A stretch of DNA of 41,802 bases, from IMG/VR virus record IMGVR_UViG_3300045988_137960. One strand, 5' to 3'. Source of the stretch: a virus. The notes beneath the pieces were generated by a model. The model was not told where the DNA came from. It did not search any database and was given only the letters and a program-made list of their open reading frames with translations. Shown here one piece after another: positions 1 to 41,802 of this stretch. The position numbers and the translations under genes are program-made. Each line of letters opens with the position of its first letter. The stretch's first letter is position 1.

Positions 1-119
1 GGAGCTTTGTCAACATCTTTTTGGGTAAAATTACTCTCGATAGGGAGTAAGGAGTTGCCATGATTCTTTTGAAGGGTCTTCCAGACATCCTCGCCTCTCG
101 AGGAATGAAGCCAGCAGAC
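1..119. repeat. Terminal direct repeat, left copy (identical to 41684-41802)
   Basis: ggagctttgtcaacatc...gaagccagcagac occurs at both window ends. Base 120 has no counterpart after 41802. Confidence 0.95.
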
Positions 120-329
120 AGCGGACTTGATCTTGTCCTTAGGCATGGACTGAGCCTTGGCCTTGGCAACGGCAGCGGCGAGGCTGGCGTTGTTCTCAGG
201 CAGCGGGTCGCCGCCGAGACGGGCAGCAACGGTGATGTTGCGGCTCAGCTTGGAGAAGAGGGCGGAACGCTTGGCGTCCTGCGCGCCCTTACGATGCTTG
301 GTTGTGGCCCACTTAGAGTGTCCGGACAT
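1..329 (-). pseudogene. yebC: 5' fragment of a yebC/pmpR-family gene (codons 1-71) fused in frame to unrelated sequence. The ORF wraps through the end overlap and stops at 41662-41664 (116 codons in the circular form).
   Basis: ATG at 327-329 with AGGAGA 5 nt upstream. The translation [71 protein letters not shown] is the conserved YebC N-terminus. Similarity stops at codon 71 (bases 117-119) and is followed by [13 protein letters not shown]... Confidence 0.75.
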
Positions 330-645
330 ACGTGTCTCCTATCGGTTTCGACCTAAAGCCCAGCGCAGATGCTCGGGCAATATAAACAAACGTTGGTATG
401 TTATCGCATCTTTTTACCGAGACCAAACTCTATACATAAGAAACAGGCTCTCCTGTAAAAATGTCGGAAGCAATCGTAAAATTGCACAACAACGCCGCAC
501 CCGAAAGTCAAATGCGGCGTCTACATCAATACCTAGATTACCACTTATGGCTTTTTAAGCAAATACAAGACGCACAACAGGCATTATTCATTTTACAAGG
601 TTCACAAGGCGCTACAAGATGCACCGTAGGGACCAAATAGGGACC

Positions 646-684
646 AAAAGCAGAGTCTCCAGCAAACTTGGAGTCTCTGCTTTT
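646..684. terminator. Bidirectional factor-independent terminator candidate
   Basis: 12-bp stem (650-661 with 669-680, one T:T mismatch) and a 7-nt loop, flanked by aaaa (646-649) and tttt (681-684). Confidence 0.6.
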
Positions 685-703
685 ATTCGACCGCATCGGC
701 AAC

Positions 704-737
704 AAAAAAGCCCTCCCCGGCATGATGCCGAGGAGGG
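704..737 (-). terminator. Factor-independent terminator of the lysis/late operon
   Basis: 13-nt arms at 711-723 and 725-737 with one mismatch. The A-run 704-709 gives a U-run on the minus transcript. It lies 12 nt after the stop of ORF 749-1051. Confidence 0.7.
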
Positions 738-748
738 TGATGTGCCTG

Positions 749-1051
749 CTATGGCCTGTCGATGACGACCTGGTCACCGTCCTCGTCGAGGTACGGCGTG
801 ATGGCGATGCCGCGGTCGCTCTCGACCACGATATAGGCTCGATTCGTCGAGCGCTCGGTGGCGATGTACGAGTTCACGCTCTGCGGCAGGTCGTAGAGCG
901 GTCCGTCGGACTGATCAATGACCGTGGCGACGCCCGTAGCGCTCGCATCGCTTGGATGCGCAAGCGAGCAGGCGACGGTGATGAGCGCGAACATAGCGAT
1001 GACCGCCAGGACCGCGTAGACGAAGCCTAACAGCTTCTCGCTGAGTTTCAT
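749..1051 (-). CDS. Small membrane-anchored or lipoprotein-like protein downstream of the endolysin
   Basis: 100 aa. The N-terminal hydrophobic segment LLGFVYAVLAVIAMFALITVAC ends in Cys (imperfect lipobox). The stop is followed by its own terminator. Confidence 0.5.
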   Translation of the reverse strand: MKLSEKLLGFVYAVLAVIAMFALITVACSLAHPSDASATGVATVIDQSDGPLYDLPQSVNSYIATERSTNRAYIVVESDRGIAITPYLDEDGDQVVIDRP

Positions 1052-1052
1052 G

Positions 1053-1898
1053 CTACTCCTTGATGAGGTAGTCGTCTGCCTCGGGCTTGCCGGTGGCGCG
1101 CCCGACGGCGACGTAACGGATATTTCCGCTGTAACCGGTGTATCGGCCCCAGATATAGCCGTCGGCAGACTTGTACCAGTCGTCGAGAACGACGGTCTGG
1201 CCGAGGCCGTAGGAGGCCACGATGGAGCCGGAAAGCGACGGGGCGGTGCGCACGTTCAGCTTGGACACGGTGCAGCGGTAGCGGCCGCCGAAGTTCTCGG
1301 TCTTAGCAGATGCCTCCACATGGGCCTGAGATGCGCCCTGGGATGCCTTTCCAGGCTCTGCGGCACCGTTGACCATAGAGTCGTACCAGGCCTGCGCACG
1401 GGCGATATAGGCGTCCTTCTGGCTTCCGTAAAGCTCGCCCGGGCAGGCCGTTGCGCTCCAGTGCCTATGCGGCCAGACGTTCTTGCCCCACTCCGGCCTG
1501 CCGAGCTTGTAATACACGCAGATGGCGGCCGTGAGGTGCGCACCGGTGTCAAGGGTGTCCTCGGAAACGGTCCACGGGTCGGCGCAGTCGTTCGCGTGCT
1601 CGATGCTGATGGTGCGGTCGTTGCCACCGCCGGTGCCGATGCCGTCGCCGCACGCCCACGCGCGGTTGAAATCGTCGACGAACTGGGCAATGCGGCTGCC
1701 GGCCACTCCGTAGTGAGCGCCGGTGCCGTTGGAGTCGAGAGCTGCCTTGCACTGCTCGAGCGTGAGCTTGCCCGCCATGTGGTGCACGGTCACGCCGGAG
1801 ATGCCGAACGGGCGGCCCTTGGTGAAACCTGCCGCGACGCGCATGTAAACGTCGGGCTGGAGGTTCTTCCAGTCCATGCTACTCGCCGTTCCCGTCAT
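1053..1898 (-). CDS. Endolysin: N-acetylmuramoyl-L-alanine amidase (Amidase_2/PGRP type) with a C-terminal SH3-like wall-binding domain
   Basis: GVTVHHMAG...ISIEHAN...HRHWSATACPG is amidase-like, and the C-terminus YRCTVSKLNVRTAPSLSGSIVASYGLGQTV...GYIWGRY is SH3b-like. An alternative start (MDWKNL, 1877) sits 2 nt after the holin stop. Confidence 0.9.
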   Translation of the reverse strand: MTGTASSMDWKNLQPDVYMRVAAGFTKGRPFGISGVTVHHMAGKLTLEQCKAALDSNGTGAHYGVAGSRIAQFVDDFNRAWACGDGIGTGGGNDRTISIEHANDCADPWTVSEDTLDTGAHLTAAICVYYKLGRPEWGKNVWPHRHWSATACPGELYGSQKDAYIARAQAWYDSMVNGAAEPGKASQGASQAHVEASAKTENFGGRYRCTVSKLNVRTAPSLSGSIVASYGLGQTVVLDDWYKSADGYIWGRYTGYSGNIRYVAVGRATGKPEADDYLIKE

Positions 1899-2244
1899 GG
1901 TCGAAGATGCGCATGAGCGGGGTGTCGCGAAGCTCGGGGTATGCGGCGCACACGTTCTCGAGGATGGAGGCGACCTCCATGATGATGATGTAGACGCACA
2001 CGACTGTCACGGAGACGCCGCTGAAGCCGAGGCCGGCGATGTGAGCGCCGGCAAGCTCGATCATCACTGCGACCGCGATGAGGCAGCAGAGCAGAATCTT
2101 GTGCCCGAGGCCGACGCGCATCTTGGCGCTAGAGACGTTGCCGTTGATGACAGCGCCGATGAATCCGGTCAGGATGTCCATGACCATGAAGCCGCACGCG
2201 ATGACGATTGCCCACTCCTGCGGCTCGGTGAGCTGGTATTCCAT
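1879..2244 (-). CDS. Holin (toxin-secretion/phage-lysis holin family, multi-TM)
   Basis: MEYQLTEPQEWAIVIACGFMVMDILTGFIGA... contains three hydrophobic helices and lies directly upstream of the endolysin. AGGAGA precedes the ATG at 2242-2244; the longer ORF-track start has no RBS. Confidence 0.8.
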   Translation of the reverse strand: MEYQLTEPQEWAIVIACGFMVMDILTGFIGAVINGNVSSAKMRVGLGHKILLCCLIAVAVMIELAGAHIAGLGFSGVSVTVVCVYIIIMEVASILENVCAAYPELRDTPLMRIFDHDGNGE

Positions 2245-2288
2245 TGTCTCTCCTAGATGAAAAAGGCCCCGCACATGCGGGGCCGTAG

Positions 2289-2438
2289 CTACTCGGTGTC
2301 AGGCTCGCCCTTTGCGGCGAGAATCTCGGCAAGCTCCTCGTCGGTGATCTTGCCATTCCCATGCACGTTCTCGACCATGGTCTTGGTCCACTTGTCGTTG
2401 ACGTACCAGGTCTTAATCCTCGATGCCAGCGTGCTCAT
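2289..2438 (-). CDS. XkdX-like small phage protein
   Basis: 49-aa ORF read by hand: MSTLASRIKTWYVNDKWTKTMVENVHGNGKITDEELAEILAAKGEPDTE. It has the W-Y-x-x-x-x-W-T...I-T-x-E-E pattern typical of XkdX and sits upstream of the holin. Confidence 0.6.
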   Translation of the reverse strand: MSTLASRIKTWYVNDKWTKTMVENVHGNGKITDEELAEILAAKGEPDTE

Positions 2439-2589
2439 ATCCAATCACCCCCTCGTTCTCGGGGAGGTCGACGTCGCACATGCACGCGAGGTACGTGATG
2501 TTGGCGTCGTACGTGTCGAGCGCGGCGACGATGTTCTCCTCCCTGCGGCTACCCTCGATGTCTCCATTGGTTCGCTTGATTACGACCAT
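2413..2589 (-). CDS. Hypothetical small protein (58 aa)
   Basis: Hand-read ORF MVVIKRTNGDIEGSRREENIVAALDTYDANITYLACMCDVDLPENEGVIGYEHAGIED. It overlaps both the RT stop and the XkdX-like start. Confidence 0.4.
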   Translation of the reverse strand: MVVIKRTNGDIEGSRREENIVAALDTYDANITYLACMCDVDLPENEGVIGYEHAGIED

Positions 2590-3604
2590 CGGTATCTCCC
2601 TTCCAGAGGTCCCTGTAGTAGCGCCTCATGCGCCGTATCAACTTGAACGAGTCGCCCTTCTTGACGTGGGCGACCCAGCCCTCGAAGCTCGCGTCGGCGT
2701 CCTCCTTTGAGATGACGCCGCGCTTCGCGAGCCTGACGACGCCCTTGAGGTGCCGCCTCTCCTGCTTGACCTTCGCAGACAGGACGTTCATGAAGACGCG
2801 CCCGGTCGGCGACAGCTTGAAGTGGAAGCCGAGGAAATCTATGCCGCGAGATAGCGGCCTTATGTGGGTCTTCTTCCTGTTGAGAGCGAAGCCGAGCTTG
2901 GCGTACTCATCTGTCAGGACGTCGAGCGCCCGCTCAAGCTCCTCGCGGCTGTCGCTTATGAGGATGGAGTCGTCCATGTACCTTATGTAGTGGCGGACCC
3001 TGAGCCGCTCCTTGACCATGTGGTCTATCGGGCTTAGGACCGACACTCCGGCTATCTGCACGAGCTGCGAGCCGGGGTTGACCCCGACGTCGCCCGTGTA
3101 CTGGTTCTCGAGAATCGAGGCCACGATGCCGACGTACCTCGCATCGAGATGGCGCTCGAATGGTGCGAGCGCCGTCGCGTGCGGCATGTTCGGGTAGTAG
3201 CCGGCCACATCGAGCGTCAGCACCCACCCGTCTTCACCGTGCTTCGCGTAGTGCTCGCGCATGAACCGCTTGAGCCTGTTCCGCGCGAAGTCCGTGCCCT
3301 TGCCGGTCTGGCACGATGCGTTGTCGTATATCCAGTCCCGGCTCATTGCCGGGTAGAGGACGAAGTCGTTGAGCGACCTCTGGAAGACCCTGTCCCTGAA
3401 CGTGATTGCGACGATGTCGCGCTGCTTGGGGTAGTAGATGGGGAAGCGTCTCACCGGACGCTGGACGTATGTGCCGTCCGCAAGCTCGTCTGCGAGTCTC
3501 GCCACCTCGGTCGGCGCGTTGAGCACGAAGCTCGCCACGCTGCCCTTCCACATCACTCCCCTGCGGCATCGCTCCATTGCCTCCCAGAGGCACTCGAACG
3601 ACAT
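2549..3604 (-). CDS. DGR reverse transcriptase
   Basis: 351 aa from MSFECLWEAMERCRRGVMWKGSV. It carries RT motifs including VGVNPGSQLVQ (DGR-type N..SQ) and RYMDDSILI. The 465-aa ORF-track version extends upstream across the TR and is not credible as coding. Confidence 0.9.
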   Translation of the reverse strand: MSFECLWEAMERCRRGVMWKGSVASFVLNAPTEVARLADELADGTYVQRPVRRFPIYYPKQRDIVAITFRDRVFQRSLNDFVLYPAMSRDWIYDNASCQTGKGTDFARNRLKRFMREHYAKHGEDGWVLTLDVAGYYPNMPHATALAPFERHLDARYVGIVASILENQYTGDVGVNPGSQLVQIAGVSVLSPIDHMVKERLRVRHYIRYMDDSILISDSREELERALDVLTDEYAKLGFALNRKKTHIRPLSRGIDFLGFHFKLSPTGRVFMNVLSAKVKQERRHLKGVVRLAKRGVISKEDADASFEGWVAHVKKGDSFKLIRRMRRYYRDLWKGDTDGRNQANQWRHRG

Positions 3605-3757
3605 GGGGTCGACGGCGCTTGCAGGCCCAGCACATCCATCGGAGGTGGGGTCGTCGCCGCCGCGGTGTTCGGCCCTCTCGGGCACTGGACCGGGACTCCT
3701 TGCGCCGGGGTCTGCGGCGGACGGCGCTATGCGTCGCCTCTCCATGCCGCCGTGCCC

Positions 3758-3886
3758 GTTGCAATCGGGGGCCGCGCGATTGCCGTTGTACGCGTTGTTG
3801 TTGTTCACGTTGCCATCGGCGTTCACGATGAACGGGTTGTACGCGTTGTCGCGGTTCGCGGACCGCATCCAGGAGTTCTGGGCAGT
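3758..3886 (-). repeat. DGR template repeat (TR), 129 nt
   Basis: The coding-strand reading TAQNSWMRSANRDNAYNPFIVNADGNVNNNNAYNGNRAAPDCN is rich in AAC codons. It is near-identical to 4386-4517 except at adenines. Confidence 0.85.
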
Positions 3887-3908
3887 ATCAGCCCCGGTCC
3901 AAGAATCT

Positions 3909-4319
3909 CTAATGCCCGGCACGGAAGCGTCGGGCATCTGATTCACTCCATGCGGAGGTCATCGACCTCACGGAACTCACGAGTCCGGACCAATGGTGGA
4001 CCCGCCTGCCGCGGAGGTGGAACGTCTTCTTCGCGACGCCGATGAGGAAGATCAGCTCGTTGCACTTGACCTTGGCCTTGCGCTGGAGGCTCCTCCTCTC
4101 GGCGAGGTCGTCATCGTCGACGACCTTGATGTTGTTCGCGCTCCAGAGGTACTGGCCGATTGCCACGCTGGCGTCCACGATGCGGGCCGTCAGCATGGCG
4201 AACTCGGGCCTGAAGGTCCTCTCGTTGGACGTAATCTCGACCGTGTAGGAGCAAAGCTCATTTGCCTTCGCGAACACTTCCATCCTGCTCTTACCGCGCC
4301 TGCTGGCGGGTACGGTCAT
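3909..4319 (-). CDS. avd: Avd-like accessory variability determinant (four-helix-bundle protein)
   Basis: 136 aa, basic and helical, lying between the target gene and the TR. AAGGAGG sits 7 nt upstream of the ATG at 4317-4319. Confidence 0.8.
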   Translation of the reverse strand: MTVPASRRGKSRMEVFAKANELCSYTVEITSNERTFRPEFAMLTARIVDASVAIGQYLWSANNIKVVDDDDLAERRSLQRKAKVKCNELIFLIGVAKKTFHLRGRRVHHWSGLVSSVRSMTSAWSESDARRFRAGH

Positions 4320-4343
4320 GAATGGCCTCCTTTGGTTGTAGGG

Positions 4344-4367
4344 GCCGGGGCGAGGTGTCGCCCCGGC
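4344..4367 (-). promoter_or_regulatory. Perfect hairpin just downstream of VR (DGR target-recognition hairpin and/or terminator)
   Basis: gccggggcga/tcgccccggc forms a 10-bp stem with a 4-nt loop, 10 nt after the target-gene stop (4377-4379). Confidence 0.6.
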
Positions 4368-4376
4368 GATTGACGA

Positions 4377-5624
4377 TTAGCAGATGGCGCAAGCGGGGGC
4401 CGCGCGATAGCCGCCGTTGCACGCGTAGCTGCTGTTCACGGTGCCACCGGCGCTCACGAGGAACGGGTAGCACGCGCCGGCGCGGTTCGCGGACCGCATC
4501 CAGGAGTTCTGGGCAGTCGTCTTGGCGTTGAGCGCGTACTGGATGTACGCAGGCTCCTTCTGCCACAGCGGGGCCTTGGACGTGCCGCCGCGGGCGAGCT
4601 TCCAGTACTCCCACGGGTCGCCCTCGACGCCGTTGACGGAGGACTCGTTGCAGTTGATCCAGTGCTGCTCGAGGCTCGGCAGGAAGAACTTGTCGAAGGT
4701 CTTGGAGAGCGCCGGCGCATCCGAGGTGCCGCCGTAGGTGATGTAGTTGCGGGCGGTCACGACCTCAATCTCGCCGACTGCCGCGACGAAGTCGTCGGGC
4801 AGCATCGACATGAAGCCGGCCTTGGAATCGTACGGTCCGTAGCACACGGACGCGGACGGGATGTGGTCGTAGTCGTGCTTGGGCTTGAACCAGTTGGCGT
4901 CGCGGCTGTTGAGCCACTGGCGGAGGTTCGAGTGCTCCCAGTCGCCGTTGCCGTAGGCGGCGCACTGGATGGACCAGAGGTCGCCGCTCTTGGGCTTGTC
5001 GAGCGTGCCGAGGCTCGTGCCGGCGCTGCCCTCGGCCACGGCGAGCGTCGCCTTCGGGGTGGCCGCGGAGGCGCTGTCGAACACGTAGACCTTCCAGTCG
5101 GTCACCTTTGTGTCCCAGGCCCCGTAGAAGCCGAGGAGCTGGTTGCCCTTGACGAGCGGGTCGGAGAGGGTGAACTGATAGGTCTTCCCCTTGACCATCG
5201 TGCCCTGGCTGTATCCGAGCGTCACGTTGTAGATGCCGGCGGGAAGGCCGGACTCACCGGCCACGTAGAACGCCTCTCGGGCGTCGAAGCTCGTGGCGAA
5301 TGGCAGCGTGTAGTGCTGCTGGAGGAACATGGCCGGGACGACGTCGCCGACCTTGTTGCGCACGTTGCCGAAGCCCGTGACGTCCCACGGGTCGTCGTAC
5401 ACGTTGGAGCCGTCGGTCAGCTTGACGACGAGCTGGTCGCCAACGGAGAAGGCCTTGTCTGCCTGACCGGACTGGGCGATGTGCTTCACCTCGTCCCAGC
5501 TGACCTCGGTCGAGACGGCGTTGTTGCGCACCATCTGCGCGAGAAGGCCGTTCTGCACGTTGAGCGATGCGAGGATCGCGTTGCCCGTGGTGTCGAGAAC
5601 GAGCCTGTTGTCTGCGTCTGCCAT
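4377..5624 (-). CDS. DGR target protein: receptor-binding/tail-fibre protein with a C-terminal variable (C-type-lectin-like) region
   Basis: 415 aa from MADADNRLVLDTTG (ATG 5622-5624, AAAGGAG upstream). The C-terminus ...TTAQNSWMRSANRAGACYPFLVSAGGTVNSSYACNGGYRAAPACAIC is the VR. The gene sits at the end of the tail module. Confidence 0.85.
   Translation of the reverse strand: MADADNRLVLDTTGNAILASLNVQNGLLAQMVRNNAVSTEVSWDEVKHIAQSGQADKAFSVGDQLVVKLTDGSNVYDDPWDVTGFGNVRNKVGDVVPAMFLQQHYTLPFATSFDAREAFYVAGESGLPAGIYNVTLGYSQGTMVKGKTYQFTLSDPLVKGNQLLGFYGAWDTKVTDWKVYVFDSASAATPKATLAVAEGSAGTSLGTLDKPKSGDLWSIQCAAYGNGDWEHSNLRQWLNSRDANWFKPKHDYDHIPSASVCYGPYDSKAGFMSMLPDDFVAAVGEIEVVTARNYITYGGTSDAPALSKTFDKFFLPSLEQHWINCNESSVNGVEGDPWEYWKLARGGTSKAPLWQKEPAYIQYALNAKTTAQNSWMRSANRAGACYPFLVSAGGTVNSSYACNGGYRAAPACAIC
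4386..4517 (-). repeat. DGR variable repeat (VR), 132 nt
   Basis: Hand alignment to the TR gives 17 substitutions, all at TR coding-strand A positions, plus one extra GGC codon (4410-4415). Confidence 0.85.
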
Positions 5625-5628
5625 TGGA

Positions 5629-6090
5629 CTACTCCTTTGCTTTCTGACAGATAAAGCCCTCGGCATCCAGGTAGATTCCGAGGGGGAACAATGCAGCCAG
5701 CTTGGCGGCGGTTTCGTCGCACGCTTCCTTAGAGGCGTTGGCGTCCTCTGCCGCTTTGGCCGCCTTTGTGGTCGCGGCCACAGTCGCGGCTTTTGCCTTG
5801 TTCGCGTTATCGGTCGCTGTCTTTGCATTGCCGGTCGCCTCGTCCGCGAGCTGCTTCGCCCGCTTGGCGTCGCTCGTGGCCGTCTCGCAGGCGCTCACCG
5901 CGGCGGTAGCGCTTGCGTTTGCGGCGTTCGCGCCGCTTGCAGCCGTGTTGGCTAGATCTGCGGCTTTATTCGCAGCGTCGGCGGCCTCCATCGAGATCGT
6001 CGACTCGATGCGGTAGATGGTTCCGTCGGTCGTCTTGATGCGGTCGACGTTGCCGTTCTCGTTCGTGAGGAACTGGGCCATCTCAGCCAT
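5629..6090 (-). CDS. Ala-rich coiled-coil fibre-associated protein
   Basis: 153 aa with a long A/T/N/K-rich helical middle. It lies immediately upstream of the DGR target. AAAGGAG RBS. Confidence 0.5.
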   Translation of the reverse strand: MAEMAQFLTNENGNVDRIKTTDGTIYRIESTISMEAADAANKAADLANTAASGANAANASATAAVSACETATSDAKRAKQLADEATGNAKTATDNANKAKAATVAATTKAAKAAEDANASKEACDETAAKLAALFPLGIYLDAEGFICQKAKE

Positions 6091-6108
6091 GTCGTGCCAC
6101 TCCTTTCA

Positions 6109-6381
6109 TTACCTTGCGATGACGCCGGTCACCGTGGCTAGGTGCCCGACGATGTCGACAATCACGCGGTCGCCCTTTGCCATCCCCTTGCACGAGACAG
6201 TCATCGACACGCCCGCGTGCGGGCTGTCCGAGGCCGTCTCACCGTCGTAGCGGATTGAGCACTTCGGGTAGGCAACCGCGGTCACGGTCGCGTACCTGCG
6301 GGTCACATATGGTGTCTCGGAGCTTTTGCGCAGCATTGAGGCAAGCTCGCGTGCAGCATCCTCGACGCTTCGTACCGTCAC
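6109..6381 (-). CDS. Hypothetical small tail/baseplate protein
   Basis: 90 aa with a GTG start that overlaps the upstream stop (GTGA). Confidence 0.45.
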   Translation of the reverse strand: MTVRSVEDAARELASMLRKSSETPYVTRRYATVTAVAYPKCSIRYDGETASDSPHAGVSMTVSCKGMAKGDRVIVDIVGHLATVTGVIAR

Positions 6382-7481
6382 CTCTCGTACCTCCTAAGCT
6401 CCACGTCCATGAGGACTCCCGGCTCGCCGGTGGGACTCATGGTCCTGATTGAGAAAAGGCCGCTGATGTCGGCGCTCGGGTACTCGATTCGCGCCGTCTC
6501 CCCGTATCGGATGGGGCACCAGACGGTCGATAGCGTGATGCGGTGGATGACGCTCTGCTCGGTGCCGAGAAGCTCCTTGGCCTTGTCATCGACGAGCTTC
6601 TGAATCTGCTCGTCTGTCGACTCATCGGGCACGTCCGAGAGCGACTCCGTGCGGCAGATGGTCCTGCCCTGGTTCAGCGTTGAGAACTCGCTGTCCGGGT
6701 CGTCGTCTCGGGCGATTCCGACGAACGACTTCTCCTGGGTGGAGTAGGTGACGCGCACGACGTTCGCGACGCCGTGCGTATCGCGCTCCTCCGTTACCTC
6801 GCTGAGGAATCGGGCGTTAGCGCCCTCGATGAACTCCCAGACCGGTGCGCTCTTGGACGGCTCGCGATACTTAGTCAAGTGGACGACGCCGTAGCCGTCG
6901 GTCCATGCGGAGCGGAACCCCGCATACTTGAGCAGGTCGTTCACGGCGTCGAGGATTGAGTCGTCACCATCGCCTCCGACGCCGTACGTCCTCTCGGCCC
7001 CCAGCCTGTAGTCGGTCTGCTCGAAGACGCACTCGAGTCCCTGGCCGCGGATGAAGCCGGCGGCCACCTCGACGGGGTCTGCGCCGGCGGATACGGTGAC
7101 CGGTATCATGAACTGCGAGTCTGCAAGCTCCTGGAGGCGGCCGTACATCTGGAGCGTTCCCCTCGACGCGCTGCCGTTCGCAGTGCGCTCGGGCGTGCTC
7201 ACGATGTACGTGCCGAGCGTCGACGTCGCGGTCGAGCCGTCGTGGAACTCTGCGTCGAGATGGACGCGCAGCAGGTCGGAGCCGATGTTGAACCGGCCCG
7301 CATAGTCGACCGTGCCGGACTCCTTGATGGACGTGTCGTCGTTCCATGAAAGCTGGAGCGTACGCGGCTTGATGCCGCGCAGTAGGCGCAGGTCGGCACC
7401 GGTGCTGCGCGATACGACCATGAACCTGAGCCTCGACTTGAAGCCCTTCGAGAGCCATCGCTCGGTATCAGACGTCGCCAT
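6378..7481 (-). CDS. Tail tip/hub-like structural protein (Tal-position gene)
   Basis: 367 aa. It is the second gene after the tape measure and overlaps its neighbours. The assignment is positional. Confidence 0.55.
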   Translation of the reverse strand: MATSDTERWLSKGFKSRLRFMVVSRSTGADLRLLRGIKPRTLQLSWNDDTSIKESGTVDYAGRFNIGSDLLRVHLDAEFHDGSTATSTLGTYIVSTPERTANGSASRGTLQMYGRLQELADSQFMIPVTVSAGADPVEVAAGFIRGQGLECVFEQTDYRLGAERTYGVGGDGDDSILDAVNDLLKYAGFRSAWTDGYGVVHLTKYREPSKSAPVWEFIEGANARFLSEVTEERDTHGVANVVRVTYSTQEKSFVGIARDDDPDSEFSTLNQGRTICRTESLSDVPDESTDEQIQKLVDDKAKELLGTEQSVIHRITLSTVWCPIRYGETARIEYPSADISGLFSIRTMSPTGEPGVLMDVELRRYER

Positions 7482-9810
7482 TGACAGGCTCCTCCCACAC
7501 CGATTCGGTCATGGAGGCGGATACGCTCCACCTCTTGAGGCCGGACGACTCGCGCTCGACCTCCATGTCGACCGCCACGGTCGCTCGGTTGCCGTCGAGG
7601 TCCCTGAACCAGCACCACGACCAGCGGCGCGACAGCTCGCGGACCGCGTTGGCCTGCGCGATGTCGTACAGCTGCCACGACGAGGCAAGGCTCACGTCCA
7701 TCTCGTCGAGGTCGTACCTCATCGGGAGTCCGCCGTTCTCGCCGTTGTCGGCGAAGTGGTACAGCTCGCGGCTGTGCTCGACGCCGTGGGACGACGTCGG
7801 GTTGAACCCGGCACGCAGGAACGTGCCTCCGTCGCGGCCGAAGTTCATGGCCGCGAACTTGCTGCGGCAAATGGTCGGCACGACGACCTCGGTCGAGGTT
7901 CCGGAGAACGCGTACGCGGTCACTACGTAGTAGAACTTGACGTTAAGCGGCGGAAGGCGGTCGAATGCGGCGCTACCACCCGTCAGCTTGGACGCAAGTT
8001 TCGTCATGGTGCCGTCCGGGTTGACGCGCGAGACGTCGAACGAGACTGCCTCGGCGACCGCGTTCGACAGATTGATGGTCTTTCCATCGACCGTGGTCCT
8101 TCCGCTCAGCGCGGCACCGCCGTCGATGATTGACATGGGGCCGACCAGCACCGTGCCGTCGACCGTGTATTCGGTCGAGCCTTTCTCGATTAGGATGCTG
8201 CCCGCGAGTTCATCGTCATAGGAAATGGCGATCTTAGGCGGAGTAGGCTCATACCAGTGCGTCGTGAAGCGCCTCATGGCCCTCACGGTAAGGCCGGAGC
8301 CGCCGCGGACGTCTAGCACGAGCGTGTACGACGCGTCGTTCTTGATGGTCGAGTACGCACCGACGTTCCATGACGTCGCATCCGTCGCCGGCGTTATGGA
8401 CTCGACCTCGTTGCCATCGGTGTCGAGAAGCGAGACTTTGACGTAGCTGACGCCCGTCTCGTCGGCGATGTTCCAAGAAACGTTGAGGGGAATCTCGCCG
8501 ATGGCGACGGAGTCGCTTGCCGGGTTCGTAAAGTACGCCTGCGGGGCGTTCGCCACGTTGAACACGTAGTAGCGCGACCACTCGCCCCAGCTCGGGTCTA
8601 CTCCCTTGGTTCGGGCGCGGACCTTGTAGCTTCCCTCGGACGATACCGCCCTCGTCACGAGCGACTGGCCGCCCGGCAGCGTCATCGACTCCGTACTGCC
8701 GTCCGGCAGGGTGAACTCCACCTGCTGTGCGGACGGGTCGGTGCGGTCGGGGTGGTTGGGGATGATGGTGAACGCAACGTTGGCGGACGTGCCGTCGAAC
8801 GCGTATGCGCCTGATAGGCCGGAGATGCCGGGCGGACCGGGCGGGCAGATCGTGATGACGGCCCCGCTGTACGCCCACTCGCCCTTAAGGCCGGACTGGA
8901 CCGCCCTGATGCGGTAGTGAACCGTGCCGGCAGGCGGTGTCGTGTCCTCGAAGCCCCTGCCGGTCCTGTTGAGTTCGACTGGGACCCAAGTCTTGCCGTC
9001 GGTCGAGATTTCCGACTCGATGGACTCGTAGTACATGGGCGAGGACGCCGCGACCATGACGACGCTGCCGGTGTCGCTCTTCGAGGTCGACAGCATGAAG
9101 GCGAGCGGCGTCGTGTAAACGACAAGCTCGGACGTGCGGTCGGACTCTCCTCCCGGACCGTACGAGCGGAGTGCATACGCGTACTTATGGCCTGCCTCGG
9201 TGGAGTTGTCGGTCCAGTTCGTGATGTCCCAAGAGACATCCTTGATGTTGACCCACGCTCCGTCGTCGGTTCGGCGGTCGACGTGCACGCCGGCCCACGG
9301 GTAATGCCCGTTCATGCCGGTGTAGTTGTGCTCCCACGCGATCTTCTGCGAGGAGTCGCTCACGCGCGAGACGCTGACGTTCTTCGGCTGGTGCGGCGTG
9401 TAGTACTCGATTGCCGGTACGGTCACGTTGACGCCGGCCTCGGTGCCGCCCCAGCGCCATGCGCCGTAGCCGCTTACGGTCTTGCCCCACGTCTTGTACC
9501 AGCAGTAGACGTTGTAGGCGTCGCCCTTGCGGGGGAACGGGCCGTAAGTGGCGCTGCCGTAAGCGCCGTTCGTGTGCGGGCTGAGACACGCCCAGTCGAT
9601 GTCCCCGCTCCACTGGGCGGAGACATCGCTCGTGGCGGCATGGCCGACCTGCCCCGCGATACCGTACAGACAGGCGGCGTCAAAGTACGCATTGCCATCG
9701 ACGGTGATCCAGACGTTGTCGTCATCCTTCTTGGAGACGTATGCGTTGACATATCCGCGCATACGGTAGTCCGCGTAGTTCGTGGACCAACCGGAATAGG
9801 CTTCTGCCAT
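7468..9810 (-). CDS. Distal-tail-position structural protein with FN3-like insertions
   Basis: 780 aa and the first gene after the tape measure. It contains segments such as PKNVSVSRVSDSSQKIAWEHN...YAYALRSYGPGGES (fibronectin-III-like). AGGGAG RBS. Confidence 0.6.
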   Translation of the reverse strand: MAEAYSGWSTNYADYRMRGYVNAYVSKKDDDNVWITVDGNAYFDAACLYGIAGQVGHAATSDVSAQWSGDIDWACLSPHTNGAYGSATYGPFPRKGDAYNVYCWYKTWGKTVSGYGAWRWGGTEAGVNVTVPAIEYYTPHQPKNVSVSRVSDSSQKIAWEHNYTGMNGHYPWAGVHVDRRTDDGAWVNIKDVSWDITNWTDNSTEAGHKYAYALRSYGPGGESDRTSELVVYTTPLAFMLSTSKSDTGSVVMVAASSPMYYESIESEISTDGKTWVPVELNRTGRGFEDTTPPAGTVHYRIRAVQSGLKGEWAYSGAVITICPPGPPGISGLSGAYAFDGTSANVAFTIIPNHPDRTDPSAQQVEFTLPDGSTESMTLPGGQSLVTRAVSSEGSYKVRARTKGVDPSWGEWSRYYVFNVANAPQAYFTNPASDSVAIGEIPLNVSWNIADETGVSYVKVSLLDTDGNEVESITPATDATSWNVGAYSTIKNDASYTLVLDVRGGSGLTVRAMRRFTTHWYEPTPPKIAISYDDELAGSILIEKGSTEYTVDGTVLVGPMSIIDGGAALSGRTTVDGKTINLSNAVAEAVSFDVSRVNPDGTMTKLASKLTGGSAAFDRLPPLNVKFYYVVTAYAFSGTSTEVVVPTICRSKFAAMNFGRDGGTFLRAGFNPTSSHGVEHSRELYHFADNGENGGLPMRYDLDEMDVSLASSWQLYDIAQANAVRELSRRWSWCWFRDLDGNRATVAVDMEVERESSGLKRWSVSASMTESVWEEPVNGDV

Positions 9811-9856
9811 GCCGACTCCCTATTTGAACAGGAAGGGGGCCTGATGACCCCCTTCG

Positions 9857-12800
9857 TCACTTCATCTTGTAGAACCTGCCCGTGCTCTTGATGAGCGTCT
9901 GGACGGCGTCCTCGATGCCGGGATTCGCCTGGACCGTGCGACCGTCGACGGTCACGTAGTAGTTGACCGTCTTGGACTCGCTGACGCTCGAGTAGGACTG
10001 TCCGCCGGACAGCCTCGAGGACACGTTCCCGGCATAGGCGTCGACCGACGCCGCGTAGGCGAGCGTCTCCGCGGCCTTGCTGACGGAACCGACGCCGGAC
10101 ACCATGCCGGCGGCGAAGTTCTGGGCCAGGTGCAGGCCGGAGCGCTTTCCGCCGCGCTCCGCGCCGGACCACGGACCCTTGTCGGGGACCGAGAACTGAA
10201 GGATTGACCTCGCGGCGTTTGCGATGTTGGTCGCGGCCCTCGACACCCAGCCGATTCCCGCGTTGATGCCGGCGGCGAAGTTCGATGCGAGATGCGAGCC
10301 GGACCTGTAGGTATCGCCCGCGGCCGTCATCGTGGCGGCCTTCGCCGCGATGCTCGCGGCTTTCTGGGCCACACTCCACGCCTGCGACCCGATGCCGGAG
10401 CCGAAGTTTCCGGATGCGGTAGCTCCCTTGCCGCGCATGTCGCCGACGTCGCCCATCCTGGCGGCGTTTCCTGCGAGCCTCGCGGCCGTCGACGCGACGA
10501 AGCCGAGGTTCGACCCAGCGCCGTTTGCAAGCTCGGAGGACGCGGTAGCGCCCTTTCCGTTCATCTCGGGGGCGAGGAAGTTGAGCGCGGCGGACAGCGC
10601 CTGCCCGATGGAGGACATGGCGCTGATGGGGCCTTCCCTGCCTTCGTCGATGCCGTTCTGGAGGCCGGCGTCGAGGTCGCCGCCGATGGCATCGAAGACC
10701 GTCGACGGCGAGTGGACGCCGAGAATCTCCTTGGCCCTGTCGATGACGTCCTGGCCGAGCGCGGCGGACGCCTCCGGGGACAGCGTTCCGTTCCTGATGC
10801 CCTCGGCGAGGCCCTCGTCGATGTTGATTCCGGCCTCTTTGCACTTGGTCACAAGCTCGTCGTCGAGCTTGAGCAGGACGGCGTCCTTCATGGCCTGCGT
10901 GGCGTCGGCCGGCAGGTTGGAGTACTGCTCGATGACGTCGGCAAGGGCCTGCGGGCACTCGATTCCGTGCTTGCTGAACACGTCCTTGAGACCGGAAAGG
11001 TCACCGTCGGCAACGTCCTTCATGGCGCTCGTGGCGTCCTGGACGCTGATGGAGCCGTCGGAGATGCCCTGTGCGAGCAACTCCGCGATGCTGAGTCCGA
11101 GTGGCTGCATCTCGGGCGGCAGCGATGCGACCGCGGAGTTGACGCCGTTCTTAACGAACTCCATGGCCTGGTCGATTGTCACCTTGCCACTGCTGATACC
11201 AAGAGCCAGCGAATTGGCGATGCCGGTTCCGAACTGCTCGAACTGCGGGGCGATGCCCTCCATCGCGCCGGCGAGGTTGTTCACGTTCTCAGTGAGGCTC
11301 TCGGATAGCTCGAGTGCCTTCTGCGCGTTGTCGTTGGCCTTCTCCTGCGCCTTGGTGGCCTTGTCGAGGGCTTCCTTCTCCGCGGAGTTCGCGGACACCG
11401 TCTCGTACAGCGAGGCGGCCTGTTCGCGAGTCATGTGGACGCTCTCGTCGAGTCCGGCGAGGTAGTTGTCGATCCACTTCTCTTTGTCGCCGTAGGCCTT
11501 GTTGTACGCCTCCTGAGCCTTCTGGGCCTTGATGGTGGCGCGGGCCTCCTCCTCCATGTACTCTGCCGCGACCTTGGAGTATGCCTGCTTCCTGGCGTTC
11601 AGCTCCCAGGCGTCGGCGTTCGCCTTGATCTCTGAGGTGCTCTTTGACAGTGCGCCGGCTGCGGCGTCCGTGACTTCGACCGAGTCGCCGGTAATCTCGT
11701 TGTACTTCTTGACTGCCTCGGCGAGAAGTTCCTGCTCGTATTCGCTGAGCTGCGACTTAGTCGTCAGCCTCTCGATGGTGCCGATGTAGTTGTCGAGCAG
11801 GATGCTGTTCGTGCCGATGTCGTCGAGCGACTCGCCAAACGCCTCTCCTGTCGCCTTCATCGACTCGTATACGTCGTTAATCTCGTCCTTGAGGGTCGCG
11901 TACGTGTCTCCGAGGCCCTGGACCGAGCCATTGTGCTCAGAGACGATGTCTGAGACGTCGCGGAGCGCACCTGCGACGAGTTCCTGCTCAGCCTTCCACT
12001 TCTGGTACTCGCCGACGAGAGCGGCTACGACCCCGACGGCAAGTCCGATTGCGGCGATGGGAAGCGCGGTCTTCAGCACGTTGCTCGCGCCAGCAAGGAG
12101 CTTTGTCCCCGTTACGGCGAGCTTCTCCTTGGCGGTGAGTCCCGAAAGCTCGTCGGCCATAGCCGCAGCCCTCTTTGCCACGTTGGCGGACGCGCTGTTC
12201 AGCTTGGACAGATGGTCCTTGAGCTGTCTTGCGCCGGTTCCGGCGGTTCCGATAATGGACAGCGCCGGGCCGGCAGCGGCGACCAGCAATCCAGCGCCGG
12301 CAGCGGCCTGCCTGAAGCCGACGTCCGCGTTGGAGAACTCCTTCGCGGCCTTGCCGGCCACGTCGGCGATATTGGAGAAAACGGGGGCCAGTGCGTCGCC
12401 GAGAGCGGACGCGGCGTTCTCTCCCGCGTTCTTGATGCGGGAGATGGAGCCGGACAGGCCCTCGGCCTTCTTGCTCGCCTCTGCGGCGGCATCGCCTGCA
12501 TCTCCCCACTCGTCGCTCACGCCGCTCCACGCGTCGCGCGACATCGTGAGGTTATCGTCGAGGCCCTCGACCGTCTGCATCAGTCCCTCGACCGCCTGTT
12601 TCTGGCGGACCGAGGTGATGCCGAGATCGACGAGGGTCGCGTCGGCGGAACCGCCGCTCTCCTCGATTCCCTTGAGGCCCTCGACGAACGCCTTCAGCAC
12701 GGCAGTCGGGTCCTTGTCCCATGCGGCCTTGAAGTCCTCCGCGGACATCTGCGACGTCCTTGCAAAGGCGTCGAGCGAGTCGCCGCCCTGCGCCACGGCA

Positions 12801-14689
12801 GTCTCGATATTGGACATCGTCTTGCTGATGGCGGTGCCGGCGGACTCGGCGTTCTGGCCGGTCGACGCGATGGACGAGGCCCATGCGAGGATGTCCGGCG
12901 TGGTCATGCCGATGATGGAACCCATGGAGCCGATGCGCTTGGCGATGTCGATGATCTGCGACTCGGTTGATGCGCCGTTGTTTCCTAGGCGCACGAGCGA
13001 GTCGGAGAACGCCGGCATGTGGCTCTCGTCGAGGTCGTCGAGGATGTTCGCGAGCTGTCCGAGGGCAGTCGCGGCCTCGTCGGCATTGAGGTCGGTGGCG
13101 ACGTCGATGTTCGAGACGGTCGTCGCGAACGTGTCGAGCGCCTCTGTGGCGATTCCAAGCTCGCCGCCGATTGCCTGGATGGACAGGATCTGCGACGCCG
13201 AGGTGACGTGCGTGTTGGAGAAGTCGATTGCTGCCTGCTTGAGGCTCTCGAAGTCCTGCTCGGTGCCGTTGACAGTCTTTCGCATGTCGCGGTAGGCGGA
13301 GTCCATGTCGTTTGCGGCACTGATGGACGCGCCGCCGAGCGCGACCATCGCCGGGGTCAGCGTGGCGGACAGCGTCATGCCGAGCGACTTCACGGTGGAC
13401 CATCCGAACTCGACGGTACCTCCCATGTTGCGCATGGATGCAGCAAGTTCGTCGACCTGAATCTTGGCTTCCTCGGCGGACTGCTTGACCTCGATGTACT
13501 CCTTCTGCATGTTCGCGAAGTCTCGGGCTGATGCCGCCTTCTTCTCCTCCGCGGACAGCTCGTACACGGCGGTCTTGGCCCTGAGAACGGCTTCGGCCGC
13601 CTGCTTGTAGTCGTCCTCGGTGGACTTGGCTAGCTGGTCGACCTGCTTCATGCGGCTCTCGGCGTCCTGTAGAGCCGCCTTGGCGTACTGAAGCTCCGAA
13701 TTGATGCCTGACCAGTGCTCGGTGGCCTTCTGCGCCTCGATTGCGACGTTCTTGGTGGAGGCGGCGACCTTGTCGACGCCGGACTCCTCGTACGCCTTCA
13801 GCTTGTCGCCGAGAAGCTCGGCCTTGCGCTTGGCAAGCTCGGCCGCCTGAGCGAGGTCGTTCAGCTTGCGCTCGGCCGCCATCATGTTGTTCGGGTTCAT
13901 CTTGAGGGCCGCATCGCAGCGCTTCGCGTCGGAGATGAGGTCCTTGATGGATGCGTCCATCTTCTCGACCTCGCGGTCGGTCGTGATGAGCCCCTGGGCC
14001 AGGCTCGACGGGATATTGAGCTTGCCCATCTGCGCGGACAGGCTCCTCACGTCGGACGTGGTAACGTCGATCTCGTTCTCGAGATGCTTCAGCTCGGCCA
14101 CCTGCTTGGCGGCCTCGTTCTCGTCGAACGCCTGCTGCCACGCGGCACGCATCTCCAAGATGGCGTCGATGTCGTCATCCGTGACGAGTCCGACTTCCTT
14201 CAGCTTGGCGACGGTCGTCTCGAACTCCTCGTTGGAGCTGCGGATGGCGTCGGAGAGCTTGAAGTCGTCGGGGAACTCATCCATCGCGCGTGCGGCCTTG
14301 TTGATTGGGCCGTACATCTTGTCGAGTTCCGCGTTGAGCGCGTTGTATCGCTTGAGCGCGAGCTGTGCGTTCAGGGCCGCGTTCTCGGTGTGCTCCGCAA
14401 GCTCCTTGACGCTTCGGTCGGTGCCGGCGGCAGTCGCCCTGGACAGCTGCTCGTGTGCCTCCTTGAGCGTCCTGAGCTTGAGGGCGGCCTCCTGTGCGCG
14501 GTCCTTGAGAAGTTCGTACTTTCGCGTGACGTTGGTCAGGCGGCCGGGGTCGAGGTTGGAGGCCTTGGTGATGGCCTTGAGCTGCCTTTGAGTCTCGGCA
14601 CCGGCCTTGGTAGCCGCCTTGAGGGCAGCGGTGAGCTTGGTGGTGTCGCCGCCGATCTTGATGGTCAGTCCGCGATATGCGTCCGCCAT
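9857..14689 (-). CDS. Tail tape measure protein
   Basis: 1610 aa, beginning MADAYRGLTIKIGGDTTKL, helical and Ala-rich throughout. It sits in the canonical position after the chaperone pair. Confidence 0.9.
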   Translation of the reverse strand: MADAYRGLTIKIGGDTTKLTAALKAATKAGAETQRQLKAITKASNLDPGRLTNVTRKYELLKDRAQEAALKLRTLKEAHEQLSRATAAGTDRSVKELAEHTENAALNAQLALKRYNALNAELDKMYGPINKAARAMDEFPDDFKLSDAIRSSNEEFETTVAKLKEVGLVTDDDIDAILEMRAAWQQAFDENEAAKQVAELKHLENEIDVTTSDVRSLSAQMGKLNIPSSLAQGLITTDREVEKMDASIKDLISDAKRCDAALKMNPNNMMAAERKLNDLAQAAELAKRKAELLGDKLKAYEESGVDKVAASTKNVAIEAQKATEHWSGINSELQYAKAALQDAESRMKQVDQLAKSTEDDYKQAAEAVLRAKTAVYELSAEEKKAASARDFANMQKEYIEVKQSAEEAKIQVDELAASMRNMGGTVEFGWSTVKSLGMTLSATLTPAMVALGGASISAANDMDSAYRDMRKTVNGTEQDFESLKQAAIDFSNTHVTSASQILSIQAIGGELGIATEALDTFATTVSNIDVATDLNADEAATALGQLANILDDLDESHMPAFSDSLVRLGNNGASTESQIIDIAKRIGSMGSIIGMTTPDILAWASSIASTGQNAESAGTAISKTMSNIETAVAQGGDSLDAFARTSQMSAEDFKAAWDKDPTAVLKAFVEGLKGIEESGGSADATLVDLGITSVRQKQAVEGLMQTVEGLDDNLTMSRDAWSGVSDEWGDAGDAAAEASKKAEGLSGSISRIKNAGENAASALGDALAPVFSNIADVAGKAAKEFSNADVGFRQAAAGAGLLVAAAGPALSIIGTAGTGARQLKDHLSKLNSASANVAKRAAAMADELSGLTAKEKLAVTGTKLLAGASNVLKTALPIAAIGLAVGVVAALVGEYQKWKAEQELVAGALRDVSDIVSEHNGSVQGLGDTYATLKDEINDVYESMKATGEAFGESLDDIGTNSILLDNYIGTIERLTTKSQLSEYEQELLAEAVKKYNEITGDSVEVTDAAAGALSKSTSEIKANADAWELNARKQAYSKVAAEYMEEEARATIKAQKAQEAYNKAYGDKEKWIDNYLAGLDESVHMTREQAASLYETVSANSAEKEALDKATKAQEKANDNAQKALELSESLTENVNNLAGAMEGIAPQFEQFGTGIANSLALGISSGKVTIDQAMEFVKNGVNSAVASLPPEMQPLGLSIAELLAQGISDGSISVQDATSAMKDVADGDLSGLKDVFSKHGIECPQALADVIEQYSNLPADATQAMKDAVLLKLDDELVTKCKEAGINIDEGLAEGIRNGTLSPEASAALGQDVIDRAKEILGVHSPSTVFDAIGGDLDAGLQNGIDEGREGPISAMSSIGQALSAALNFLAPEMNGKGATASSELANGAGSNLGFVASTAARLAGNAARMGDVGDMRGKGATASGNFGSGIGSQAWSVAQKAASIAAKAATMTAAGDTYRSGSHLASNFAAGINAGIGWVSRAATNIANAARSILQFSVPDKGPWSGAERGGKRSGLHLAQNFAAGMVSGVGSVSKAAETLAYAASVDAYAGNVSSRLSGGQSYSSVSESKTVNYYVTVDGRTVQANPGIEDAVQTLIKSTGRFYKMK

Positions 14690-14709
14690 GGGTCACCATG
14701 CCCTTCCTG

Positions 14710-14922
14710 TTAACCGAGCAGCCGGTCTATGTCTTCTAGGGTTGCGTCGCGCGTGCCGTCGGAGCTGTTCCGCTGCGGCACGGTCGACTGGAGGAACATC
14801 AGCAGCTCCGGAAGGCGCATCGTCATCAGGCGGTCCCACGGGATGCCCGCGCGGAGGCCGGATGAGAAGATTCGCGTGTACCGGAGCGGGTCTTCGCCCG
14901 ATTCGCCGGACTGCGCCGGCAC
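14710..14922 (-). CDS. Possible C-terminal extension ORF of the tail assembly chaperone (T-like), in the +1 frame relative to 14927-15403
   Basis: 70 codons. The only start is a GTG fused to AAGGAG with no spacing. The frame is open about 18 codons upstream into the preceding ORF. Confidence 0.4.
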   Translation of the reverse strand: MPAQSGESGEDPLRYTRIFSSGLRAGIPWDRLMTMRLPELLMFLQSTVPQRNSSDGTRDATLEDIDRLLG

Positions 14923-14926
14923 TCCT

Positions 14927-15403
14927 TTAAGAGCGGGTGTGAAACAGGCCGCGCTGCGTCTCCTCGAACGCAGCGAAGTTGGTGTCGCGCATGTTCACCT
15001 GGCCGAGGCCCATGAGCCACTGCTTGAACGTCGGGCAGGCGTCGCCGGCGACGTCGCAGGCCGTCTTGCGCATGGCCCACATGACGCGCAGCGTCGCGTC
15101 CCATCGGTCCTTCGTGTAGTCGATTACGGTGTTGACGTACTGGGGGAAGGCCCTGCGCACGAGTGCGGACGTGGTCTTCGGAAGCGGCTTCTGCTTACCG
15201 GTCTTCTCGTCGACGGGCATGTTCTCGGCGAGCCTGTTCTCGACGAACTCGGCGGTCACCACCTCGCCGCTGTCATCACCGAGATCGACCCTGCCGTAGA
15301 AGTCAGCGATGAGGGACACGCCGAACTCCTGCTCATACAGGTAGGTCGTGTACGCGGAGCAGATGTACTCAAGCTCCCCGGTGCCGTCGATGTCGTATTT
15401 CAT
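14927..15403 (-). CDS. Tail assembly chaperone (G-like)
   Basis: 158 aa and acidic, lying between the major tail protein and the tape measure. Confidence 0.6.
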   Translation of the reverse strand: MKYDIDGTGELEYICSAYTTYLYEQEFGVSLIADFYGRVDLGDDSGEVVTAEFVENRLAENMPVDEKTGKQKPLPKTTSALVRRAFPQYVNTVIDYTKDRWDATLRVMWAMRKTACDVAGDACPTFKQWLMGLGQVNMRDTNFAAFEETQRGLFHTRS

Positions 15404-15436
15404 GCTGTTTACCTTTCCTTGTAGGCGTTAAAAGAG

Positions 15437-15481
15437 ACACGCGGGCCTCTCGCCCGCCTACTCGACGAGAGGTCCGCGTGT
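15437..15481 (-). terminator. Second of two tandem hairpins after the major tail gene
   Basis: 16-bp stem (15437-15452 with 15466-15481, one G:T pair), followed on the minus strand by CTCTTTT. Confidence 0.5.
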
Positions 15482-15494
15482 TTCTTTCAAGAGA

Positions 15495-15520
15495 AAAGGG
15501 GCACCCGCAGGTGCCCCTTT
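15495..15520 (-). terminator. Factor-independent terminator/attenuator after the major tail gene
   Basis: aaaggggcacc/ggtgccccttt forms an 11-bp stem with a 4-nt loop, 12 nt after the stop at 15532. Confidence 0.65.
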
Positions 15521-15531
15521 CAGCTGTTTGT

Positions 15532-16098
15532 CTAGGCCGAAGCGGTCGGAAGCAGGACGCTATCGAAGAAGGAGTCGTACTTGGCCTTGTCGGTGGACTT
15601 GACGGTGGCCTTGGAGATGCTCTTGGCCTCGCCATTGACCTGGAGCTGCTTGCCTGCGGCGGAGAAGCTGTAGGTGTCGGTGTCGGGGTCGGTCGTGTCC
15701 TCCTTGGTGTTCGCCTCGGTGTTGGGGCGGGACAGCTTGCAGCTGTAGTAGACGCAGCGGCGCTTGTAGGGGTCGCCGTTGACCTCGAACATCAGGGCGA
15801 ACTCGACGCCGGTGCTGTCCATGTCCTCGAGCAGGAGTCCGCTGTCGTTGATGTATCCGAGCAGGTCGATGAGCATCTGCTCCTCGGTGTCGGCAAGCTC
15901 AAGCTCGCCGGAGATGCTGGAGGAGTCGACGAAGGTGGCGTAGACGACGTCATCGGCGTAGAACTTGGTCACGTCGCCGTCGTACTCGACGGTGAGCTTC
16001 TTAGCGCCGGGTGCCTTGACGGGCGTCTTGTACTTGGACTTCTCGGGGTCCCAGACGGCATAGTGGACGTTCTTGAGTCCGTACTTAACCTTTGCCAT
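15532..16098 (-). CDS. Major tail protein (phi13/TP901-like)
   Basis: 188 aa: MAKVKYGLKNVHYAVWDPEKSKYKTPVKAPGAKKLTVEYDGDVTKFYADD... Confidence 0.8.
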   Translation of the reverse strand: MAKVKYGLKNVHYAVWDPEKSKYKTPVKAPGAKKLTVEYDGDVTKFYADDVVYATFVDSSSISGELELADTEEQMLIDLLGYINDSGLLLEDMDSTGVEFALMFEVNGDPYKRRCVYYSCKLSRPNTEANTKEDTTDPDTDTYSFSAAGKQLQVNGEAKSISKATVKSTDKAKYDSFFDSVLLPTASA

Positions 16099-16101
16099 TG
16101 G

Positions 16102-16569
16102 TTAGTTCCCTTCCTTGGTAACTGTGAAGTAATAGGAGACGATTCGCGCGTGCTCCGACTCAGACCAGTCCTCGTACACGCGGACGGGTCCGAACGCCCG
16201 TTTTAGGGCCATCAGAAGGGCTGTCTCGACCACCTGGTCGGCTTGCCTCTCGATGAGTTCGACCCGGTACCTCGGCATCGAGTACCAGTTGTCGTCGTCC
16301 GCGTACTGCTCTCCGCTGGAGTCGAGCGAGTAGACGAAGAACGGCGGCTTGACCTTCGACCCCTCCGGGTACGCCTGGTGCGTTCCGGCGAGGCCGGTTG
16401 ACCTGCACGCCTCGTAGACGAGCCTGTCGTACGACCCGAACAGCTCGAGAGCCTCTCCGATGTGCGCAGTCGGCTCGACGACCTCGACGTTCGCGCCGAT
16501 GACGATTCCGCCCTCGGTCTTTCCGAGCGGTCCGGTCAGTGTCGCGCCGATGACTCCCACGTTGCTCAT
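16102..16569 (-). CDS. Tail-completion/tail-terminator-position protein
   Basis: 155 aa from MSNVGVIG. The ATGA overlaps the upstream stop. The ORF-track N-terminal extension is Arg/Pro-rich nonsense. Confidence 0.55.
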   Translation of the reverse strand: MSNVGVIGATLTGPLGKTEGGIVIGANVEVVEPTAHIGEALELFGSYDRLVYEACRSTGLAGTHQAYPEGSKVKPPFFVYSLDSSGEQYADDDNWYSMPRYRVELIERQADQVVETALLMALKRAFGPVRVYEDWSESEHARIVSYYFTVTKEGN

Positions 16570-16949
16570 AGGTCGGCCTCCAGCCTCTGGACGAGCGATT
16601 CGTATGCCTTCTGGAAGCCGCGCTCTGCCGCCGGGGCGACGTGGGGCCTTCCGGGCACGCGGCCGCCGCCGATGGTGGCGTGGCCCTTCTCGAGGAGGTG
16701 CGGGAGGCCCGGTTTCGTCGAGTAGACGTGCGACTCGGGCTTCTCCTCGGTCCCCTCGACCCTGTAGCGGATCGACTTGCTGTAGTCGCCAGTGCGGACC
16801 GGAGCGCCATCGCGCCACGCCTGCTTTGCCTCCTCGGAGCCGTCCCTTACGGACTCGAGCAGGTCGTCGCACGATACGGCCTTGATGTCTCCGAATATCT
16901 CGTCGAGTGCCGATGCGAAGGCGTCGGCCCCGACAGTCCTGCTAGCCAT
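16566..16949 (-). CDS. HK97 gp10-like head-tail protein
   Basis: APVRTGDYSKSIRY...PGLPHLLEKGH matches the gp10-family pattern (P-x-x-TG-x-L/Y-x-x-SI ... E-x-G). Confidence 0.7.
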   Translation of the reverse strand: MASRTVGADAFASALDEIFGDIKAVSCDDLLESVRDGSEEAKQAWRDGAPVRTGDYSKSIRYRVEGTEEKPESHVYSTKPGLPHLLEKGHATIGGGRVPGRPHVAPAAERGFQKAYESLVQRLEADL

Positions 16950-17250
16950 TGGAGACGTGCCTCCCCAGCTGTAGCTTCACGAACTCGCCCGAGACTGAGG
17001 CGTTCTCGACGTCGTACTGGACTCCGTCGAACTCGACCTCGCTCTCGCCTGAGTACTCGTCTGCCCTGAGCTGGATGAGCGCGTCGGCGCGGAGGCCGAC
17101 GTCGAACGACGTGGCCCATAGGTCGCTGCCGACGGTGAAGCGGTTGCAGTAGCGCATCCTGCGCTCCGGCTGCCCCTGAATCACGTTTCCGGCCTCGTCC
17201 TGGACCATGTCGGGCCACGCGAGCAGGAAGCAGACGTCGTTCCACCTCAT
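16942..17250 (-). CDS. Head closure/head-tail joining protein
   Basis: 102 aa in the canonical position between the gp6-like and gp10-like genes. Confidence 0.65.
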   Translation of the reverse strand: MRWNDVCFLLAWPDMVQDEAGNVIQGQPERRMRYCNRFTVGSDLWATSFDVGLRADALIQLRADEYSGESEVEFDGVQYDVENASVSGEFVKLQLGRHVSNG

Positions 17251-17531
17251 TTGCCATCGCCACCGTAGGACGTCGGCGAGTTGAGGATGTCCACGACCGT
17301 CTGCCTGTATGCGTCCTCGAAGCGGGACGCGTCGCTGTTGTCGTAACCGAACCTCGACTTCGCGAAGAGGACGACCGCCATCTTCGCGAGCGGGTCGGAA
17401 TCGACGAGGGCCTCGTCGACGCCAACGCGGTTAAGGTCGCGCTTGGCCGCCTCGATGAGGCCCTGAATCTCCGTATCGAAGGCATCGGAGGTGACGCGCA
17501 GGGCCACCTTGACCTCGTCTAGGAGAGCCAT
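17247..17531 (-). CDS. Head-tail connector (gp6-like DNA-packaging protein)
   Basis: 94 aa, MALLDEVKVALRVTSDAFDTEIQGLIEAAKRDL, the typical N-terminus of the family. It lies directly after the capsid gene. Confidence 0.7.
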   Translation of the reverse strand: MALLDEVKVALRVTSDAFDTEIQGLIEAAKRDLNRVGVDEALVDSDPLAKMAVVLFAKSRFGYDNSDASRFEDAYRQTVVDILNSPTSYGGDGK

Positions 17532-17551
17532 GCCGCGTCACCTCCCATGGG

Positions 17552-18850
17552 CTAAGACGTCTTCTTGGGGGCGGAGATGACGAGCAGACCGTTGGTGTCG
17601 CCGAGCTTGCCGTCGACGACGGTCTGCATCTTGAGCTTGGTGACGTTCTTGTCCTCGTCGTTCCAGCGGACGGAGCGCATGCCCATCTGCTGGTTGACGA
17701 TGTAGTTGGACAGGTTGCCGAACAGGATGCAGGGGGTGTCGGCTGCGCCGCCCTTGGCATCCTCGTAGTTGGGCAGGATGTCCTCGGGGACGATGTTCAC
17801 GTTCTTGCCCATCAGGCGGTAGGACTCGCTGTGAGCGCCGTCGAGGCCGTAGTTGACGCGGGCGACCGGCTGGCCGTTGGCGTCGACCATGCCGTCGACG
17901 TAGGTGTCCCACGTGGCCTGGGTCATGGTCCACTCGCCGCGGCTGCGGTACGGGGCCTTGACCTTCTTGAGGATGTTGGCCCAGCCTGCCCACGTGCCGA
18001 TGGCCTTCTCGTCGAAGGTCACCTTGTTGTCGGCGGTGAGTCGGGGGTCCTTGAGGATGCCGAGCGGCATACCGGAACCGCTGCCGTTCACGCCGGCTGC
18101 CTCGAGGGCGCGGACCATGGCCTCTGCGCACTTCTCGGGGAACTGGCGCTTGAACATGTCCATGGTGGTCACCTGGGACAGGAAGCTCTGAGCGACCTTG
18201 ACCTCGAGCATGTAGTAGAGGAAGGAGATGCGGCTGGGGTCGGTTGCCTTCTGGGTGTCGGAGGGCTTGGCCTCGGTGACCCAGCTGGCGGTGGGCAGGT
18301 AGTCCCAGATGCTGATCTCAAGGCCGCCCTGGACGTTCATCTTGGTGAACTTGGGCCAGATGGTGCCGTACTCGGACATCTTCTGGATGATGGTGTTCGA
18401 GAGGGTGGTCGGGATGAAGTGCGGGACGTCGGAGGTCTGCGTGAAGGCGTCGGCGCGGACGTTCTCGGGGACCATGCCGCGGGTCACGAGGCCGTCGGGG
18501 TACTCGATGCCGCGGACGGTGTAGTCGTAGAAGGCGCGGTTGTAGTCCTCGGTGTCGAACGGGTCCTCGTTGCGGGTGACGTAGACGTCGGGGTTGGCGG
18601 TCTGAGCGCCGCCGGTGACGAGTGCGCCGGCACCGTTGGCGACGGCAGCGACACGGGAGGAGCGGAGTGCGTTGGCCTGGTTGCGGCGCTCGACCTCCTC
18701 CTGGATGAGGCGGACCTCCTCGTTGAGGACGTCCATGCCGACGGTGCTGTCGGCGTTGTCGAGTTCGGCGACTACCTCGGCACGGCGGTGCTCGAGGGAG
18801 GCTTCATCGAGGGCGCGGTACTGGGCCGCGTCCATGGGGATGAACTCCAT
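17552..18850 (-). CDS. Major capsid protein, HK97 fold
   Basis: 432 aa with an N-terminal coiled delta-like region followed by a capsid body. It follows the prohead protease. Confidence 0.9.
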   Translation of the reverse strand: MEFIPMDAAQYRALDEASLEHRRAEVVAELDNADSTVGMDVLNEEVRLIQEEVERRNQANALRSSRVAAVANGAGALVTGGAQTANPDVYVTRNEDPFDTEDYNRAFYDYTVRGIEYPDGLVTRGMVPENVRADAFTQTSDVPHFIPTTLSNTIIQKMSEYGTIWPKFTKMNVQGGLEISIWDYLPTASWVTEAKPSDTQKATDPSRISFLYYMLEVKVAQSFLSQVTTMDMFKRQFPEKCAEAMVRALEAAGVNGSGSGMPLGILKDPRLTADNKVTFDEKAIGTWAGWANILKKVKAPYRSRGEWTMTQATWDTYVDGMVDANGQPVARVNYGLDGAHSESYRLMGKNVNIVPEDILPNYEDAKGGAADTPCILFGNLSNYIVNQQMGMRSVRWNDEDKNVTKLKMQTVVDGKLGDTNGLLVISAPKKTS

Positions 18851-18866
18851 TTTCTTGTTCCTTTCG

Positions 18867-19472
18867 TTAGAGCAAACGTAGCTTGAGCGCGGCCGCCTGA
18901 CGCTGCCTGCGCTCGTTCTCGCGGCGCACCAACTCCTGGTGCTCCTGCTCGATCACTCCGTCGAGGTAGGAACGCGCGTGAATGTCTGTGTCTTGGTCGG
19001 CCGGGATGGATACGGCGGATACGTCGAACACCTTCTCGACCTTGGTGATGTAGCTGGTGCGGGTTTTCTCGTCCCACTCCCAGCCGTCGGGGGCAACGTT
19101 GAAGCCCCAGCTCATCTTGTCGATGAGCCCGTTGCTGATGGCCTCGTACAGGTCGCGTCCGGCCTGCGATCCGCTTAGGTCGGCACGGACGAACAGGCCG
19201 TGCTCGTCGACGGTAAGCTCAAGCGTGCCGTTCTTGAGTCGCGCCAGCGTCTGGCCGCAGTGGTTGAGCTGGAAGATGACATCCGACATGTCGGCACCGG
19301 CCATTGCCGTGGAGCGGATGCACTCCTTCGCGCGCCTGAAGTCGTACGGGACGTCGAAGGTGGTCGCGTAGCCCTCGACCGTGTACGCGCTCCTGCGGTC
19401 CTCTGTTTCCGCGACCGCATGGAAGTTGCCAGCGAAGCTGCGGTACTCGCGCTGGTCGGGTTTGTAGGGCAT
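18867..19472 (-). CDS. Prohead protease (HK97 family)
   Basis: 201 aa, ...VEGYATTFDVPYD...FQLNHCGQTLAR...MSWGF...VSAVSIPA. It lies between the portal and capsid genes. Confidence 0.85.
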   Translation of the reverse strand: MPYKPDQREYRSFAGNFHAVAETEDRRSAYTVEGYATTFDVPYDFRRAKECIRSTAMAGADMSDVIFQLNHCGQTLARLKNGTLELTVDEHGLFVRADLSGSQAGRDLYEAISNGLIDKMSWGFNVAPDGWEWDEKTRTSYITKVEKVFDVSAVSIPADQDTDIHARSYLDGVIEQEHQELVRRENERRQRQAAALKLRLL

Positions 19473-20764
19473 CAGTCGTCCTCCTCATTCTTTCCCTTGG
19501 TGTCGACGTCGTTGTAGATGGCGTCGTCGCCCTCGAGGTCAAGCTCGCCCTCGCCGTAGCTGTTGCCCTTCGGGCGTGCCACGAGCGGGGTCTTTCCGCC
19601 CGTCTGCACCTGGACGTTTCCGTCGGCGTCGAACACGACGTACTCGCCGCGCTCGATGAAGACGTCGCCTCCCGGCACGGGCGGCAGCTGTAGGACCTCG
19701 CGCGACTCGTTGATGGTCATGACGCGGCGGTCGAGCATGTCTCGAATCATGTTTCGCTTGGATGCGTTGGTTGCGTACTCCAGCCTGTTCGCGCTGAAGC
19801 AGATGCCGTTGCCGTGGCGGCGCTCGATGGGCGTGAACAGCATCTGGCTGAGGCCCTCTCCGAGCTGGACCGCGAACGGCTCAATCTGGCTCTCGTAGAA
19901 CGCGCCGAACGTCTCCTCGGAGTACTTGGACTGGATGATGTCCTCGTTGATTCCGAAATAGTTGTAGACGTTCGTCTCGATGCGCTCCATCTCTCCGGAG
20001 TCGATGGTGTAGTTCTGAGGCTCCACCTGCTTGATGTTCTCGAAGGTGTTGTCGTAGAGCATCAGGCCCGAGGTGTTCTTGGAGCTTAGGTTCGTCTCCG
20101 AGAACTCTTTTCGCTTCCTGTCGAGGTCCTCCGGCCTGACGGAGCCGTTGATAGCGCCGATGAACTGAATCTTGGCGGAGTTCTTGATTGCGACCTCCTG
20201 CGCCTGCTCCTGGTAATCCATGAGCGCGAGCGTCGAGTTCAGCGCGTCGTTGGCGCTGCCGAAGAAGTCGCTCTCATACTGGAAGCGCGTCAACAGGCAC
20301 ACGTACCTGAGTTCGATTGCCATCGTGTCGCCGGAGTCGAGGTAGAACCTAATCCAAGGCTCGCCGGCGTACTCGACGACCTCGGCGTGTGCGAACTTCA
20401 GCGGGAACAGGCCCGTGATGTTGCCGCCGGTGTCGAGCGACGGGACGACCGCCGCCGTGTTGTCGTTGAGCATGATGGTCATGAGGCGGGCCAACATCTT
20501 AGGCCAGCTCATGTACTGGTTGGGGGCGGTCAGGATCATGCGCTTGATGCGCGGTTTGGAGTCACCAAGCACCTCGGGCTTGAGTTTCGACGCGAACATG
20601 GCGCTCTTCTCGATTGCTGAGCGCGTGAGGGCCTTCTCGTAGAGCTGTCCGCCCCACGTGGAGAAAGCCGGTGCGTATTCGGTTAGCGTCTTGAACTCTG
20701 GCGCGAGCACAACCTTGGAGGCCTGCTGTGCGTGCTTGGGACGGAAAATATCTAGAAGTCCCAT
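19472..20764 (-). CDS. Portal protein
   Basis: About 430 aa. The ATG at 20762-20764 (MGLLDIF) is preferred over the TTG of the ORF track. ATGA overlaps the protease start. Confidence 0.9.
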   Translation of the reverse strand: MGLLDIFRPKHAQQASKVVLAPEFKTLTEYAPAFSTWGGQLYEKALTRSAIEKSAMFASKLKPEVLGDSKPRIKRMILTAPNQYMSWPKMLARLMTIMLNDNTAAVVPSLDTGGNITGLFPLKFAHAEVVEYAGEPWIRFYLDSGDTMAIELRYVCLLTRFQYESDFFGSANDALNSTLALMDYQEQAQEVAIKNSAKIQFIGAINGSVRPEDLDRKRKEFSETNLSSKNTSGLMLYDNTFENIKQVEPQNYTIDSGEMERIETNVYNYFGINEDIIQSKYSEETFGAFYESQIEPFAVQLGEGLSQMLFTPIERRHGNGICFSANRLEYATNASKRNMIRDMLDRRVMTINESREVLQLPPVPGGDVFIERGEYVVFDADGNVQVQTGGKTPLVARPKGNSYGEGELDLEGDDAIYNDVDTKGKNEEDD

Positions 20765-20804
20765 GACCCAAATGTAAGGCAACGACGCCGGCAGTCAAGA
20801 CGAA

Positions 20805-20840
20805 GGTTCCTTCGCCGAAGAAACCTGCGGCGAAGGAACC
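20805..20840 (-). promoter_or_regulatory. Strong hairpin between terL and portal
   Basis: ggttccttcgccg/cggcgaaggaacc forms a perfect 13-bp stem with a 10-nt loop. Confidence 0.6.
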
Positions 20841-20845
20841 TGCTG

Positions 20846-22579
20846 CTACATGGACGCCTCGTAGTCCTCCCAGTGCCGCTTGAGGCACACGTAGGCGCAA
20901 ATCTCGGCGGCCCACCCGTCGATGCGGCCGGACGAGCCGTTGGCCTTGACGGGCTTGATGTTGTCGTTGGTGTCCGTGATTATGCCGACGTTCATGCGGC
21001 ACCACTGGTTGACGGGGTTGTTGTTGTCGACGATGCCCTTGCGGTCATAGACGGTCCTTATCTCCTTCATGGGGATGGACAGGGTCTGCGGGCCGAATCG
21101 GACCTCCTCGCTGCGCTTCTTGCCGACGAACTGGCGGGCCATGTCCTTCCACGAGTCGTCCTGGAGGTGCCACGGGTCGTATCCCATGGCGAACGGGTAG
21201 ACGTTGAACTCGTCCCTGAGCTGCTGCATCCACTCGAACACGACTCGGTGGTCGATGGTGTTTCCGGGCACCACGCGCACCAGCCCGGCGTCAATCCACC
21301 TGTCGTACGGCACGTTGTCGCGGTTCTTGCGCAGGCCGCTCTTGCGGTGGTGCTCGAGCTGCGACTCCGGTATCCAGTACATAGACATCTCGTAGATTTT
21401 GGGGTCGTCCGGCCTCATCATGAGCGCCTGGGCGCTGGTGAGGTCGATGGTGTCAGACGCGTCGTAGCCGACGATGCAGTAGCGGAAGCCCATGTCCTTC
21501 CAGTCGAACTCCTCGCGGTTAACGGCCTGCTCGAACGTGAGCCATGCCGACGCGCGGTTCTCCGGCATGTTGAAGTCCTTGGTCAGGACCGTCGGAAGGT
21601 AGCTCGGGTCGTTCTTGGCCTTCTGCACCTGGGCGCGTAGGTACTCGACCTTCTTGACTGTGCCGAGGCCAGGGTTGGCCTTGACCCAGCACGACTCGTT
21701 GGTCCACTCCGCGCGGCTGTCCAGCTCGTAGACGAACGGTAGGAAGTGGTCGTCCTCGAACTGCCCGTCGAGCCAGCGCGACGCGTAGTCGTACTGGTCG
21801 TCGAACAGGTTGTCTCGGTTGAAGCCGTTGGTCGTCAGCTCGAGAATCATCGGCTGGTCGCGTGCGGCGGTGGCCTGCTTGACGAGGTCGAACAGGTCGC
21901 GGTTCACGATGGCGTGAAGCTCGTCGACCACGGCGCAGTGTACGTTCAGGCCGTCGAGCGAGCGCGTCTGCGACGACAGCGGCGTGTAGTATCCGCGGTT
22001 CGAGTCGAAGATGAGGCCGTCCTGGTGTCGCGACGGGATGATGCCCTTGTGCAGGCGCTTGTTGAGCGCCGGCGACTGCGAAACCATCGACAGCATCGCG
22101 CCGTACATGAGGGACGCCTGGTCCTTGTTCGTGGCGACGGAGTAGAGCTGCGGGGCGAACTCCCCGTCCTTCGTCATGAGGTACAGCAAGATTGCCGCGC
22201 CAAGCTCGGTCTTACCGTTCTTACGCGCGATGATGAGCAGGACCTCGTTGAACTGCCTCATGCCGAGTTCGTCGACGAAGCCGAACGCCGTCTCGATGAA
22301 GGCAAGCTCGTAGTCCTCGAGGACGAGGTGCTTTCCGACCTTGCCCTGCGAGATGAAGATGAACCTCTCGATGAACTTGACGGGCCTCAGCGCCTTCTCG
22401 GCATCGTAGTGCCAGCACTTGTACCCGTCGTCGAAGCGGTCGATCAACTTCTTGGCGAGCTTGATGACCTTCTGGCTCGTCGTTATCTTGCCGTCGATGA
22501 CGTCCTGGAAATACCTCTTTGCCTCGAGGCCGTCGCGCTCGGGAGGCACGTACCCGCCGGAGGGCTTCCTAGAGTTCAT
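20846..22579 (-). CDS. terL: Terminase large subunit
   Basis: 577 aa with an ATPase N-terminal half (IIARKNGKTELGA, CAVVDELH) and a nuclease C-terminal half. Confidence 0.9.
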   Translation of the reverse strand: MNSRKPSGGYVPPERDGLEAKRYFQDVIDGKITTSQKVIKLAKKLIDRFDDGYKCWHYDAEKALRPVKFIERFIFISQGKVGKHLVLEDYELAFIETAFGFVDELGMRQFNEVLLIIARKNGKTELGAAILLYLMTKDGEFAPQLYSVATNKDQASLMYGAMLSMVSQSPALNKRLHKGIIPSRHQDGLIFDSNRGYYTPLSSQTRSLDGLNVHCAVVDELHAIVNRDLFDLVKQATAARDQPMILELTTNGFNRDNLFDDQYDYASRWLDGQFEDDHFLPFVYELDSRAEWTNESCWVKANPGLGTVKKVEYLRAQVQKAKNDPSYLPTVLTKDFNMPENRASAWLTFEQAVNREEFDWKDMGFRYCIVGYDASDTIDLTSAQALMMRPDDPKIYEMSMYWIPESQLEHHRKSGLRKNRDNVPYDRWIDAGLVRVVPGNTIDHRVVFEWMQQLRDEFNVYPFAMGYDPWHLQDDSWKDMARQFVGKKRSEEVRFGPQTLSIPMKEIRTVYDRKGIVDNNNPVNQWCRMNVGIITDTNDNIKPVKANGSSGRIDGWAAEICAYVCLKRHWEDYEASM

Positions 22580-22925
22580 CGAAGCCGTCGTCCTCGGGGA
22601 CCTCGCGCTCGTTGTCCTTGCAGAACTTCTTGATTGCCGACGCGACCGCGATGGTCTTGGTCACGAGGCGCTGGTACGCGATGAAGTACTTTGACTCCTC
22701 CTTGACCTCGTGGCGGTTGCCGGAGCCTCCGCGCTCTGTAACCTCGACGATGCCGTAGGTGTCGACCATCGCCTTAAGCTCGTCCATCTGGTCGAGCATC
22801 CACACGTACTCCTCGAGCATGTCCTTCGCAAGCGCGAGGTTGAGGCCGTCGAGGTTGCTGATGAGCGCCGCAAGCTCCTCGACGCGCCCGTCCTTCTTCT
22901 TAGTCAAGCGGAACCGCCCTTCCAT
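22569..22925 (-). CDS. terS: Terminase small subunit (P27 family-like)
   Basis: 118 aa. It overlaps terL and is preceded by the HNH gene. Confidence 0.7.
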   Translation of the reverse strand: MEGRFRLTKKKDGRVEELAALISNLDGLNLALAKDMLEEYVWMLDQMDELKAMVDTYGIVEVTERGGSGNRHEVKEESKYFIAYQRLVTKTIAVASAIKKFCKDNEREVPEDDGFDEL

Positions 22926-23247
22926 CTGGTCCGAAGGCCATGCGAGGCCTGTAGTCGTCTGGGTAGTGAATCTCTGCGTGGCAGTCGCGGCACACGCGCA
23001 TGAGGTTCGACTGGTCCAGCGAGATGCGCGAGTCCGTGATGTTCTCGGGCGTCAGGTAGACCTTGTGGTGGACTATCTCGGCCGGGACGAGCCTGCCGGT
23101 AGTCTCGAAGCACCTCTGGCACATCCCGGACGGGCACACGGCACCGGACGGGTACGTGATGGTGCGCTCCATGGCGAGTTTCCTCGCCCTCTCCCAGCCT
23201 TTCGACTTGTAGAAGCGCCTAGCGAACTCCCTAGCCAGGGGAATCAC
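22900..23247 (-). CDS. HNH endonuclease (packaging-associated)
   Basis: CQRCF...EIVHHKV...NLMRVCRDCHAEIH. GTG start. Confidence 0.85.
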   Translation of the reverse strand: MIPLAREFARRFYKSKGWERARKLAMERTITYPSGAVCPSGMCQRCFETTGRLVPAEIVHHKVYLTPENITDSRISLDQSNLMRVCRDCHAEIHYPDDYRPRMAFGPDGRAVPLD

Positions 23248-23760
23248 CTACTTTCATTCGTCTTATTCATTTAGCCGTACTCTACGTCCGTAATATACGG
23301 CAGATTGTCCAAAAATTGAGTTTTTCAAATTCGGTTTTCGCATTAAATTGACTCCCCGCGCCGGACCCCCTCCGGGCACCAATGCCTATATACCCGGGGG
23401 GATGGTGGGTTACAGAAACTATCGGTATTTATGCAATTATTCAATTCCTGGGCCGTTCTATGCACTGCTACAGACGGCCCGCCTACCTGCTGCTATGCTG
23501 CTCTACCTGCGGAAACGTTGCCGGCCTGCCGCCTGCCGGCCTATGATCCAGGGCCACGGCGTTATGCACGACGGCGGCCAGTATGCCGGCCGTCCTAAAA
23601 AAGTTGGGGAAAGTGCTGGACAGATCAGCGGCAACGGTTGTAAGGTCTTGCCAACGGCTGGAGCAACGGGCAGAACATCCGGCGGCCAGTCAAAGAAAAG
23701 GCCGGCACCGCCGCAACGGATACCGGCCAACGTCCCAACGTAGTAAAGGAGATTGAGACA

Positions 23761-25428
23761 ATGAACGAGTATAGCACCATCAACAAGACAGCCGAGGCGG
23801 CCGGGCCGCTGGCTGACCTCGAGGCCGTGGAGCGCGTGAGGAATGGCATAGTTAAGGCCGCTACGCAACACTGGCGCTGCCATATCATGGAGCGCTCAAA
23901 CCTCGACCAGGCGCTGCGCTATGCCGAGCTTAACGACCAGCTGCGCAATATGAGCGGCTATATTGTTGCTTGCCCGGTGTGCGGCCGCCCGGTTAGGTAC
24001 GACCACCTTGCAGAGGACGCCTACGGCGACGACATGTGCCCGGACTGCTTAATAGCCGCCGGTTACGTCAAATGCGACCACTGCGGAGAGTGGATCGACG
24101 AGGACGAGACGACCGAGGTTGACGGCGAAACGTGGTGCTCAGCGTGCGTAGATAGCGACGCCGAGCCGTGCGATCACTGCGGCGAATACCACAACAACTC
24201 GGATAACCTGGAGACTGTGCACGTCTGGATCAGCTATCGTTGTGACACGATTGACGAGGCATGGTGTGAGAGCTGTCGAGATGATAGCGCGTATACCTGC
24301 GACAGCTGCGGGGAGTTTTACGCCGGTTTCGGAGACTGCTACGGCGAAACCCTAGTACACGGCCGCGACGGCGAGGAAAACTACAGGCACCTGTGCCCGT
24401 CGTGCGAGGATCAGCTGCCCCACTGCTACGGCTGCGGGAGCGCACTTGAAACCGACTGCTACCGGGACGCCTACGGCGACGCTTACTGCTGCGACTGCAA
24501 GCCGGAAAGCAAATACCTACAGGGCTACGACCACACCTACGCAAGCAACTACTACCGCGCAAAGGACGACCCGACGCCCGCCGGCCTGTATCTGGGCGTC
24601 GAGCTTGAAACCGAGGCATACCGAACCGAGAACCCGGAAGCGCTGGCCAGGGACGTTATCATGGCCGTTGGAGACGAGCGCGTCGTGTGCAAGGAGGACG
24701 GAAGCCTAACGGACGGCTGCGAGATCGTAACGCAGCCCATGAGCGCGGCCTACCATCTGGCACCGCTCGACGACCTTGGCGGCCGCCGGCTCTGGGACGT
24801 GATCCTAGACACGTGCGCCGAGCATAACGCCCGCTCGCATAACGGCGTTTTACGTGACTACCAGGCGGCCGTAAAGCCCGGCGTTAGCGATACAGTTGCA
24901 TACGTTCGCGACGTTGCCCTATACCTCGCCAATGATGCCGAGGTACGCCGGTGCGGCGGCCTGGCAGTGTCGCGCCTGGCGGCCGACATGCTGCGCGACT
25001 CGTCGCAGGGCTCACGCCTGGCGATCATGGACGGCCACGGCAACGTACGCCTAACCGGTGCCGGCTGGGAGGACGTGCAACCGGGTATCCATGCGAGTAA
25101 CGACAGCTGGCGGCCGTTCGAACCGGTATACCGCTGCGGATCGTATGCGTACGGCTGGGATAGCCCGGACCGCTGGCCGGACTGGGAAGACCTCGACGGC
25201 CTGGAGCAGCCTATGCTGTGGGACGATTGGCCCACGGCGGCGGCCGTCCGGTATGCCGACGAGACGTACACAGTTAGCGACGTTTTCGAGGAGTACTACA
25301 CCTGGAACAACTACCGCGAGTTCTGCGAGGAGTATACCGAGTGCCGGTACCACTGCGCACGCTGCGGATCATTGCCGTACTGCGCGACGGACGACGACCT
25401 TAAACGCCTGGGCGGCCGTCGTGGCTAG
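23761..25428 (+). CDS. Multi-zinc-ribbon protein with an amidoligase-like (Amidoligase_2 / GS-like COOH-NH2 ligase) core signature
   Basis: 555 aa with an AAAGGAG RBS. It has five tandem CxxC(G)...CxxC units (CPVCG..CPDC, CDHCG..CSAC, CDHCG..CESC, CDSCG..CPSC, CYGCG..CCDC). These are followed by GLYLGVELETE and KEDGSLTDGCEIVTQP. It is the only long plus-strand gene that is not antisense to a better ORF. The coding call is firm; the function is tentative. Confidence 0.7.
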   Translation: MNEYSTINKTAEAAGPLADLEAVERVRNGIVKAATQHWRCHIMERSNLDQALRYAELNDQLRNMSGYIVACPVCGRPVRYDHLAEDAYGDDMCPDCLIAAGYVKCDHCGEWIDEDETTEVDGETWCSACVDSDAEPCDHCGEYHNNSDNLETVHVWISYRCDTIDEAWCESCRDDSAYTCDSCGEFYAGFGDCYGETLVHGRDGEENYRHLCPSCEDQLPHCYGCGSALETDCYRDAYGDAYCCDCKPESKYLQGYDHTYASNYYRAKDDPTPAGLYLGVELETEAYRTENPEALARDVIMAVGDERVVCKEDGSLTDGCEIVTQPMSAAYHLAPLDDLGGRRLWDVILDTCAEHNARSHNGVLRDYQAAVKPGVSDTVAYVRDVALYLANDAEVRRCGGLAVSRLAADMLRDSSQGSRLAIMDGHGNVRLTGAGWEDVQPGIHASNDSWRPFEPVYRCGSYAYGWDSPDRWPDWEDLDGLEQPMLWDDWPTAAAVRYADETYTVSDVFEEYYTWNNYREFCEEYTECRYHCARCGSLPYCATDDDLKRLGGRRG

Positions 25429-25579
25429 CCTGGCCGTAGCCGTGCGCCGGTGGCTGGATCAGCCGGCGCACGTGAGCCGGCGGGCCGTGGCCGCGCTGGC
25501 CGTGGCTGTCGTCGTCCTGGCCGTGGCCGTCGTCGTGCAGACGATCAGGCTAGACAATATAATCTGCTATTACTACTAA
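25421..25579 (+). CDS. Possible 52-aa transmembrane peptide (GTG start overlapping the upstream stop)
   Basis: VASLAVAVRRWLDQPAHVSRRAVAALAVAVVVLAVAVVVQTIRLDNIICYYY. The RBS is weak. A 9-bp GC hairpin at 25582-25604 follows. Confidence 0.3.
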   Translation: MASLAVAVRRWLDQPAHVSRRAVAALAVAVVVLAVAVVVQTIRLDNIICYYY

Positions 25580-25625
25580 CCGGCGGCCGCCTGGAGCGGC
25601 CGCCATCGTTTGGAGCTGATGCCAA

Positions 25626-25757
25626 ATGACCGTCGAGTTCTGGGACGCGCTAATACGGCTGCTGTTTCATCCCTGGATATTCCCGTTTACTCTAATCCTG
25701 ATTCTATCGTTTATCGCAATAATCATTGCAATACTCAATATCCTGCTGGGCGGCTAG
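25626..25757 (+). CDS. 43-aa very hydrophobic peptide
   Basis: MTVEFWDALIRLLFHPWIFPFTLILILSFIAIIIAILNILLGG. The local DNA is visibly AT-richer. GGAG lies 10 nt upstream, and the ORF ends 28 nt before a terminator. Confidence 0.5.
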   Translation: MTVEFWDALIRLLFHPWIFPFTLILILSFIAIIIAILNILLGG

Positions 25758-25784
25758 CTCTACCCCATATCAATAAAACGGCGA

Positions 25785-25820
25785 AACGCCCGACACCTCA
25801 ACCGGTGCCGGGCGTTTTTT
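25785..25820 (+). terminator. Factor-independent terminator closing the plus-strand island
   Basis: 13-nt arms at 25785-25797 and 25804-25816 with one mismatch, a 6-nt loop, then tttttt. Confidence 0.7.
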
Positions 25821-26198
25821 ATTGCCGCTCCAGTGCTACCGGATCAGCCCGCGCGGCCGTCGTCCTGGGCGCTCCAGGCGGCCGCGCGTCGTCCTGGAGA
25901 TCGTAGGACAATCCAGGCGGCCACCCGGCCACGCCTCGCACACAAACGCAGGCGCTCGACGGCTTCCGGCCGCTGGGACGATATAGGCCCACGGCCACGG
26001 CCGTATATAGCCGTCTGGGCCGCTCTAATGCCTATTTTAGGGCTGTTTTTGGGCCGGCGCGACCGAGTACAGCCACGGCACGACAGCGGGCCGTGTAGGC
26101 CTATCTGGTGGCCCCTGGTGGCGTTTTCGCAGGTCAAAAGCCATGCCGGCGGTTTTATGCACGCCGAAAAAGTGGATATAATACGCGCAAGGCCACCC

Positions 26199-26237
26199 AA
26201 AAAGCGCGTGCGGCCTGCGGAAACGCGCAGTGCACGC
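26199..26237 (-). terminator. Candidate terminator of the early/replication operon
   Basis: Nested GC stems (26204-26209 with 26223-26228; 26206-26211 with 26232-26237). They are followed on the minus strand by a U-run (plus-strand aaaaa 26199-26203). Confidence 0.4.
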
Positions 26238-26258
26238 CGCGCCGCGCAGCGGAAAGCG

Positions 26259-26501
26259 TCAGCGCTCGGGCGGCTCGTCCGCGCCCTCCTCGTCGGCGGC
26301 GGCATCGGCGCGGTCCGCCATCGCCGCCTGCGCCGCTATCGCGGCCATCGCCGATGTCCCGACGGCCTGCGCCGCCTCGGCCACCTCGAGGAAGTTCGCG
26401 CCCAGCTCGACCGCCGAGTCCGCGAACGCGGAGATGAGCGCGTGGACCTTCTCGCGGTCGTAGATGCCGCGTCCCAGCTCGGCCTCCTGCTCGGGCGTCA
26501 T
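26259..26501 (-). CDS. Hypothetical acidic Ala-rich protein (80 aa)
   Basis: MTPEQEAELGRGIYDREKVHALISAF... ATGA overlaps the upstream HTH gene. Confidence 0.5.
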   Translation of the reverse strand: MTPEQEAELGRGIYDREKVHALISAFADSAVELGANFLEVAEAAQAVGTSAMAAIAAQAAMADRADAAADEEGADEPPER

Positions 26502-26758
26502 CCGGCCACCTCCTCGATGCCGCAGCGCATGGCCCGCGCGATGGCGCACCACGTCGCGAAGTTGCCGGCGCTCGCCCCGCTCCTCAGCGCGGTGATGGTC
26601 CTCGTGGAGATTCCCGTCCTCTCGGACAGCTCGGCGACGGTGGTTCCCGTCTCCCTCATCCTCGCCTTCAGCTTGGCCCCGGAGCTGGGGTCCTTCACCG
26701 GCGAGAGCGGTGTGGTGCAGGCCATGGCCCTCCTTCTTCTGTCAATGTGCTGCGGCAT
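26498..26758 (-). CDS. XRE-type HTH DNA-binding protein
   Basis: KLKARMRETGTTVAELSERTGISTRTITALRSG is a helix-turn-helix. The start is either 26758 or MACTT at 26725. Confidence 0.65.
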   Translation of the reverse strand: MPQHIDRRRRAMACTTPLSPVKDPSSGAKLKARMRETGTTVAELSERTGISTRTITALRSGASAGNFATWCAIARAMRCGIEEVAG

Positions 26759-26770
26759 ATCCTACCACGC

Positions 26771-26893
26771 GAAATGCCGCCTGGGGCGACGAGACGCTAT
26801 TCTCGGGGCACTTACACGCCTCGCCCTGCACCGACTGGTCCAAGGCCCGCAGCGCCCCGCAAATCTAATCTCATGGCCTTCAGGCGGCATTTC
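26771..26893. repeat. 13-bp perfect inverted repeat pair (26771-26783 and 26881-26893) bracketing the 5' leader of the HTH gene
   Basis: gaaatgccgcctg ... caggcggcatttc, separated by 97 nt. Confidence 0.8.
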
Positions 26894-26912
26894 CGACTCG
26901 GGCGCAGCGCGC

Positions 26913-27030
26913 GATTTTGATTTCGATTTTCAAATTGTGATTTTGATTTCGATTTCGATTTCGATTTCATTTTCCGATTTTGATTTCCGATTTCGATTTC
27001 GATTTCGGTTCCGGGGGCCGATTTCGGTTC
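26913..27030. repeat. Hexamer/dodecamer tandem array (GATTTC)n and (GATTTTGATTTC)n
   Basis: About 8 gatttc units and 3 gattttgatttc units, plus two gatttcggttccgg units, in a non-coding gap next to the replication genes. Confidence 0.9.
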
Positions 27031-27040
27031 CGGCCCCCGG
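27011..27040 (-). terminator. GC hairpin 9 nt downstream of the loader gene
   Basis: ccgggggcc/ggcccccgg forms a 9-bp stem with a 12-nt loop. There is no clean U-run. Confidence 0.4.
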
Positions 27041-27048
27041 TTCCCGCC

Positions 27049-27732
27049 TCACCACCCGAACGACTTGTCCATCTCGGCGTACACGTCGCGGGTCATGCGG
27101 TGCCTGCCCGTGTCGACCTTGAGCGGGCGGCACATGCCGAGGATGCGGTTGTACGTGCGCCTGTCGGCCACGTCGCCCTCTCCCGCCAGCTGCTCCCTCG
27201 TGAGGTTGCTCGTGACGATGGTCGGACGGTGCAGCTGGTAGCGCATGTCGACGATGCTGTAGACCGTCTCCTTGCCGAAGCTGCTGGTGCGCTCGGCCCC
27301 GAGGTCGTCGAGGACCAGCAGCTCCGCGTCGGTGAGCAGGCGGACGGCCGTCGGCACCTCGTCGTACCTGCGGCTCAACACCCACGGCATCGAGCGGCAC
27401 ACGACGCGCATCCCGCGGTCGAGCGCCTCGTTGGCGATGCAGCAGGCGAGGAACGTCTTGCCGCTGTCGGGCGGACCGAACAGGAGCAGCCCGCTCCTCT
27501 GGGCCGGCAGCGTGGCGGCGTACCTGCGGCACTTGTCGACGAGGTCGCCGCCGTACTTCCCGTCGTCGTGGGCGAAGTCCATCAGGCGCATCTCCGGGGC
27601 GACGAACGCCGTCTCGGCGCGGGCCTCCAGCGAGGCGCACCGGCATTTCACCGGGACCTTCACCGGACGGGTCCCGTCGTAGACGACGCGCTCGACGGGG
27701 TGGCCGCACTTGGGGCACATCTCGACGTCCAC
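27049..27732 (-). CDS. DnaC/IstB-like AAA+ helicase loader with an N-terminal zinc ribbon
   Basis: CPKCG...CRC; Walker A is GPPDSGKT and Walker B is LLVLDDLG. Confidence 0.85.
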   Translation of the reverse strand: MDVEMCPKCGHPVERVVYDGTRPVKVPVKCRCASLEARAETAFVAPEMRLMDFAHDDGKYGGDLVDKCRRYAATLPAQRSGLLLFGPPDSGKTFLACCIANEALDRGMRVVCRSMPWVLSRRYDEVPTAVRLLTDAELLVLDDLGAERTSSFGKETVYSIVDMRYQLHRPTIVTSNLTREQLAGEGDVADRRTYNRILGMCRPLKVDTGRHRMTRDVYAEMDKSFGW

Positions 27733-27733
27733 G

Positions 27734-28528
27734 TCACATCACCGAGTCCAGTGCGCTGAGGACCGCGCTGTCCATGCGGGCCGGCCTGGCCTTCGCGCCA
27801 TCGCGCCTCGCCCAGTTGAGGATGGTGCTGTAGTGCGACTTGTACGACTTGCCGGTGGACGACAGGTACCAGCTCAGGTTGTCGATGCGCTCGGACCAGT
27901 CGGGGAAGCGCTCCTTGAGCTTGGCAAGCTCGTCGTCAGTGAGCAGGACGTTGCCGTTCTCGCCGTGCTTGTGCTTCTTTGGCTTCGGCTTTCCCTTGGC
28001 ACTTGCCGCGGCGGCATCGCCGCCCGGCCCCGCGGACGCGGGAATACGTTCGGGATCAGGTTGAGTATCAACCTTAGAGGAGTTACTACTCTCTCCTAAC
28101 CTATCCTTACCTAACCTAACCTCTGTATACAATTTGTATACAGGCTTCGGCGAAGTGAACATATCCGCAGGTCGGACGCCAGTGTCGCGCAAAGTGTACG
28201 ACTTGTTCTCGTCAATGTAGCACATGGCTAACTCTTCTTGATACCGAGTCGCGTGCCGGCGGTCCGCTGGGACGTAGTTGTTGGTCCACCACGCCGTGAT
28301 GACAGCAGCGCCCGACGGGAACTCCAGGATGAACTTCTTCGACGCCAGCAGGCGCAGGTCGTCCTCCGAGGCCCCGCACATGCGGCGGACGGCCCTGGGG
28401 TTGTTGATGAACCCCCAGTCGTCCGCCGCCATGCCGAGGTGGAGGTACAGCGACTGCGCCGAGCACGGCATGTCCATGAACGAGTCCGACTCGACGATGG
28501 ACTTTGAGAACATTCGCCTCTCCGCCAT
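27734..28528 (-). CDS. Phage replisome organiser (DnaD-like replication initiator)
   Basis: MAERRMFSKSIVESDSFMDMPCSAQSLYLHLGMAADDWGFINNP is the typical replisome-organiser N-terminal domain. The C-terminus ...KSYKSHYSTILNWARRDG is DnaD-like. Confidence 0.8.
   Translation of the reverse strand: MAERRMFSKSIVESDSFMDMPCSAQSLYLHLGMAADDWGFINNPRAVRRMCGASEDDLRLLASKKFILEFPSGAAVITAWWTNNYVPADRRHATRYQEELAMCYIDENKSYTLRDTGVRPADMFTSPKPVYKLYTEVRLGKDRLGESSNSSKVDTQPDPERIPASAGPGGDAAAASAKGKPKPKKHKHGENGNVLLTDDELAKLKERFPDWSERIDNLSWYLSSTGKSYKSHYSTILNWARRDGAKARPARMDSAVLSALDSVM
28095..28143. promoter_or_regulatory. Origin-like element inside the organiser gene: (CCTAA/CCTTA) direct repeats plus a 21-bp palindrome
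   Basis: cctaacctatccttacctaacctaacct is followed by ctgtatacaa-t-ttgtatacag (10-bp arms, 28123-28143). This is a local AT-rich dip in the linker-coding part of the gene. Confidence 0.5.
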
Positions 28529-28574
28529 GCCTTACCCCCTATCAATAAAATCTAGTTTTCGATGACTTGCGTAG

Positions 28575-28946
28575 TCATCGCTTCATCGCATCGAGCACGT
28601 CGCCGACGATTGCCGCGTCAGGAGAAGCCAGGTACCTCATCGTATCGGGAAGCATGATGCAGAGCGTTATGAGGCCAATTAGCGCGATGGCACCGAACGT
28701 AATCATGATGTAGAAGCACAACATGCCCTCATCCGAGGAATCGTCGCAATCGCGATACTCCCTGAGAGTCTTTATGAGCACACGGGACGAGATGACAAGC
28801 GCCACCGCCGCCAGCAGACAGGCCGAGCCGCGCTCCGCAACCCGCATTGCCGCCCACTTTGGGGCAAACTCGGACAGGTGCGCAATCAGGTAGTCGGCAC
28901 CTACGCCGAGCTGGTTGGCAATCTCCTTGATGGCATCAGAATTCAT
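28575..28946 (-). CDS. Membrane protein (2-3 TM)
   Basis: 122 aa from MNSDAIKEIANQLG, with hydrophobic segments ACLLAAVALVISS and MLCFYIMITFGAIALIGLITLCIM. Confidence 0.5.
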   Translation of the reverse strand: MNSDAIKEIANQLGVGADYLIAHLSEFAPKWAAMRVAERGSACLLAAVALVISSRVLIKTLREYRDCDDSSDEGMLCFYIMITFGAIALIGLITLCIMLPDTMRYLASPDAAIVGDVLDAMKR

Positions 28947-29172
28947 ATGACGGCTCCTTCCGCTCCACGTACTTGCAGTACCGGGTGCCGCGAATCTCGG
29001 AGCAGAACGTCCGCTCAAGCTCGTCACCCTCCAGCTTCTCGTAGCGGTCGCGGTACTCTTTGCAGTCGCAGAACCCTGTACCTCGGGCGCTGTCATGGTG
29101 GATGCACGTCTTGCAGGTCGGCAGGAAGATACGCCTGATATACAGGACCGGGTGATGCAAGAAGCTAATCAT
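28936..29172 (-). CDS. Small Cys/His-rich protein
   Basis: 78 aa, ...CKTCIHHDSARGTGFCDCKEY... Confidence 0.45.
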   Translation of the reverse strand: MISFLHHPVLYIRRIFLPTCKTCIHHDSARGTGFCDCKEYRDRYEKLEGDELERTFCSEIRGTRYCKYVERKEPSYEF

Positions 29173-29620
29173 CGGCTACCTCCATCAAGTCGTAAATGTC
29201 CATTCCGGTGACGTCAGAGAGCGCCAGGACGGAGCCGACGCGAGGCTCGACTCCATTGTTAATCCAATTGCTGAGGGTCATGGATGGGACTCCGAGCATC
29301 TCGCCCAAGCGCTTGCGGGTCACGTCGTTCTCAACCATCCAGATTTTCAGCGCCTTCACATTAAGCCTGTACCTGTGCGACCCGACGGACGACTTGAGCA
29401 TGGGCACAAACCCATGGCTCCACCTGGCGCTGACGATCTCGACGAGACGTTCGACGTCGTCTCGGTAGAGGTACTCGCCAAGCTCTGGATGAATATCGAG
29501 GGCGTCGAGGATGTCGCCGACCTCGCAGTACTCCTCACCAGTCTCGTCATCCTCGAGAAAGACGATGTTTTTGAGGCCCGTGACGATGTCGCGGCGTTCG
29601 CGGTCGCTAATCATCGGCAA
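29165..29620 (-). CDS. Protein with a C-terminal XRE-type HTH
   Basis: RKRLGEMLGVPSMTLSNWINNG. The N-terminus MISDRERRDIV is paralogous to the next gene. Confidence 0.55.
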   Translation of the reverse strand: MPMISDRERRDIVTGLKNIVFLEDDETGEEYCEVGDILDALDIHPELGEYLYRDDVERLVEIVSARWSHGFVPMLKSSVGSHRYRLNVKALKIWMVENDVTRKRLGEMLGVPSMTLSNWINNGVEPRVGSVLALSDVTGMDIYDLMEVADD

Positions 29621-29963
29621 TCACCGCCCCGCAGTATGCGCAGTTGTGCGACGGCAGCGGCCCGCAGTCGCCCAAAATAACGAACTTGTAATTGATCTTG
29701 CCGCAGCGTGGACAGCGCCAGTACACCGGGCCGACCTTCTCTGGCTTGATTGAGGGGCGGTCGATGAGGTCGGCAAGGAGGTTGACGATGTTCTTCCACG
29801 TCTCGGACTCCTTGACCAGGTCAAATTCTCCGTAGTCATACGTACGGTACACACCGAGAGTCTCACTGAACATATGTTGCATACTCTCGCCCTTGGCTAG
29901 CTTATGCTTGGTGCGCTCCCGCAACTTATTTGCCACCTCGCGACGCTCTTTATCGGTAATCAC
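29607..29963 (-). CDS. Zinc-ribbon protein
   Basis: MITDKERREVANKLRE... with C-terminal CPRCG...CAYCG. Confidence 0.5.
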   Translation of the reverse strand: MITDKERREVANKLRERTKHKLAKGESMQHMFSETLGVYRTYDYGEFDLVKESETWKNIVNLLADLIDRPSIKPEKVGPVYWRCPRCGKINYKFVILGDCGPLPSHNCAYCGAVIADD

Positions 29964-30184
29964 CTGTCATCCGCCTCCACCATCTTGTAAAGCTCGAGCA
30001 GCATCGAGCGACCCATGCGGATCGCCTCGAGCAGGCGCGTCTTGCTGAGGCTCGCGGGGATATGAAAATCGCTCTTAAGGTGCAGGGACGTAATCCAGTC
30101 CTCGCGGGCATCGATGCGTCCACTCAGGTCATTCATGAAGTCGGCGGCGAGCCGCGCCTTGGCGGCAATCTCCTCGTTGTCCAT
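29960..30184 (-). CDS. Hypothetical protein (74 aa)
   Basis: ORF with overlapping stop and start, in operon context. Confidence 0.45.
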   Translation of the reverse strand: MDNEEIAAKARLAADFMNDLSGRIDAREDWITSLHLKSDFHIPASLSKTRLLEAIRMGRSMLLELYKMVEADDR

Positions 30185-30192
30185 CGGTCCTC

Positions 30193-30909
30193 CTATCGGC
30201 TGTAGGCGAGGGCGATGTCCTCGAAGCGGTCGTACACTTTGTCGTTGACGATGTAGCGGTTGTAGTCGCCCTGCTCCGTGTAGTGCCAGCGGCCCTCGCG
30301 GTGCCCCTCGATCAGGTAGTCGCTGAGCGTGTCGTCAGGAATGAAGTCTCCATCGACCATCTGGCGGAACGTTAGCTCGTCGACACCCAAGCAGCCGCGG
30401 AACGCATTCGCGATTTCCTCGACAGCGTTGATGGTGGTTTCCTTGGTGACGACGAACACGACGCGGATAACCGTCCCACACCTGTAGATGCTCTCATGAT
30501 GCGGAAATGCCTTGTTCACGCGGTCGAGGTCATCGACGGTCCTACAGTGGTAGACGACGCGGTCGAAGCCCCTCAGCAGACGCATGACATCGTCGTCGTG
30601 CATGTATTGACAGAGAGTCTCGGCGCTCGTGTGCATCTCCGTCTCGACGTTGTTCCAATAGCAGATCTCTTGCGTCATGGCGTACCACGCGGCACGCGTC
30701 CTGTCGGTCGTAATACCGTGCATCGGGTCGCCACCGCCGGAGAAGCTAAGGAACTCAATGTAGTCATCTTCCAGCAGGCCGCGCAAGGTTTTAGATACGG
30801 CCAGCGCGTCAGTCTCCGGCAGGTGCATACCGGTCTGCTTCGTGATGCAGTACGGGCACTTGTAGTGGCACCCGAAGTTGGTGATGACGGAGTAGTTTGT
30901 GTTAATCAT
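30193..30909 (-). CDS. Radical SAM enzyme (small, single-domain)
   Basis: 238 aa from MINTNYSVITNFGCHYKCPYCITKQ (CxxxCxxC), with LSFSGGGDPM (GGE/DP-type SAM motif). The ORF-track N-terminal extension is not credible. Confidence 0.7.
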   Translation of the reverse strand: MINTNYSVITNFGCHYKCPYCITKQTGMHLPETDALAVSKTLRGLLEDDYIEFLSFSGGGDPMHGITTDRTRAAWYAMTQEICYWNNVETEMHTSAETLCQYMHDDDVMRLLRGFDRVVYHCRTVDDLDRVNKAFPHHESIYRCGTVIRVVFVVTKETTINAVEEIANAFRGCLGVDELTFRQMVDGDFIPDDTLSDYLIEGHREGRWHYTEQGDYNRYIVNDKVYDRFEDIALAYSR

Positions 30910-31303
30910 CCTGCTCACCGCCAAAGACGGCGCGGACGCGTGCCGCGATGTCCGAAATGACATAGCCCACGCAGTTATCGTCGGCAGGACATCCATCGCA
31001 ATGGAAATATCCGCGCCCAAGGTACGCGCAGCACCACATGCCGTCATTTCGGACAACAGACTCGGCAATACGCAAGTCTTGCAGCAGCCTCTTTCGGCTG
31101 TTGTCGCCTGCCGGCTTGGAGACGCAGAACAGGCCGGGGTCGTAGCCGTCGGAGCCTTCCGACTTGAAGGACCACTTCCTAGTCGTCTGGTTGTACACCC
31201 ACTCCTGGACCTCGTGCTCGTTGCCCTGCTCGTCATACAGGCAGCCGGTGCCAATCGGAATATCAACGCCGTTCATGTCGACCGGCTGGTTAAGTTCAAT
31301 CAT
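30902..31303 (-). CDS. Hypothetical protein with a Cys-rich C-terminus (paralogue of 31303-31695)
   Basis: MIELNQPVDMNGVDIPIG...CCAYLGRGYFHCDGCPADDNCVGYVISDIAARVR. Confidence 0.5.
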   Translation of the reverse strand: MIELNQPVDMNGVDIPIGTGCLYDEQGNEHEVQEWVYNQTTRKWSFKSEGSDGYDPGLFCVSKPAGDNSRKRLLQDLRIAESVVRNDGMWCCAYLGRGYFHCDGCPADDNCVGYVISDIAARVRAVFGGEQDD

Positions 31304-31695
31304 TAGCTCTTGCTCCTCAACTTTTTGATGCGAGATGCGACGTCGTCAAAGACATTGCGCATGCAAACACCGTTGCTGTCTGCGTAAAACTGGCATTTGT
31401 CGCACGTTAGGTCATTGCTGTGCGCGTAATGGCATGACTGGTAATACTCTGCGTTAGCACCCCTACCCAAGTCCTCCAGCAGCTTCTCCCAACTGTCTGG
31501 CGGGTCGAGGTGCACGTCGCTGGTGTTCAAATTCAAGTATTCGCTCGGCTTTACAAACCAAGCGCCAAAGGAGTCTGAGCTGCGATATTTATACTCGAAC
31601 CCCTTAACCGAGACTTTGGTCCCGTCGTCGAGAAACAGCTCGGAAGTGTCCAGCGGAATCTCTCGCCCCTCGGCATCTTTTGGTAGTCGAATCAT
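31303..31695 (-). CDS. Hypothetical protein with a Cys-rich C-terminus (paralogue of 30902-31303)
   Basis: MIRLPKDAEGREIPLD...DSWEKLLEDL...CHYAHSNDLTCDKCQFYADSNGVCMRNVFDDVASRIK. A GAAGGG RBS lies before the ATG at 31693-31695. Confidence 0.5.
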   Translation of the reverse strand: MIRLPKDAEGREIPLDTSELFLDDGTKVSVKGFEYKYRSSDSFGAWFVKPSEYLNLNTSDVHLDPPDSWEKLLEDLGRGANAEYYQSCHYAHSNDLTCDKCQFYADSNGVCMRNVFDDVASRIKKLRSKS

Positions 31696-31718
31696 CTCTA
31701 CCCTTCCAACGCGTTGCA

Positions 31719-32183
31719 CTACGCCACCCACTTCTTGATGACGGTGACGTCGTACTTGGCGGCGAAACCGGACGCCTCGGCCGCAGCGGTCAGGGCGTCA
31801 CACACGGCGAAGGCCTTGTCCTCGCTGTCGAACCAGTAGATCGGCGCTCCGCCGACTACGGTCAGGACGTACATGTTGCTGGTTTCAGTGGTATTCTTCT
31901 CCATGTTGGAGGCCTCCTTGGTGGCGGTTGCAGCCGCCTTCTCGTCCTTCAATTTGCAGCGGGCCGCCATCTTCTCGTACTCGGCGGCCCGCACCCCTTT
32001 GCACCACTCGGTCCACTCGGCGATTGCCTTCTGGCGGTCGGCCTTCGGGAAGCGCTTTCTGTCCATCTTCCCGGTCGTGGCCCTGTAGCACGTTCCGTAG
32101 TAGCCTTTCTCGTCGTCGCACCAGAGATTCCCGTCCCTGCTGTTGCCGACGATTGGCTTATTTCTCCCTGCTCCCACTCTCAT
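31719..32183 (-). CDS. Hypothetical protein (start uncertain)
   Basis: 154-codon ORF. The first ATG has GGAGG with zero spacing; the internal MDRKRF is an alternative start. Confidence 0.45.
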   Translation of the reverse strand: MRVGAGRNKPIVGNSRDGNLWCDDEKGYYGTCYRATTGKMDRKRFPKADRQKAIAEWTEWCKGVRAAEYEKMAARCKLKDEKAAATATKEASNMEKNTTETSNMYVLTVVGGAPIYWFDSEDKAFAVCDALTAAAEASGFAAKYDVTVIKKWVA

Positions 32184-32484
32184 CCTCCACTTCGTTCAGG
32201 AACTGGCCCGTAATCAGGCGATGGAGCCAGTCGGCGCACTTGTAAATGTCCTTGCCGTAGTCGTCCTTTAACCCGGCGCGGGCGAAGTACTTAAGGCCGT
32301 GGGCCACGTCGGCAATTTGATCGCCGCCGACCATTCCGCTCTCTCCGAGCAGTTTGGCAACAGCCTCAATCTTGTCGGCAGTCTGCACCCCGCCTTGCCT
32401 GTAGTGCGAGGCGTACGGGACTTCAATCTTGGTGACCCTGCCGTCATGACCCCTAATTTCAGTGATTGGGACAGATGTCTGCAT
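32158..32484 (-). CDS. DUF3310-like phage protein
   Basis: HYRQGGVQTADKIEAV...AHGLKYFARAGLKDDYGKDIYKCADWLHRLI shows the H-Y...IE...KY..R...K...D..K..W pattern. An AAGGAG RBS lies before the ATG at 32482-32484. Confidence 0.5.
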   Translation of the reverse strand: MQTSVPITEIRGHDGRVTKIEVPYASHYRQGGVQTADKIEAVAKLLGESGMVGGDQIADVAHGLKYFARAGLKDDYGKDIYKCADWLHRLITGQFLNEVEDESGSREK

Positions 32485-32725
32485 CCCTCTCCTTCCATCG
32501 TTTGACCCGGCGCTCCATTGCATCCGGGCTGTTGTCCGATTTCGCCGCCCTGCCGTCCGGCGTGATGAAGCACCCGCGCTTCATGCAATTGCACCACGCG
32601 TTGCACAGCGAGCAGAACGTATTGGAGCCGACGACATCCGTTGAGCACAGGCACGAGGCCGGGTCGCCCGTAAATGTCGGCTCCGTGAAGTCGTCTGCGC
32701 GGAGGTCGTAGTCGCGCCACCCCAT
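32459..32725 (-). CDS. Small Cys-rich protein
   Basis: 88 aa, ...CLCSTDVVGSNTFCSLCNAWCNCMKRGC... Confidence 0.4.
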   Translation of the reverse strand: MGWRDYDLRADDFTEPTFTGDPASCLCSTDVVGSNTFCSLCNAWCNCMKRGCFITPDGRAAKSDNSPDAMERRVKRWKERDADICPNH

Positions 32726-32727
32726 GT

Positions 32728-32940
32728 CTAGCAGACGGCCCGGCTGAGCGGCTCATACGACACGCACTCGATTTCCTCCTGCGCGTCCCTATGCGGAAGG
32801 CGGTCGAAAACGAGCGTCACAGCCCAACGCACCGGGTTCCCGCCGCGGTTCTTGCACTCGATGCGCTCGACGTCCTCCATGCAGACGCCGTAATCGCAGC
32901 AGAACTCCCTGAAGTGGCGGCACTCCCCGCACCTCGCCAT
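32728..32940 (-). CDS. Small Cys-rich protein
   Basis: MARCGECRHFREFCCDYGVCMEDVERIECKN... Confidence 0.45.
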   Translation of the reverse strand: MARCGECRHFREFCCDYGVCMEDVERIECKNRGGNPVRWAVTLVFDRLPHRDAQEEIECVSYEPLSRAVC

Positions 32941-33113
32941 CACTCGCTGGCCTCCAGCGCACGCTCGACCTCGTCCTGAATCTTCTTGAGGACCGTCACG
33001 ACCGATGCGCCCGAAAACTTTGCCGTCGGTCGCTGGCTGAGGTTCTCGATGCTCCTGGAGAGCGTGCAGTACAGGTCGCAGAGCACGACCTTCCTCGTCT
33101 TGGCGTTACCCAT
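32940..33113 (-). CDS. Hypothetical small protein (57 aa)
   Basis: Hand-read ORF MGNAKTRKVVLCDLYCTLSRSIENLSQRPTAKFSGASVVTVLKKIQDEVERALEASE. Its stop overlaps the next ATG. Confidence 0.35.
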   Translation of the reverse strand: MGNAKTRKVVLCDLYCTLSRSIENLSQRPTAKFSGASVVTVLKKIQDEVERALEASE

Positions 33114-33225
33114 TGGCAACCCTCGCCTCCCTATACGAGCGCAGGTAGCGCTCCTCCTTCTTGTGCTGGGCCTCGTGGTGCAGGCAGAAGCCGCTGGCCA
33201 TGCCGGTCATCTTTCCGCAGATCGG

Positions 33226-33375
33226 TCAGGCGACCGGCTCGGCCCCGCACTCGGACCTGATGTGAGATATGCGCGATTTCATCGCCGCGTGCCTGCGCTC
33301 GCATGACGGGCATCGCATCCTCGCGTATCCGCCGCGGTACTTCAGGCCGCACACCTGGCAGCTCGTGTATCCCAT
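33226..33375 (-). CDS. Small zinc-ribbon protein (49 aa), followed in frame by a further 34-codon ORF
   Basis: MGYTSCQVCGLKYRGGYARMRCPSCERRH... ATGA overlaps the upstream HTH gene. Confidence 0.45.
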   Translation of the reverse strand: MGYTSCQVCGLKYRGGYARMRCPSCERRHAAMKSRISHIRSECGAEPVA

Positions 33376-33542
33376 CACGCCTCCCCAAACATTTCGTCGT
33401 AGCTGATGCCGAGTCCGTCGTGTAGCGCCTTGATGACCTTGTAGCTCGGGTTCTGCATCCCGTTGGAGACGTTGAATACGGTCCCGTAGCTCAGGCCGCA
33501 CTTATTTGAGATGGCCGTGTACATGCAGTCGTTATCGCTCAT
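33375..33542 (-). CDS. Small XRE-type HTH protein (55 aa)
   Basis: MSDNDCMYTAISNKCGLSYGTVFNVSNGMQNPSYKVIKALHDGLGISYDEMF. Confidence 0.55.
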   Translation of the reverse strand: MSDNDCMYTAISNKCGLSYGTVFNVSNGMQNPSYKVIKALHDGLGISYDEMFGEA

Positions 33543-33579
33543 GTACCTCGTGAGCGCACGGACGAGCGGCTCGGTCGGC

Positions 33580-34017
33580 CTACTCGTTCCCTGTGCTGCC
33601 ATAGCCGCCCTCGCCGCGCTCAGACTCGGCCTCGAACTCATCGACCTCGGTGAAGTCGGCAAGCTCGCACTTGATGATGAGAAGCTGGCAGACACGGTCG
33701 TGGGGTCGGATGGTGTAGTCGCGGTCGCCGAGGTTCACCAGAGCCGCCTTGTTGGGACCCTGGTAGCCGGAGTCGATGACCCCGATACCGTTCGCGAGCG
33801 TGATACCGTGCTTGCACCCGAGTCCCGAGCGTGCGGCGAGGATGCCGACGTAGCCCTCCGGAATGTCGCACGAGGCACCGAGGTCGACCCACTTGATCTT
33901 CCCCTTCGGGATGGTCAGGGGTTCCTCGATGTTGGCCCGCATGTCAGCGCCGGCGTCCGCGGCGTGCATACGCTTGGGCATGAATCGCCTGTTGGCGACC
34001 TTGCACTCGATGTTCAC
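33580..34017 (-). CDS. dut: dUTP diphosphatase
   Basis: DAGADM...ARSGLG...GVIDSGYQG...ERGEGGYGSTG are the classic trimeric dUTPase motifs. Confidence 0.9.
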   Translation of the reverse strand: MNIECKVANRRFMPKRMHAADAGADMRANIEEPLTIPKGKIKWVDLGASCDIPEGYVGILAARSGLGCKHGITLANGIGVIDSGYQGPNKAALVNLGDRDYTIRPHDRVCQLLIIKCELADFTEVDEFEAESERGEGGYGSTGNE

Positions 34018-34466
34018 TGTTCTGCTCCTGTCGATATGAGGACCCCGTCGCGCATCGCGGCAAGGCCCTCGCTGTCAATCCTGTCGAACGCGACCGACTC
34101 AATCGAGCGGACCGCGTCGTATTCTGTCCCCGTCGTCTCGGCGATGTCGCGCCACGGCATGAGCTGTAGGTACCTCATGCGCAGGACAGCCGCACCGTTC
34201 GGGTCGATTGCCGCATAGCCGTTGAGAACGCTGCTCGCATCTAGCACGAGGCGGGTGTCCTGCCTGCGCTCGCGCTCCGACTCTGCCTCGAACTCCATGA
34301 GGTCGTCTATTCGCCTCGACGGGTCGGTGACGCCACCTTTGCCGCGCGGGCCGTCGCTGCGGGCACGCATCACCGACAGCTCGCGCTTCGCCTCGATCCT
34401 TCGCTCGAACTCGACGATTCGCTGCACCGCGTCACGCGCCGCGACGAAGAACTCGCGGGCGTTCAT
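34014..34466 (-). CDS. ArpU/RinA-like or sigma-70 region-4-like late transcription regulator (putative)
   Basis: 150 aa from MNAREFF. The C-terminus AAVLRMRYLQLMPWRDIAETTGTEYDAVRSIESVAFDRI resembles a sigma region-4 HTH. Confidence 0.5.
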   Translation of the reverse strand: MNAREFFVAARDAVQRIVEFERRIEAKRELSVMRARSDGPRGKGGVTDPSRRIDDLMEFEAESERERRQDTRLVLDASSVLNGYAAIDPNGAAVLRMRYLQLMPWRDIAETTGTEYDAVRSIESVAFDRIDSEGLAAMRDGVLISTGAEQ

Positions 34467-34621
34467 TCCGTACCATCGCCCTCGAGCGGCTTGGCCCTGA
34501 ACGCGAGCGTGAACTCGCGCTCGACCGTCTCGCACTTGTGCTCGCAGGCGACGCACACCTTGAAGTCGTCCCTGTCGAGATGGCGCTCGCCGTCACGCAG
34601 GGGGCACTTTTCGCTATCCAA
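34463..34621 (-). CDS. Small zinc-ribbon-like protein (52 aa, TTG start)
   Basis: AGGAGG-N4-TTG. DSEKCPLRDGERHLDRDDFKVCVACEHKCETVE... Confidence 0.35.
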   Translation of the reverse strand: MDSEKCPLRDGERHLDRDDFKVCVACEHKCETVEREFTLAFRAKPLEGDGTE

Positions 34622-34629
34622 GCGCCCTC

Positions 34630-34875
34630 CTATCTGTACTCCTCGAACTGCTCGCAGGGTTCATGCCCCTCCTCGATGCAGTTCTCGATAATCCACTTGA
34701 CCGTGCGCCTGCTGGTCACAGGCTCGCCAAAGGCATCGCTCGCCTCGAGCCAGTCGTCGTAGTCGAGGGCGCAGAAGCCCGTTCCGCTCTCGCCGATGAA
34801 GCAGAAGTGGCGGCAGGAGCCGCACTCCTCCTGCCCATCGGGGATGTCGGGAGCGCCGTCGCGCTCAAGGTTCAT
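34630..34875 (-). CDS. Small Cys-rich acidic protein
   Basis: 81 aa, ...CGSCRHFCFIGESGTGFCALDYDDW... Confidence 0.45.
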   Translation of the reverse strand: MNLERDGAPDIPDGQEECGSCRHFCFIGESGTGFCALDYDDWLEASDAFGEPVTSRRTVKWIIENCIEEGHEPCEQFEEYR

Positions 34876-34883
34876 CTGGCCCC

Positions 34884-35318
34884 CTAGAAATCAAAAGGGA
34901 TGTCGTCGTAGGCATCCTTCGCGCTCCACTGCTGCTGGGGCTGCTCCTGCTGGAAGCCGCGGTCGGCCGGCGCTCCAGCCGCCTCGCGGTCGCTGTGGCT
35001 CATGAACTCGATCTCGTCGACGACGACCTCGAGCTTCGAGCGGCGCTGGCCGTCCTTCTCCCAAGAGCTGTAGCGCAGCTTGCCCTCGATAGCGACCTTG
35101 TTGCCCTTTGCCAGGAAGCGGCCCACCGCCTCGGCTCGCGCACCGAACATGGTGCAGTCGACGAAGTTGGGATAGTCCTCCCATTCGCCGGTCTGATTGT
35201 TCTTTCGCCTGTCGTTGACGGCGATGCCGAACGACAGGACGCTGGTTCCGCCCGCGGTGGAGCGGAGTTCGGGGTCGCGGGTGAGGTTGCCGCTGAGGAT
35301 GCACCTGTTAATGGACAT
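34884..35318 (-). CDS. ssb: Single-stranded DNA-binding protein
   Basis: MSINRCILSGNLTRDPELR... (OB fold) with an acidic C-terminal tail DDIPFDF. Confidence 0.9.
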   Translation of the reverse strand: MSINRCILSGNLTRDPELRSTAGGTSVLSFGIAVNDRRKNNQTGEWEDYPNFVDCTMFGARAEAVGRFLAKGNKVAIEGKLRYSSWEKDGQRRSKLEVVVDEIEFMSHSDREAAGAPADRGFQQEQPQQQWSAKDAYDDIPFDF

Positions 35319-35622
35319 AGCGGCTCGCAAACTCGAGAACGGCGTCACGCTGGCGCACGCCGAGGCCTCCGATGCGGCGGTTCGGCACGATGCCGGCCTC
35401 CTCCATGAACAGGCGTGCCTTGGCCTTGCCGACGCCGGGGAGCGCCATGAGGAACTGGAGCACGCGCATCTTCTTGGCGTAGGGCAGGTCGATGGCTTCC
35501 CCGGGCTTAAGTTCGCCGCTCTTGATCTGCGAGCGAATCTTGCCGCGCTCGACGCGTGCGACGGCCGCCTTCTCGAGCGCGGCGCGGCGCTGCTCGTCGG
35601 TCATCTGTGGCAGGTTGGACAT
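35308..35622 (-). CDS. Actinobacterial integration host factor (mIHF)-like protein
   Basis: LPQMTDEQRRAALEKAAVAR...LMALPGVGKAKARLFMEEAGIVPNRRIGGLGVRQRDAVLEF parallels mycobacterial mIHF along its whole length. Confidence 0.75.
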   Translation of the reverse strand: MSNLPQMTDEQRRAALEKAAVARVERGKIRSQIKSGELKPGEAIDLPYAKKMRVLQFLMALPGVGKAKARLFMEEAGIVPNRRIGGLGVRQRDAVLEFASRYVH

Positions 35623-35645
35623 TTGTCTCTCCTATCTGTTGTCGG

Positions 35646-36479
35646 CTAGTTAACGTCGATGATTTCGCCGGTTTCGGCGTCGACGTTCGCGGGGACCTCT
35701 ACCGGCTTGGGTGCCAAGGGGTCCTCGAAGATGCGGGTGCCGTCCTCGTCGAGCACGACGGGCGTGCTCTCGTCCTCGGTCACGGCCTTGGCAACCTCGA
35801 CCGAGCGTGGAAGCAGGCCGCGGTTGAAGGCGCGTCGGATGACAGTCTTCTCGGCCATAGCGGCGTAGTCGGACTTCCACGGGCCGCTGGAGCCTGCCTT
35901 TGAGCGCTCCCTGACCGCGTCGACCTCCTTCTTGCTCATCTGGAGGAACACGAGTCCGCCGTCCTTCAGGTGGCACGATAGGTACACTCGCCTGAGCTTC
36001 GAGTCATCGTGGTCGGCATCCAGGTTGGGCCTGTAGGTGAAGTGGACGCCCGTTTCGTCCTCCCAGCTGTCGAACTCGTCGCCCTCGTACACGCACTGCG
36101 TACTGATGGTCTTGACCTGGCCGGAGCGTCGGACAAGCTCCAACATGCCGTTCTTGCCGAGGATGAACTGCGCCTCTTTGCGGTGCGTCTTGCTGTTGTA
36201 GTACGGCAGGATGTATGCGTTGCCCATGATGTCGTTAGGCTCGAGGCCAGTCTCGGCGCACTTGAGGCAGCACCCCAACATACTCTGCGTCGAGCAGTTC
36301 TTAAGGTCCGGTATCTGCTTGTAGGTAGCGATTGCAAGCTGCGTCAGGCGCTCCGGGGTGAAGCCCTTCGGCATGACCGCCTGCAACTGCGGTGCGCATC
36401 GCTTGATTAGCCCGGCGAACGAGTTGTCGGGCTGTTTGGCCTGCTGAATCTCCTGCTTGGCCTGCGTGATTGCTCCCAT
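35646..36479 (-). CDS. recT: RecT-family single-strand annealing protein
   Basis: 277 aa from MGAITQAKQE (AGGAGG RBS), paired with the upstream YqaJ exonuclease. Confidence 0.85.
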   Translation of the reverse strand: MGAITQAKQEIQQAKQPDNSFAGLIKRCAPQLQAVMPKGFTPERLTQLAIATYKQIPDLKNCSTQSMLGCCLKCAETGLEPNDIMGNAYILPYYNSKTHRKEAQFILGKNGMLELVRRSGQVKTISTQCVYEGDEFDSWEDETGVHFTYRPNLDADHDDSKLRRVYLSCHLKDGGLVFLQMSKKEVDAVRERSKAGSSGPWKSDYAAMAEKTVIRRAFNRGLLPRSVEVAKAVTEDESTPVVLDEDGTRIFEDPLAPKPVEVPANVDAETGEIIDVN

Positions 36480-36487
36480 ATGACCTC

Positions 36488-37393
36488 CTAATCCTTCTTT
36501 TTCTCCGCGTACTTGATGTAGCCGCCGCTCGGCTTGCCGTTGCGCATGAAGCGCGTCCACGTGAACTTGCCGTCGGGCGTGACCAGCCCCCGGTCGTCCC
36601 CGATGAGCTGGCACAGCCCGTTTGTGGCGGCCTGGTATCCCTTCTCGGCGTCGTCTCGCACCTTCTTGGCGTCGAGCCACGCAGTCGCCTCGCTTGGCGT
36701 CTCGTTCAGCTCGATAAGCTCGCCGGGTTGCAGGTGCTTCGATGCCAGGGCCTTGAGTTCCGCGCCGATCTCGCCGATTGGCGGCTCGGTGCCGCCCTCG
36801 ACCATCGCCCAGAAGTCGTCGACGGCCCTGTCGACCGCCTTGACGTCGTCCTCGTCGCGCATGACTCGGAACTCCCTGTACTTCTGCCCGCCGATGAGCA
36901 CCGCGACGTCGGCGAACTTTCGCCCGGTCACGCTCATGTAGTGGGTCACCTGAGTCAGGTAGTACAGCGGCACGCCCTCATCCCAGTCGTGCTCCCTGTA
37001 TAGCGACGCCGTCTTTATCTCTAAGATTCCCCATCCGAGTTCGGGGTCCCTGACCTCGTAATCAAGAGAGGCCTGGGCATGAGGGCGTCCGATGCTCCTG
37101 CACACAGCGTTGACTCGTCTGACAGTGCGTCCTGGGTGTAGAGCGGCATAATGGCTGCCGACCACAGGCTCGAGGATATTGCCCCATTGAACCGCCTCGA
37201 CCGTGCTGAGGTCGGCCGGCTGCACGTACCCGAGCTTCTCGGCCCATACCTCGTAAGGCCCTCGATATTGAGACAGCCCCATGATGGCCGCGACGTCAGA
37301 GCCTCCGATTCCGCGGCGGCGCTGCTCGAGCCATTCGTCGCTCCCATCGCACCTGATGAGGTCGAAGACACGCCCCTCTCCTACGACAGGCAC
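36488..37393 (-). CDS. YqaJ/lambda-Exo-type recombination exonuclease
   Basis: SDEWLEQRRRGIGGSDVAAIMGLSQYRGPYEVWAEKLG is the YqaJ N-terminal signature. Confidence 0.85.
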   Translation of the reverse strand: MPVVGEGRVFDLIRCDGSDEWLEQRRRGIGGSDVAAIMGLSQYRGPYEVWAEKLGYVQPADLSTVEAVQWGNILEPVVGSHYAALHPGRTVRRVNAVCRSIGRPHAQASLDYEVRDPELGWGILEIKTASLYREHDWDEGVPLYYLTQVTHYMSVTGRKFADVAVLIGGQKYREFRVMRDEDDVKAVDRAVDDFWAMVEGGTEPPIGEIGAELKALASKHLQPGELIELNETPSEATAWLDAKKVRDDAEKGYQAATNGLCQLIGDDRGLVTPDGKFTWTRFMRNGKPSGGYIKYAEKKKD

Positions 37394-37764
37394 TACTCGT
37401 CCCCGTTGAGAACGTCCTTGGCCATCTCGAGGACGACCTTCTTCTCCTTGGCGATGGCGTCGTCTTCGTCACGCTCCCCGATTACCCCGCGGTGCGCCTT
37501 GGAGACGCAGCCGTAGGCCTCGGCGACGGAACCCTCGTTGAGCACGCCACTCGTGAGGACGGCCTCGCACGCAGCGATGACGGAGAAGAGGTCGATTGCC
37601 ACGCAGAGGTCGACGCCCCTCATATCATCTTTGGTTCCGCCGATGGCAAAGGCGAGCGAGCGGAGGGAGTCCTTGCTCGTGGTGACGACGACCTCGAGCG
37701 CGTCGGCGCTGTCCTCGATGTGGTCCGTCAGGCAGTTATCGCTGAAGTAATGGTTGGTGTTCAT
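37393..37764 (-). CDS. Hypothetical acidic protein (123 aa)
   Basis: In operon context, with ATGA overlap to the upstream gene. Confidence 0.5.
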   Translation of the reverse strand: MNTNHYFSDNCLTDHIEDSADALEVVVTTSKDSLRSLAFAIGGTKDDMRGVDLCVAIDLFSVIAACEAVLTSGVLNEGSVAEAYGCVSKAHRGVIGERDEDDAIAKEKKVVLEMAKDVLNGDE

Positions 37765-38261
37765 TGTTCTTCCTTGTAGATGGGCACGATGGTCACCATC
37801 GCGCCCGGGTCTTGCTTGTCTATGACGATGTCGTCGTGGTGGATGCCGCGGATGTGCTTCTGCGAGTCGTCGTGGATCAGGCCGGCCTTGACAATGCCGT
37901 CGAGAACGAACTTGATCCCCCCCATGATGTTGTCGGGGTCGCGCCTCGCGTTGACCTCGTGCCAGACGATGCGTAGGTCGACCCTTACGTCAGGGGTCTT
38001 CCATCCGGCCTGGAGCGCGGCCTCGTGTGCGTACTCTGCGGCGATTCCCGTGTAGTACTTCTTGAGGTCGTTGCCCTTGAACCGGTTGACGTTCATCGCG
38101 TGCATCCAGTCGTTGATGGATGCCCACGGCTTCTGCACGCCTCCTATCTTCGGAGCGTGGATGAAGAACTCTAGAGGCCTAGCAGGAGGGCAAGCAGGGC
38201 AAATATCAGCGCCCAGCTTGCCACGCCCATGGCGAGCATTAGCAGGAACCAAGGCCCGCAC
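37761..38261 (-). CDS. rusA: RusA-like Holliday junction resolvase
   Basis: NARRDPDNIMGGIKFVLDGIVKAGLIHDDSQ corresponds to the RusA catalytic Asp motifs (RRRDLDN...DAL...DD). GTG start. Confidence 0.7.
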   Translation of the reverse strand: MRALVPANARHGRGKLGADICPACPPARPLEFFIHAPKIGGVQKPWASINDWMHAMNVNRFKGNDLKKYYTGIAAEYAHEAALQAGWKTPDVRVDLRIVWHEVNARRDPDNIMGGIKFVLDGIVKAGLIHDDSQKHIRGIHHDDIVIDKQDPGAMVTIVPIYKEEQ

Positions 38262-38265
38262 CCCC

Positions 38266-38553
38266 TTAAATCGTCTCTATCCATCTGTCCACCTCCAACG
38301 CGCGGATACGCGCCCCGCGCTCGCCGTCAGGCTCGATGAAGTCGATAAGCCCGCGCTCGTTGTCGAGCCTGATGCGGCGCTCGGACACGCCGCTTATCTT
38401 CGCCACCTCGGACACCGTGTACGTCATGCGTGCACCGATGCCGGCGGCGACCGCCGTCTCGATGGTCGGGCTTGACGACGTGCGGCAGTCCATGGCCTGC
38501 TCGACGGCATCCTTGACGACTCCGGCGAGCAGGGCCTCGAGGCTGCTATCCAT
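38266..38553 (-). CDS. Excisionase-type/MerR-like HTH protein (HTH_17-like)
   Basis: YTVSEVAKISGVSERRIRLDNERGLIDFIEP... Confidence 0.55.
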   Translation of the reverse strand: MDSSLEALLAGVVKDAVEQAMDCRTSSSPTIETAVAAGIGARMTYTVSEVAKISGVSERRIRLDNERGLIDFIEPDGERGARIRALEVDRWIETI

Positions 38554-38968
38554 TCGTGACCGTCTCGCAGTACTTCTTGATGATGTTGTTGAAGTTGCCC
38601 TTGTTGCCGTAGACCTTCTTGGCGATGGCCGCGAGCAGGCCCTTCTCCTTGTCGAACTCCTCGCCCTGGCACTTGACGACGGTCTTGGTGCCGTCCTCCC
38701 AGTAGACGATGGTCGCGGGGTCGTGGAAGATGACCTCCTTGATAGCGGTGGAGTCGTTGAGGCTCGGAAGCCCCTTGAGCACGTCGATGATTCCGCGTGG
38801 CTTAAAACGGCACGTATTGAGATCGACCGCGGCCGCGTCTTTCCCCGTAATTTCGAGGGTCAGTAGCGCGTGGGGCGTATCAAAGCGTTCCGGGCACATC
38901 AAATACGCTGCAAAATCGCGGTCCGCCATGAACCCATTGCTGCGCTCGAACTTGTTAAAGAGAATCAA
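38546..38968 (-). CDS. Hypothetical phage protein (140 aa, TTG start)
   Basis: AAGGAGG-N6-TTG. ...TIVYWEDGTKTVVKCQGEEFDKEKGLLAAIAKKVYG. Confidence 0.5.
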   Translation of the reverse strand: MILFNKFERSNGFMADRDFAAYLMCPERFDTPHALLTLEITGKDAAAVDLNTCRFKPRGIIDVLKGLPSLNDSTAIKEVIFHDPATIVYWEDGTKTVVKCQGEEFDKEKGLLAAIAKKVYGNKGNFNNIIKKYCETVTNG

Positions 38969-38979
38969 TTTCGGCCTCC

Positions 38980-39999
38980 TTACTTGACGTCAACGAGCGG
39001 CGTGGAGTTCTCGGGCACGACGACGAGGTTGCCGTTCTTGCCGATGCTCTTGAGCGCGTCGATATAGTTCTGCTGGATAACGTTCTCGTTGAGGGAGTTC
39101 GCTAGGATGGCGTTGGCGTCAGCCTGGCCCTGCGCCTCGATCTTCTTGGTTTCGGCCTCGACCTTGGCAGTCTCCTGCTTGTTCTGAGCCTTCTGCTTCG
39201 CGACCTCGGCGGCCTGAGCCTCGCTGTAGCTCTTGGTGATGTTCTTCGGGTAGCGGACGTCCTGCACGCTCACCTGCTCGACCATGAGGCCCATGCCGTC
39301 CCACTTCTCGGTGAGGGCCTTCTGCACGGCCTTGGTGAACTGCGAGCGGTCGGTGAGCATAGTCACCGTGTCGAACTTGCCGGACACCTCGCGGGTGACG
39401 GCGCGGACGTCGTTGGAGATGTACTTCTCGACGAAAGACTCCTGCGTACCGTACTCGCTGTAGAGCGTGAGCGCGGCGTCGGGGTTGAGCGAGTAGTTGA
39501 CCTGGATGTCGATGTTCGCGCTAGCGCCGGACTTGTCGTTGATGGTCACCTGCTTGCCGTCGTAGGAGCCGCCGTTCACCTTGTAGTCGGTGTCCCCGTA
39601 GAAGTTGATGAGGTTGTTGCGGGTGTCGTAGGTGATGACGTTTTGCCACGGGGCCTTCCCGTGGAAGCCGGCCTCGGACGTGGAGCCTGCGAGCGAGCCG
39701 CCGATATTGCGGATGACGCAGACCTCGCCGGTGTCCTGCGAGTAGAAGCATCCGGTGGCCGCGATGACGGCCGCGAGCGCGATGACGGCGAGGCCACCTG
39801 CGACCGGCACGGTTGCGGGTTCATCGGGCCTTCTGGGCTTATAGCAGCGATTGCGGTCCTCGTACTCCTTGAGGGCCTCGAGGTACTCCTCGTTCTTGCG
39901 CTCGTACTCCTCTCGCTCGCGCTTGTTATGCGAGTGCGCAACCACGCACTTGGCGGCACCCGCGATACCGAGTCCGGCGCAGATGATGAGTCGAATCAT
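38980..39999 (-). CDS. SPFH/Band-7 (prohibitin/HflC-like) membrane protein
   Basis: 339 aa with an N-terminal TM, a charged linker and a second TM. An SPFH body follows (VIRNIGG...ITYDTR...VQDVRYP) and then an Ala/Lys/Gln-rich coiled coil. Confidence 0.8.
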   Translation of the reverse strand: MIRLIICAGLGIAGAAKCVVAHSHNKREREEYERKNEEYLEALKEYEDRNRCYKPRRPDEPATVPVAGGLAVIALAAVIAATGCFYSQDTGEVCVIRNIGGSLAGSTSEAGFHGKAPWQNVITYDTRNNLINFYGDTDYKVNGGSYDGKQVTINDKSGASANIDIQVNYSLNPDAALTLYSEYGTQESFVEKYISNDVRAVTREVSGKFDTVTMLTDRSQFTKAVQKALTEKWDGMGLMVEQVSVQDVRYPKNITKSYSEAQAAEVAKQKAQNKQETAKVEAETKKIEAQGQADANAILANSLNENVIQQNYIDALKSIGKNGNLVVVPENSTPLVDVK

Positions 40000-40030
40000 T
40001 TAGTTGTCCTTAGTTTGTAGGCTTGGAAAA

Positions 40031-40116
40031 TGGCAGGCGCGGAGGGACTCGAACCCCCATCGGCGTTACCGCCACAGTTTTGGAGACTGCTGCTCTACCG
40101 GTTGAGCTACGCGCCT
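40031..40116 (-). tRNA. tRNA-Trp: tRNA-Trp(CCA), 86 nt including CCA, with an unusual long variable arm
   Basis: AGGCGCG-TA-GCTC-AACCGGTA-GAGC-A-GCAGT-CTCCAAA-ACTGT-[GGCGGTAACGCCGAT]-GGGGG-TTCGAGT-CCCTC-CGCGCCT-G-CCA. A1:U72 and G73 match bacterial tRNA-Trp. Confidence 0.8.
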
Positions 40117-40117
40117 G

Positions 40118-40191
40118 TGGAGTGCTGCCCAGGAGTCGCACCTGGTTTCACGGAGTTGCAGTCCGCCGCCTAGCTGTTCGGCCAGCAGCAC
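40118..40191 (-). tRNA. tRNA-Cys: tRNA-Cys(GCA)
   Basis: Acceptor GTGCTGC/GCAGCAC, discriminator U, anticodon loop CTGCAAC. The T-loop is TGCGACT (non-consensus position 55). Confidence 0.8.
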
Positions 40192-40192
40192 A

Positions 40193-40269
40193 TGGAGTCG
40201 CCAGAGGGAATCGAACCCCCAACACGCGGTTTAGGAAACCGCCGCTCTATCCCATTGAGCTATGACGAC
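40193..40269 (-). tRNA. tRNA-Arg: tRNA-Arg(CCT)
   Basis: Acceptor GTCGTCA/TGGCGAC, anticodon loop TTCCTAA, T-loop TTCGATT. Confidence 0.85.
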
Positions 40270-40274
40270 GAAAA

Positions 40275-40360
40275 TGGTGCCGCATCTAGGTAATGCTCCC
40301 AGCCAGCCAATAGGCACCTGATTTACAGTCAGGCCCCCGTCTTTAGGGGAATACTGCGGC
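40275..40360 (-). tRNA. tRNA-Tyr: tRNA-Tyr(GTA)-like type II tRNA with non-canonical D and T loops
   Basis: Acceptor GCCGCAG/ATGCGGC (7:66 mismatch), A73-CCA. Anticodon arm CCTGA-CTGTAAA-TCAGG, variable arm GCC-TATT-GGC. The T-loop is AGCATTA, and the D-loop TAAAGAC has no GG. Confidence 0.6.
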
Positions 40361-40364
40361 AGTG

Positions 40365-40455
40365 TGGAGGAGGGTGTGGGAGTCGAACCCACGGATCGCT
40401 ATCAACGACCGGCTGTTTTCTAGACAGCTGCAATAAGCCTCTCTGCCAACCCTCC
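40365..40455 (-). tRNA. tRNA-Ser: Type II tRNA with anticodon AGA (formally tRNA-Ser)
   Basis: Acceptor GGAGGGT/ACCCTCC, discriminator U. Anticodon arm GCTGT-CTAGAAA-ACAGC, 19-nt variable arm, T-loop TTCGACT. Confidence 0.7.
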
Positions 40456-40457
40456 GT

Positions 40458-40546
40458 TGGCGGAGCATGTAGGACTTGCACCTACGGGCCTCGTATGAGG
40501 TCTACGGGTTAGCAACCCGCTGCGGTAGCTACTGCGCCAATGCTCC
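40458..40546 (-). tRNA. tRNA-Ser: tRNA-Ser(GCT)
   Basis: Acceptor GGAGCAT/ATGCTCC, G73. Anticodon loop TTGCTAA, 18-nt variable arm, T-loop TGCAAGT. Confidence 0.8.
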
Positions 40547-40550
40547 GAAA

Positions 40551-40625
40551 TGGTTGTCGCGGTAGGTGCTGACCCTACGACCTCCCCGTTATCAACAGGG
40601 TGCTCTACCGTTGAGCTACGCGACA
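40551..40625 (-). tRNA. tRNA-Ile: tRNA-Ile(GAT)
   Basis: Acceptor TGTCGCG/CGCGACA, A73. Anticodon loop TTGATAA, T-loop GTCAGCA. Confidence 0.8.
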
Positions 40626-40626
40626 G

Positions 40627-40700
40627 TGGAGCCGCCTGCGGGAATCGAACCCGCATAACCGATTTGGAAGACCGGTGTTCTACCTTTGAACCAAGGCGGC
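40627..40700 (-). tRNA. tRNA-Gly: tRNA-Gly(TCC)
   Basis: Acceptor GCCGCCT/AGGCGGC, U73. Anticodon loop CTTCCAA, T-loop TTCGATT. Confidence 0.9.
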
Positions 40701-40701
40701 G

Positions 40702-40777
40702 TGGCTTGCGCGGCAGGCCTCGAACCTGCGACCTCCCGGTTAACGGCCGGGTGCTCTACCAACTGAGCTACACGCAA
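40702..40777 (-). tRNA. tRNA-Asn: tRNA-Asn(GTT)
   Basis: Acceptor TTGCGTG/CGCGCAA, G73. The anticodon loop CCGTTAA has C rather than U at position 33. T-loop TTCGAGG. Confidence 0.8.
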
Positions 40778-40778
40778 A

Positions 40779-40826
40779 TGGTGGGGCAAACAATACGGAG
40801 GCAATACATCTCCGCTGGGTTGCCCC
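40779..40826 (-). ncRNA. 48-nt tRNA-like minihelix (acceptor stem plus one hairpin plus ACCA) embedded in the tRNA array
   Basis: GGGGCAA-CCCAG-CGGAG-ATGTATTGC-CTCCG-TATTGT-TTGCCCC-A-CCA has a 7-bp acceptor stem, a single 5-bp stem with a 9-nt loop, and no D or T arms. Confidence 0.5.
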
Positions 40827-40830
40827 GTGT

Positions 40831-40905
40831 TGGTCGCGGGAGCGGGAATCGAACCCGCATGGCCCGGCTTATGAGGCCGGTGAGTTACCTGTACTCTATC
40901 CCGCG
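40831..40905 (-). tRNA. tRNA-Met: tRNA-Met(CAT) (elongator or Ile2-type; C1:G72)
   Basis: Acceptor CGCGGGA/TCCCGCG, A73. Anticodon loop CTCATAA, T-loop TTCGATT. Confidence 0.85.
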
Positions 40906-40906
40906 A

Positions 40907-40983
40907 TGGCTTCTCGGCAGGGAGTCGAACCCTGACCGGCTGAATCAGAATCAACCGTGCTAGAACCGTTACACCACCGAGAA
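40907..40983 (-). tRNA. tRNA-Gln: tRNA-Gln(CTG)
   Basis: Acceptor TTCTCGG/CCGAGAA, G73. Anticodon loop TTCTGAT, T-loop TTCGACT. Confidence 0.85.
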
Positions 40984-41266
40984 CGTTTCGGCCAGCGGCC
41001 CCGGCGACCGATACGCTGCTGTACACATCTTCTTACGACGCGGCAGCCAAGTGGCAGGGCTGCCTTGGTTTTCCGATGTCGTATCGGCCGTTGCGGCCGC
41101 TGGTCTGGAGGCGCTGCAATCGCCCGCCCCCGTGTTGCCGTGGTTTCCGCGCGTCGCGGCTTTGGCACTCACGGCTTGCCGCCCTCCCGGCGCGATGCCG
41201 TTCGGGCCTTACCCCTTCCGGGGCGCATATTCTGTACTCAAGGTGCGCGTCCATTCGGACGGGCGT

Positions 41267-41396
41267 GCGGTTTCCCGCGCGGACTCGACTGATGTAGGGA
41301 AGGCCTGCCCAGGAGTCGGAGGCAGGTGAAAATTGCCCGTGAAGGAAGTGGTCAGTCTTCAGAGAGGAGTTCAGTCGAGTCCGCGAGGGAAACCGC
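41267..41396. repeat. 26-bp inverted repeat (41267-41292 and 41371-41396, one mismatch) enclosing 78 nt
   Basis: gcggtttcccgcgcggactcgactga ... tcagtcgagtccgcgagggaaaccgc. It begins 6 nt after the Cro-like gene stop. Confidence 0.85.
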
Positions 41397-41401
41397 TTCG
41401 G

Positions 41402-41611
41402 CTATTCGGGTTTGCGCCCGGTGAGCCAGTCGAGTGAGCAGTCCATCCAGTCGGCGAGCGTGATTGCCTCCTGAAGCGTGAACGGCCTTTCGCCGGTCAG
41501 CTTGTAGTGGACCGCGTTCCAGCAGATGCCTAGTACGTCGGCGACCTTCTGCTGGGTGATTCCGTGCTCGGCGATATATGCCGAGACTTTCCTTGCGAAG
41601 TCGTTGTCCAT
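41402..41611 (-). CDS. Cro-like XRE-family HTH regulator, first gene of the early operon
   Basis: 69 aa, ...EHGITQQKVADVLGICWNAVHYKLTG... AAAGGAGG RBS. It is preceded by the promoter and operator pair. Confidence 0.8.
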   Translation of the reverse strand: MDNDFARKVSAYIAEHGITQQKVADVLGICWNAVHYKLTGERPFTLQEAITLADWMDCSLDWLTGRKPE

Positions 41612-41637
41612 CCCATTCCTCCTTTCTGGGAACTCGC

Positions 41638-41691
41638 TTGCTCCACGTTGGGAGCTTTCGATTACCGATATTGCTCCACGTTGGGAGCTTT
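41638..41691. promoter_or_regulatory. Two 21-bp direct operator-like repeats (41638-41658 and 41671-41691), each with an internal GCTCC-N6-GGAGC dyad
   Basis: ttgctccacgttgggagcttt occurs twice, 33 bp apart, overlapping the early promoter spacer and the initial transcribed region. Confidence 0.7.
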
Positions 41692-41696
41692 GTCAA
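41668..41696 (-). promoter_or_regulatory. Early promoter candidate
   Basis: On the minus strand: TTGACA (41696-41691), a 17-nt spacer, then CAATAT (41673-41668), about 57 nt upstream of the Cro-like ATG. Confidence 0.55.
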
Positions 41697-41802
41697 CATC
41701 TTTTTGGGTAAAATTACTCTCGATAGGGAGTAAGGAGTTGCCATGATTCTTTTGAAGGGTCTTCCAGACATCCTCGCCTCTCGAGGAATGAAGCCAGCAG
41801 AC
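41684..41802. repeat. Terminal direct repeat, right copy (identical to 1-119)
   Basis: Exact 119-nt identity with the window start. Confidence 0.95.
41743..41802 (+). pseudogene. Possible remnant (first ~20 codons) of a divergently transcribed XRE/CI-type repressor gene. It is also present as 60-119.
   Basis: AAGGAG-N6-ATG, then [20 protein letters not shown]. Beyond base 119 the frame is antisense to the yebC fragment and reads as G/L/A-rich filler. Confidence 0.35.

Follow-up and report, generated by a model that had tools for sequence, protein, structure and literature searches.

The stretch of DNA analyzed here, which we refer to as the window, is a viral contig of 41,802 nucleotides whose first 119 bases (1-119) are an exact copy of its last (41684-41802). 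This terminal repeat is not biological. It is the circular overlap made by the assembler (MEGAHIT, k=119), a reading that rests on the exact 119-bp repeat and on the name of the contig, k119_2611 (ENA ERZ27261338:k119_2611). Thus, the genome is a circle of 41,683 bp. Nearly all of its genes are found on the minus strand. In the direction of transcription, they begin with a gene for a Cro-like HTH protein (41611-41402) and ten tRNA genes. These are followed by the early genes (a RusA-like resolvase, YqaJ, RecT, SSB, an mIHF-like H2TH protein, dUTPase, and a DnaC/IstB-like ATPase), the head genes (terminase, portal, protease, and capsid), the tail genes, a DGR reverse transcriptase, a holin and an amidase, and finally a 100-aa gene (1051-749, minus) directly upstream of the terminator of the lysis module. 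A Pfam search with the ORFs of the window showed that the lytic functions are kept, namely terminase, portal, capsid, tail, holin, amidase, and the genes of replication and recombination; RecT, YqaJ, and RusA are its proteins of homologous recombination. The parental type is a temperate siphophage of the gut genus Collinsella, from which the window derives. A blastn search of GenBank phages with positions 1-1100 gave no match. The temperate-type features listed in a preliminary description of this DNA are all present: the cro-like gene, its operators, an Xis-like HTH protein (38553-38266), the mIHF-like protein, and a DGR.

The early operator region (41640-41688), as read from the sequence, lies between cro and the remnant of a repressor gene. 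It contains the palindromic GCTCCACGTTGGGAGC twice, at 41640-41655 and at 41673-41688, and the second copy extends into the terminal overlap (41684-41688 being identical to 1-5). The operators are kept in all relatives, and the alignment reveals single-base variation at a central position. There, the window has T in both copies (in the minus-strand alignment, CAACGTGG; on the plus strand, the C of CGTTGG in GCTCCACGTTGGGAGC). Five aligned relatives that carry an integrase have G in both copies (L004, L006, and L014) or in one copy (L007 and L008), and T in the cro-distal copy is found in the window alone among those aligned. The overlap itself (1-119) is phage DNA, in which the end of one operator is followed by a ribosome-binding site and the remnant of the repressor gene, and its inner end is a junction that we call J1 (119|120). 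The remnant (60-119, plus strand, with AAGGAG upstream) holds the first 20 codons of the gene for repressor 1; a tblastn search of the window with the 109-aa repressor of relative L008 returned 20/20 identity at this place. The frame is cut at J1 and continues into antisense yebC. The complete gene, with a match to HTH_26/HTH_3, is present in L004, L006, L007, L008, and L014.

The DNA on the other side of J1 is of host origin. A minus-strand ORF of 116 aa starts at the ATG at 329-327 and runs from 329 to 1 and then, across the circular join, from 41683 to 41662. Its residues 5-71 match the Pfam family TACO1_YebC_N (PF20772, E 4e-27), and its residues 1-70 are identical to those of Collinsella YebC (70/70); from residue 71 on, it is unrelated. 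This host DNA, which we term fragment A, is thus divisible into a coding part (120-329, minus; yebC codons 1-70) and a leader (330-395, minus), the latter being the region upstream of yebC, with its ribosome-binding site. The leader starts at the core of the phage attachment site (AACG at about 392-395) and constitutes the B' arm of attB, the two being described below. The preliminary description had correctly recognized a conserved yebC/pmpR-type N-terminus with this start codon and had placed its fusion to unrelated sequence at base ~119. Its count of 71 yebC codons was one too many, as 70 host codons are kept, and the fusion point can be sharpened to exactly 119|120, where the relatives diverge. 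At J1, host ...AAGTCCGCT is joined bluntly to phage GTCTGCTGGCTTC..., with no shared base. Fragment A has 97-98% DNA identity (blastn) to two Collinsella contigs, L002 and L003, which represent available sequences and not the actual host strain. Further, the leader is 100% identical to the host end of the attR junction in a provirus (L145), as far as L145 extends. We infer that the 116-aa YebC' fusion has no function; most simply, both it and a 98-aa ORF formed by the repressor remnant and antisense yebC are by-products. A more doubtful possibility is that the fusion of the 70-residue N-domain interferes with host YebC. Short database proteins that consist only of a YebC N-terminus were considered as possible prophage junctions and rejected, as these sequences are frameshifted or truncated calls of ordinary Collinsella yebC.

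Between the yebC leader and the lysis genes, the base composition of the window changes. The GC content of positions 330-703 is 44.7%, against 62.2% for the genome, and this is the sole stretch in which 374-bp windows fall below 50%. The preliminary description had noted some 400 bp of AT-richer DNA; the compositional claim is sound, but not all of this DNA was acquired, as 536-748 is conserved phage DNA. DNA from three different sources makes up the AT-rich stretch: the host yebC leader, fragment B (a second piece of host DNA), and an arm of the phage attP. This P arm (536-703) is 89-95% identical to the P arms of L008 (attP) and L145 (attR). Read on the minus strand from 703 to 536, it is complete as far as ...GGTAATCTA, which takes in two bases of the core. 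It harbors the tandem 11-bp repeat that had been reported at ~627-648 (TAGGGACCAAA, at 627-637 and 638-648) and a hairpin (646-684, with 16-nt arms), the earlier description having given this stretch a bidirectional terminator of its own. The 11-mer TTTGGTCCCTA occurs twice in the P arm and a third time in the P' arm beside int (in L008). This layout is as expected for the arm-type binding sites of an integrase, and the copies are likely to be such sites, although this assignment is putative. The lysis-module terminator noted earlier is also real: it occupies 704-748 on the minus strand (a stem at 737-711, then a run of T), downstream of the 749-1051 gene, and is conserved in L008.

The 140 bp of fragment B (396-535) are inserted within the att core and resemble neither the sequence of the phage relatives nor that of the yebC locus. 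The source of the fragment is an unlinked intergenic region of Collinsella, seen in L067, which follows the stop codon of a sensor histidine kinase gene and precedes a capsule-type operon (Wzz, tyrosine kinase, and phosphatase), and the fragment contains the hairpin native to that region (494-521). A 25-mer from the fragment matched at least 120 Collinsella genome contigs. The full segment 396-535 has 99-100% identity in at least 120 loci, and none among the matches listed adjoins yebC. The idea that 405-533 could be a diverged yebC upstream region of the true host was rejected in light of the same 99-100% identity to an unlinked locus in at least 120 genomes. The core in the window thus reads TA, then fragment B, then C-AACG, with the loss of 3 nt relative to attR; on the minus strand, the sequence after fragment B is C-AACG-TTTGTTTATATTGCC..., in which three bases of ACGACG are missing. 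The junctions share 0-2 bases, and at the boundary between fragments B and A there are 1-2 bases of no assignable origin. In total, the window holds about 416 bp of host DNA (120 to ~533-535), of which the part from the yebC locus (120 to ~395-404) makes up ~276-285 bp, i.e. the yebC leader and 70 codons. As an observation on the native locus of fragment B (L067 4730-4869), its 140 bp are 99-100% identical across at least 120 species-level Collinsella genomes, and the yebC region is 97-98% identical between strains. Such conservation is unusually strong for non-coding DNA, and the locus may be a regulatory element. Rfam gave no match for fragment B and nothing above chance in window 1-900.

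What the window lacks at this position is evident from its relatives. Searching IMG/VR with the Cro-like protein retrieved five close ones (L004-L008). L005 ends at the start of cro and is uninformative on the region upstream. The other four (L004, L006, L007, and L008) are 94-97% identical to the window in the early region and 100% identical over positions 1-119, and they diverge from it exactly at 119|120. Beyond this point, 4/4 carry a module of 1.9 kb that encodes the 109-aa HTH repressor, a second 109-aa HTH protein (repressor 2), and a 371-aa tyrosine integrase, all transcribed divergently from cro. The integrase matches PF14659 above threshold and phrog_1 at an E of 1e-31; its cluster at 90% protein identity (P0121) has 344 member sequences. 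L008 represents the excised phage with attP, and its similarity to the window starts again at window position 534 and extends across the lysis genes. Window 120-533/535 therefore stands in place of 1,893 bp of the L008 lysogeny module (L008 5917-7809). Missing with this block are int, the adjacent P' arm, the whole of repressor 2, and all of repressor 1 past its codon 20. Pfam scans of the ~62 ORFs of the window detected no tyrosine or serine recombinase, integrase, transposase, or ParA/partition protein, and a search of its six-frame translation with a profile built from 30 integrase homologs, together with tblastn, gave a best E of about 1. These results bear out the earlier statements that the genome has no recognizable recombinase, transposase, or partition gene and that neither an integrase nor a repressor lies between the terminator and the operator.

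All four forms of the attachment site of this phage family could be recovered from public sequences, and they share the 7-bp core TAACGAC. The attP form (L008) is GGTAATC-TAACGAC-TGATATTT, and attB (L002 and L003) is GGTATATCA-TAACGAC-GTTTGTTTATATT. The corresponding hybrids are attL (L014 and L004), GGTATATCA-TAACGAC-TGATATTT, and attR (L145), GGTAATC-TAACGAC-GTTTGTTTATATT. The core is intergenic, 63-69 bp upstream of the yebC start codon (in L002, the core is at 5932-5938 and the ATG at 6001). In attL it is flanked by the perfect inverted repeat ATATCA/TGATAT. L014, a Logan contig whose integrase is 98% identical, runs past int into a Collinsella DUF6020 gene (92% identity to L002), which sits just upstream of yebC. 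A single IMG/VR provirus contig supplied both L004, its left end, which starts in the host DUF6020 gene, and L145, its right end, in which the P arm passes straight into the yebC leader (100% identical to L002 5932-5986), leaving yebC intact. The family therefore integrates upstream of yebC and not within it, and in a lysogen the gene is placed just beyond the lysis (attR) end of the prophage. A search of the literature found nothing on an attB of a Collinsella prophage or on the run accession. A related prophage whose integrase is 78% identical (L012 8001-9480) is inserted elsewhere, on a 93-kb Collinsella contig beside two identical tandem tRNA-Glu(CTC) genes and the gene for a CCA-adding enzyme; the family has thus switched attachment sites.

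The arrangement of the window can be compared directly with that of the provirus. Read from 395 to 120, the window contains the B' arm and yebC codons 1-70 in native orientation on the P-arm side, just as they follow attR in L145. The presence of the attR flank in its native orientation, coupled with the loss of the opposite prophage end, is the signature of aberrant excision of the Campbell type. Thus, we conclude that the window is likely a deletion-substitution derivative of a temperate Collinsella siphophage that arose by faulty excision of the kind that produces lambda bio. This is the second of the two readings offered in the preliminary description, which had pictured a lambda-bio-like derivative with host DNA picked up next to the lysis end and the int-repressor end lost. 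Its two main elements are upheld: the relatives hold int and two repressors where the window holds host DNA, and attB is immediately upstream of yebC, on the lysis/attR side. Each of the three outcomes that had been named as contrary to the earlier proposals was looked for with a negative result: no divergent integrase came to light, the host match is close, and the relatives have no yebC-like ORF at this position.

The junctions, the att forms, the missing module, and the sources of both host fragments are read directly from the DNA; the order of events and their enzymology, by comparison, can only be reconstructed. The integrase of the parental type inserts at TAACGAC, 63-69 bp upstream of yebC, giving a prophage with the order DUF6020 gene, attL, int, repressor 2, repressor 1, cro, early genes, structural genes, lysis genes, P arm, attR, and yebC. 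Excision in the ancestor of the window would then have missed both attL and attR, joining codon 20 of repressor 1 to codon 70 of yebC at J1. Of the prophage, the resulting circle would keep the part that begins at cro and runs past the lysis genes and the P arm to the attR junction, together with 276 bp of adjoining host DNA. Lost from it would be int, the P' arm, repressor 2, and the whole of repressor 1 apart from its first 20 codons. The entry of fragment B into the core would require a second event or a more complex single event. The window has no intact hybrid att (P-core-B'), as the core is split by fragment B with the loss of 3 nt. The window is thus a modified, not a textbook, product of aberrant excision.

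How fragment B came to lie in the core is a separate question. No simple crossover explains its junction with fragment A. Its left end (TA|GGTAT) is next to TGATGT, which resembles the core-flanking TGATAT. An exchange made by the integrase at a secondary site would be compatible with this end; the right end does not have the form of a clean crossover. With 0-2 shared bases, 1-2 unassigned ones, and 3 nt lost, the junctions also fit end-joining after a break at the core, possibly one left by abortive integrase cleavage, with a stray piece of the chromosome taken up during repair. Fragment B may have come by either route, end-joining repair or secondary-site exchange.

An account in which the host DNA has nothing to do with integration at yebC must also be weighed: a replicating, non-integrated phage could have taken up random pieces of host DNA by illegitimate or RecT-mediated recombination. 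It draws on the unlinked origin of fragment B, on the mere 0-2 nt shared at all junctions, and on the RecT, YqaJ, and RusA that the phage encodes. However, the start of fragment A is no more than a few bases from the core, which makes a random acquisition unreasonable; the fragment comes from the attR side and lies in native orientation on the P-arm side, a placement very unlikely for a random piece of a ~2-Mb genome. We regard this account as decidedly unlikely. Still less probable is the other reading of the preliminary description, that the phage integrates inside yebC through an unrecognized recombinase and that the 5' end of the gene is a replacement end belonging to attP. Some temperate phages do carry in attP a replacement end of their target gene (the 3' end of a tRNA gene or the end of a protein gene), and the window resembles them: it has a host gene end that comes with its own leader, ribosome-binding site, and start codon, and this end occupies the place, flanked by lysis genes and lysogeny module, that is usual for attP. 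In this family, however, the target is intergenic, with the attB core 63-69 bp from yebC; the integrase-carrying relatives have no yebC sequence in attP (L008; L004/L006/L007); in the provirus attR, the P arm is followed at once by the leader of an intact yebC; and the gene fragment comes with the loss of the integrase, no recombinase having been found in the window. The window is not a phage of the replacement-gene-end type, and we consider the chance that this reading is correct to be negligible.

Two further alternatives concern the physical nature of the contig. Were it a MEGAHIT chimera of host and phage reads, neither yebC nor fragment B would be linked to the phage. The coincidence of J1 with the contig end, where the 119-bp overlap stops precisely, and the probable co-occurrence of the host and related phages in the sample lend this notion some plausibility, but J1 contains no shared sequence that could mislead a k=119 graph. 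Further, a different assembler (Logan, k=31) reproduced the junctions in two runs, ERR1137030 and ERR1137309, with three junctions in each. The copy in ERR1137030 is 100% identical to the window over 7.7 kb, and that in ERR1137309 (L150) differs by one SNP near 2157 and an in-frame 27-nt insertion near 37650 (gene 37393-37764). A chimera is thereby rendered very improbable. The recurrence with variants argues for a propagating lineage, not an artefact, and for divergence within that integrase-less lineage. The variant was found in one ENA project only (two runs); exact matches to its junctions were absent both from IMG/VR, searched for J1, P/B, and B/A, and from JGI metagenome contigs, searched for J1 and B/A. 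The remaining alternative is a rearranged chromosomal prophage, either a tandem duplication reaching from the prophage to yebC or a defective resident, with J1 closing a cycle in the graph. A contig that ends exactly at J1 is best explained by a branch in the graph, and the junction of a tandem duplication would likewise assemble as a circle. From the same branch, it would follow that a wild-type repressor gene and/or an intact yebC exists in the same sample. Weighing against a chromosomal structure, the 41,683-bp unit is a complete phage genome with all lytic functions, the same structure occurs with slight divergence in two runs, and fragment B in the core is specific to this copy; moreover, the loop-out of such a duplication would yield the same circle anyway. 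We judge it improbable, though less so than the other alternatives. Faulty excision is the reading that we retain, with the element probably existing as a free, packaged phage; the circular contig and the recurrence in two runs are compatible with packaging.

Lambda bio and lambda gal, the specialized transducing phages that arise by aberrant excision as modeled by Campbell, are the natural points of comparison. As in their case, the parent of the window inserts site-specifically, and the derivative has taken along host DNA from beside one end of the prophage. This DNA keeps its native order and orientation and is attached through a hybrid att region; the new joint is an illegitimate one, made without homology. 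Lambda bio loses int and xis, and the window similarly lacks phage sequence from the opposite end of the prophage, namely int, both repressors, and the P' arm. Unlike these phages, the window has a flank of only 276-285 bp, containing a gene fragment and transducing nothing useful. It has also lost its repressor and has a second, unlinked host fragment of 140 bp within the core, and it is known here from gut metagenome assemblies alone. Another precedent is mycobacteriophage D29, a lytic deletion derivative of a temperate phage when compared to L5. The window shares with D29 a temperate-type character (cro, operators, the Xis-like HTH, and integrase-carrying relatives) and the loss of the repressor region, but in its case host DNA has taken the place of the deleted region, and the deletion is linked to the att site. 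Its origin from an integrated state is thus legible in the sequence.

Having neither integrase nor repressor nor an intact att site, the phage would be unable to lysogenize a host on its own. It is expected to be a lytic derivative that forms clear plaques, and the repressor made by wild-type lysogens should still act on it. This repression could be evaded by transcription that starts at the captured yebC leader and crosses the operators into cro, and no terminator separates the leader from cro. These facts raise the possibility, which we consider doubtful, that the captured yebC promoter (and possibly also the capsule-operon promoter of fragment B) drives cro and the early operon independently of repressor. 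This would confer a natural “vir” phenotype, i.e. growth on the phage's own wild-type lysogens. A sigma-70 pattern scan of window 1-1100 revealed no promoter, and our statements regarding promoters are accordingly conditional. If true, promoter capture could explain the persistence of the variant, in slightly diverged form, in two samples in which wild-type relatives seem to be present as well.

Faulty excision of temperate phages and their lytic deletion derivatives are textbook phenomena, and it is this instance, not a mechanism, that is new. The novelty resides in the Collinsella phage family, its attachment site and likely arm sites, and a variant resolved to the base with an extra host fragment in its core. 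The window provides a natural example of the passage of a temperate phage to an integrase-less, repressor-less form that picks up host DNA on the way, with all att forms available from public data. It also defines TAACGAC, upstream of yebC, as the attachment site of a common family of Collinsella prophages. The lack of an integrase in a circular viral contig can reflect recent loss instead of lytic ancestry, a point that bears on the prediction of lifestyle in viromes. Finally, the host-gene fragment, which might otherwise be mistaken for an auxiliary gene or contamination, is explained.

Several other features of the genome deserve mention. The array of ten tRNA genes just downstream of cro (40031-40983) specifies Trp, Cys, Arg, Ser x2, Ile, Gly, Asn, Met, and Gln; it is kept in L008, L012, and L014, with the order of Gly and Ile swapped in some. 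Next to it, at 40984-41351, are ~370 bp of GC-rich DNA without a convincing gene. The sole clear plus-strand gene (23761-25428) is located between the HNH/terminase genes and an apparently non-coding stretch of ~0.8 kb (25429-26258). Its 555-aa product, in which CxxC pairs crowd the N-terminal half, matched nothing in Pfam and is only weakly similar to phrog_16683 (unknown function). A gap of 290 bp separates an HTH gene (26498-26758) from the DnaC/IstB-like gene (27049-27732), and within it is an imperfect (CGATTT)n array of ~15 copies (26912-27024), which could be a set of iterons or a replication origin. The DGR module (2549-5828) comprises the reverse transcriptase (2549-3946) and a DUF6273-type target protein (4377-5828). 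It contains a pair of 122-bp repeats that are 85% identical (~3761-3886 and ~4389-4510), likely the template and variable regions.

Follow-up and report, generated by a model that had tools for sequence, protein, structure and literature searches.

The 41,802-nt stretch of viral DNA analysed here (IMG/VR record IMGVR_UViG_3300045988_137960, hereafter the window) almost certainly carries a functional, canonical diversity-generating retroelement (DGR) of the type known from Bordetella phage BPP-1, within a complete ~41.7 kb genome of a temperate, siphovirus-like Collinsella phage to which none of the GenBank phages showed nucleotide similarity. The DGR is evidently active in this gut phage, and what it rewrites is the tip of a protein that probably binds the receptor. 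The mechanism is one already known, of which this canonical DGR gives a well-documented example, and the class of target, the DUF6273 proteins, is already published for gut-phage DGRs (PMC10743442, PMC11792537).

On the minus strand the element runs from the DUF6273 target gene with its C-terminal variable repeat (VR) through a hairpin, a gene for a protein of the Avd fold, the template repeat (TR) and a spacer to the reverse transcriptase (RT) gene (Table 1). Tail genes lie upstream, and a holin and an amidase endolysin downstream, in agreement with a first-pass annotation of the same sequence, which had placed the DGR between the tail fibre and the lysis cassette. All components named in that annotation are present, each having been checked independently.

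Table 1 Features of the DGR and its target gene in the window.
Feature	Position	Strand	Details
RT gene (DGR reverse transcriptase)	2549..3604	-	351 aa if counted from ATG at 3604; RVT_1 E 2.7e-16
Further covarying hairpin, distal spacer	3630..3652	-	RNAalifold consensus
Spacer stop region	3666..3697	-	Duplex strand 3685-3697, stem-loop GCCC-GAGA-GGGC (3672-3683), then CGAACA
Primer strand GCAA	3700..3703	-	Pairs with TR 3' end TTGC (3761-3764)
Long stem-loop directly after TR	3706..3758	-	RNA fold -26.8 kcal/mol
TR	3761..3886	-	126 nt, 33 adenines, 12 AAC and 1 AAT codons; from VR alignment
Stop duplex, upstream strand	3890..3902	-	TTGGACCGGGGCT; predicted; between avd and TR; pairs with 3685-3697
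avd, accessory variability determinant	3909..4319	-	136 aa, pI 10.3, four-helix bundle
Hairpin/cruciform 3' of VR	4344..4367	-	GCCGGGGCGA-CACC-TCGCCCCGGC; 10-bp stem, 4-nt loop
IMH-like VR 3' end	4368..4406	-	13-nt G/C-only run (4394-4406), then 26 nt unlike TR
Target gene, probable receptor-binding tail protein	4377..5624	-	415 aa; Pfam DUF6273
VR	4389..4517	-	129 nt, last ~43 variable-region codons; from TR alignment
GGC-GGC tandem duplication (extra Gly)	4410..4415	-	In this copy's VR; TR lacks it

A repeat search paired positions 3782-3886 with 4413-4517 at a spacing of 631, and 3761-3785 with 4389-4413 at a spacing of 628, and because the two blocks are spaced differently the repeats differ in length by 3 nt. 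The computed local alignment (TR 3886->3761, 126 nt, against VR 4517->4389, 129 nt), which the first-pass annotation had named as the check on its own alignment by hand, contained 15 substitutions and, besides these, one 3-nt insertion in VR. All 15 substitutions fall at TR adenines (A>G eight times, A>C four times, A>T three times), for which the hypergeometric probability given 33 adenines among 126 positions is P = 1e-10. The earlier reading was therefore right in restricting the substitutions to TR adenines, its identical 5' stretch was recovered at 36–37 nt and its translated strings of TR and VR agree with ours; its figures of 17 substitutions and of 129 and 132 nt were too high because one extra codon (AAC in TR, GCC in VR) had been added, which lies outside the end of the homology and shows no hypervariability in the population. 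The hypervariable VR codons extend from the first AAC codon (4506-4508) to about 4407-4409.

The same divergence was observed directly in nature. Together with 10 other copies of the element from Collinsella MAGs, prophages and IMG/VR contigs, the window gave a set of 11 copies, in which 193 of the 198 TR-VR mismatches fell at TR adenines and five at non-adenine TR positions. VR was different in each of the 11, and 31 of 33 TR adenines varied among the VRs (nine copies compared column by column), whilst TR was near-invariant in 16 population sequences and the 11 nucleotide copies. Amongst 17 proteins from a 596-member 90% cluster, hypervariability was limited to adenine-encoded codons, with a mean of 4.5 distinct residues per codon with A at position 1 or 2, versus 1.05 in the remaining codons. 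Non-adenine polymorphisms of TR are mirrored in the cognate VR, at column 52 in element L009, at column 114 in L010, and at columns 15, 72, 114, 117 and 118 in L003. By the tests for a DGR, TR and VR differ almost solely at TR adenines, an invariant TR stands against a varying VR and sequence flows from TR to VR; the adenine specificity first proposed is seen in the window as well as in the 10 other natural copies.

The diversified gene, with an AAAGGAG RBS ahead of its ATG at 5624, encodes an N-terminal helix, a beta-sandwich domain and a C-terminal DUF6273 domain (Pfam, residues 224-413, E 3.8e-10). Its AF2 model (pLDDT 92) best matched phage DUF6273 proteins and the DUF6273 region of the IgA peptidase 9qa6, with tail-collar fibre and receptor-binding proteins among further structural matches. 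A C-type-lectin fold was sought among the PDB matches of the model; only 9qa6 matched, the matches to C-type lectins being insignificant. The product is probably a receptor-binding tail protein: the gene directly adjoins the tail genes and closes the tail module, its immediate predecessor coding for a coiled-coil protein that resembles a tail fibre; BPP-1 has the same arrangement. These features also weigh against the proposal that the DGR is real and the diversified protein is an accessory adhesin for mucus, immunoglobulin or other gut ligands, as hypothesised for tentaclins, rather than the receptor-binding protein of adsorption. Such an adhesin would suit the sole solved look-alike, an N-terminal region with DUF6273 from the IgA peptidase of a gut bacterium, as well as one PHROG match to a 'Hoc-like head decoration' family, and what DUF6273 DGR targets bind is left open in the literature (PMC10743442). 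Given the place of the gene, the tail-collar fibre and receptor-binding proteins among the structural matches and the lack of the Ig-like repeats that define tentaclins, we consider the adhesin unlikely. [quoted passage not shown]

At the 3' end of VR, the sequence points to an IMH-type element with a downstream hairpin, for which a role in homing is predicted; the GC-rich run and the perfect 10-bp hairpin described in the first pass were both found (Table 1). The flank of VR has a fixed C at 4393 where TR has A. The resulting change from GAT to GCT after the GC run had been taken for an adenine substitution, a reading we reject, since TR-GAT and VR-GCT are fixed in 11/11 copies as well as in three distant elements (L003, L006 and L007), and a difference that is the same in every VR is a discriminator between TR and VR and not mutagenesis. 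The hairpin (DNA fold centroid -14.6 kcal/mol) lies 26 nt from the GC run, the corresponding distance being 25 nt in BPP-1, where the hairpin is reportedly needed for target recognition. It might instead serve only to end transcription or to stabilise the mRNA between the target gene and avd, playing no part in retrohoming, as its position in a 57-nt intergenic gap directly after the stop codon would allow; its stem is moreover identical in close relatives, which hence provide no covariation. However, the hairpin has no T-tract and a terminator scan gave no call on the minus strand, and the counterparts in L006, L007 and BPP-1 (8-9-bp stems, 4-nt loops) keep the pairing, the loop and the distance from the GC run despite their different stem sequences, the stem in relatives showing compensatory changes around a loop constant at 4 nt. 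A hairpin with no part in retrohoming is, on these grounds, distinctly unlikely.

The 3-nt insertion in this VR, passed over in the first-pass annotation, is a tandem GGC duplication unique to the window, being present in 0/10 other nucleotide copies and 0/16 other cluster proteins. To our knowledge, a 3-nt duplication is not a normal product of DGR homing, and misassembly of a heterogeneous VR could have produced it. The duplication might also be drift since the last homing, if the family were active and the window copy itself inert or decaying, its VR a frozen product; the restriction of the insertion to this copy would fit, as would the lack of a recognisable RBS ahead of the RT start (ATG at 3604). 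We regard this as very unlikely, as the RT matches those of L009-L011 at 100% identity, the copy retains intact TR, GC run, hairpin and avd together with every spacer RNA element, and the insertion is in frame and upstream of the IMH-like region, and therefore would be overwritten by the next homing event.

The spacer between TR and RT, put at ~150 nt in the first pass, measures 156 nt. In BPP-1 the DGR RNA comprises an Avd-binding stem-loop, a primer duplex (Sp53-56:TR118-121) with priming at Sp A56, and the cPRT Stop (bioRxiv 10.1101/2023.10.23.563531), and by analogy this trio appears to be present in the window at corresponding positions. The long stem-loop after TR would be the positional counterpart of the Avd-binding stem-loop, with a presumed like role, and analogous stem-loops occur in L003, L006 and L016. 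On the model of Sp A56, the cis-priming adenosine is predicted at 3700. The pairs between the end of TR and the primer strand covary (TTGC:GCAA and TTGT:ACAA) in 10/10 related elements. Likewise, the order of duplex, short stem-loop and A-rich tract recurs in 10/10 elements examined and agrees with the BPP-1 'cPRT Stop', and across the 10 elements cognate stop duplexes had a mean energy of -21.0 kcal/mol versus -13.3 kcal/mol for non-cognate ones (P 8e-6). The covariation of the duplexes amongst these BPP-1-like RNA elements is a direct observation across 10 elements. Each of the 9 pairs of the distal hairpin shows a compensatory change in at least one sequence (RNAalifold), and this hairpin may, tentatively, be the counterpart of the bRT-binding stem-loop.

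To judge from its sequence, the RT belongs to the DGR clade. Its best PHROG match is phrog_1423 (267 bits), and its best PDB match is the BPP-1 bRT (8ub7, E 2.9e-22), whereas the top group II intron RT gave E 3.5e-10, a comparison between DGR-type and group II RTs on which the first-pass annotation had staked its reading. RT relatives at 24-50% identity have canonical DGR motifs and adenine-biased TR/VR pairs of their own. That it is a group II intron, retron or defence (Abi/DRT) RT adjoining a repeat by chance is vanishingly improbable, for the weak NCBIfam and PADLOC matches to group II maturase and DRT/UG models and the only partial presence of the canonical [I/V/L]GxxxSQ are set against NCBIfam scores of 80.8 and 38.6 bits, far under the respective curated cut-offs of 300 and 200 bits, a lead of 12 orders of magnitude for bRT among PDB matches, the lack of intron RNA, a maturase/En domain or msr-msd, the adenine-specific TR-to-VR transfer seen directly, and a motif that grades continuously into those of canonical DGR RTs.

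This signature motif is itself unusual. RYMDD is present as described, whilst the N-x-x-SQ string first read as the DGR motif, NPGSQ, is off the [I/V/L]GxxxSQ position; a gap-free alignment places IGSLTSQ of Brt opposite PGSQLVQ of the window, the form in the clade being PGSQxxQ. PGSQLVQ keeps the G and the final Q of the signature, has P as first residue and V as sixth, and differs from QGxxxSP, the form in other RT classes. The PGSQxxQ variant is sub-clade-wide and derived, nested among canonical PIGNLTSQ and GLGSQVSQ relatives; distant relatives have PIGNLTSQ, from which the motif grades into the NPGSQxxQ of the sub-clade. The window RT has P at the position of bRT I181, a residue that promotes adenine mutagenesis, and the sub-clade has Val/Ile at that of S186; equivalents of bRT F66, R74, I76, G182, Q187 and the catalytic Asp are conserved. 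With two signature positions replaced, the sub-clade still mutagenises adenines efficiently in nature, and may therefore achieve adenine infidelity via a partly different active-site solution. In addition, the GGC duplication could have arisen from RT slippage. We offer this combination tentatively and think it rather unlikely; if the slippage were true, DGRs would occasionally yield length variation besides substitutions.

The accessory protein, the Avd-like helical ORF of the first pass, is modelled as a basic four-helix bundle and is most plausibly Avd, which in DGRs assembles into a pentamer. Its profile match is phrog_3206 'Avd protein of DGR' (E 4.8e-11), and its AF2 model (pLDDT 92.8, four helices) retrieved only the Avd/23S-IVP family in the top 11 Foldseek PDB matches, including 2rld, 2gsc and 4dwl_D. 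Superposition on BPP-1 Avd (4dwl_D) gave TM 0.68/0.85 and an rmsd of 2.3 A, and comparison of the two Avd sequences detected no similarity. The Foldseek E-values for the fold match, at 2e-3 to 0.1, are weak, which is common with helical bundles.

Taken together, the element would work as follows. A transcript covering the end of avd, TR and the 156-nt spacer would fold around an RT-Avd complex, the spacer GCAA pairing with the TTGC at the TR 3' end so that adenosine 3700 could cis-prime the cDNA, synthesis of which would begin just 3' of the G/C run. The RT would copy TR faithfully, but insert any base opposite adenines, and would halt at the duplex between the spacer and the sequence just upstream of TR. 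Integration would presumably be guided to its destination by the G/C run, the VR-specific flank and the hairpin after that flank. The expected outcome is combinatorial variation, at ~20 adenine-encoded residues, of a DUF6273 tip, perhaps C-type-lectin-like, on the probable receptor-binding protein, which would let the phage change or regain recognition of the host surface.

Our element is largely in agreement with the prototype, the BPP-1 DGR (mtd-avd-TR-brt), in gene order and in its position between tail fibre and lysis genes, the annotated order of tail fibre, mtd with VR, avd, TR, brt, small ORFs and endolysin being shared. In both, a VR-specific flank comes after a G/C run, and 25-26 nt past that run lies a GC-rich hairpin whose loop is 4 nt. 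Both also have a basic four-helix Avd and a ~150-nt spacer that forms a 4-bp primer duplex with TR and a stop duplex with the upstream sequence, and that contains a short stem-loop with adenosines behind it. They differ in that the RTs are 26% identical, with PGSQLVQ here and IGSLTSQ in BPP-1, the Avd sequences lack detectable similarity, the DUF6273 target resembles Mtd neither in sequence nor by profile, the stem of the hairpin has 10 bp versus 8 bp, and the host is a Gram-positive gut actinomycete rather than Bordetella. Outside phages, the Thomasclavelia ramosa IgA peptidase 9qa6, whose N-terminal region is annotated DUF6273 (PMC12402451), is the sole solved structure significantly similar to the target (Foldseek E 9.3e-9, 380 columns), at 13% sequence identity, but is a cell-wall-anchored bacterial metallopeptidase, neither a tail protein nor DGR-diversified. 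DGRs with DUF6273 targets are found in the Faecalibacterium phages Lelie, CP11, Roos and Pioen and in phages nd4 and nd12 ('target2') (PMC11792537, PMC10743442). These differ from the present phage in having Bacillota hosts, in place of Collinsella (Actinomycetota), and two target genes instead of one, and in our target a beta-sandwich domain is added at the N-terminus whilst Ig-like repeats are lacking. They share with it a gut-associated, temperate lifestyle, related RTs (tblastn identity 28-34% for nd4/nd12 and 32-33% for the Faecalibacterium phages) and a VR at the C-terminal end of DUF6273 (PMC11792537, PMC10743442).

The first-pass annotation read the region as a complete phage DGR, a reading our analysis supports. 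The element lies, as had been proposed, between the tail and lysis genes: tail genes flank it on one side, and on the other are a pair of small ORFs, a holin gene and an amidase endolysin gene. The exact 119-nt direct terminal repeat of the window shows the assembly to be circularly closed and the phage genome to be complete at ~41,683 bp (~41.7 kb).

Features located in the phage genome and its DGR
Feature	Position	Strand	Remarks
Direct terminal repeat	1-119 = 41684-41802		exact
RT	2549-3604	minus	RVT_1 match; phage RT family phrog_1423, 267 bits
Covarying hairpin in spacer	3630-3652
Stem-loop GCCC-GAGA-GGGC	3672-3683
Spacer strand of upstream duplex	3685-3697		AGTCCCGGTCCAG
Spacer GCAA	3700-3703
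Long stem-loop following TR	3706-3758
TR end TTGC	3761-3764
Upstream strand, between avd and TR	3890-3902		TTGGACCGGGGCT
avd, 136 aa	3909-4319	minus	phrog_3206 'Avd protein of DGR', 4.8e-11
Hairpin after VR	4344-4367		10 bp, 4-nt loop
Target gene	4377-5624	minus	good RBS; Pfam DUF6273 at residues 224-413
GGC duplication in VR	4410-4415	minus	tandem
Tape measure, 1610 aa	9857-14689
HK97-type capsid protein	17552-18850
Portal	19472-20782
TerL (terminase)	20846-22579
CGATTT/TGATTT tandem array	26912-27011		degenerate, period ~12 nt
RecT	35646-36680
SPFH/Band 7 family protein, 339 aa	38980-39999	minus	adjoins tRNA array
tRNA array, 10 genes, tightly packed	40031-40983	minus	ARAGORN 10, Rfam 9

A repeat search of the window returned two pairs of direct repeats, 3782-3886 with 4413-4517 (spacing 631) and 3761-3785 with 4389-4413 (spacing 628), the template repeat (TR) and variable repeat (VR) therefore being 3 nt apart in length. 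Local alignment of the TR (3886 to 3761, 126 nt) with the VR (4517 to 4389, 129 nt) gave one 3-nt insertion in the VR and 15 substitutions, all 15 at TR adenines (A>G 8, A>C 4, A>T 3); with 33 adenines among 126 TR positions, the chance of this is 1e-10. The earlier hand alignment had thus correctly placed all substitutions at TR adenines and found the 5' 36 nt identical (computed identity covers the first 36–37 nt), whilst its count of 17 substitutions and its lengths of 129 and 132 nt were too high because one further codon (AAC in the TR, GCC in the VR) was counted in. This codon lies beyond the end of the homology and is not hypervariable in the population data. At TR position 122, directly past the G/C run, GAT in the TR is GCT in every VR, distant elements (L003, L006, L007) included; judged by this constancy, the position is a fixed TR/VR discriminator of the IMH*/IMH type and no mutagenesis event, contrary to its earlier reading as an adenine substitution, which leaves 14 mutagenic substitutions in the window copy. 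The GGC duplication adds one Gly to the window VR; neither the TR nor any of 10 other nucleotide copies or 16 other cluster proteins has it. It may have arisen through slippage, by the RT or in replication, or be an artefact of assembling a heterogeneous VR. A search of the rest of the window genome found no second VR.

Clusters at 90% identity held 524 distinct RT and 596 distinct target sequences, and ten further copies of the element were retrieved. Copies came from two prophages adjoining host genes (L001, L002), seven genome bins, five of them labelled Collinsella (L009-L015), and two IMG/VR contigs (L089, L090). The TR was near-identical in all copies, the VR different in every one, and 193 of 198 TR-VR mismatches across all copies fell at TR adenines. 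Compared column by column in nine copies, 31 of the 33 TR adenines varied across VRs. At the protein level, codons with A at position 1 or 2 had a mean of 4.5 distinct residues against 1.05 for other codons (17 cluster proteins, P 4e-8), and the translated TR was almost invariant (16 sequences). Non-adenine changes in a TR recurred in its own VR, at column 52 in L009, column 114 in L010 and five columns in L003, a relative at 85% identity; such lineage-specific changes, mirrored in the cognate VR, are a signature of directional TR-to-VR copying. The constant TR, the VRs differing at adenines and the mirrored changes together indicate, from sequence comparison, that this DGR family is active in nature, and from its intact parts we infer that the window copy is active too.

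The best solved relative of the RT was chain 8ub7_A (E 2.9e-22), whose aligned sequence is identical to BPP-1 Brt translated from NC_005357; group II intron RTs came next at 3.5e-10 or worse, and scores against the NCBIfam group II and DRT models were far under the cut-offs. The proposed DGR signature 'N-x-x-SQ' did not hold, NPGSQ being out of place in a gap-free alignment to Brt, where I181-G-S-L-T-S-Q187 stands opposite window P177-G-S-Q-L-V-Q183 (3055-3075). Among 73 relatives (L016-L088) the signature grades from PIGNLTSQ in distant RTs through GLGSQVSQ to NPGSQ[LMI][VI]Q in the window's sub-clade. Equivalents of bRT F66, R74, I76, G182 and Q187 and the catalytic aspartates are kept. In BPP-1, bRT I181 promotes adenine mutagenesis (PMC7826257), and a proline aligned to that position in an evidently mutagenic enzyme is a modest curiosity. 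The RT frame runs open through spacer and TR as far upstream as an ATG at 3937 within the avd end (3604-3946, minus), so that gene callers give an 'RT' of 462-465 aa that includes the TR as in-frame translated sequence. L003 (6001-6366) has no in-frame ATG, GTG or TTG from the TR to the RT domain before codon 122, and codon-position differences numbered 8/15/14 in the spacer vs 43/30/100 in the RT, the lack of third-position bias pointing to a spacer without protein constraint. The conserved spacer AAGGAG was weighed as the RBS of a GTG start and dropped as a general explanation since no start codon follows it in L003.

BLASTP, profile search and hhalign all failed to detect any likeness between the window Avd and BPP-1 Avd, and the former had no match in a sequence search against the PDB; Pfam did not recognise it, with weak matches (23S_rRNA_IVP or bAvd) in only 3 of 55 family members. 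A word-indexed search returned close relatives only, and the Avd alignment needed an exhaustive search, which returned the 578 relatives on which the AF2 model was built. The model, of high confidence (pLDDT 92.8), is a four-helix protein whose 11 best PDB matches all belong to the Avd/23S-rRNA-IVP family (2rld, 2gsc, 4dwl_D), with TM 0.68/0.85 and rmsd 2.3 Å to BPP-1 Avd (4dwl_D); the protein is basic (pI 10.3).

For the target protein (model pLDDT 92), likenesses in BFVD were to DUF6273 proteins of phages, to a tail-collar fibre and to a receptor-binding protein, and the only PDB likeness of the model was to that part of an IgA peptidase which carries DUF6273. Foldseek of the full-length model recovered no C-type-lectin DGR target, a sequence search against the PDB gave no match, and the profile comparison with Mtd, the BPP-1 target protein, was negative. 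A DUF6273 homologue with 36% identity to the target lies in locus L008 (4001-5218), within a tail module that is myovirus-like and includes baseplate J, with no adjacent avd, TR or RT and no TR/VR repeat in the 6.3 kb available, the contig ending ~1.1 kb downstream; DUF6273 tail proteins thus occur also without a neighbouring DGR.

Both features noted at the VR 3' end were recovered, the GC-rich run as 13 nt of G/C and the perfect hairpin as GCCGGGGCGA-CACC-TCGCCCCGGC, which has no T-tract and drew no terminator call. Hairpin stems differ among the window, L006 (GGCGGGCAA-CCCC-TTGCCCGCC), L007 (GCGGGGCAA-CACT-TTGCCCCGC) and BPP-1 (GCGGGGCC-GAAA-GGCCCCGC), yet the pairing and 4-nt loop are kept, and the G/C run lies 26 nt from the hairpin start in the window vs 25 nt in BPP-1.

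The TR-RT spacer, estimated earlier at ~150 nt, measures 156 nt. In BPP-1, cryo-EM revealed an Avd-binding stem-loop directly past the TR, a 4-bp template-primer duplex between TR and spacer that ends at the priming adenosine, the 'cPRT Stop' (a duplex between the spacer and sequence upstream of the TR, then a short stem-loop and unpaired adenosines) and, as fourth RNA element, a bRT-binding stem-loop (bioRxiv 10.1101/2023.10.23.563531). By structural analogy, the window would have counterparts of all four. The motif RCAAGGAG is common to the spacers of ten elements (RT identity 34-100%); in the window, GCAA matches the TR end TTGC, and a G-T TR end (TTGT; TCGT in L024) goes with spacer ACAA, this C/G-to-T/A switch being concordant in 10 of 10 elements, with an internal mismatch in L006 and L024. 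By analogy with BPP-1, A3700 would be the priming nucleotide and cDNA synthesis would start opposite A3765, directly past the G/C run, a predicted start which fits the fixed, non-transferred position 122. The spacer strand directly past the GG after GCAA pairs with the strand upstream of the TR, and across the ten elements such duplexes averaged -21.0 kcal/mol for cognate vs -13.3 kcal/mol for non-cognate partners (P 8e-6), the best partner being the cognate one in eight and tied in one more. Next come the short stem-loop and CGAACA, in an order common to all ten elements. The priming and termination assignments in the window are predictions from structure. RNAalifold on a MAFFT spacer alignment gave one hairpin only because length-variable stems were misaligned; the other elements were located by CAAGGAG anchoring and duplex folding. 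At the sequence level the BPP-1 spacer did not align to the window's clade, and Rfam had no family for the spacer, tRNAs being its sole matches in the window.

Near-identical prophages adjoin bacterial genes, and Collinsella is the label on most bins whose RT is 98-100% identical. Neither the DGR region nor 24 kb of the genome had a nucleotide-level relative among GenBank phages by megablast, and the set searched contained no characterised Collinsella phages. The main text of two large DGR surveys does not mention Collinsella or Actinobacteria as DGR hosts, which is no proof of novelty. Elsewhere in the genome, the tRNA array encodes Trp, Cys, Arg, Ser (two), Ile, Gly, Asn, Met and Gln, one tRNA-Ser having the unusual anticodon AGA, and the SPFH/Band 7 protein is unusual phage cargo. 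The CGATTT/TGATTT array, in a genome otherwise 62-66% GC, looks like iterons, an origin or an array of regulatory binding sites.

The DGR mechanism itself is not novel and the understanding of DGRs is unchanged. As a natural case of an active DGR the element is clean, with one complete phage genome and at least ten independent field copies having the same TR and different VRs, and it adds a temperate phage of Collinsella, an actinomycete abundant in the gut, to those for which DGR activity is well evidenced. In practice it is of use for annotation, for work on the host range of Collinsella phages and as a compact DGR scaffold carrying a variant RT motif. Its interest is modest, resting on the actinobacterial host, the derived RT motif, the one-codon VR duplication and the RNA architecture, where covariation gives comparative support for the cis-priming and stop RNA elements of BPP-1 being conserved in a distant clade of gut phages.

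Follow-up and report, generated by a model that had tools for sequence, protein, structure and literature searches.

A zinc-ribbon amidoligase and amidotransferase cassette, probably inactivated by a recent in-frame deletion, in a phage genome

The DNA analysed here (hereafter the window) is the whole 41,802-nt stretch of IMG/VR virus record IMGVR_UViG_3300045988_137960. Its one plus-strand locus is, very probably, an accessory two-gene phage cassette that has been inactivated by a recent deletion. The ancestor would have been a single plus-strand unit, of the kind still carried by sister phages, whose group probably infects Collinsella. The 523-aa product of its first gene would have begun with a helical region, continued with five zinc ribbons and included a ligase domain of the GS-like, ATP-dependent carboxylate-amine type (Amidoligase_2). 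The second gene would have encoded a 301-aa class-II glutamine amidotransferase (Gn-AT, an Ntn hydrolase) with a Cys-rich tail, and a gene for a 43-aa membrane peptide and a terminator would have followed. Recombination or replication slippage between 12-nt CGCATAACGGCG repeats would then have removed 885 bp and left a single 555-aa chimera, at the cost of about half of the ligase fold, the ligase catalytic motifs and Cys2 of the Gn-AT. Judging from the motifs and fold elements lost, neither enzymatic activity is expected to survive in the chimera, and the only parts that could still fold would be the zinc-ribbon array and the Cys-rich tail. The deletion accounts for every oddity listed in an initial annotation of this DNA, namely a missing His motif, a missing partner gene and an unrelated C-terminus.

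Layout of the locus and its flanks

The features of the locus are as follows (coordinates in the window, strand, description).

23248-23760, no strand: divergent intergenic region between the start of a minus-strand HNH gene and the ATG of the 555-aa ORF; contains the RBS
23761-25428, plus: chimeric 555-aa ORF, in which ligase residues 1-362 run in frame into Gn-AT residues 109-301
23971-24498, plus: five CxxC...CxxC zinc-ribbon (LIM-like) units, C71 to C246, from motif positions
24580-24846, plus: what is left of the GS-like amidoligase domain, its N-terminal half, ending at SHNG, from family alignments
24580-24612, plus: ELETE motif, GLYLGVELETE, aa 274-284
24691-24738, plus: KEDGS...CEIVTQP motif, KEDGSLTDGCEIVTQP, aa 311-326
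24836-24847, plus: deletion junction, at which the 12-nt direct repeat CGCATAACGGCG is left in one copy, from repeat comparison with relatives
24847-25428, plus: C-terminal 193 residues (109-301) of the class-II Gn-AT (Ntn) partner, equal to residues 363-555 of the ORF, from alignment with P0011-P0013 and L001
25582-25604, plus: perfect 9-bp GC hairpin, GGCGGCCGC-CTGGA-GCGGCCGCC, 3' of the chimeric ORF and 5' of the 43-aa ORF
25626-25757, plus: gene for a 43-aa single-pass hydrophobic peptide, with GGAG at 25612-25615 in front
25785-25822 (hairpin 25785-25815), plus: intrinsic-terminator-like hairpin and T-run that closes the cassette, from folding

The initial annotation had singled out this locus as a lone plus-strand block with a 555-aa ORF, a divergent non-coding region and its own terminator, and each of these observations stands. 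The ORF is real and is preceded by an RBS (GGAG at 23748-23751, 9 nt 5' of the ATG). Every other gene called in 13761-35428 runs on the minus strand, as do the endolysin and holin genes at the left end of the window, and the accessory, self-terminated, opposite-strand layout is real. The cassette is present in all near relatives and was found in none of the flanks retrieved (up to 6 kb per side, contig permitting) from phages whose HNH homologues are more distant. The two ends of the contig overlap by 119 nt and so close it into a circle, which indicates a complete genome.

The 513-bp intergenic region contains no frame-conserved ORF and is presumably the site of the cassette promoter; a promoter scan returned a single weak sigma-70-like site (23518-23547), a count at chance level. 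An upstream ORF at 23348-23743 is out of frame here, but in relatives P0004 and P0008 it was taken as an in-frame extension of the N-terminus; because its frame differs between the window and these two, it is not conserved as coding sequence. An Rfam search over 23150-26350 gave only a chance match to Pxr (E = 0.64).

One of the two tiny hydrophobic peptides proposed earlier downstream of the 555-aa ORF is retained and the other is doubtful. The 43-aa ORF is kept in relatives L001 (95% aa identity), L008 (71%) and L009 (67%) with many third-position changes, and has no PHROG match. A small transmembrane peptide as a third component of the whole family was rejected, given its occurrence in 10 of 46 loci versus 5 of 46 on the control strand. 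The other ORF, at 25421-25579, was rejected as a gene, as its nucleotides are conserved without regard to frame and a 72-nt deletion runs across its end in L009. The GC hairpin between the chimeric and 43-aa ORFs is conserved in L001 and L008 and half deleted in L009. The terminator is near-invariant in all three, and its fold (-28.9 kcal/mol, z = -5.6) is equalled by none of 200 shuffles; a simple terminator scan missed the hairpin at 25785 because its loop exceeds 8 nt. An A-run lies 5' of the stem and a T-run 3' of it, and the terminator may be common to the convergent minus-strand operon, i.e. bidirectional.

The deletion junction and the two truncated enzymes

In L001 and other close relatives, which are gut-metagenome and Collinsella-MAG contigs, two genes occupy this position, a 523-aa ligase gene and, directly downstream, a 301-aa Gn-AT gene. 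Relative to these intact loci, 885 bp (295 codons, in frame) are absent from the window. The nucleotide alignment with L001 runs at 98% identity to position 24847, jumps 885 nt in L001 and then resumes at 94%. Two copies of CGCATAACGGCG, 885 nt apart, are found in the intact relatives L001, L003, L004, L088 and L089, so that the missing length equals the repeat spacing exactly; the window carries one copy, as does L006. In both the ligase and the Gn-AT genes the repeat encodes H-N-G in the same frame, which explains why the fusion is in frame. At the protein level the window sequence tracks the ligase family through ...ARSHNG and then, from AHNGVLRDY onwards, the Gn-AT proteins P0011-P0013 and the second gene product of L001. 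Across 87 loci, the allele in the window is the only ORF that matches both parental HMMs, each in part (positions 9-291 of 457 in the ligase HMM and 105-260 in the Gn-AT HMM). These alignments indicate that the 555-aa product is no single multi-part protein; it derives from two adjacent genes, brought together by the loss of 885 bp. The same one-copy-retained signature is found in microhomology-mediated (direct-repeat) deletions that make fused pseudogenes in phages and bacteria, and there is nothing unusual about it here.

The ligase part retains its N-terminal modules. The five tandem zinc ribbons reported initially are borne out by ten CxxC motifs that form five pairs between C71 and C246; all ribbon Cys columns are intact in the window and are invariant or near-invariant in the family alignment. 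The ribbons bear a weak similarity to LIM domains (FHL1 at E = 9e-4, and the Isl1 LIM in Foldseek). Likewise, GLYLGVELETE and KEDGSLTDGCEIVTQP, earlier proposed as the first two Amidoligase_2 motifs, correspond to the G-x-E-L-E and K-x-D-x-S...G-x-E-I-V-x-x-P motifs and occupy columns that the family alignment shows as invariant. The C-terminal ligase motifs (CGxHxH, RR, N and TxExR) all lie within the deleted 885 bp, and with them have gone ten columns that are invariant in 21 intact members (C364, G365, H367, H369, R400, R401, N443, T449, E451 and R453). The His motif, CGLHIHVSR, sits in this segment, and the initial failure to find it by eye is explained by the deletion of the catalytic motifs. 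On the secondary-structure map of the intact relative P0002, the chimera has none of the C-terminal helices and lacks strands 366-371 and 449-455.

Profile searches follow the same division. The window protein has no match to PF12224 (Amidoligase_2) even at E <= 1; P0002 reaches 18.8 bits, with the cut-off at 22, and the model is found at E <= 0.01 in 17 of the 21 intact family members, 1e-9 being the best value. The AF2 model of P0002 (pLDDT 81.6) matched GS-like ligases in Foldseek, including YbdK (4e-6), GmaS, PafA, Dop and GS-III. PHROG matches were to 16683 (of unknown function), confined to aa 273-333 of the window protein, and to 2443/7469 ('amidoligase enzyme'). On this profile and model evidence, the amidoligase relationship suggested from the motifs appears correct, and the searches did not replace it with a well-known phage function. 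Pfam and NCBIfam searches with the 555-aa protein gave only sub-threshold noise (PylC-like_N, E = 0.19; PP0621, E = 0.016). PylC-like_N was rejected as a ligase signal, as the match falls on the Gn-AT tail and recurs in the intact partner P0011. A tblastn search of 50,697 GenBank phages (INPHARED) returned no match.

The remainder of the chimera comes from the partner. The initial annotation had described a Trp/Asp-rich C-terminal region ending in a Cys cluster and had reported the usual partner genes as absent. The cluster is present (C522-C541 of the ORF), the region itself is Gn-AT residues 109-301, and the C-terminal two-thirds of the supposedly absent Gn-AT lies inside the 555-aa ORF. The N-terminal 108 residues of the Gn-AT are deleted in the window, including the Cys2 nucleophile; M1-C2 is invariant in 28 partner homologues, and the invariant residues missing from the window are M1, C2, N25, G28, G30, K43, H67, R69, T72, H82 and P83. 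The oxyanion-hole H-N-G, which lies at the junction (aa 360-362), is kept, and so is the S-D-T substrate-binding motif further downstream. In the partner alignment H106, N107, G108 and D123 are invariant, as are R69 and T72; to judge by resemblance, R69, T72, N107-G108 and D123 may be counterparts of the glutamine-binding residues of GlmS. The AF2 model of P0011 (pLDDT 82.6) matched the GlmS glutaminase domain (E = 1.7e-7; 1xff at E = 1e-6), GFAT, EgtC and PurF in Foldseek. The chimera is without six of the partner's roughly ten core strands, and strands 3-7, 29-35, 38-45, 64-68 and 97-107 are missing from the fragment in the window. GATase_4 was matched by 5 of the 28 partner family members, and a family member is named 'YafJ-type amidotransferase class-II' in one source. 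A search of PDB sequences with the partner profile gave only a marginal match (GPATase, E = 0.06), and recognising the relationship took a fold comparison. The partner belongs to a divergent Gn-AT subfamily, most of which escapes Pfam.

The intact zinc-ribbon amidoligase and Gn-AT family occurs on at least 535 IMG/VR contigs. A Gn-AT of the partner type lies immediately downstream of the ligase in 50 of 80 IMG/VR loci and nearby in 3 more. With the first Gn-AT HMM, 20 loci were scored as partnerless; nine sampled from these remaining 20 all had a canonical GATase_6 gene adjoining the ligase, and the apparent absence was rejected as an artefact of HMM sensitivity. The initial annotation had proposed to examine the gene neighbourhoods of homologues, and the pairing of ligase and Gn-AT holds in all 62 informative IMG/VR loci examined.

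Fate of the chimera and alternative readings

The chimera is probably still made, since its ORF is open and its RBS, the downstream peptide gene and the terminator are intact. These features, together with the intact Cys column of every zinc ribbon and a genome assembled as a complete circle, could also be read as signs that the chimera is a functional new protein, i.e. a non-catalytic target binder (a decoy, dominant-negative or adaptor) whose fusion has been kept by selection. A parallel exists in sister phage L156, which independently lost 222 nt of the ligase core in frame and likewise kept its ribbons. However, the frame of the fusion is set by microhomology and not necessarily by selection. 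Half a GS-like sheet joined to half an Ntn sandwich would, from the models of the intact proteins, be likely to misfold. Full-length coverage of the chimera was found in one 2-member cluster only, of 5.8 billion protein clusters, whereas the cluster of the intact P0002 protein has 323 members. The two records of the chimera differ by 1 nt, leaving no time for visible selection. We therefore consider a functional new protein unlikely. There is a similarly slim chance, perhaps marginally better, that the chimera and the L156 allele are kept for a role of the ribbons independent of catalysis, such as target sequestration, with phages toggling between enzyme and binder-only forms. Both known deletion alleles are in frame, which would occur about 1 time in 9 by chance, and microhomology forces the frame in the window; this could be a weak hint that the N-terminal or downstream part is still selected.

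The second deletion, in L156, indicates that the enzyme is dispensable in this phage lineage. Having been lost at least twice in the probable Collinsella phage lineage, the cassette seems dispensable for phage propagation. At 0.12 and 0.28, the dN/dS ratios for what remains of the two genes are no higher than those among intact copies (0.19 and 0.21); they were set aside as a test of relaxed selection, for which they are uninformative because the deletion is too recent; the values fit a very recent event and are no demonstration of decay. A programmed or phase-variable deletion was rejected, given that one repeat copy is destroyed, the change is irreversible and a single 2-member cluster carries it.

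It is very improbable that the fusion is an assembly artefact and that the true genome carries an intact two-gene cassette. The data are metagenomic assemblies, and the other record of the junction, a Logan contig assembled separately and mismatched at 1 of 2808 nt, may share a sequencing run, and hence reads, with the ENA record. Nevertheless, the Logan contig has an identical junction, which bears the classic one-copy-retained signature of a direct-repeat deletion. The 12-nt repeat is far below the 119-mer of the assembly (k = 119 is suggested by the terminal overlap and the k119 contig name), and an assembler at k = 119 is unable to jump such a repeat, which disfavours an artefact. Equally improbable is the reading to which the initial annotation inclined, an intact autonomous multi-domain amidoligase-like protein of new architecture, acting in defence or counter-defence and encoded without a Gn-AT or AIG2 partner: position, polarity, terminator and the first two amidoligase motifs are of the expected type, but the synteny alignment contradicts it by tracing the C-terminal third to the end of the partner gene, the deletion has taken the catalytic His and Arg motifs, and a partner is encoded beside the ligase in 62 of 62 loci.

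A deleted and fused cassette remains our preferred explanation, and it carries a caution. What looked like a novel phage architecture is best read as a microhomology-mediated in-frame fusion, which was revealed only by intact sister genomes.

Comparison with known amidoligase and amidotransferase systems

The domain combination, initially judged to lie outside described systems, appears to be an artefact of the 885-bp in-frame deletion that fused the ligase to the Gn-AT; the underlying cassette is a known, computationally described one and not a new combination of domains. Iyer, Abhiman, Burroughs and Aravind reportedly gave a computational description of phage and prophage Amidoligase_2 and class-II Gn-AT gene pairs in Mol Biosyst in 2009. 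The intact relatives share with such pairs the Amidoligase_2 domain, a same-strand adjoining class-II Gn-AT and an accessory setting. They differ in the five-ribbon array at the N-terminus of the ligase, in a divergent partner with a Cys-rich tail that is barely detected by Pfam, and in that no ATP-grasp or PF14395 gene lies nearby; in the window, moreover, the deletion has merged the two genes and left neither active site intact. An Amidoligase_2/Gn-AT pair has also been annotated in LUZ24-like Pseudomonas phages, e.g. ORF23 and ORF25 of UFV-P2 (PMC3890496).

The literature searched established no biochemical activity for the intact cassette. Structurally, the model of the intact ligase comes closest to YbdK/GCS2 and PafA/Dop (1r8g, E = 4e-6; 4bjr, 2e-4; 9cku, 6e-4), from which we infer ATP-dependent acyl-phosphate chemistry of the same kind. 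Sequence identity to these enzymes is 9-14%, and the low TM-scores (0.22-0.31 on the query) are due to the extra zinc ribbons; the copy in the window, unlike these enzymes, is without the C-terminal half of the GS-like fold. The intact ligase would join an ATP-activated carboxylate to an amine on a target recognised by the zinc ribbons, and the family could represent a new macromolecule-modifying system, for instance in counter-defence or superinfection exclusion.

For the intact partner, the best structural matches are EgtC, the GlmS glutaminase domain and PurF, and the partner's Cys2 is invariant. The partner differs from these proteins in standing alone and in its Cys-rich helical tail of roughly 100 aa, and the window keeps only residues 109-301, without the nucleophile. 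EgtA and EgtC provide a precedent for a GS-like ligase and an Ntn hydrolase that act on a gamma-glutamyl handle. The intact Gn-AT may supply ammonia from glutamine; alternatively, like EgtC, which acts after the ligase EgtA, it may hydrolyse a gamma-glutamyl-type linkage.

The 555-aa frame and its surroundings

The 555-aa ORF that we analysed here is very likely a deletion-fused, inactive remnant of a known phage cassette, which consists of a zinc-ribbon Amidoligase_2 protein (the ligase) and a class-II glutamine amidotransferase of the Ntn hydrolase type (Gn-AT). The initial annotation had described it as a multi-zinc-ribbon, amidoligase-like protein in an unassignable domain combination. Its physical observations (the ORF, ribbons, motifs, small hydrophobic peptide and terminator) proved largely accurate; its amidoligase reading was right and its novelty claim wrong. 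The window (ENA ERZ27261338, contig k119_2611) derives from a metagenomic phage. Positions 1-119 are identical to 41684-41802, consistent with a closed circle of ~41.68 kb assembled at k = 119, and the window is therefore probably a complete phage genome. The minus strand carries nearly all genes, including those for holin, endolysin, tail, HK97-type capsid, S78 protease, portal and TerL, a small-terminase-like protein, HNH, a replication and recombination module and 10 tRNAs.

Features of the cassette region and of the rest of the window
23748-23751: GGAG, a good ribosome-binding site for the 555-aa ORF
23761-25428, plus strand: 555-aa ORF
25582-25604: perfect 9-bp GC hairpin downstream of the 555-aa ORF
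25626-25757: 43-aa hydrophobic ORF with its own GGAG
25785-25822: strong hairpin with T-run (terminator); dG -28.9 kcal/mol, z -5.6, 0/200 shuffles equally stable
26498-26758, minus strand: HTH gene flanking the CGATTT array
26912-27007: CGATTT hexamer, ~15 copies, with higher-order periods of 38 and 44 nt; possibly iterons or a replication origin
27049-27732, minus strand: IstB/DnaC-like loader gene on the other flank of the array
38980-39999, minus strand: SPFH/Band 7 family protein (Pfam Band_7, E = 1e-29), adjoining the tRNA cluster
40031-40983, minus strand, near one genome end: 10 tRNA genes (Trp, Cys, Arg, Ser x2, Ile, Gly, Asn, Met, Gln)

The 555-aa protein carries ten CxxC motifs in five pairs (C71 to C246) and the motifs GLYLGVELETE and KEDGSLTDGCEIVTQP. 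Downstream, the 43-aa peptide is kept as an ORF in the sister phages L001, L008 and L009 (95%, 71% and 67% aa identity) with numerous synonymous substitutions, and the terminator that follows is nearly invariant. Such a peptide is not supported as a family-wide component, being found at 10/46 loci versus 5/46 on the control strand. A second putative peptide at 25421-25579 was rejected because its frame is not conserved. The segment 25421-25604, 3' of the stop codon, has a very high GC content and hardly varies in nucleotide sequence; it holds a 21-nt tandem duplication (25496-25536) as well as the 9-bp hairpin, and has a 72-nt deletion in L009. No Rfam family was matched by the cassette flanks.

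A deletion between two neighbouring genes

There is little doubt that the 555-aa protein is chimeric, a deletion having joined two neighbouring genes. When 5.8 billion protein clusters were searched, its sole full-length match was P0001, from a two-member cluster; nine proteins of 449-580 aa (61-95% identity) covered no more than its first 56-65% and three of 305-311 aa only its last 35%. In the alignment, the window protein tracks the ligase group through ...AEHNARSHNG, where intact ligases continue GNCGLHIHVSR..., and then turns to VLRDYQAAVKPGVSDTV..., which is the continuation of ...PLAVAHNG in intact Gn-AT homologues (P0011-P0013, starting MCIILS). Sister phage L001 (ERZ27265390) has two plus-strand genes at this place, of 523 aa (10001-11572) and 301 aa (11645-12550), flanked as in the window by HNH/terminase and HTH/IstB-like genes. 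By BLASTN, window 13762-24847 corresponds to L001 1-11084 (98.1%) and window 24836-25885 to L001 11958-13007 (94.4%). The 12-mer CGCATAACGGCG occurs at L001 11073 and 11958, both in codon phase 1 and encoding (S/A)-H-N-G, and the window retains one copy (24836-24847) with exactly 885 nt (295 codons) missing. This base-level junction defines the chimera as ligase residues 1-362 followed by partner residues 109-301. The 12-mer is present twice in five intact relatives (L001, L003, L004, L088 and L089) and once in the window and the related locus L006. Since ~10% of shuffles yield some 12-mer common to both genes, the repeat itself is a coincidence rather than a device.

An assembler working at k = 119, as indicated by the 119-nt terminal self-overlap and the k119 contig name, cannot jump across a repeat as short as 12 nt. 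A Logan contig of 2825 bp (ERR1137030), assembled separately, has the same junction (1 mismatch in 2808 nt), which counts as one or two observations given that both assemblies may share one run. Among 87 ligase-homologue loci, only the window's own allele and L006 match both parental HMMs in one ORF, each partially (ligase HMM 9-291 of 457; Gn-AT HMM 105-260). Identity to L001 is 98% before the junction and 94% from 24847 onward, and in its Gn-AT-derived part the ORF is most similar to L009 (12 of 579 nt differ), so the cassette is mosaic among sister phages.

The parental enzymes and what the deletion removed

The amidoligase relationship holds for the intact family, 17/21 members of which match Pfam Amidoligase_2 (best E = 1e-9). 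PHROG matches are 16683 (unknown function) and 2443 and 7469 ('amidoligase enzyme'). The AF2 model of the intact relative P0002 (pLDDT 81.6) matches YbdK (4e-6), gamma-glutamylmethylamide synthetase, PafA, Dop and type III glutamine synthetase, and the ribbon array shows weak similarity to LIM domains. The invariant columns past the break point (C364, G365, H367, H369, R400, R401, N443, T449, E451 and R453) are all deleted in the window, which explains why no later His motif had been found in it.

The Gn-AT partner has 633 homologues, named in some sources 'YafJ-type amidotransferase class-II' or 'predicted glutamine amidotransferase'. Pfam detects it weakly (GATase_4 in 5/28 members); its AF2 model (pLDDT 82.6) matches the GlmS glutaminase domain (1.7e-7), GFAT, EgtC and PurF. 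Its invariants are M1, C2, N25, G28, G30, K43, H67, R69, T72, G75, H82, P83, H106, N107, G108, D123, S192 and N193, and the deletion removed Cys2 and strands 3-107.

The usual partner genes had been thought absent; a Gn-AT tail in fact sits inside the 555-aa ORF. Ligase relatives are encoded on at least 535 IMG/VR stretches, and in 50 of the best 80 loci the ligase gene is followed directly by a Gn-AT gene of the partner's own (A2) type on the same strand, with a stop-to-stop gap of -88 to +61 nt in 49/50 pairs. Another 3 have one nearby, 7 are truncated at a contig end and 20 seemingly have none. At 9/9 loci sampled from those 20, a canonical class-II GATase above the GATase_6 gathering cut-off adjoins the ligase, so every informative locus examined has a partner. 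In one IMG/VR phage (L041, 3219-7290), two zinc-ribbon amidoligase paralogues flank a single class-II GATase gene.

Dispensability, proposed chemistry and known systems

Among genomes, the nearest relatives come from uncultured Collinsella MAGs (identities of 91% and 65%) and from Olsenella (34%), in agreement with the window GC of 62%. A 96% identical ligase copy lies in a Sodaliphilus sp. bin labelled Bacteroidales (L090, CAVKNR010000297.1), probably a mis-binned phage contig since all other close matches are Collinsella. The cassette adjoins HNH homologues at >= 97% identity and was not found beside more distant ones in the retrieved flanks (<= 6 kb each side where the contig allows). In a sister phage, an independent in-frame deletion of 222 nt (L156 4887-4889, ERZ27242502 k141_312313; ligase P0006) removes KEDGS...CEIVTQP...CGLHIHV from the amidoligase core, with no obvious microhomology and the downstream Gn-AT gene intact. 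One zinc-ribbon unit is missing from each of two further sister alleles, P0004 and P0007 (ligase alignment, columns about 218-293), so ribbon number varies within the lineage. Together, these observations indicate that the cassette is accessory, dispensable and deletion-prone in this lineage. Measured against intact relatives, the retained segments give dN/dS values of 0.12 and 0.28, compared with 0.19 and 0.21 between intact copies; the deletion is so recent that neither decay nor selection can yet be seen.

By analogy with established GS-like ligases and class-II amidotransferases, the intact ligase would form an acyl-phosphate with ATP and couple it to an amine on a target selected by the zinc-ribbon array, and the Gn-AT would either deliver NH3 from glutamine or hydrolyse a gamma-glutamyl-type bond. 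On the same grounds the chimera almost certainly has neither activity. A catalysis-independent role for its ribbon array seems quite improbable. EgtA/EgtC and PafA/Dop are precedents for a GS-like ligase paired with a hydrolase. No report on the experimental function of the intact cassette was found in the literature searched. A passage in PMC11318856 credits Iyer et al. 2009 with a cell-wall-modification, anti-superinfection role. Amidoligase and amidotransferase genes also co-occur with thymidine-hypermodification clusters (PMC8989533), and the same enzyme pair is annotated in LUZ24-like phages (PMC3890496).
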